Under the pieces are notes generated by a model, which saw only the letters and a list, made by a program, of their open reading frames with translations, made no database searches and had not been told where the DNA came from. Made by a program: the position numbers and the translations under genes. Positions 1 through 38,815 of a DNA stretch of 38,815 nucleotides are shown here, in pieces. Position 1 is the stretch's first letter; the number at the start of each line of letters is the position of its first letter. The stretch comes from Hydrurus foetidus (taxonomy: Eukaryota): contig UYFQ01000030.1 of assembly GCA_900617105.1 (NCBI GenBank), positions 1 to 38,815 on the forward strand, read 5' to 3'.

Positions 1-3000
1 TCCTCTTCTTCTGCGTCTTCTAAGACCGCTGCTTCGTCAGCAGACACTACTCGTGTCGCGAAGAAACAAAAAGGTGACTACGTTTACAACCTTAATATGT
101 CGTCAATTGACAACCCTTCCGTTTCATCGGATAAACATCTTATCCCTTTCTTTATTTCTCATATTTCTCAGCAAACTTCGCTGGAAGAGAAAAATAGAGT
201 CTTCACTCTATTGGATACGGGATCGATCGCCAGCAATTTCATAGCTAGGCGTGTTATAAATAATCTTAACTTAACACAACATGTTTCTAAATCATCTAAG
301 AAAGCGTGTAAAGTTTGTAGTGGTTTAGATAATCATTGCTATGAAATTTCTGAAACCATCGACTTAAAACTTTCTTATTTTTGCCCTGATTTAAATAATT
401 ATTCTTCTTTCCAAATCACGGCTTATGTTTTAGAACAAACACAAATTGATCTGATAGTGGGAAGAAAAATTATACGAGATTTAGATCTATTCTCGATTTT
501 CCCAGATCAAATAAAATCAGCACTTCATCGCGACCAACCCCAATAAAGGGAGTCTCGACTTCTGAAGATGTGGTCATAACATGTGGCTGTCAGCCTGAAG
601 AGACTTTGCAAACCTCTAAAGGAACCCCAAAAGATCTTTCATTAACCCAAATGAAAGATCCGGCAGTCACCCAAACACATGTCATACTAGCTTCGTTAAT
701 TCAAGAGTCGGAACAACTATTTGGAGTTGTGCCGCCTGATGAAGATGAAATTGATGATTCATTAAATGACTCCTTTTCACCATGGATTAATGAATTTCTT
801 GATACAGATTCACTCTCGCTAATACACATAGCAGGTGATGAAGATCAGAAAAATAAACTCCGTTTACTATGTAACGAATTTAGGGATATATTTAGCAGTG
901 AGCTTCCGGCTAGCCCTGCTGATATCCCACCGTTTGAACTTAACGTGGATGACGTAAAATGGAAAGTCTCCCGTAATAGAACACCTCCTCGACCTCAATC
1001 CACTGCAAATCAAGCTGACATTATACGTCAACTCGCGAAACTTGAAGAGCAAGGGATTATCGAGAAATCAAATGCGGCTTATTACAGCCAAGTGCTTATG
1101 GTTCCAAAATCTGACGGAACCAAACGCATGTGTATAGATTATCTGAATGTATTCGCTACACTTGATCTCACTCAAGGATATCATCAAGCACCGCTTACAC
1201 TTGCAGCACGCGCATACACTGCATTCATACTTTTCTGTGGCGTGTATCAATTCACTCGTCTGCCCTTTGGGCCTAAACGAGCTCCTTCTTATTTTCAACA
1301 GACCATGGCAACTGTTGTATTAGCTGGATTGATTTACACTATTTGCGAAATGTACATTGATGATTGCAATGTTTTCGGCAAAGACGCTGACGAATTAGTT
1401 TTTAGACTCCATCTTGTTTTTCAACGCTTTCGACAACATAAAATATTTCTTAAACCAAATAAATGTTATCTTGGCTATTCCGAAATTGATTATGTTGGCA
1501 AAGTCCTTTCTGCTGAAGGACTAAAAATGTCACAAGAAAAAAAACGGCAAGTTTTAGATTTTCCAAAACCAGATATATCTAAACAACTTAAAAGTTTTTT
1601 AGGTTTGGTAAACTATTTTCACGATTTTATCAAAAATGCTTCAAGTGTACTCTATCCGTTACACCAGTTGCTTGTTGGTTATAATAAATCTAAAAAAATA
1701 GTTTGGACACCAGAAGCTGACTCAGCATTTGAATTAATCAAATCTGAAACTGCAAAATGCACGACAATGCACTTTTTAAGTGACACCGATCCGATTTATT
1801 TGCACACTGATGCATCAGATTACGGTGTTGGTGCTTATCTTTTTCAGTTAGTTGACAGTCAAGAGACGCCCGTAGCATTTGTTAGTAAATCACTTAACAA
1901 AGCTCAACTTAGGTGGGCAGTTATACAGAAAGAAGCATATGCTATTTTCTTTGCGTGCACGTATTTAAAATCGCTATTACGTGATCGGATGTTTACTTTA
2001 CGCACCGATCATCGTAACTTGTTATACATTAAAAATCATTCAAATCCAATGATTGTTCGTTGGCTTATGGCGTTATCAGAATTCTCATTTAAAATTGAAT
2101 TCATTTCTGGTGTTAACAATGACATAGCCGATTCGATGTCTCGACTCTGTCGTAACAACATGATTGACCATCCTCAAGAATATTCACTTGAGACAATCAT
2201 GTCTGCCAATATTATTGAAAAATTCAAACTGACTCGTGAACAATACAACACTATAAGTAATATACACAATTCACAAGTTGGTCACTTTGGTCTTGAGCGC
2301 ACTTTAAAGCGTCTCAAAGACAACAACAAGGTGTGGCAGTTTCAACGACAGCATGTCAGGTGGTTCATAGATCACTGTTCGTGTTGTCAAAAGATGAGCA
2401 TGTTAAAGATCCCAATTCATGCTCACGGCTTTTCGACTTCTACTTACACACCTATGGAGTGCCTTAACATAGACTTCGTAGGACCGTTTCCAGACGGCGG
2501 GTACGTACTCGTAATTATCGATACGTTCACAAGGTGGGTTGAGCTATTTCATACTAAAGATGCTTCGGCACTTTCGACAGCTCAATGCCTTTTGCAACAT
2601 TTCGGTCGTTTCGGCGCACCTCTCCAACTCCGTTCTGATAATGGGCCACACTTTATTGCCGAAGTTATCAAAGAGTTTTTAACTCTTATTGGCACTCAAC
2701 ATTGTTTAACGTTAGCTTATTCTAAAGAAGAAAACGCCATTGTTGAACGCATGAATAAAGAAGTTAATAGACACCTTCGTGCTTTAACTTACGATAACGT
2801 AACGCTTGATGATTATTCAACATCACTACCATTTGTGCAACGAATTTTAAATTCTAATCACAGTGATCGTTTAAAAATCTCTGCATCTCAATTGCTTTTC
2901 GGCAATATACTCAAATTAGACAGAGGAATATTTCTTCCTCCATCTGAGAGACTTGTTATTAATGACAAACCTTTGTCAACACGTATGAGCAATCTATTAG

Positions 3001-3438
3001 AAATACAAGATAGTCTTCTCAAAGCTTCTGCTAAAGAACTTCTTCGTACAGATTTACTTCACCAAAACCAATCTCAGATCTCTCAGCATATTGAGTACCC
3101 TCGCGACTCATATGTTCTTGTACATTATCGCGATGGATCACCTCCAACACGTCTTCATACGCATTGGAGAGGTCCCTTAAAAGTCGTCAGTGGCGAAAAT
3201 TCTCGTTACACTCTATACGATTTGATCACACAAAAAACAGCGGTATATCATGTATCTGCCATGAAACCGTTTCTGTATGATCCAGCGATTACAAATCCTG
3301 TTGATGTCGCGCGTCGTGACCATATGGAATACTTCGTAGAAGACATCCTTGATCACCGTGGACCTCATCAACGCTCCAAGATTGAGTTTTTAGTCAAATG
3401 GTTAAATTACCCTTCTGATAAAAAGACTTGGGAGCCTT
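1..3438 (+). pseudogene. pol: A gag C-terminus + pol (protease, RT, RNase H, integrase, start of chromodomain)
   Basis: LLDTGS protease; LDLTQGYHQ, LPFG, YIDD RT; TDASDYG RNase H; HHCC zinc finger; LNIDF/RSDNG/IVERMN DDE. One frameshift near 546, about 28 aa missing from RT near 1148 relative to C, cut at WEP by B. Confidence 0.93.
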
Positions 3439-3766
3439 TGTTACATACGTTGCTTCATATAAATCACACGTACGTACATACACAATACACGTCACTCGTA
3501 GCCACTAGTTTTTCAGATCAGTTTTCGGTTTCTGTCTGTTCGACAACTTCAACTCGAGACATACTCCATCGTAGCTAAACTCACGCTCTTTTCATTCCTA
3601 AAGTAACCAAAGTCACTAAAACCCAAGAACCAGTTCGACTCCTTTCAGTCAACCGACCATCTCGTCTGTTCCAGTTGTTCAGCGAGAGATCTCAGCTTAG
3701 CCCAATTGCGAAGCTGATCAACACGTTTCATCTTCAGTCAAGTCTCTGAAGCCGTGATACAGCATA
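3439..3766 (+). repeat. B 5' LTR (TG..TA)
   Basis: Identical by eye to 10849-11176. Confidence 0.96.
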
Positions 3767-3958
3767 AATATATATTTCTCGTTTACACGAAAAACGTCTA
3801 AATCTTAGATCCCTCAGTTGATTCAATCCTTGTACGCCAGCATCGCAGTGATCGCCCTGGCTCAGCGAGATTTTGAATCTCTGAGGTAATTTCAATACGA
3901 AACGAATTGTCCCGAAAAATCATTCAAGAAAAACAATTCTACAGTTTCTACATCTAAA

Positions 3959-5644
3959 ATGTCTGAAGGAAAAGGAAGCTTCAATCCTAAGAAGGAGGAG
4001 CCAAAGAAAGATGAATCCAAGAAGAAAATCGAGGTCGTTAAAGAAGATCCCGCTACAGATTCCAATTTCGAGCTCAAGCAGATGTTCGCTCAGTTTCTCA
4101 TCTTAAGCAAAGACAATCAATCGCGCAATACTATCGACATTCAAGAGCTGAGAGATGCAATCTTGGAATTGAAGAAAGGAAATTACCTATCTCCAATACT
4201 AGAAGAACTTACCGACACTCATACGCTCAATAGACCTCGTGGAGGCAGAAGATCTTCTATGTTTTTCGGAATGTCTCAACCACCATCTAGCCCCCTAGGA
4301 CCAACAACAGACACTAAGCCAAACATACAAGTGCTCCAAGCCGACATCGTCTACGATAAGGAACTCAAAGTTAGTTCACTAGAAGGCCTTCAATATCTGG
4401 CCCGGCAACTTCAGCTTCTATCTTCCAAATATCCTGGTCGCGAGATCAAGATGGCCCACATGGTCTCCTACAACCTGCGCCCACATGTTCTAGCATCGTG
4501 GAACTCATATAGATATCGAGAGTCTGTTATCAATGGCGCTGAGTCAAGTGAAATTATGGTTGAAGATTGGTTATCTCTAACTAACCCTGAAGTTCAAGAG
4601 ATCCTGGTGGAAGCTGCCCGACCCCGCACAAAAGAATTGTACTCCAAGGAAATCGTCATATTCCTTGGTAAAGGAATCCCTCAGACACCTCCAATAAACA
4701 CCGACAATTTCTCGAGCTCGTTCTATGCCCCACTGATGAAGTCACTCAACGACTTGCTCCATCTTTATGACCTGATGTCACCGGAAACTTCAAACCACAG
4801 TGCCAATAAATCCAAAATACCAGTACCTGGCTACGGTACCAGGGACAGTCCTGGCCAAATCGCCTTATGGCTTATATCCCTAGGCGCTCAAAAAGAAGCT
4901 GTACTTCAATGGCTAGGCAAGGATGAACTTATCAAGCACAAAACTATTGAAACAGCAGTCAAATTCATTCGATCTCGACTAATGGAAGGTCGGGCCCAAA
5001 GCGAAGCTCGTCAAGACTTCGACGCAAAACTCACCCCTATCCGTTATGAAGACCTTCGACACACCCAAGGCGAATCCCACACCCGCCTGCAGACATCCGC
5101 GGCAGGTCGTCCACCTTTCGTGACTCCTCGCAGACATGAGCACCGTCCACATCTGTCATCTCTCGTAACGTCCGCTCAACCACCGTCATACGCAATCGAC
5201 AACGAACACAATGATGATGACACTCCAGATGACGAAATCGATACTGATGCCTCAAGCATTCATGATGATATACATCATGACGACGATACCCTACTCGCTA
5301 TCAACTCAGACATTAATCGTTCCCGATCAGCTGTCAGCGACACCTATCGTGGATATTGCAGCGAACTATTCGTCTACGGCAAATGCTCACGCCAACATTC
5401 TGGTTGCACATTTGATCACTCAGCTGCCGGTCAAGAGCGCTGCATCCAATCATTCTCCCTCCTGACCAAACGAGAGTTACAGCAGCATGCGCAGCTAGAG
5501 CCCTGGTCAAAACAGAAACAAGAATCTACAAACGCAAATAAATCCGCAAACACATACGGTTCCAAGCATGTTGGCTCTCCACATAGCTCTGGATCTGTCC
5601 GGCCCTATGTACCGTCAACTTTGACTCGGCCATATCAGAAATGA
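3959..5644 (+). CDS. gag: B Gag (561 aa) with C-x8-C-x6-C-x3-H zinc finger
   Basis: First long ORF after the 5' LTR and upstream of the protease; CSELFVYGKCSRQHSGCTFDH. Confidence 0.85.
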   Translation: MSEGKGSFNPKKEEPKKDESKKKIEVVKEDPATDSNFELKQMFAQFLILSKDNQSRNTIDIQELRDAILELKKGNYLSPILEELTDTHTLNRPRGGRRSSMFFGMSQPPSSPLGPTTDTKPNIQVLQADIVYDKELKVSSLEGLQYLARQLQLLSSKYPGREIKMAHMVSYNLRPHVLASWNSYRYRESVINGAESSEIMVEDWLSLTNPEVQEILVEAARPRTKELYSKEIVIFLGKGIPQTPPINTDNFSSSFYAPLMKSLNDLLHLYDLMSPETSNHSANKSKIPVPGYGTRDSPGQIALWLISLGAQKEAVLQWLGKDELIKHKTIETAVKFIRSRLMEGRAQSEARQDFDAKLTPIRYEDLRHTQGESHTRLQTSAAGRPPFVTPRRHEHRPHLSSLVTSAQPPSYAIDNEHNDDDTPDDEIDTDASSIHDDIHHDDDTLLAINSDINRSRSAVSDTYRGYCSELFVYGKCSRQHSGCTFDHSAAGQERCIQSFSLLTKRELQQHAQLEPWSKQKQESTNANKSANTYGSKHVGSPHSSGSVRPYVPSTLTRPYQK

Positions 5645-8600
5645 GATTTTGCGAGGCCTTCGTTAGCTCACATGCACATCGAAGATCACCTCGCCGACCC
5701 TCATGACTACCCACTACAAAGTGTCTTCGACCCTGACAACATCTTAACAGAAGCCTTGCTCAGTCAGTTGGCAACCGCTACATCCACCTCGTCGCAACTG
5801 CTGTGCCAACCCTTCATTCGTTCCGGTACCGTTGTTACTAATACCAACCCAATTCTCTTCAGTCGTGGTCTACTTGATACGGGCGCTCAAGGCAGTAACT
5901 TCATCTCCCGTCAATTGTATGAAAGATTACCATCGTCTATAACTGACCTCAGCCGCTCAATTGACCGTGTTGTCCGTCTCGGCGATGCTCGCTCTTTATC
6001 AATTCAGTTGGAAGTTCCTCTCACACTTGGAATTCTCGATTCCACTAAGAATCTCCATCAACACACACTCTGGTATAGTGTCCTCGACGTTCTCAGCCAT
6101 GACATCATCATTGGCTTGGTCGATCTAATTGGACCTTTTACGAGCTTTTTGCTGATGCTGTCACAACGTCTCGTCACTTATCTATCACGTCTGGACTTGG
6201 GACGCACTTAGTAGACCTCACTGCTGCCGTTCAAACACTTCACAGTGACCGAAATCCTCACGATATAGTTCGAGCAACCCATTCGCTACAACGGCAAACT
6301 GCTACCTATCTCGACCGAAAATCTCGAATGTGCAATAGTACAAACACTCACATTCAGCTTCTTGCTCTCCAAGACGGCTCCATTACTGATGTTCTCAATC
6401 ATCCTCGCCTTGGCTACGTCTATGCTGATGATCGTGTTGAAACTAGGTATGATGCTTTGACCGCACTGCTCTGTTCACCCAGTCCTGGTGACATCATTCA
6501 ACCTTGGTCAAAGCCTATTGATTCCTTGGCTCCTGAGGAACTTGAGACTCCTGACCCAACGAGCTTCCCCGATGATATCCTCAATTATCTCACGACATCA
6601 CTAGATGAAGCTCGCGCCATCTACATTGCCGACCTTGAGACACATGTTACTCCCGCTATGCGCACCGCTTGCCCAGCCATCATAGAACTATTACAATCCG
6701 ACCTAGCATACGACGTATTTGTCCCAAGAACATGGAAAGGTATTGACATGCCTCCGGTACACCTTAGTGTCAAACCCGGCATGCCTGATTATCTCAAGGC
6801 TAGACCTCGCCCAATTCGAGAGGCTTTATTCCAAGATGCTAAAACAGAATTTGACCGCATGCAATCATACTTCTATGTAAAATCTACATCTCCAATTGCT
6901 TGCCCGCTCGTCATCGCACCCAAAGCTACTGCTCCCTACATACGATTCTGTGGAGACTATCGTGAAATTAATCCCTTCATCGAAATACCTCAAGAACCCA
7001 TTCCACATGTCCAACAGTCCTTAGCAAAGGCTGCCGGTTGGAAAATATTTGTTGACTTAGACATGACCAACTCATTCCATCAAATTCCCATCGACGAATT
7101 CAGTTCCAATCTCCTCTCTGTGTCTAACCCCTGGGGACTCTTCCGACCTAAGTTTCTCCCAGAAGGTGTTGGACCTGCGTCTGGAATTCTTCAGTCCATC
7201 GTCCGTCGCATTTTTGCTGATTTCGAAGCCTGGATTATAGTAATCTTTGACAATTTTCTTGTGCTGGCCTCTGATTACCAAGATGCTATTACAAAGCTCA
7301 AACTAGTACTTCATCGCTGCCAGATCAATGGCCTTATCCTTAAAATGAAGAAGTCATGGATCGGCACCGACGTCGTTACCTTCTTTGGTTATGAAGTTCA
7401 TCCCGGATCATGGCAACTCTCCGACACTCGCAAAGCGGCTATATCCTCCATGATCTTTCCTACCACGCAAAAACAAATGCAGAGTTTCTTAGGAGCTGCA
7501 AATTTTTTCCATACACATATCCCCAACTTTGCTTCCTGGGCGTCGGCGCTATACGAATGCACTGTCTCTGGCTTCAACTGGGATCCCTCAACATGGAAGA
7601 CAGACTACAAGAAACTCTTTGACCTCTTCAAGACAGCAATCACACAGTCTGTCACCTTGCACTTTCCCGACTACACTCTGCCTTGGGTCGTCCGCTCTGA
7701 CTCCTCCGACCATGCAGTAGGCGCAGTTCTTTTTCAGGAATTCACCGACTCCAACGGAGCTATCATACATCAGCCGATAGCATTTGCATCCCACAAATAC
7801 TCAGGCGCTGCCATCAATTGGGACACCTTCAAACAAGAAGCTTACGCATTGTACTTTTCAATCATTCAGTTTGGCTACTACCTACGCGGTAAACCATTCC
7901 TCCTTGAAACAGATCACCGTAACCTCGTCTGGATTGAAAGCAGTCAGGTCCCCATTGTCGTTCGCTGGCGTGTCCTCCTCCAGAGCTATATTTTCGAAGT
8001 TCGACACATTCCAGGAAAAGACAATACCGTAGCTGACTGGCTCTCACGCATGTACCCCATACATACTGCATCACCCTCTCTCTCTGCGATCTCAACTCCT
8101 ACCACCATCACTGACATGTTTAACGCTGTACATGGTGGTCGCTCCCTCCATCATGGTGCCAAGCGGACGTACTTAGCTCTCTGTCGACGTTTCCCTGGCC
8201 ATGGCATTCCTCTCAGAGTAGTCCAGGATCTTGTCACTGAGTGTCCTCTATGCCAAAAGGATCGACTTCCAATACAAACCATCGAACACAACGAAGTCCG
8301 TGAAACATTATTTCACCACCCACGATCTATCGGTATAGATCATGTCACTATCACTCCACCGGATGAAGACGGATACATTGGTCTACTACTTGTTGTTGAA
8401 CTTGATACGAAGTTTCCTCAAGCCTACCCCATCCGAGATTACACAGCGTATACTGCTGCCACTGTTCTCTTCAAACACTATTGCACATTTGGTACCTACG
8501 ACTCCCTCTACTCAGACCCTGGCAGTGCCTTCACTGCTACTGTCCTCGAACATCTCAACCATTGGATCGGTATCCCTCATCATGTTTCCCTCGTTGGCCG

Positions 8601-9405
8601 ACACGAATCCAACGGCACTGAACACGTTAATGGACTCTTCCTGGGTCACCTTCGCAGACTTGTCCATGATGAACGATTCACCACCAGATGGGCTTCTGAT
8701 ACAGTCCTACCTCTCATCAACCATGCAATGATGACACTGCCCAACACTGAAATTGGCGGTCTCTCGCCTGCTGAACTCAAATTTGGCACTCAAGATTATG
8801 CCCGATTCCAGCTGCCACCTCCACTATCACCGGGTCACACCTACAGTGATCTCGTAATTGCCCTCGACCGTAACCTTGCCATCGTCCGATCAATCACCTC
8901 TGAGTACCAAAACTCACTCCGTCAGCGCCGCCAGTGTGCTATGCCATCCGATTCCCACAATGTCTTCCAACCCGGTGACCACATCCTCTGGAACCCGTTA
9001 GAAACACCCCAATCGTTCCGCTCCAGCAAACTGTCTCCAAAACTCCTTGGTCCATATGAAGTAATTCAACAAATCAAGAACGATATTAGTTGCCGACATG
9101 TTGTGACAAACATCGTTTCCAAACTTCATGCAAGTCGAGTTACTCCTTACTTCGGCTCCCCTGCAACTGCGTACACTACAGCTCTCCTTGACCGTGATGA
9201 ATACATCATCGATTTGATTGTCACTCACCGAGGCAATCCAAAGAAAGTGTCCACACTCGAATTCCTTGTTCGCTGGCAAAATTACTCCGCAATCCATGAC
9301 ACCTGGGAACCATGGATGGAAATGAAAAACACATCAGCAGTTCACCTATACCTAAAAACAAATAACATGAAACACATAATACCAAAACAATTCACAAAAG
9401 ACTAA
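5645..9405 (+). CDS. pol: B Pol: protease, RT, RNase H, integrase, chromodomain; in frame with gag after TGA; one 1-nt frameshift at a T run near 6136-6139
   Basis: LLDTGAQGSNFIS; CGDYREIN, DLDMTNSFHQI, VIFDNFLV; RSDSSD, ETDHRN, VADWLSR; H..H..CPLC, IGIDH/YSDPG/NGTEH; EFLVRWQNYSAIHDTWEP. Confidence 0.93.
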
Positions 9406-9577
9406 CCTGCAACTTTCCGACTTTACACACTGCTTAACTCATGTTTAACCCCTGATTTATGTTGTGACTTGTTTAGTCCGGTATCACGCGGGGCCTCAGG
9501 TATATACCACACCCTTCATTTTACCATTCTGACAAATCACAAGGGTGTTACCCCGACAATCAATAATTTTTTTGATC

Positions 9578-10432
9578 TTATAATTCATACAATTCAAACT
9601 CATAACATAAACACAAATCCTCCATGCGATCAACCATGTTATGAGCAGTATATTTCTTCATGCCATATGTACACCCATTGTCCACAATCATCGTCGCATC
9701 CGGATTCTCTTCCACTCTAATGCCTATCGCGTGATCAATTGTTTTCAGTCCAAGTGCATATTTTCCCCATTCCTCCACGACTTGTGCTTCCGTCAATGTG
9801 TTCAAATGCTGCATCCATTTCTTGTGCTTATCAGTTGCCCATCTCGTCTTCCCCAAAATCACAAACTTCTTTCCTGCCTTATTCAAAACAGTTTTCTTCA
9901 AACTATTAACATCCCAGCCCAACCCAGACTTCATATTCATCCCCGTCCTCTTCCACGTGAACTTGACATCCTTTCCTCTTGCCTGATTATTCTCAACAAT
10001 TCTCCACAAAACCTTCAGTACCTCATGACTATTCACCCCTTTCAACAGAGTTCTCCCCTGTCCTCCTATAACTGATATGATTAAGTCCCTTGGATCTATA
10101 CTCCCACCACATGTTAAAAGATCTTTTCCTACAGCATCTAATACGTTAAACACCGCGAACATCATGCACTGATTCTCTGTCTTTGGCCACAGCACAATAT
10201 TCTCTTTCTCAATAACACCCCTAATTGCTTGTGCTCTTGCATTCGCTTCTGCCTTCGCTTTTGCCTTCACTTCTGCTTTCGCTTTCGCTATTGCTATTGC
10301 GACCCTCTTCTCCTCCGCTTTCGCTATCGCTTCTGGTGTTGCATCTGCTATCGCTTTCGCCAATGCTTTCGCCACTAACTTCAATGCTGCTTTCGCTGCT
10401 TTTGCCTCTGGAGTTGCAACAGCCCTTCCCAT
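9578..10432 (-). CDS. Antisense accessory ORF inside B (284 aa from ATG; 292 aa from upstream TTG); Ala/Lys-rich N-terminus plus putative papain-fold cysteine peptidase domain
   Basis: Uninterrupted ORF between pol stop and PPT; motifs NQCMMFAVFN ... DHAIGI ... IVDNG. Function is inferred from motif pattern only. Confidence 0.7.
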   Translation of the reverse strand: MGRAVATPEAKAAKAALKLVAKALAKAIADATPEAIAKAEEKRVAIAIAKAKAEVKAKAKAEANARAQAIRGVIEKENIVLWPKTENQCMMFAVFNVLDAVGKDLLTCGGSIDPRDLIISVIGGQGRTLLKGVNSHEVLKVLWRIVENNQARGKDVKFTWKRTGMNMKSGLGWDVNSLKKTVLNKAGKKFVILGKTRWATDKHKKWMQHLNTLTEAQVVEEWGKYALGLKTIDHAIGIRVEENPDATMIVDNGCTYGMKKYTAHNMVDRMEDLCLCYEFELYEL

Positions 10433-10848
10433 TGTCGCTCCGTAATCTGCTATCAATATCTCACTATATCAAATGCCAATGTCAACTCTATACTCAATCT
10501 GTTCTATATTCACTCTTGTATGTATGAAATTGTGAATCTCTGATTGATTTGATCAATGTATATATCGCTCAAACTGTCAGTTCGTTTTTTGTTTTTGTAT
10601 ATTTTCGATCAGTACACGTCACAAAAAAAAAAAACGTCATTGTCGGTTTCAACTGACGCTGCCTTCCAGTAGGCTCAAAACACTTAAGGTCGCGTGTTCG
10701 ATTCCTTAGAAAAGGCCTAATAATTTTCTAATCACCTAATTCAGCTTTTATAGCGATACCTTGTACTTGACGAACTCACTGAGATGTAGCTAATGCATTG
10801 TATTTATTTATTGTCAACTATAATATATTTAAACCGAAAGGGGGGTGG

Positions 10849-11176
10849 TGTTACATACGTTGCTTCATATAAATCACACGTACGTACATACACAATACAC
10901 GTCACTCGTAGCCACTAGTTTTTCAGATCAGTTTTCGGTTTCTGTCTGTTCGACAACTTCAACTCGAGACATACTCCATCGTAGCTAAACTCACGCTCTT
11001 TTCATTCCTAAAGTAACCAAAGTCACTAAAACCCAAGAACCAGTTCGACTCCTTTCAGTCAACCGACCATCTCGTCTGTTCCAGTTGTTCAGCGAGAGAT
11101 CTCAGCTTAGCCCAATTGCGAAGCTGATCAACACGTTTCATCTTCAGTCAAGTCTCTGAAGCCGTGATACAGCATA
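10849..11176 (+). repeat. B 3' LTR
   Basis: Follows GAAAGGGGGGTGG PPT; identical to 5' LTR. Confidence 0.96.
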
Positions 11177-11180
11177 CCTT

Positions 11181-11266
11181 ACTCCAATCTTCAGGATGTT
11201 GATAAACTTCATGACTACTTGCGTCAAAATAATTTGACAAAACTAATCAATAAACAACACCGTTGA
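11181..11266 (+). pseudogene. pol: Remainder of A chromodomain / pol C-terminus
   Basis: YSNLQDVDKLHDYLRQNNLTKLINKQHR* matches C's YSSLRDVDKLHDYLRHNNMTKLINKQHR*. Confidence 0.92.
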
Positions 11267-11473
11267 TTTCTTCACTCGAAACTTTATTCATGAAGAATTT
11301 ACCTCCTATTTTTTTTTATTCTTTTTTTGGAGGAATTTAGTCAGTAAGAGTCTGACATCATCGTTTTCGAAGTTTCTCATTTTTTTCAAAATGTGTTTTG
11401 TTTCATCTTTCTTTCCCACTCTCATACAAATATTAGTAGAGTTCATTGGAGAAGAAAAGGGAAGAAGGGGTAG

Positions 11474-11751
11474 TGTAGCCTCACTGCATCTGTACTGCAT
11501 GTACGGATACACTGTGACTGTATACTATACCTGTACTGTAGATTCTAGAACGGACCCAAAGTCCGGTACAGTTTTCTTTTCGTTTCTTTTCCACGCGAGT
11601 ACACATCACTGTAGATACTACTGCTTGTTTCTCGCTGTAAACTATAAAATTACTCTTCCACCTCCTCCATCTTCGTTTTTCGCCCTCCGTCCTCGTCCAT
11701 CGTCCTCGTCCATCGTCCTCGTCCTTCGCCTTCAGGTCACCAACGACCACA
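11474..11751 (+). repeat. A 3' LTR (278 bp)
   Basis: Follows the same GGAAGAAGGGGTAG PPT as C; TGTAGCC start and GACCACA end shared with C LTR; shares GTACACATCACT block. Partner LTR outside window. Confidence 0.85.
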
Positions 11752-14056
11752 AGCGAAGCTCGCTGTCTCATGCATCATACTCCTCCAACCTGCATGCAGT
11801 GGGATTCCATTCAGAGGCAGATACACGCGCGCCACCATACAAGGCGATTGCAAAGCGTCAGCCAGATGTACCACGCTACCCTGGCCTAGACCGCAACACC
11901 AAAATGTGCCACACCTGTGGACGCAGCGGCCACAACCGTTACAACTGCCTCTTCCACATGAACGAGCACTGCAACATCACACACTTCATGTGGTCCGAAT
12001 CCCCCATGGGGATCGAATGAAAACGGCTCGGTCACAAATATTTTACAATTGATGCACATCTTCTATCGGGCGGAGTATCTCGAGAGAGACAAAAAATCCA
12101 CGTCCCGGCAAACTTCAAGTTCCCCACGGATGAAGACGACATTGACATGGGTAACACCCAAACGAAGTCAAACCCTCGGCAAGGCACCAGTGCGCCACCA
12201 TACGGCAAAGTTACGAAGCCAGCGTACGACGACCGACGAAGAAGTGAGTTTTTAACACCACCTGTCAGTGTCCAAATTTTACCGCGTATCGACTTACCTC
12301 GAACACGTACCTTACTTTCAGCAATACTTCCTGAAAAAGTAAATGATTACTTACAAGTCAACATTTCTCTCCCACAGATCAGTATGGCCCACGACAAGAC
12401 GACCGCTCTCGCAAAGACGACCGCACACACGCCGACATCGACAACCGCGACCGTGACCGCCAACGCAACGAGCGAGAAGCCTTCGCGCGCGACAAGGCAA
12501 AAGACAAGGAAGGGTCCTCCAGCAGCTCCAACAAGCCCTACTCCTCAAAGTAGAGGCGTGGATGCACTGGCCCAAATCGATACGGGGTGCGAAGTCGGTG
12601 ACGTCATTAACCGTAGAGTCCTCGAGGGCCTGCGGGGTGAGTACCGCTTACGCGACTCCGATTCACCAATGTGGATTTGTTCAGGTTTAGATAATAAGTG
12701 TATTGAATCCAAATCTGTGCTTGATATTGTTTTATCATTTAAAAAAGATTCTTTGAAATACATCTTTTCTCCTCCGGTCCGCATCGCAGAAGACTCTGAA
12801 ACAGATTTGATTATAGGTACAAATACCATAAAAGTCTAAATTTAGTTAGAATTATGCCCGAATTTTTCGGTCATAAAAATCATACTGATCCGTGGACCCG
12901 TATAGATAATTCAATGGTATTAACCACGAAGAATCTGCCGGACACAATTCTCTCCACCGAGGTCCAAGAACCTCCAGTCAATAAAGACTTGGACGGGGCT
13001 AAACCCTCCAACACAGACAGCCTGAGGCAGGGTGACTTGGTGTCTGGAGGTGCTTGTAAACACAAGAATTGCACATCGACGTATGGGTGTTCGCAGATTC
13101 GAGTAGCGGCCGCTACCGACCCTGTTCAAGACGAGTCCATCTTGCAAGTATGCGGGAGGTCAAGAACCCACTTGGCTTCTCCTCGACAAGATGGTTTAGA
13201 GCTCACGCTCGACAGAGAGAAGGAAGTAGCTATCCAAATCTACCCCTCCATAACTCCGCCCCAAACATATGGCTTTTTCGCGGCTCTACTTAGAGAGAAG
13301 GAATATCTCCCTGAAGCTCAGCCTTTCGGTCCGGAAGAAATTGACTACAAGTCAAAGGATACATTTGCTCCTTTCATGCCTTCCAAGCAAACATCCACGG
13401 ATATTATAGACCTCATTCACATTGAAGGTACTCATGATGAAATTGCACGGATTCGAACAGCACGTGTTAAACACATAGTCCTGTTCAAAAATGAACTTGG
13501 ACCAGAACCAGCAAGAATACCACCATTTGAACTTCCCGTTATGGAGAAACAATGGAAGGTACCCAAAAACAGACAGGCGTCACGCATCAATCCACGAGCT
13601 AAACCGGATGGTACCTTCCTATTTTGCATTGATTACCGTGGACTAAACGAAGCTACAGAATCTGCAAGTTGGCCAATACCAAATATAAGACTCATGTTAG
13701 GACGTTTAGGAGCTGCAAAAGCAGATACCTTTGGTGTAATTAACCTCACGGCAGGATACCACCAGGCGCCAATCACAATGAGCACACAAATTTATACAGC
13801 CTTCATTGCATTCATGGGCATATATCACTTTACAAGACTTCCTTTTGGGCCTAAACGTGCACTATCATATTTTCAAGGAATGATGGCTTCAGTAGTCCCG
13901 ACATCATAGTGTACGCAACTGGACACTTACAATTCTGTGAACGATTGGAAACAATATTTTAATGTTTAGAAGCAAAGAATATTTCACTTAAAACAGCTAA
14001 ATTAAAACTTGGTATGAAAAAAGTGGAACATGTAGGTAAAGAAATATCAAACGAAG
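11752..14056 (+). pseudogene. pol: D gag C-terminus, protease and RT N-terminal half
   Basis: CCHC knuckle; AQIDTG, WICSGLDNKC; CIDYRGLN, LTAGYHQ, RLPFGPK; several stops and deletions. Confidence 0.88.
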
Positions 14057-14318
14057 TGTAGCCTTATTGCATTCCTAAGGGGATACAATGTGTCTAGGTT
14101 AACTAGGTACAATAGGTATATTACGCCCAGATTCCACTTTTAGGTCTTAGTTCCACATATGACGTGAATGCACTTTAGCGTACACATCACTTGTAGATAC
14201 TCAACTGTAAAATACTAACACAAGTTTACTCCACATATCCTTGCTTCCCTTGCCCACCGCTTGCATCAACCGACCACCACTTTTAGCTCCAACGTCCTAG
14301 GCCCCGCCCAAGACCACA
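14057..14318 (+). repeat. C 5' LTR
   Basis: Matches 18988-19249 and is related to 36868-37129. Confidence 0.96.
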
Positions 14319-14773
14319 ATATCGATATTTGGTCGATACCAAAGCTTTTTTTGCGAGAAATTCATTTCTCCACGCCATCACTTTCAAATCCCATCACTCA
14401 TATCCGACAGTCGAAGACAATGGCTCTCCGACGCCAGGACAAGAGGATTAGCACCATCAACTCCCTTCGCCGACAACGACAGCCCCCTAGAGCTGTCGCC
14501 GTCGCCTTCCGACAACGTTACGAGGAGCACCACAATCGTGGAGGAGATAGCATCGAGTCTCCTGGGCCACCTGCGGCTCAGGACCCCGCCGGCGACCTGT
14601 CTGCACCGATTCCTCAGCGGAATTCGGAGCCTGCGGTCTCGTCTGTTATTGATGCTCCTGTTTTATCTGCTTTATCCGCTCTAACGTTATCACCAGTTTC
14701 GGCTGAGATACCAGCTTCGGCTGCGACACCAGATTCGTCTGCGACACCAGCTTCGGCTGAGATTCCTCGTTCG

Positions 14774-15673
14774 ATGGCACCACCTCAGCACTATGTGCAA
14801 ACGGGTGAGAGAGCTCCTAAGTTGAGCGCCGTGCCCTCTCGTCAGGAAGTACTACGGGTAATGGAGGTCCTCCTTTCAAATGGAACTCCATTTAAACCAG
14901 TTGATGTAATCCATGTTTCCAACCATCAATCGTTTACAACGCTTCTCAAGCGTAAGTTTGCAACTGATCCCGATCGTCGCGACTCCTGTAACAATTGGAA
15001 ACATTGGTCGAATCAATTGTTCTGTAGAGAACTCAATCTCACAGTTCCTACATCAGCTGTCAATCGAACTGACAAGCTGAGTTTCATTGAAACTGTCTCT
15101 CAGGTCGCACTTCAATTCGACCTGAAGGATAAATCAGTGGAAGACAAGACAGATCAGCTTTTAGCTGATATTGTTGATGGATTCCCTGATGCAACACCCG
15201 CTCTCCAACTTCAGGCAACCAAAATTCTCATCGATAAGTTGCCTGTCGAACCTATCAATTGGAGAGCAGTGTTACAGCGTAGTCTTAACAATACAACGCC
15301 AAGACTCATTACAATCGAAGACTTTCGATTCGTATGGCTTGCGCAGCTTGCTAAGCTACGAGAATCAATTGATGCCTTACGGTTCATTGATGTCTCTCCT
15401 TTGTATGGTGATCACTCTCGCCAAATCAAAGCTCCTCCTCGTTCCTCTCAGGACAAAATCAAAAAACGTCCACGAGAGAGCGAACAATCTGTGCAATCAG
15501 ACAAGTCTGACAAATTCGAAAGACCTCTGTGCACAGGCTGTGGGAGACTCGGCCATTTCGTCGCCACGTGTTTTTACACTACGTCTCCGTACTATAACAG
15601 TACAGACGCACCCTATATCAACTCTGAGGGTCATAAGCAGTTGTTGAAAGTCGATTCAAAGGCTATTCAATGA
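14774..15673 (+). pseudogene. gag: C Gag (true start uncertain, may be upstream), C-terminally truncated by deletion
   Basis: CTGCGRLGHFVATC zinc knuckle; near-identical to F gag until about 15665. Confidence 0.85.
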
Positions 15674-18600
15674 ATTTGTTTTCACGTTTCCCCGATCAAA
15701 TATCTGCCAATGCTTCATCAAACACTACCTCATTAGCGGAAGTTTTATCTTCTGAACAAGTGGATATAACGTGTGGCTGTCAGCCTAAGGAGAAGTTGCA
15801 ACCCTCTGATGGCTCCCCAAAGGTCGATCCTTTAACTCAAAAGGTGAAACCGGCAGTAACCCAAACACACGTTATTCTAGCTTCACTAATACAAGAGTCT
15901 GAAAGACTTTTTGAGGCTGTGCCCCCTGATGAGGACGAAATCGACGACTCGATCAAGGACTCGTTTTCACCTTGGATAGATGAATTTCCTGATACTGATC
16001 CACTCTCGCTAATAAACTTAGCAGGTGATGAAGATCAGAAAAATAAACTTCGGTTACTAGTACACGAATTCAAGGATATATTTAGCAGTGAACTTTCGGC
16101 CACTCCTGCTAATATTCCACCGTTTGACTTTCATGTCAATGACGACCAATGGAGAGTCTCTAAAAATAGACAACCTCCATGGGCTAAATCAACAGTTGAT
16201 CAAGCTGACATTCTCAGTCAAATTAAAAACTTGAAAAACAAAATATTGTTGAAAAATCAAACGCGGCTTATTATAGCCAAGTTTTACTAGTTCCAAAATC
16301 TGATGGAACTAAGCGCATGTGTATTGATTTTCGGAATCTCAACAATTGTACCGAAGATAAATCACATCCTATTCCACACATCGGTGAGATGTTGCGTCGA
16401 ATAGGTGCACATAAAGCAAAAGTGTTTGCTGTACTTGATCTCACTCAAGGTTACCATCAAGCACCACTTACACTCGCTGCACGTGCTTATACTGCATTCA
16501 TACTATTCTGCGGAGTATATCAATTCACTCGTTTACCCTTTGGGCCAAAACAAGCACCCTCCTATTTCCAACAGATTATGACGACTGTTGTGTTAGCAGG
16601 TCTGATATACTCTATATGCGAAATGTACATAGATGATTGCAATGTTTTCGGTAAAGACATTGACGAACTTATTTCTAGACTTCGTCTTGTGTTTGATCGT
16701 TTTAGAAAACACAAAATATTCCTTAAACCGAATAAGTGTTATCTAGGCTATGCCGAAATAGATTATGTTGGCAAAGTTCTATCTGCAGATGGACTTAGAA
16801 TGTCACAAGAAAAAATACGGACTGTCTTAGATTTTCCTAAACCAGTACTATCTAAACAACTCAAAAGTTTTTTAGGATTGGTTAATTATTTTCACGACTT
16901 TGTTAGAAACGCTTCTACTGTTGTATACCCGTTACATCAGTTGCTTCTTAACTATAATAAGTATAAGAAAATAACTTGGACAATAGAAGCTCTCAGAGCA
17001 TTCAATTTGATCAAATCTGAGATTTCAAAATGCACGACTATGCACTTTTTAAGTGACACCGATCCGATATACTTGCACACTGATGCATCGGACTACGGTG
17101 TAGGTGCCTATCTTTTCCAGTTAGTTGACGGTCAAGAGACGCCCATAGCATTTGTCAGTAAATCACTTAACAAAGCTCAGCTTCGTTGGGCTGTTATACA
17201 AAAAGAAGCATATGCTATCTTTTATTCGTGCACGTATTTAAAATCGCTATTACGTGATCGTACGTTCACATTGCGTACAGATCATCGTAACTTGTTATAC
17301 ATCAAGGATAATTCAAATCCAATGATTGTTCGGTGGTTTATGGCCTTATCCGAATATTCATTTAAAATTGAATATATACCTGGTGCTAACAATGATATAG
17401 CTGATTCGATGTCTCGACTCTGTCGCAATAACATGGTTGATTTCCCTCAGGAATATACTCCTGATGCAATCATGTCTGCTAATACTATTGAAAAATTCAA
17501 ACTAACACGTGATCAGTACAATACAATCAGTAAAGTACACAATTCACAAGTTGGGCATTTTGGCCTTGAGCGCACTTTAAAGCGTCTCATTGACAAAAAG
17601 ATAGTATGGCAATATATGCGTCAGCATGTCAGGTGGTTCATAGATCACTGTTCGTGTTGTCAGAAAATGAGTATGTTAAAGATACCAATACATGCTCATG
17701 GTTTCTCGACTTCTACTTACACACCTATGGAATGCCTTAACATAGACTTCATAGGACCGTTTCCAGACGGCGGGTACGTACTCGTAATTATCGATACGTT
17801 CACAAGATGGGTTGAACTGTTTCATACAGAAGATGCTACAGCACTTTCAACAGCTAAATGCCTCTTGCAACACTTCGGTCGTTTCGGCGCACCTCTCCAA
17901 CTCCGTTCTGATAATGGGCCACACTTCATTTCCGAAGTTATTAGAGAGTTTCTAACTCTTATTGGCACTCAACATTGTCTTACTTTAGCATACTCTAAAG
18001 AAGAAAATGCTATTGTTGAGCGCATGAATAAAGAAGTAAATAGACATCTTCGTGCATTAACATTCGATAATGTCACACTAGAAGATTATAAAACGTCACT
18101 TCCATTTGTGCAACGAATTTTAAATTCTAATCACAGTGATCGTTTAAAAATATCATCTTCTCAACTTCTTTTCGGAAATGTACTCAAACTCGATAGAGGT
18201 ATCTTTTACCTCCTGCTGAGCGAAATGTTACTGATGACAAACCTTTGTCAAAGCGTATGAGCAATCTACTCAAAACGCAAGACAGTCTTCTTAAAGCTTC
18301 TGCTAAAGAACTTCTTCGCACAGATTTGCTTCATCAAAGTCAGTCTCAAGTTTTTCAGCATGTAGATTATCCAAAAGACTCTTATGTCTTAGTGCACTAT
18401 CGCGATGGATCTCCTCCTTCACGTCTTCACACGCATTGGAGAGGTCCATTAAAAGTCGTTAGTGGCGAAAATTCGCGTTACACACTTTATGATTTAGTCA
18501 CTCAGAAAACTTCAGAGTTTCATGTTTCTGCAATGAAACCTTTTCTATTTGACCCTTCAATCACAAATCCGTTGGATGTTGCACGACGTGATCACATGGA

Positions 18601-18796
18601 ATACTTTGTTGAAGACATTCTTGATCATCGTGGCAAACACCAACGTACCCACATAGAGTTTTTAGTCAAATGGTTAAATTACCCTTCAGACAAAAACACT
18701 TGGGAACCTTATTCAAGTCTTCGTGATGTTGATAAACTTCATGATTATTTACGTCATAATAACATGACTAAATTAATCAATAAGCAACATCGATGA
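15670..18796 (+). pseudogene. pol: C Pol without protease (RT, RNase H, integrase, chromodomain); 1-nt frameshifts in homopolymers near 16225 and 18205
   Basis: YIDD, TDASDYG, DDE motifs, EFLVKWLNYPSDKNTWEP; colinear with A pol. Confidence 0.93.
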
Positions 18797-18987
18797 CTTA
18801 ATATATTTGAAACTTTATCCATGAGGATTCTCTCCTATTTTTTTTACCTACGGGTCTTTTTTGGAGAGTTTAGTCAGTAAAAGTCTGACATAATCGTTTC
18901 ATCTATATCTCATATATATGTTTTACATATCTTTTCACTTTTTTTGTATATCATATCAAAGATCTTCAAAAAAGGAAGAAGGGGTAG

Positions 18988-19249
18988 TGTAGCCTTATTG
19001 CATTCCTAAGGGGATACAATGTGTCTAGGTTAACTAGGTACAATAGGTATATTACGCCCAGATTCCACTTTTAGGTCTTAGTTCCACATATGACGTGAAT
19101 GCACTTTAGCGTACACATCACTTGTAGATACTCAACTGTAAAATACTAACACAAGTTTACTCCACATATCCTTGCTTCCCTTGCCCACCGCTTGCATCAA
19201 CCGACCACCACTTTTAGCTCCAACGTCCTAGGCCCCGTCCAAGACCACA
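18988..19249 (+). repeat. C 3' LTR
   Basis: One C/T difference from the 5' LTR. Confidence 0.96.
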
Positions 19250-19253
19250 GAAG

Positions 19254-21490
19254 GTACAACTAAAAGGCGTGACCGACTTTCCGATGCCAAGAAAGACGAT
19301 GGAACTGAGGTCGTTTCTCGGACTCACGAATTATTTTAGGGATCATGTACGGAACCACTCAAACGTAGTCGCTCCTTTACAATAGATGACCACGCACGCA
19401 TCCAAAAAGCAAACATTGCTTATATGGACTGACGCAGCAGCTGACGCATTCTATATGATTAAACAGCGAATTCCGGAGAGGCTTTGCTATATTTCATACA
19501 CAATACAGCCCCAATAACCTTAATGATTGATGCGTCAGATTACGGTATTGGAAGATACTTGTGTGGCATCCTGCCTTGAATGAACATCCTGTTCTACCAT
19601 TCCGCTACAAAAGCGGGGGCCCTCCCTTGGTAGAACAGGATGTTCGTACAAGGCAGGATGCCAAATTGGTCTAACTTCTTTCTTTTTCAAGTAGAGTGGC
19701 CATGGGCTCATTCACCTTGAGTTCGTACGTGGTTGGTGGTTTGGAACTCGTGACCCGTAGTTCCAATTGGCATTGTCGAGTAAGAGTTCTTTCTGCTCTA
19801 CCACTCCACCATTCTAGCGCTAGGATGGTGGAACAGTAGAGCATAAAGAATGTTCGTTCAACGCAGGATGCCACACTTGTGCCAAAAAGTCGACGGAAAG
19901 AAACAATCGTCGCTTTCGTGAGTAAGTCTCCTACCAAGACACAACTGAAGTGGTCAACAATACAGAAAGAAGCCTTCGCGCTCTATTATTGTTGTACTTA
20001 CCTCGACGCACTACTACGAGATCATAAATTTACAATTCTCACGGACCATAAGAATCTTACCTTTATAGAAAAAGACAAGAACGAAATGGTTGGCAGATGG
20101 GGAGTCGCCCTGCAGGAATTGGATTATACGATAGGCTACGTACCAGGTAAAGAAAACGACATTGCAGACGCGATGTCATGCCTATGTTTAAACAGAATGG
20201 AAAAGAAATCCAGACTTGTATTATCATTACATGTTAAACAATTAACGACAAACGAGCAATATGAACTCATTGATAGTTGTCATAACGCTAGGATCGGACA
20301 TGGTGGTGCACAAGGTGCGTTACGGAACTTAAAAGCAAGGAAAAAAGTGTAGCCAGGCATGAAAAAGGCAGTATAAACTTTCATCAAAAATTGCCCTTGT
20401 TGCCAAAAGATATCAGCGGAAAAAATACCATTAAATTCTTACACTTAGACTACTTCAACATACAAACCAATGGAATGTCTCAACATAGATTTCATTGGAC
20501 CCTTCCCAAACAAAGGATATATTCTAGTCATGATTGATATATTTACACGTTTCGTAGAACTATACGCAACAAAAGATGCAACCGCTAAGGCGGTATGCAC
20601 AGCATTAGTTGAACACGTCGGTAAATATGAATCTTCTAGATATATTAGATCTAACAACTGCCCGCACTTTGCCAACCACGTAATTGATGAATTTACCAAA
20701 CTCGCAGGCACACAATTCAATTGTGGAAAGAATGAAAAAGGAAGTTAAACGGCATATTCGAGCGTATACGTATGACAGATCTACAACTGTAAACTACCAA
20801 GAAATTCTACCCTTTGTTCAACGTATATGAAATTCAACAATTAATGATAAAACGAAAATTTCACCAGCACAAATCCTTTATGGTAATGCTATTAATATGA
20901 ATGAAGGAATTTTAATCCCAAGAGGAGAAGTTAACCTCATCCCAGAAAACAGTACAACTTCATCTACAAATACGATAAAGATCCAAAGTGATCTTATAAG
21001 AATTGCGGCGAGACTCTTTAAAGAATCTGATCACGAACATAATGAAAAACAAAACCTAGGTATAACACATTTCGAGGCAGGCTCATATGTACTCGTTACT
21101 CAACGCACGCAGCCAGAGACACGCATGCACACATTGTGGCGCGGTCCACTTCGCGTTCTAAGCAATAGGCAAGGAGAATATACGATACTCAATCTTATTA
21201 CTCTTAAGAATGTTAAGTACCACATACCACAATTAAAGACTTTCTTATTTAATTCAATGCACACTGATCCAACAGATGTAGCACGTCGTGACTATTTAGA
21301 ATTCTTCATCTAAGAAATAGTAGACATGAGAGGTAATATTTCATCTTAAGGAGCATTAGAATTTGAAGTCAAATATCCCTCAGAAAGTAATACCTGGGAA
21401 CCATGGCGAAGTCTACGAAAAACGGACAAGCTACACAATTTTCCTATAAGTAAGAATCTACGTCACCTAATTCCAAGAGAATTCAGATTA
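19254..21490 (+). pseudogene. pol: D RT end, RNase H, integrase and chromodomain, degenerate
   Basis: LRSFLGLTNYFR, DASDYGIG, QKEAFA, TDHKNL, MECLNIDFIGP, WRGP, NTWEPW; many stops. Confidence 0.88.
19562..19875. mobile_element. Mini fold-back tRNA-derived non-autonomous element, copy 1 (314 bp)
   Basis: TGTGGCATCCTG..CAGGATGCCACA inverted ends; TSD CTTG (19558-19561 / 19876-19879); removal restores D's GRYLCQKVDG; homologous to 30928-31366. Confidence 0.88.
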
Positions 21491-22010
21491 GGCTACGTCT
21501 AAAGGGCACAAAGGAGAATAATTATGTAATTGATGATTCAGCCCATTTTTTTCGTCTCATCCGAGATGTTTTAGGAGGTTTAGTCAGTAGGCAATAAATA
21601 TTTTATTGAGTCTGACATAATTGTTGTTACTTACCTTAGACTTACACATAGTTTAGTATTTATCATAAGGTAACAAATCTAGCTTCTTCTTCGAGGAGGG
21701 GGCACTGTGACCCGTACACCGCGTATACCGGGTTTACCGCGTACGGGTACAGACGTACGCACGGTTCGGATCGAGGACGATCCGATCCATACCATTTGTT
21801 ACATGATATCTGCTGTGCTTATCTGTAAGCTAATCACATTGCTATCCATTAGCATCGCTCCATAGCCATTCTCCCTTTGGCTTAAATATAACAAGCAACT
21901 AAAATCTGGAAATTGTAACTATTCTATGGAATCGCAACTTTAAATCTGGAATCACCACTATTAACCAATCTGCAACTTTTTCTAATAAAAAGAAACTTTT
22001 TATCACAACT

Positions 22011-22090
22011 ACAACTATTTCTGTTGAGGACAGCTATTTTTGTTAAGGACAGCTATTTCTGTTGAAGACAACTATTTCTGTTATAAACAA
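22011..22090. repeat. About four copies of a 19-bp subterminal tandem repeat in the MULE
   Basis: ACARCTATTTYTGTTRARG units. Confidence 0.75.
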
Positions 22091-22516
22091 CTTTTTTATG
22101 GAAACAGCACTATTTTGCGCTTGAAACAGTCGTTTTATTGAGAAGCTGAGTTCTTCATGGGATGGATATCATGTCAATCAGTGTCAGCTTTGCCATTAAC
22201 ATGTTACTTTCCCTTTTGTAAATTGACTTTATCATGGACAATTTCAAATTAATTAAATTACTGCAGTGTAGAGTTAATAATCAATATTAGACAAATTCAG
22301 CAGCGAGATCGGCACCCACTCCATCGAGCTGTATCGCACCATGAGGTCCAAGGAGGATTGCAGCTTCCTGCTGTGGATGCTGTGGTGAGGTGTCTAAGGC
22401 AAATGCCATCCGCTCCCATGCAGGAGCAGCAAGTGGCTTCCGACCTCGTCTTCTTTTCCGTCCTAGTAGCTGGACCTGCGCTGCATTCGGTGGAACAAGA
22501 GTCCTTTTCATCATCG

Positions 22517-24275
22517 CTACTCCCAATGAATGCACGCATGTGAATTCTTTGACTGCTCCTGAACCCACTCTAATCCTTTCTGCAGGAAATTCAGAATTGG
22601 AAGAAGTTGTCTGTACGTCAATTCGTCTTTTATGACTTTGTTTGTACCTTCCAGTCCATTTGTGTTTACAACACAGTTGTGGGCGTGTCCTGATGTCCAA
22701 TTTCCAAGTCGCTCATTGCACCATTCCGACTTAAAATGCTCAGTAATACTAAGCACAACAGGGTTTGGATGCTGTTCCCACTTTTTGAAAAATAGGGCTT
22801 TCAGCAGGATTGCAACTGCAGGTGTCCATGCATAGGAAATTGCATTTATATCCTGCATGAATTCAGCTTTAACTTGTAGGTCCACGATTCTCTTCGCGTG
22901 CTTTTCCGTTGCCTTTAAAAATTCATGGCATAAAAATAATTTTGAAAATGAAAAATGAAAAAGTTTCATGTAGAAATCGGATGGGTGATCGAACTTCGAG
23001 GACAGCTTCACACAACGCCAGTATAAGTGCTAAGGAGGATGTACCTTGTACACATGGGCAAAGCACATCAATCTTGACGTTATGGAGTAAAACATTGCGA
23101 TGGTGGCATTGGCAAACGCCTCAGCTCCGTCCCCTGGGTAGGCCGTCGGAAGAAAAGCGGAGGCATGCTCTCAGATTGCGCGAAGGTAGATTTCGCCGAC
23201 CTCCTGCGTCGAGTTTGTAGAGACACCGATGGCCCTGATTTTATAGGGATAAGGTAAATTACATGACAGATACATCTCATTTCATGGAATATTAGCGCCT
23301 GCATACCTCAAATGCCAGACTCTGTTCATGTCGCTTTGGCCGATGAGAGTCAGTGCGTAACCTTCGTGGATTACTTTAAATGTTTCATCAGTCTCGATGG
23401 GCCTCGAGCTGTCAAGCTCGCTGAGAAGTCGTCTCGTAGATAGAACAATCGCAAAAAACGGTTATGCTGCAGGCGTCATGATCTCCACTCTCGGGCTTGA
23501 GTTCGGTTGCCGCTGCAAAGTCGAAGATGTCCTGGAGGCTTCGATCTCCAACGGCCACGCCTCCTCTTTGCTTTTTTTTTATGTTCGATGTATAGCTAGA
23601 TATCATGGCTGTTTTCGGCGTTGGTATAGGGTCTTCATTCGCCAGATTGGCTACCTGCTGTAGTCTGTTGAATTCCCTGACGACCTGAGATAAAGTAATG
23701 ACGTTATGTTGGTTACAGATGTCTTATCTTTTCGGGAATTATATCTGGCGAGCAAGGTGGAATAGAGTACCTTTTTTGGCGCCGCCTGCTCTGAGCCGAA
23801 AAATATCTTTCTGCAGTGCTGTGAGTCCTCTTCCGCGAGCGACTTCCACCTGGTGATTGTACTCGGTTGCCGTAGGTACCTCTATTTCGAAGTGTGGTAT
23901 GTCTTCATTGTAGTCTAGATTTTCTAGTAGTCGACTCCGATATGGGCACGCGGATACAGAGCATCGAAGGTAAGTTACTCGTACTCCGCAATTATGATTC
24001 ATGCGGTGCTTTGAGAGCTTCATCTCCCTCAAGTGCTCATCGACCTGCAAGACTGTACACGATGCAATGATCAGATTAGCTCGTCGGAGTACAATGACTA
24101 TGTTATCAAACAATGACGCAGAAACTTCTTTACCAGTGTCAAAAGTCAGGCTTGATGCCCAATAAAGACCTTGACCGCGGCCGCCCTCAGCTGCTGCATT
24201 GATTGCTGCTACACCTGCATCAATTTCTGGATCCATCGTCAATTGATTTGATTTGATCTCGCTTGTGCTTTGCAC
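22517..24275 (-). pseudogene. MULE transposase fragments
   Basis: YLRCSVSACPYR (WRKY/GCM-like zinc finger); DETFKVIHEGYALTLIGQSDMNRVWH; DGAEAFANA..RLMCFAHV; NTNGLEGTNKVIK. Confidence 0.85.
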
Positions 24276-24649
24276 TTTGCACTGCAGTGTTGCTCAGATA
24301 CCTCTGAATCAACCTACAGATTTGTCCGATATTAGGTGATGTTGGTGAAAAACGTTGGTGGCTGTCAGAAATAGCGATCTTCAACTTTATAGCTGTTTTG
24401 TGTATAAAAAAGTTTCCCATTCCATATTAAAGTTGTAAATTACCAATTAAAGTTGAAATTCTTATTTTATAGTTGCGTAAAAAAATAGTGCAGCCATACA
24501 CCAAAAAAGTGCTATATTCCAGAAAATAGTTGCATTCCATAGATAAAGTTAATTATTCCAGATTTTAGCTGTCCGTTATTGTGGTCCCTTCTCCCTTTGC
24601 CCTCCGCCGTCTGGTTCCCCGTTCCTGCCAAGGCCTCAGTGGAACCACA

Positions 24650-26419
24650 AAGGCCGCTACAAACAGTTTTGGCTTTAAGAGCAGGATAACATAGGTGAGT
24701 AGCATTTAATTTTTAAATCATATCATATGAAATAAAATTATCGGAATAGTTGGCCGTAACCATCACGGCTCTCCCCATGGCGCGCAGCACGCTAGCTGGG
24801 CCTGTCCTGTCCTTATCCTGCACAATAACCGTAACGTTAAGGTGGTGAGATGCTAAGGTCGAAAAAGTTCTTCACTAATAGGTACAAGTGGTTGCACTTC
24901 GAGATGATCGTCAGTCAGATTAAAAACATCATCATCGGAAGTGGCACCCACGTAGTCATGGGCAGGGTTTTTACCCTAGTTTTGTCCCGGCTGAGTGTTG
25001 GGAGGAGGGTTGTGTTCCTGCGGTGGGTTGTATTTACCCCTACCGCTGTACCCACGGCCCTGGTTTTGGTTTGCATTGGGGTTTTGATTTCCCTTTTGCT
25101 TACCTCGACCGCATCCCTGGTTACCATGGTTACCATGGTTACCATAACCAGATTGGTTTTGGGAGTTTCTCCCTCGACCCTGGTTGGAACGATCTTAACC
25201 ATCCAAGGTGTTGGAGTAGTTCCCAGAACCATGGCTGTTCTTGGTGCGCTTGTTGTTGTTACACATCAAGTATAGTATGGAACCTTATGGGTAATACTGG
25301 ACTCGTTCCTCGTATCCTGGAAGGACGAGGTTGAGTTGCCATTCAGTATACCCCACCGCAGCCCAAGCCATCCCCACTGTAGAACTCTCCCACTCAACTT
25401 GATGGTTTGTGTTAGAGTCGGAGTAATACAGGATGGGGCAGTCTGCCAACGTCTGCGACATAGCTCCGCACAACCGGCACGGTCGAAACATCGGTGCGAG
25501 CGGTACTTCAGTGGAAGCACGGACAGAGAGTCCGTGCTGCGTCGGAACGTACGAGCTAGGGGTACGCACTGTCGCAGTGACTGACCTCGACAAAGCGGAG
25601 GGTGTAGGTGAGGGTGCTTTAGCACTCACTCTGCTCGTGTCCTTCTTACCAACATCTGGTGGAACTGCTAATGCAGGAAACGAGTACACCGTCTCCGGGT
25701 TGCCATAGCTTTTGATGAGGTTCATCATTGCCCTAGCCTAAGCAAGAACCTGACCAATGCGTAGCATAGTCGAATACCACATATGAGGTGGGGTGTTGTC
25801 AGCAGCTTTCGCTTTTAGGTAGTCTTGTTCGATTTGACGCGCTTCTCCAAAATCAGGATGAGCTCAGCATGCTGAGTTTCTGTCAATGGTCCCTAGACCT
25901 CTCATAAGTGCTCACAAGTTCGTTGTAACGAGCGAATGTGGTATTCTCATGATCGTGGTTAGCGATCTGATAATGGAAAGGAACTTGTCTAAAGCTCTCT
26001 GCCAGAGTACATTCTCCCAAACCATTTGGCGAGAAGTACTTTATTATCAGTTCGGCTACCTGAAGTACCGACAATTTAGTCTGCCAATCATGGCGTTGTC
26101 GTCTATCGATGATGTTAAATTCAGGATCGATCATGATCCTGAAATTAAGCAATTCTATTGCCTGCTTCTGCATGCAATCACTTAGCTTCATCGAGGGGTA
26201 TCTCTGAGCCTGTTCGTCAAACTCAGTTGCATCAGCTTCATAAATAAAGTTATGCCTGAGAACGAACACCTCACTCTGTTGCATCGTCGAAAGAAAAGCT
26301 GGGAACAGCGAATTCGACAATTATATAGTCGACTCGTTGAGCGCGGCTAAAGCTGCCAGACGTGCAATCTCCTCCTCTTAGGGAGATGGATCAGGGTTTA
26401 GATTAGGGGGTGATGACAT
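24650..26419 (-). pseudogene. gag: E gag and N-terminal protease, with stops and frameshifts
   Basis: ATG at 26419; degenerate knuckle followed by a segment resembling C/D gag; VCSGL motif shared with A/D proteases. Confidence 0.75.
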
Positions 26420-26969
26420 GTCTAATCACTTATCGATATAAATTTCACTTAAACTCACTGAAGATCGATAACCTCTGCTCAGAATTTTTTTCCAGAGCTT
26501 CGCCTCGTTCACGAACGGGTACTTTAACGTTAGTAACAACGAACAAGAGGATTTTAACCAACTCTTGAACTGAAAAGTTCTATGGCGTAAAAGCCAAATT
26601 TAGAGTGGTAGAAAAAGTTGGGTAACTTTAAGGTAGAAGGCGTTGCTCAACGTCGACGAAAAGAAGTCTATCGACTAACTTAGTGTCTCTGGTGATGAAT
26701 CTACGATTCAATCGACCGGCGGAGCAAGCCTTAACTGACTTCTGGGAAGGATAAATCAACTTCTACCAAGAATGTCAAGTTTGGAAGAGCCCAAGCACGG
26801 GGATTCCAAGAAAGCAGGTAATCTGACTTTCTCTAACTTAGACTAGAGTTCTCTGCAGAAGAAAGCAACTCGGAAGTCGTGGAGCCGGTGCTCAGAAGTC
26901 TTATCTACAGGTTGGGACGAGTAGATGGAAGGAGAGGTAGCAGAGAAAAGATTGGACTAATAGCGCTAT

Positions 26970-27176
26970 TGTAGTCCGGATAGGAAAGTAGGTCGATAGA
27001 ATGGAGGTGTTAGTTAGTTACAGGACTAAGCTAGAAGCTAGGATAACTTCTACGAGTAGGCTAGAGCTGGCTAGCAGCTGTGCTAGAGATGTATATGTAC
27101 AGTAGGCGGTAGGATCGGAAGGATCGGGACTAGGTCCGGTACGGCCCGTAGACCCGGTATAGCCGATCCGACCACA
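26970..27176 (-). repeat. E 5' LTR (207 bp)
   Basis: TG..CA on minus strand; TATACCGGGT shared with D LTR; followed by a palindrome as in B/C/F. No partner LTR in window. Confidence 0.75.
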
Positions 27177-27840
27177 GCACTTATTCCGCTTTCACTCAAT
27201 CGAATCATACCACAAGATGTGATAATAGTACAGTATGATAATGCACTCATGTAGGTATAATTAGATGTCAAGAATAGAGATATTAACATGGCTATCGGGA
27301 AGTAGAACAAAATGAGTGATAGCTGAGAGCATGCAAGATTGCAGTTTGCTGCTTTGTTGCTTACAAAGTCAATTGAGCAACCGATGCTTCAAAGAATTAT
27401 TCTGCAGTGGGAGCACCAATTTTGGAGATTTTACAATTACGATTAACTCTTTTCTAATTTGCGTTTTGATGCATCTTAACAGTAAGTTCTAAAGATACTT
27501 ATGCGAAAGTCCACCGCGCTATGTACACCAAAAATCGTACGTAGATCAGTAGAAAAAAGTCATCTTCGTAGTAGTATCGGCAGATAAGTAAAAAATTTCA
27601 GCATCGTTAAAGGCATTGGAAGGTCAGTACAAAACATTAATCTCGATGGTGGTGTAAATTTTGTTGAAGATTGTCAGACGGATCGGTAGATCAGTAAAAA
27701 AAGGATCAAATTGCTGAGTTAAAATTTACTATCCCAACCGAGCTCTACGTTAGTTACCCCAAAATAAAATATTGGCCGTACGGCCCTTTGGGTTCCAATT
27801 GAATTGCTGGCAACGCGCAACCAAGGGGGTATAGAGAGAG

Positions 27841-30003
27841 AGGGGGCGGATCTCGCACTCAGGCCACCGGAAAAAATTCTCACATGCCTCCCACCCAACA
27901 TCGAACTACCAGTGCTATCTCAGTAATTTATATCACCATGCAGCCCTCAATCACACGCATACTGCAGAAGAACTGCAGCAGCTGCCGTAATGAGGTAAGT
28001 TTCTCTTGAACGACCATGACCAGCGGCGTGATTTGGCCATGATGCTTTGAATGCGATCTCAGTCTTCTGCCAGAAATTAGTCTATTGCACAAAGCAATTT
28101 TTAAAAACCATCTGTCATACTTCGCCATGTGAAATTAAATCTGTCATACTTCGACAGATTCATGTCCATTGCTTCACGATATGACTCCCAAAATTTCACA
28201 GATTTAACCTGGAAATTGAAATTTTTATGACCATATTCCACTTACTGTCAGCATTCTCTGAAGCATCACCTCATCCATTAACTAAATGCCAATTACTGCC
28301 TTGACAGGAACATCTCCGCTTCATAACACTGTTATGAGCAACAACGCCGTGCCCAATAGGAGTCCCGCCGCGTCAAATTGAGGCTGGGACCTCGCTGCGG
28401 GCTCGAATCGATGGCCACCGATATATCGGGACTATCGTGTTTGGAAGGTACCGCCGTCACCAAATCTCCTTAAATATAGAAGATATCGACACTGTATAAT
28501 GTCCATTCCTTCTTTCTGATCAAAATCTCTGCAGGACTTCGTCTCGCTGGGATTTACTGCCGAGGTTGCGTTGCTCAAGACACCAAATTTACTACTCTTC
28601 CTTGAATTACTGGCGCAGTGCAAAAATTGAAGGAACCATGATGGTCAAATTAGTATAAACAGCATTGACGCATGTGGTGAGTTACGACATGGCCTAGCAA
28701 CTCCAAGATGGGCCAAGGAACCTTCTAGGGTAAAAAACGGCAAAGCGAAACGGTCGCTTGGGAGTACAACTTTTTGAAAATTGGGTGGGAGGCATGTGAG
28801 AATCTTTAACCGACAGAGGGTCGGTGTATTTAGACCGTAGATGTGTACGTACAAATATTTTGATGGATCATCTCTACAGGCGGGGCTTCAAATCGACGAG
28901 GTAAATACATGCTCGAAAGGTGGTGTCCTTACACCAACTATTCACAATACTTCGACGTTGTTGGATATCCTAGGTAGGTTGAGCAACTTCTTTGCATCCC
29001 GATAGTTGTGCATCTCTGAAAACTAGCAAAATTGAAGATAGCGATTTCCTGTAATCTGTGTTTCTGAAATTTCATTTTTTGTAGAATGCCTCTCAAGAAG
29101 CGTGGTTTGCATGGCTTGACGAGTCCTCTATCAGCCAGTGGTTATTGAATAGTTGCTCATCAGGTACGAATGCAAAGTTTCGTCGCTGCAAAATTTTCAA
29201 CTCATTATTCTATGGTCGAAAAATTACCAGTTTACGATGCATGCACTGAAAAATCGCCCTGCATACTCTAAAACAGCTAATAGCTTCGTTCAAAGTGAAG
29301 TTTGACCTCGCCCGTCATCCTGAAATACATTTACTACTGTAGGAGCAGATTTTTGATGCTAGCCGAGCTGTGATGCTCTCTCCAGCTTCGGAGAGAATTG
29401 GTCTTCGAGCACATCAGGTGAGAAAGTCTCGGCAAATTTGACATTGAACTCATTTCAACTCGGATTTTACTTCTGAAAATGGATCTAATCTTCAAACATG
29501 CCTTACAATCCAGGGTGGAAATCGTGGAGCAATCGGAGCTGCATCACAGGACTCAGTCGCGGAGGGCAGAGTTAGATAATAGATTTTATACGTAAATACG
29601 CTTGCTTTTTACAAACTTCAGCGACATCCAAGAATGTTGAAACTAATTGTACATATAGGACTATATTCTTATTTTTTCTAAATTGAAATAGGGTTCAGAA
29701 TTTTCCAATTACTCGGGCAATTAGATTTTCGCAAAATACACTCTGTAAGAAGTATTCTAGGGGATCAGTTGCGGTGATTTTTTGTATCTTCCGCAAATGA
29801 TCATGATTTCTCAAAAATTGATTCTCATTTCTAAATAGAAACAGGAGGGATCAAGCAATCACAAATCCAATTGAACACGTTGCGAGAAGATTCGTCATTA
29901 AACTTACTTAGCAGGAAGCATCCGCCTCAAAGCCCTCGGCAGTTACGGTCGGTTCGTTATGCACAGCATACACCAATTTTTTCCGGTGGCCTGAATGCGA
30001 GAT
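27841..30003. mobile_element. Probable non-autonomous TIR DNA transposon (hAT-like terminus), right TIR cut by the Ngaro insertion
   Basis: 29-bp inverted repeat with 1 mismatch, 27850-27878 vs 29975-30003; left end AGGGGGCGGATC; further inverted pair 27876-27898 / 28781-28803; no transposase recognised. Confidence 0.55.
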
Positions 30004-30232
30004 TCTGAAGGTGGGAGTAGTGAGCGGATCCCAACATGGGTTCTCTGGACTGTAGAGAAGATTTCCAAGTCGTGAAATTCCTGGATCTCGCTGTGATTTT
30101 CATTTTGAAACCTGAACTTCGCACAAGCGTGCAGCACTGAATTGCGTACCTGCCAATACTGTAGCCTAGAATGCAGCATACTGAATTGCACAATTCGTGA
30201 ATACTGCGGTGCCAAGTACCGAGCTTTTTTCA
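30004..30232 (+). repeat. Ngaro repeat A1 (229 bp)
   Basis: 1 mismatch to 36462-36690. Confidence 0.95.
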
Positions 30233-30326
30233 GTTTTCAGTTTCTAGAGAGGTCAACTTACAGAGGGTTGCCAAAAAAGTTGCAAAAATTTCTCTAGTCT
30301 CAGCGAATTGGAGCCGCAAAAGTACC

Positions 30327-32422
30327 ATGAGCGCACCCGCAGACGACATTGCGAACATTCTAGTTGACATCTATAATCAGGACTACGAATCGACAATCGT
30401 CTCCAGCAATTCGTCCGCGAAAGTGTCGAGGAAAAGGCACAATAGGGACACAGATGCAGTGGTGGGTCCGTTATTCAGCATCATTTCCGACACAGTGGAT
30501 GCGAGATTGAAGGCAGCAGCCACGATGGCAGTTGGCATTGAAACGGAAGCGGGACATCGTTTTGCCACAGAGCTTTCATCAAAGCTGAGAGCAGCCGATG
30601 TAGAGCCGGCAACGTACATTATGTGGCCCGCAGAGGATCTGGATGAGGGGGAGATCCTGAATGGAGATACATCGGCAGACCTGAATTGGGTGCTAGCCAC
30701 CATCATATCTACTTCACCAACGACGACGCGGGCTAGGATTCTCGGCACTCTGTATGGAGACAAAACGGTGCGCGTAGGAGCCTTCGTGAGATTTAACACG
30801 CCGACATATTTTATCACACCTCGGGGCATTAATGTCGAGGCTGCAGTGGAATGTCTTTCGACGATTGAAAATGGGGTCGTGGTGGAGACACCGAGCATAG
30901 AGGAGCCCGACGGATCGAGCGCCACGGTGTGGCATTCTGCCTTGTGCGAACATCCTGTTCTACCATTCCGCTACAAAAGGGAGGGCGGAGTGGTAGAACA
31001 GTGTGTTCGCACAAGGCAGAATGCCACATTGGTCTCACTTCTTTCTTGCCTTTTTGTTCGTGCTATTGTTTCTTTATTATTGTCGCGGTAACGGGTGTCG
31101 ACCTCGTGACCCGTGGTAGCCATGGGCGTTGTCGGGTTTAAGATCCTTCTGCTCTACCGCTCCACCGTTCTAGCGCCACAATGGTTGAGTGGTAGAGCAA
31201 AAAGAACATAGACCCGCCAGCGCCCATTGCTACCACGGGTCACGAGCTCGAAACCCGTCTTCACGACAAATAAATCAAACAAACGCACAAAACAAAGGCA
31301 AGAAAGAAGTGAGACCAATGTGGCATTGTGCCTTGTGCGAACATCCTGTTCTACCATTCCGCTACAACGGTTTTTAAAAAAACAGGTGAGGTTATAGCTA
31401 GAGGTTATCTAGACGACTTAGATGGAGGACGCCGGCTGTGTCGGGACATGACTCAGTCGTCGAAGAGGGAGGCAATATTGGGACCAGTCTGGAGACTGAC
31501 GAAAGGGAGAGAACTTGAAGTTGCTGGGAGAGGAAATCTTCTCCAGGTAGAAGAGTACTTACGATGCATCTGGGCAGCAGCTATCGATCCATCTTTGGAC
31601 ATGATGGGACCGTACTCAAGTGCCCCCCTAATATTTCAAATCACTACGCTGAAAGTGACAACGGAGGTTGCAACCCTCACATCCTTCCTTCAGGCGAAGT
31701 TCGGACGGGGAGGGAATATCCTTCTAAGTGACTTCCGGTTATCACCAGCACTCGCCCTGCAGAGCAAACCCACCCTACAGGGTCGTCGCCAGGTAGCAGA
31801 AGACCTGTCGACTCTTGAAATGGCCATGCGGGTGTTCTACTCCAGAGACTTTTTGGACTGCTTTCAGCAAACACGGGTGGCCCTATCAGGAGCGTTGGAT
31901 CCGTTAAAACTCGTTCCAGACGATCTGTTACAGCACTCAATCGAGGGTTGCTTGGAGCGATGGGGCACATCAGTTCGGACGGAACGACAGTCGCGATCCT
32001 TCCCACTGCTCACAATGCAAACACCAGCTGGCTGCGCGGACCTACTCAAGGCGATGATGGACGCAACGGTGCAAAGCCTCTGCGGTGACAAGGTTCTCCT
32101 ACAGGACCTACACTTCAGGACCTACATCAGGCCTGCCTTAGCACTAACACCTCATAAGGGCGCGACAACCACAATTCCGAAGGCAGGAAAGAAAGGGGTT
32201 GCCAGTGATGGTGCGAGCACCATCTGCTCGTACGACTTGCTTGCACAACTCAAGGTCAAGGCAGAGAGTGGCAAGTTAGTGGTGTGCACGAGAGGTGCAG
32301 CGTGTCCAAAGGAACGCACGAATATATCCGCCCTTTCCAAGGCGGATGTCTCCGCCGCTCTTAAATGGTTACCAGAAACTTTGCGAATGGTGGCGTTAAC
32401 AAAAATTAGAGGAAAGGTGTAG
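30327..32422 (+). pseudogene. gag: Ngaro ORF1/gag-like (550 aa once the mini-element is removed)
   Basis: 30327-30927 joined to 31371-32422 is one open frame (..DGSSATVFKKTGE..); C-terminal Cys cluster. Confidence 0.8.
30928..31366. mobile_element. Mini fold-back tRNA-derived non-autonomous element, copy 2 (439 bp) with 48-bp terminal direct repeats
   Basis: TG..CA repeats at 30928-30975 and 31319-31366 (1 mismatch); TSD ACGG (30924-30927 / 31367-31370); imperfect palindrome 30985-31362. Confidence 0.9.
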
Positions 32423-34894
32423 GAAACGAGTGGTTGCACTCTGCGGAGTCAACCACACGACAAGCAATCGAACCCTGGTCGATGTGGGGTGTCGCCAGGT
32501 GAGGGTGAGGGGCCAGGGTATGATGAGATGCACGATGAGAGGAGTGCCACAGCGTCTGCCCACATGCAGGCGCCCGGGACAGAAGAGGTGAGGAGGAGGC
32601 CTCGCGTGATGTTAGCCTACATGCAAACATCGGAGAGTAATCATTCGAGGAGGAGGTCCGACGAGGAGTTCGCCCACCTGCGAACACCCTTTGGACAAAC
32701 AGTGAGAGCGACATCCGATTCAACGGCTGCCTACATGCAGCCCTCGGAGGAATGCCAGAAAGCGACTGCTGCGGATATAGTGCCCGCCTACATGCGGTCA
32801 TCGGAGCAAGAGCATGGGGTCATCAGCGTAGCTGCGATCTCCACAAAAGAGATTATGGCCACAATAGCTTCGTACTTTGCACCTGGCGAACTATTTCCGG
32901 TGTCAGAGCTGTTAGAAACCGTCAGAGAGGCGCAGGAGATAGCGGATACAAACTACGGTGTCGTAGAAGCCGTGGAGTGGGCAGAAGGGTACGAGTTCCC
33001 GAAGGAGATGCTAGCGAAGGATCTGCTTTCATTTGAGGATGCTAACTGGGATCTCTCTGCAATGGTTAAGAGAAGGTTAGAGGCGCTCCAATCGAGTCGA
33101 CTCAGTCTGGAACGGATAAGAGAGGTGTCAGTTGATAACCCGGAGAAGGACCTGTTGTGCGACCTAGCCGTTGGAATGCGGGTGCCGCTACCGGTCGGCT
33201 TCATACCGAATGGCACAGGGGTGCTCACACCACTTCGCGCCTCATACCTGAAGGTCCATCAAGCGGTCAATAAGATGGTGGGCGAGACCGTATCGCGAGG
33301 TTTAGGGTTCTTGTTACCTAAGGAACTTGCCATCAAGACCATCCCGAGACTACACCTCTGCACAGCGCACTGGACGCAAAAGAGAGGCAAGAAATCCGGG
33401 AGGCCGATAGGTGACATGACCTACGTAGACGGTACGGCGCTGAACACTGACGAGACGACAAAAGTAGCGGAGGACATCTATGGACCGATTGACCATCCGA
33501 CTATCGAAGACATTGCACTTATGATACTCAGCTTCTTCGCGGAGTACGGTGCGAACCAGTCTAGGAAGGAATGGAGCGATTTACGAATATGGAAAATGGA
33601 TCTGAAGGGTGCATATACCCTCCTGTCATTTCGACCAGATGATGTCAGCCTTTTTGGAATGGAAGTGACGGGTGACCTTATCTACTTACAGCTCTGCGGC
33701 ATATTTGGTTGGTCCTGCACACCAGCGGCGTTCCAAGTAGTGACGAGAGCACTGAAATGGGAGTTCACCAAGGCGCTCAAGAGCTCTACAGAGATGTACG
33801 TAGATGATATCATAGGTGTGTGCTTCAAGACGGACCTGGTATCAGATATGGAGCGTGCGAAGGATATCTGCACTAGTCTTCTAGGACCCAATGCAGTCGC
33901 TGACGAGAAGTCTGAGACGGGAACGCGACTCGAAGTGATCGGGTACACAATCGACCTTGACCGAAGTCTCGTGTCTATAGCGCGGATGAATTTTCTCACC
34001 GCGGTCCATGGCTTCATGGCTATCGACCTCAGCGGTAAAACCAATCTGCGGACCATCCAGAAGCTGGCATCATGGGGTAGTCGGTATGGACGAGTTTGCC
34101 GACTGATGCGACCGTTCTGCGCAGCGTTGAATAGGGCGATAGCGGGTAGACTCGATCGCCACGCGACTTTCACCCTCTCGGAAGAAAGTCGAATAGCAAT
34201 CAGGTGCTGGAGAGCGATTTTATTCCTTGTTCGCTTCAATGAAGAGCGCTTTACCCGCACAATCACTTCATTTCGAAGTGATGCCGCGGAGTACATCGTA
34301 GAGTCTGATGCGTCACTGCATGGCGCAGGCTGCCTGATCTATCGAAGGGACCGCACGTCGGAGGTGTGTGTGGGGGCCAGTGCGGTAGATCTCCGACACC
34401 TCGCTTTCACGACAGAGTCGAAATTCCAGAACGTGTGCGAGTTCATCGGGTCAATTGTAGGGATACTGGGTTTGGTGAGATTAGGGGTGAGGGGTGTAGA
34501 CATCGAAATTCGCGGAGATAGTATGTCTGCACTCACATGGGCACAGAAAGAGAGAACCCGAGGGAGTCAAGTGACAAATGCAGCGATGGTATACACCCTT
34601 GTATGTGTGTCGTACGGCATCGAAGCGAAATCTGCGACGCATATCTCAGGGGAAGGGAAATTTCGCTGTGACCAGCTGTCCCGAATATCCGAGTCGGGAA
34701 AGACGGTTGAAGGGGTTCTACTGGGGCTAGGGTTGGAAGGGGTCCAGAACCTAATGTTGGAGGAGGACAGTCGGGTGATGCAGCTCATAGAGTGCTGTCG
34801 CCCAAGCGAACCATTCGAAAATGAAGGAAACTTTATATCATTCTGGCATAAGATTGTTGAGGCAATAGCCTTATTCCCATCTGCATCGCTCTAA
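32423..34894 (+). CDS. Ngaro reverse transcriptase + RNase H, in frame with ORF1 after TAG
   Basis: KMDLKGAY, IFGWSCTPAAF, MYVDDIIG, VIGYTID, ESDASLHGAG, IRGDSMSAL, CDQLSR. Confidence 0.93.
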   Translation, partial: ETSGCTLRSQPHDKQSNPGRCGVSPGEGEGPGYDEMHDERSATASAHMQAPGTEEVRRRPRVMLAYMQTSESNHSRRRSDEEFAHLRTPFGQTVRATSDSTAAYMQPSEECQKATAADIVPAYMRSSEQEHGVISVAAISTKEIMATIASYFAPGELFPVSELLETVREAQEIADTNYGVVEAVEWAEGYEFPKEMLAKDLLSFEDANWDLSAMVKRRLEALQSSRLSLERIREVSVDNPEKDLLCDLAVGMRVPLPVGFIPNGTGVLTPLRASYLKVHQAVNKMVGETVSRGLGFLLPKELAIKTIPRLHLCTAHWTQKRGKKSGRPIGDMTYVDGTALNTDETTKVAEDIYGPIDHPTIEDIALMILSFFAEYGANQSRKEWSDLRIWKMDLKGAYTLLSFRPDDVSLFGMEVTGDLIYLQLCGIFGWSCTPAAFQVVTRALKWEFTKALKSSTEMYVDDIIGVCFKTDLVSDMERAKDICTSLLGPNAVADEKSETGTRLEVIGYTIDLDRSLVSIARMNFLTAVHGFMAIDLSGKTNLRTIQKLASWGSRYGRVCRLMRPFCAALNRAIAGRLDRHATFTLSEESRIAIRCWRAILFLVRFNEERFTRTITSFRSDAAEYIVESDASLHGAGCLIYRRDRTSEVCVGASAVDLRHLAFTTESKFQNVCEFIGSIVGILGLVRLGVRGVDIEIRGDSMSALTWAQKERTRGSQVTNAAMVYTLVCVSYGIEAKSATHISGEGKFRCDQLSRISESGKTVEGVLLGLGLEGVQNLMLEEDSRVMQLIECCRPSEPFENEGNFISFWHKIVEAIALFPSASL

Positions 34895-34960
34895 TATCCT
34901 CACCTGCCGGAATCTTGTATTCTTTATTCCCCTCTAGGGATACTGCGCCAGTTACCTGAG

Positions 34961-36121
34961 TTGAGCAGGGCAGGAGTGGGATCGTTCGTGGCGCAGTCGG
35001 TCACCGCGGCTACAACAAAGGCATACGAAGGACACTGGCTCAAGTGGTGCAGGTTCCTGTATGAGGACCTCGACACAGAGGATCCACTACTGGGAGAATG
35101 GTTGGAGGAAGATAAACCGGCCATAGTCGGCCTCTTTCTTCAACAACGCTACGACGAGGGGATGCGGGGTAAGCAGGCCACCTCAGTGACGGCAGGGATC
35201 CGACAGAAGTTCGTCACGGCGCTTCAGTCAACTGCTTTCTTCGACTCTCCGGTAGTAACTGCGGCACGGACGGCATGTCGTATGAGCACTAAAGAATTGC
35301 GTGCGAAAAAAGATGAAGGACCCAAAGGGAATGTAAAGCTGCCCCTGTGCGAGAGCTTACTCAGGGACATGAGGGTTAAGCTCTGGGCAGGCAGAGGATG
35401 GGGGCGAGAGGATATCGATAGCAGAATGACTTACATAGGGTGCATGTGGGGTTACGACATGGACGCTAGGATATCCGAGTACACCGCCCATGAGGTGGGA
35501 GCGGAAGATCACTGCGTAAGGTGCAGCGATTTGATATTTGGGGTCGAAGGCGCTACGGAGAGCCACCAGGTGGGGGGCGGGGCGTCCTTTTTCAGGGATC
35601 TTAGGGAGGGTAGAGTATCAGCCTCAAACGTACTGGGGTTTCGAGTACTTACTGCGTCACAGAAAACAGGAGCACCCGTGAAGGCCAAAATCGTGGGCAG
35701 GCGATCAGCGGAGGAGAGTCAATTTTTGGACGACCTGGTAACATTCATGGCCTTCTCAAAGGTCTTACCAGGAGATGAGCTGTTCTGTCGGTATCTAGAG
35801 CGACAGTCAGACAGAAAACGGCTTCAAGGTAGGATGGTGAGAGAGGCAGTAAAGGGAGTGTGTAGCGATGCTGGGCTACCGGCAGACTACTTTTCTTCCC
35901 ATTCTCTTCGAAAAGCAGCGACAACGCAGATGAGAGCCATGGGGGTTTCGCAGCTGGACATGATCGATAGAGGGAACTACGTCGAAGGGTCGAAGGTCAT
36001 GAGGGCTGTTTATGACTACTCTGCGGGAGGTCATGGTCCACTGTCATCGAACTCTCTGATCGGGGGTACTCAACCCAGTACGGACGATGTGAGAAGCTGG
36101 CTGCCCTATGGTGCAGTGTGA
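34961..36121 (+). CDS. Tyrosine recombinase (start uncertain)
   Basis: DARISEY (R), SQKT (K), SHSLRKAA (HxxR), RGNY, VYDY (Y); N-terminal TTKAYEGHWLKWCRF. Confidence 0.92.
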   Translation: MSRAGVGSFVAQSVTAATTKAYEGHWLKWCRFLYEDLDTEDPLLGEWLEEDKPAIVGLFLQQRYDEGMRGKQATSVTAGIRQKFVTALQSTAFFDSPVVTAARTACRMSTKELRAKKDEGPKGNVKLPLCESLLRDMRVKLWAGRGWGREDIDSRMTYIGCMWGYDMDARISEYTAHEVGAEDHCVRCSDLIFGVEGATESHQVGGGASFFRDLREGRVSASNVLGFRVLTASQKTGAPVKAKIVGRRSAEESQFLDDLVTFMAFSKVLPGDELFCRYLERQSDRKRLQGRMVREAVKGVCSDAGLPADYFSSHSLRKAATTQMRAMGVSQLDMIDRGNYVEGSKVMRAVYDYSAGGHGPLSSNSLIGGTQPSTDDVRSWLPYGAV

Positions 36122-36148
36122 GTATTGCTATCAGTCCTTCGGGGGTGT

Positions 36149-36461
36149 GGGGGGAAGGAGCCATAACAATCCACATCGGGAACCTTCTAGAAGAAGGAGA
36201 TACTTTCCCCGTGCTCACAAGAGCGAACCCCAATGTAAGATAACAAAACACGTTGCATAAGTGACTAAGTCAACCTAGGTGGTGCGCACGTACGCGTAAG
36301 TACTGCGCAGAGTCTAGGTACGGGTTTTGGGAGTTAAATAAGAGGTCGGGTACGTGCGCGGTTGGTGGTGTACATACTCAGTGCTGAGTTTGGGGACCGT
36401 GGGTCAACCGTACTTACGCGAACGTACAAATAAAGATAGTGGAAAGCTTTTGGGAATAGAA
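36149..36461 (+). repeat. Ngaro repeat B1; first 109 bp verified against B2, remainder inferred
   Basis: 36149-36257 matches 36759-36867 with 1 mismatch. Confidence 0.8.
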
Positions 36462-36690
36462 TCTGAAGGTGGGAGTAGTGAGCGGATCCCAACATGGGTT
36501 CTCTGGACTGTAGAGAAGATTTCCAAGTCGTGAAATTCCTGGACCTCGCTGTGATTTTCATTTTGAAACCTGAACTTCGCACAAGCGTGCAGCACTGAAT
36601 TGCGTACCTGCCAATACTGTAGCCTAGAATGCAGCATACTGAATTGCACAATTCGTGAATACTGCGGTGCCAAGTACCGAGCTTTTTTCA
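36462..36690 (+). repeat. Ngaro repeat A2
   Basis: Copy of 30004-30232. Confidence 0.95.
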
Positions 36691-36758
36691 TACCCCGTAG
36701 CCAGCCATGCCTATCATTTTACCTAACATTTTGATTATCTGACCACTCACGTGATCAC

Positions 36759-36867
36759 GGGGGGAAGGAGCCATAACAATCCACATCGGGAACATTCTAG
36801 AAGAAGGAGATACTTTCCCCGTGCTCACAAGAGCGAACCCCAATGTAAGATAACAAAACACGTTGCA
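36759..36867 (+). repeat. Ngaro repeat B2, truncated by F insertion
   Basis: Copy of 36149-36257, ends at F's TGTAGCC. Confidence 0.92.
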
Positions 36868-38815
36868 TGTAGCCTTATTGCATTCCTAAGGGGATACAAT
36901 GTGTCTAGGTTAACTAGGTACAATAGGTATATTACGCTCAGATTCCACTTTTAGGTCTTAGTTCCACATATGACGTGAATGCACTTTAGCGTACACATCA
37001 CTTGTATTTACTCAACTGTAAGATACTAACACAAGTTTATTCCACCGATCCTTGCTTTCCTTGCCCACTGCTTGCAACAACCTTCAACCAACATCAGCTC
37101 CAACGTCCTAGGCCCCGCCCGAGACCACAATATCGATATTCGGTCGATACCGAAGCTTTATTCTTCGTGAGAAGTTCGTTTCTCCGCTCCATCAATTGTA
37201 AATCCATCACCTAATTCCGACAGTCGAAGACAATGGCTCTCCGACGCCAGGACAAGAAGGATTAGCACCATCAACTCCCTTCGCCGACAACGACAGCCTC
37301 CTAGAGCTGTCGCCGTCGCCTTCCGACAACGTTACGAGGAGCACCACAATCGTGGAGAGATATCGAGTCTCCTGGGCCACCTGCGGCTCAGGACCCCGCC
37401 GGCGACCTGTCTGCACCGATTCCTTAGCGGAATTCGGAGCCTGCGGTCTCATCTGTCATTGATGTTCCTGTTTTATCTGCTTTATCCGCTCTAACGTTAT
37501 CACCAGTTTCGACTGCGACACCAGCTTCGGCTGAGATACCAGCTTCGGCTGCGACACCAGATTCGTCTGCGACACCAGCTTCGGCTGAGATTCCTCGTTC
37601 GATGGCACCACCTCAGCACTATGTGCAAACGGGTGAGAGAGCTCCTAAGTTGAGCGCCGTGCCCTCTCGTCAGGAAGTACTACGGGTAATGGAGGTCCTC
37701 CTTTCAAATGGAACTCCATTTAAACCAGTTGATGTAATCCATGTTTCCAACCATCAATCGTTTACAACGCTTCTCAAGCGTAAGTTTGCAACTGATCCCG
37801 ATCGTCGCGACTCCTGTAACAATTGGAAACATTGGTCGAATCAATTGTTCTGTAGAGAACTCAATCTCACAGTTCCTACATCAGCTGTCAATCGAACTGA
37901 CAAGCTGAGTTTCATTGAAACTGTCTCTCAGGTCGCACTTCAATTCGACCTGAAGGATAAATCAGTGGAAGACAAGACAGATCAGCTTTTAGCTGATATT
38001 GTTGATGGATTCCCTGATGCAACACCCGCTCTCCAACTTCAGGCAACCAAAATTCTCATCGATAAGTTGCCTGTCGAACCTATCAATTGGAGAGCAGTGT
38101 TACAGCGTAGTCTTAACAATACAACGCCAAGACTCATTACAATCGAAGACTTTCGATTCGTATGGCTTGCGCAGCTTGCTAAGCTACGAGAATCAATTGA
38201 TGCCTTACGGTTCATTGATGTCTCTCCTTTGTATGGTGATCACTCTCGCCAAATCAAAGCTCCTCCTCGTTCCTCTCATGACAAAATCAAAAAACGTCCA
38301 CGAGAGAGCGAACAATCAGTGCAATCAGACAAGTCTGACAAATTCGAAAGACCTCTGTGCACAGGTTGTGGGAGACTCGGCCATTTTGTCGCCACGTGTT
38401 TCTACACTACGTCTCCGTACTATAACAGTACAGACTCACCCTATATCAACTCTGAGGGTCATAAGCAGTTGTTGAAAGTCGATTCAAAGGCTAAGTTTAT
38501 TCCAACTTTACCTAAGACATCGACCTCTTCTTCATCGTCTTCCTCTTCTTCTTCCGCTTCGGCAAAACCTATCGTCTTCCTCTTCTTCTTCCGCTTCGGC
38601 AAAACCTGCTACTTCAACAGCAGACTCGACGCACGCTGCGAAGAAAACAAAGGTGAGCAACTATGCAACCTAAATTCATCATCTATTCTTTCCGATGATC
38701 CAGAACTTATTCCTTTCTTCGTATCTCCCCTCTCACAGGAGGTTATGTTGGGAAAAAGTAATAGAGTCTTTACTCTCCTGGACACCGGCTCTTTTGCTGG
38801 CAACTTTATACATCA
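36868..38815 (+). mobile_element. Element F: 5' part of a C-family Gypsy element (LTR 36868-37129, gag, start of protease)
   Basis: 262-bp LTR homologous to C; gag near-identical to C; LLDTGSFAGNFI at window end. Confidence 0.94.
37602..38815 (+). CDS. gag: F Gag-Pol, open to the window edge (start uncertain)
   Basis: MAPPQHYVQTGERAPK.. CCHC knuckle .. protease DTG; contains 37-bp tandem duplication 38534-38607. Confidence 0.82.
   Translation, partial: MAPPQHYVQTGERAPKLSAVPSRQEVLRVMEVLLSNGTPFKPVDVIHVSNHQSFTTLLKRKFATDPDRRDSCNNWKHWSNQLFCRELNLTVPTSAVNRTDKLSFIETVSQVALQFDLKDKSVEDKTDQLLADIVDGFPDATPALQLQATKILIDKLPVEPINWRAVLQRSLNNTTPRLITIEDFRFVWLAQLAKLRESIDALRFIDVSPLYGDHSRQIKAPPRSSHDKIKKRPRESEQSVQSDKSDKFERPLCTGCGRLGHFVATCFYTTSPYYNSTDSPYINSEGHKQLLKVDSKAKFIPTLPKTSTSSSSSSSSSSASAKPIVFLFFFRFGKTCYFNSRLDARCEENKGEQLCNLNSSSILSDDPELIPFFVSPLSQEVMLGKSNRVFTLLDTGSFAGNFIH

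What the first reader, a model, noticed from the sequence alone, without database searches (positions are those of the whole stretch)
3766..3777. A 12-nt palindrome replaces the tRNA primer-binding site in every element with a visible 5' LTR
Seen: starting at the last A of the 5' LTR, B has AAATATATATTT (3766-3777), C and F have AATATCGATATT (14318-14329; 37129-37140), and E has AATAGCGCTATT (26970-26959, minus). Position and length are the same, the sequence differs between three families with otherwise different LTRs, and all are perfectly self-complementary, which amounts to compensatory change. None starts with the TGG needed to pair with tRNA CCA. I could not see a Tf1-style complement near the presumed transcript 5' end. 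Inference: a tRNA-independent priming mode, e.g. two co-packaged genomes pair through the palindrome and a cleaved strand primes minus-strand synthesis, or hairpin self-priming. Best candidate for an undescribed mechanism in this window.
Basis: partly seen in the sequence, partly recalled or inferred. Interest (0 to 1): 0.88.

Follow-up and report, generated by a model that had tools for sequence, protein, structure and literature searches.

The report
Palindrome replaces retrotransposon primer site
A broad group of gypsy-type jumping genes from freshwater DNA carries a short self-complementary sequence exactly where such elements normally bind a host tRNA to start copying themselves, and keeps it symmetric while its letters change, which likely means that two copies of the element's RNA pair there and would prime each other.

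Summary
Confirmed and extended. All four 12-mers are perfect palindromes that start at the last A of a 5' LTR; the LTR ends are fixed independently by LTR pairs (B, C, F) and contig depth (E). The elements are chromodomain Ty3/gypsy retrotransposons. In related loci, 23 of 25 junctions that I called carry a perfect 10-14-nt palindrome in the same register (14 distinct 12-mers in all), none of 29 has a TGG primer site, and none of 23 LTRs has a Tf1-type complement of 10 nt. Sister families change the central bases in matched pairs, including adjacent bases 6/7 that cannot pair in a hairpin, so pairing is likely between two molecules. Four outgroup elements keep TGG sites. The feature is not without precedent: fungal GalEa copia elements have a 10-nt palindrome in the same register (Donnart 2017), mechanism unsolved. 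I found no report for gypsy elements in ten searches. This scan has noted the same thing before on other genomes (at least eight notes, unchecked). Priming by the partner genome is inferred, not shown; a pure dimer signal plus an unknown primer is the main rival. Host tRNA fragments could not be tested.

The parts
3766..3777 (+). 12-nt palindrome of element B, first base = last A of the 5' LTR
3439..3766 (+). 5' LTR of B (328 nt, ends TG..TA); 4-bp target-site duplication at 3435-3438 and 11177-11180
3959..5644 (+). gag-like ORF of B (no Pfam hit; atlas leads under 0.9 include Retrotrans_gag and zinc-knuckle clusters)
5645..9405 (+). pol of B: RT, RNase H, integrase motifs, chromodomain; this copy is split over two frames relative to P0001
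10849..11176 (+). 3' LTR of B, identical to the 5' LTR, preceded by a purine tract and not followed by the palindrome
14057..14318 (+). 5' LTR of C (262 nt, TG..CA); 4-bp target-site duplication at 14053-14056 and 19250-19253
14318..14329 (+). 12-nt palindrome of element C
14328..14343 (+). 6-bp hairpin overlapping the palindrome's last two bases; one pair differs from F in a compensating way
   Evidence: sequences side by side
15637..18796 (+). pol of C in three frames: RT, RNase H, integrase, chromodomain
18988..19249 (+). 3' LTR of C
26959..26970 (-). 12-nt palindrome of element E
26970..27214 (-). 5' LTR of E (245 nt, TG..CA), bounded by contig depth; E's degenerate gag matches C-clade proteins
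36868..37129 (+). 5' LTR of F (same family as C)
37129..37140 (+). 12-nt palindrome of element F, same as C

Best explanation
A clade of chromodomain Ty3/gypsy retrotransposons has a 10-14-nt (mostly 12-nt) palindrome in place of the tRNA primer-binding site; it likely pairs with the same palindrome of a second, co-packaged genome, and that partner strand would, once cut, prime minus-strand synthesis without tRNA. Shown: position, clade-wide conservation of symmetry, compensating changes, absence of TGG and of a Tf1-type complement. Inferred: that the pairing is RNA-RNA between two molecules (from complementarity of the central adjacent bases and from folding energies). Inferred further, untested: a cut in one strand between palindrome bases 11 and 12, probably by the element's RNase H as recalled for Tf1, leaves a 3' end paired opposite base 2 of the other strand, so the first base copied is the LTR's last A; this would explain why the palindrome always begins exactly there. 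Plus-strand synthesis would then copy the primer, so each daughter gets one strand of the site from the partner; this would mirror a mutation to the opposite arm and account for strict Watson-Crick symmetry with fast turnover of letters.
For: Four window junctions with LTR ends fixed independently. 23 of 25 junctions called in related loci carry a perfect palindrome from the LTR's last A (17 of 12 nt, 3 of 14, 3 of 10). 23 of 26 LTR-to-gag windows hold a 12-nt or longer palindrome opening with (C/T)A, against a mean of 1.18 and a maximum of 5 in 200 shuffles. Middle-blind test: 16 of 90 (C/T)AAT-N6-ATT motifs in 46 clade loci have a self-complementary middle, against 0 of 54 in 34 outgroup loci and 2 of 82 when a purine precedes. 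Pair 6/7 occurs as TA 9, CG 5, AT 4, GC 1 and no G-U in 19 junctions. Sister families differ only by matched changes: L002/L005 (87% RT-RNase H identity, two pairs), L003/L013 (82%, one), L024/L027 (77%, one); L009/L010 (86%) differ by two matched pairs plus one unmatched end base. 22 of 23 12-mers give no hairpin; self-dimers are -5.2 to -15.4 kcal/mol. Symmetry stops at the palindrome's edge (first flank pair complementary in 6 of 19). B- and C-type elements (30% identity) group in one clade, support 0.992, apart from a clade in which L046, L049, L078 and L080 have TGG sites.
Against: No experiment; no primer or cut site was observed. Many dimers are weak (about -6 to -7 kcal/mol for A/U-only sites). 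The L004/L009 family has a mismatch at pair 1/12, so its palindrome does not start at the LTR's last A. L017 has an LTR start and no palindrome in the following 528 nt (it may be a 3' LTR). Lengths of 10 and 14 need the cut to be measured from the duplex end, not by a fixed count. A symmetric duplex could be cut on both strands, which would remove the overlap needed for the second strand transfer; the model needs an asymmetry that I cannot point to. L010 and L021 have 9-nt complements in their LTRs. In the loci the LTR ends were called with the palindrome in view, helped by terminal inverted repeats that match only 2-6 of 6. Palindromes near the 5' end are known as plain dimer signals in Ty1 and Ty3 (PMC4974528, PMC11381356; passages).
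Confidence: 0.5

Rival explanations
1. The palindrome is a dimerisation and packaging signal only (like Ty1 PAL, Ty3 PAL6, retroviral DIS), and minus-strand synthesis is started by another, unidentified primer or by a primer-independent route.
For: Intermolecular pairing is what the covariation shows, and 5' palindromes drive dimerisation in Ty1 and Ty3 (PMC4974528, PMC11381356; passages). In several families the palindrome is predicted to lie unpaired or in a loop, as a kissing site would. Other gypsy lineages lack any recognised primer site (Skipper, PMC5006619; SM-Tcn1, PMC2864245; passages).
Against: Known dimer signals come in addition to a PBS and are not tied to the LTR edge (PMC5445492 discussion passage); here the site fills the very place where any primer must end, its start is fixed to the LTR's last base in 27 of 29 junctions, and no G-U pairs are seen, which a dimer signal should tolerate (inference).
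Confidence: 0.25
2. The symmetry acts at the DNA stage: a dyad read by a dimeric protein (integrase or RT), or pairing of cDNA ends during strand transfer or end processing.
For: A dyad in double-stranded DNA would also give perfect symmetry without G-U pairs (inference); it abuts the integrase-recognised LTR end, and LTR ends here vary between CA and TA.
Against: The central six bases take many different sequences while staying symmetric (14 distinct 12-mers), which fits base pairing better than recognition by one protein family; it leaves the missing primer unexplained.
Confidence: 0.1
3. Intramolecular self-priming: the 12-mer folds back as a hairpin, or pairs with the transcript's own 5' end as in Tf1, or with a downstream partner as proposed for the GalEa hairpin site.
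For: Tf1/Sushi and Tcn1 chromoviruses self-prime in cis (PMC6317226, PMC4600332; passages). Small hairpins are predicted just 3' of many palindromes and one has a compensated pair between C and F. Two LTRs have 9-nt complements.
Against: 22 of 23 12-mers fold to nothing; bases 6/7 and 5/8 would lie in the loop yet stay complementary; none of 23 LTRs reaches the 10-nt complement used to call self-priming (criterion from PMC6317226 methods passage); no downstream 9-nt partner with fewer than 2 mismatches in 30 junctions.
Confidence: 0.08
4. The site binds a host tRNA half or other small RNA, and the symmetry is incidental.
For: Primers from tRNA halves do not need TGG (PMC6317226, PMC5445492; passages). 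The outer bases are conserved (AAT...ATT in most).
Against: The middle varies freely among close sisters and always in matched pairs; a fixed host primer would hold the letters, not the symmetry.
Confidence: 0.05

Closest known systems
Conserved Hairpin Site (CHSeq1/CHSeq2) of fungal GalEa Ty1/copia elements, Donnart et al. 2017, PMC5445492 (read: passages, section 10, Additional file 4)
   Same: No PBS; a palindrome that includes the final A of the 5' LTR sits in its place; its two main forms differ by one compensated pair; authors suppose it takes the PBS's role and say no known model fits.
   Different: Other superfamily (copia, fungi). 10 nt with two main forms, against 10-14 nt with at least 14 forms of the 12-mer here. 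GalEa usually has a downstream partner CHSeq2 (absent in 5 of 44 families listed); none is found here. TSD 5 bp there, 4 bp in B and C. The passages read compare it with dimer signals but do not propose priming by a partner genome.
Tf1/Sushi, Tj1 and Tcn1 self-priming chromoviruses (PMC4600332, PMC6317226; passages; mechanistic detail of the 11-nt primer recalled, Levin 1996 seen as a title only)
   Same: Chromodomain gypsy elements with no tRNA site; the element's own RNA is the primer; RNase H cleaves an RNA duplex (title of the cited paper); 11 nt follow the LTR, as recalled for Tf1.
   Different: Tf1 pairs the transcript's 5' end with a non-palindromic PBS in cis; no such complement exists in 23 LTRs here.
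Palindromic dimer signals of Ty1 (PAL), Ty3 (PAL6) and retroviruses (DIS) (PMC4974528, PMC11381356; passages)
   Same: Short 5' palindromes that pair two genomes.
   Different: They accompany a tRNA PBS and are not fixed to the LTR boundary; PAL6 is 6 nt.
Dictyostelid Skipper chromoviruses (PMC5006619; passages)
   Same: Chromodomain gypsy elements with no TGG site and no LTR complement; unknown priming.
   Different: A polypyrimidine stretch, not a palindrome, fills the site.

Membership tests
Ty3/gypsy LTR retrotransposon | Direct LTRs with target-site duplication and a purine tract before the 3' LTR | tested here: met
   B and C: LTR pairs, 4-bp TSD, purine tract
Ty3/gypsy LTR retrotransposon | pol order RT - RNase H - integrase; RT closest to Ty3 | tested here: met
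   Pfam order in A and C; best solved-structure matches include Ty3-G Gag-Pol, E 5e-59
Chromovirus | Chromodomain at the integrase C-terminus | tested here: met
   PF00385 above cut-off in A, B and C
Chromovirus | RT phylogeny inside named chromovirus clades | not testable with these tools
   No named reference elements were available; the tree holds unnamed loci only
tRNA-primed elements | TGG site 0-5 nt after the 5' LTR | tested here: not met
   0 of 29 junctions
tRNA-half-primed elements | Complement to an internal end of a host tRNA | not testable with these tools
   No host genome; the one tRNA call in the window lies inside an integrase reading frame
Tf1/Sushi self-priming group | 10 nt or more in the 5' LTR complementary to the sequence after it | tested here: not met
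   Longest 9 nt in 23 LTRs
GalEa Conserved Hairpin Site | Palindrome including the LTR's final A, in place of the PBS | tested here: met
GalEa Conserved Hairpin Site | Downstream inverse-complementary CHSeq2 with one mismatch | tested here: not met
   Best 9-nt partner has 2-5 mismatches in all 30 junctions scanned
GalEa Conserved Hairpin Site | Ty1/copia (GalEa) element | tested here: not met
   Gypsy domain order with chromodomain
Genome dimer signal | Drives RNA dimer formation | not testable with these tools
   Only predicted self-dimer energies

The most novel reading that the evidence does not exclude
A third way to start LTR reverse transcription, beside tRNA priming and Tf1-type priming in cis: one packaged genome is cut to prime its partner through a shared palindrome, used by a wide gypsy clade and reached independently by fungal GalEa copia elements; dimer formation and priming would be one step.
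Probability: 0.42. Interest if true: 0.88.

Novelty: new variant of a known kind. Interest (0 to 1): 0.68.

Why it matters
How LTR elements without a tRNA site start reverse transcription is open for several lineages (GalEa in fungi, Skipper, SM-Tcn1). This clade adds what the GalEa case lacked: many natural variants whose central, adjacent bases change in matched pairs, which points to pairing between two molecules and gives ready-made matched and mismatched sites for an in vitro test. If the partner genome is the primer, the element is independent of host tRNA and of control through tRNA fragments, and co-packaging becomes family-specific by the palindrome's letters. Annotation tools that demand a tRNA site will under-call these elements.

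Tried and rejected
No host genome is held, so other copies and host tRNAs could not be searched. Single-protein scans of viral contigs found no relatives; alignment scans gave 2 and 7 loci. The genome collection gave 7 short B-type contigs filed in prokaryote assemblies, none with a junction that I could call. Variation of the palindrome among copies in one genome remains unmeasured: the table lists 40 differences, none inside 26959-26970, but 292 more are not shown, so nothing follows. The 42-of-42 count of complementary central pairs against a shuffle mean of 16.6 is largely circular, since the sites were picked as palindromes; I rely on the middle-blind test and on sister pairs instead. A motif scan for TGG sites over the outgroup gave false hits inside reading frames (L079), so only four outgroup loci whose LTR start is fixed by a repeat are counted. 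L079, in the outgroup, has a candidate LTR followed by an 8-nt A/T palindrome; the LTR call is unverified and I leave it open. The atlas look-up of B's gag gave only leads under 0.9. Levin 1996 is not held. PMC7472051 and PMC3601003 (passages) say nothing on palindromic sites.

Full report
1. Observation. The four 12-mers are at the stated places and are perfect palindromes. The window is a nest of LTR elements. B (3439-11176) has identical 328-nt LTRs and sits in the integrase end of element A; C (14057-19249) has LTRs differing at 1 of 262 bases and sits in a remnant element; both have 4-bp target-site duplications, and a 5-bp reading would need a mismatch in both, so the LTRs include the final A. 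F is C's family. E has one LTR in the window; contigs from four runs show a several-hundred-fold depth step at about 27227, about twice the internal depth over the LTR, and a loose end joining other flanks at 26970. Thus all four LTR ends are fixed without reference to the palindrome. The window has 12 perfect palindromes of 12 nt or more, 4 of them at the 4 visible 5' LTR ends.

2. What the elements are. Pol of A, B and C carries RT, RNase H, integrase (Pfam hit in A and C, motifs in B) and a chromodomain in gypsy order; solved-structure matches are headed by a 478-residue RT/RNase H chain and Ty3-G Gag-Pol. B and C are only 30% identical over the trimmed RT-RNase H alignment. E's degenerate gag matches C-type proteins. 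Relatives are many and unnamed: 710 and 609 proteins at E 0.001 or better. Runs that hold 0.92 or more of B's words are freshwater, sediment and air metagenomes and one coded organism; the best holder may be the window's own source. The host is a eukaryote that I did not identify.

3. Related loci. A tree of 101 RT-RNase H segments (76 loci, 22 proteins, A, B, C; 8 loci too short were left out) joins the B and C lineages in one clade with support 0.992, apart from a second clade with 0.996; inner branches are weak and B's branch is long. I assigned 46 loci to the first clade (five of them by identity only). In 25 I could call an LTR-leader junction: 17 have a perfect 12-mer from the LTR's last A, 3 a 14-mer, 3 a 10-mer, and 2 (L004, L009, one family) a 10-nt core with a mismatch at the outer pair. 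L017 has an LTR start and no palindrome after it. The other 20 gave no junction, mostly because the contig starts inside gag or ends inside the LTR. In these loci the LTR end was called with the palindrome in view; support comes from purine tract plus TG starts and terminal inverted repeats of 2-6 of 6 bases.

4. Chance. With one window per family from LTR or contig start towards gag, 23 of 26 contain a palindrome of 12 or more opening with (C/T)A; 200 dinucleotide shuffles give a mean of 1.18 and at most 5. Two of the 23 (L015, L029) score through a palindrome other than my junction, and three windows are contig starts chosen after looking. A test blind to the middle: of 90 (C/T)AAT-N6-ATT motifs on the sense strand of the 46 clade loci, 16 have a self-complementary middle, all at called junctions (L027 twice); 0 of 54 in 34 outgroup loci; 2 of 82 in the clade when a purine precedes. 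The arm motif itself was taken from the sites seen. In the outgroup, the four loci whose LTR start is fixed by a repeat (L046, L049, L078, L080) have TGG sites after the LTR. L079 is an unresolved exception with a possible 8-nt palindrome.

5. What kind of pairing. Among 19 junctions of the 12-nt class there are 14 distinct sequences. Pairs 1-3 are nearly fixed (AAT...ATT); pairs 5/8 and 6/7 each take all four Watson-Crick forms and never G-U. Close sisters differ by matched changes: L002/L005 by two pairs, L003/L013 and L024/L027 by one, L009/L010 by two plus the unmatched end. Bases 6 and 7 are neighbours and cannot pair in one strand, and 22 of 23 12-mers fold to no hairpin, while self-dimers range from -5.2 to -15.4 kcal/mol. 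So the constraint is on pairing between two copies (inference). Symmetry does not extend into the flanks on average (2-6 of 19 per position), though some families (E, L013, L009) have a short U5-leader stem around the site, and many have a small hairpin just downstream; C and F differ there by a compensated pair.

6. Known priming modes. TGG within 0-5 nt of the LTR: 0 of 29 junctions. Tf1-type complement in the LTR: longest 9 nt among 23 LTRs, 5 nt in each window element, below the 10-nt criterion of Neumann et al. (PMC6317226, methods passage). tRNA halves could not be tested without a host genome, but a fixed primer would conserve letters, not symmetry.

7. Mechanism. A primer has to end at or just after the LTR boundary, which is where the palindrome lies (established knowledge). 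The simplest account is that two packaged RNAs pair over the palindrome and one strand, cut between bases 11 and 12, primes on the other so that the LTR's last A is the first base copied. This is Tf1's scheme moved from cis to trans (Tf1 details recalled; RNase H cleavage of an RNA duplex seen in a reference title). It explains the fixed start and, since the plus strand would copy the primer, the quick matched turnover. It does not explain how only one strand is cut, nor the L004/L009 end mismatch. I give it 0.5; a dimer signal with another primer 0.25; a DNA-stage role 0.1; cis priming 0.08; a host small RNA 0.05.

8. Prior knowledge. Donnart et al. 2017 (PMC5445492; passages, section 10 and Additional file 4 read) describe in fungal GalEa copia elements a 9-bp sequence that is palindromic with the LTR's final A and replaces the PBS, usually with a downstream partner, and state that no known model fits. 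That is the same register in another superfamily. No downstream partner is present here. Skipper (PMC5006619) and SM-Tcn1 (PMC2864245) are gypsy elements with unexplained priming but no palindrome in the passages read; Ty1 and Ty3 palindromes are dimer signals beside a PBS (PMC4974528, PMC11381356; passages); PMC6934838 (passages) cites the GalEa site. Ten searches of the open library (mostly seen as listings) showed no report of a palindromic site in gypsy elements; subscription papers and Repbase entries are not covered. The scan's own notes report the same feature in other genomes (microsporidia, other protists); I read them after forming my view, did not check them, and do not count them as support.

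9. Verdict. Real, clade-wide and functionally constrained; a gypsy counterpart of a published but unexplained copia feature, with stronger evidence for pairing between two molecules. New variant of a known kind; the mechanism, if it is priming by the partner genome, would be new. Interest 0.68.

Noticed in passing
window 9578-10468 (-): Element B carries an antisense ORF of about 295 aa in its 3' untranslated region, with an Ala/Lys-rich start; no Pfam hit and no match in the 84 loci.
   Followed up: partly
window 31313-36121 (+), repeats 30927-31367, 30000-30232/36458-36690, 36149-36258/36759-36868: A DIRS-like element (gag-like ORF, RT with YVDD, tyrosine-recombinase-like ORF with HSLR) flanked by complex inverted and split direct repeats; a partial copy of the inverted-repeat block lies at 19561-19850 inside another element. 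No Pfam hit at E 0.001.
   Followed up: partly
window 5642-5644; L071, L072, L074, L076, L077: In the B lineage gag and pol are in the same frame, separated by a single stop codon, a candidate for readthrough.
   Followed up: partly
window 3439-3766; L009, L010, L023, L028: LTRs that end TG..TA rather than TG..CA occur in several separate families of the clade; target-site duplications in B and C are 4 bp.
   Followed up: partly
window 20595-20682 (-): ARAGORN calls a tRNA-Ile inside the integrase reading frame of a remnant element; likely spurious.
   Followed up: no
L079:6488-6700: An outgroup element has a candidate 199-nt LTR followed by an 8-nt A/T palindrome and no TGG; could be an independent case or chance.
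   Followed up: partly
window 24586-27214 (-): Element E belongs to a very high-copy, diverse family in runs X5 and X11 (summed contig depth several hundred times that of the flank), while the window copy is degenerate and ends near 24600.
   Followed up: partly
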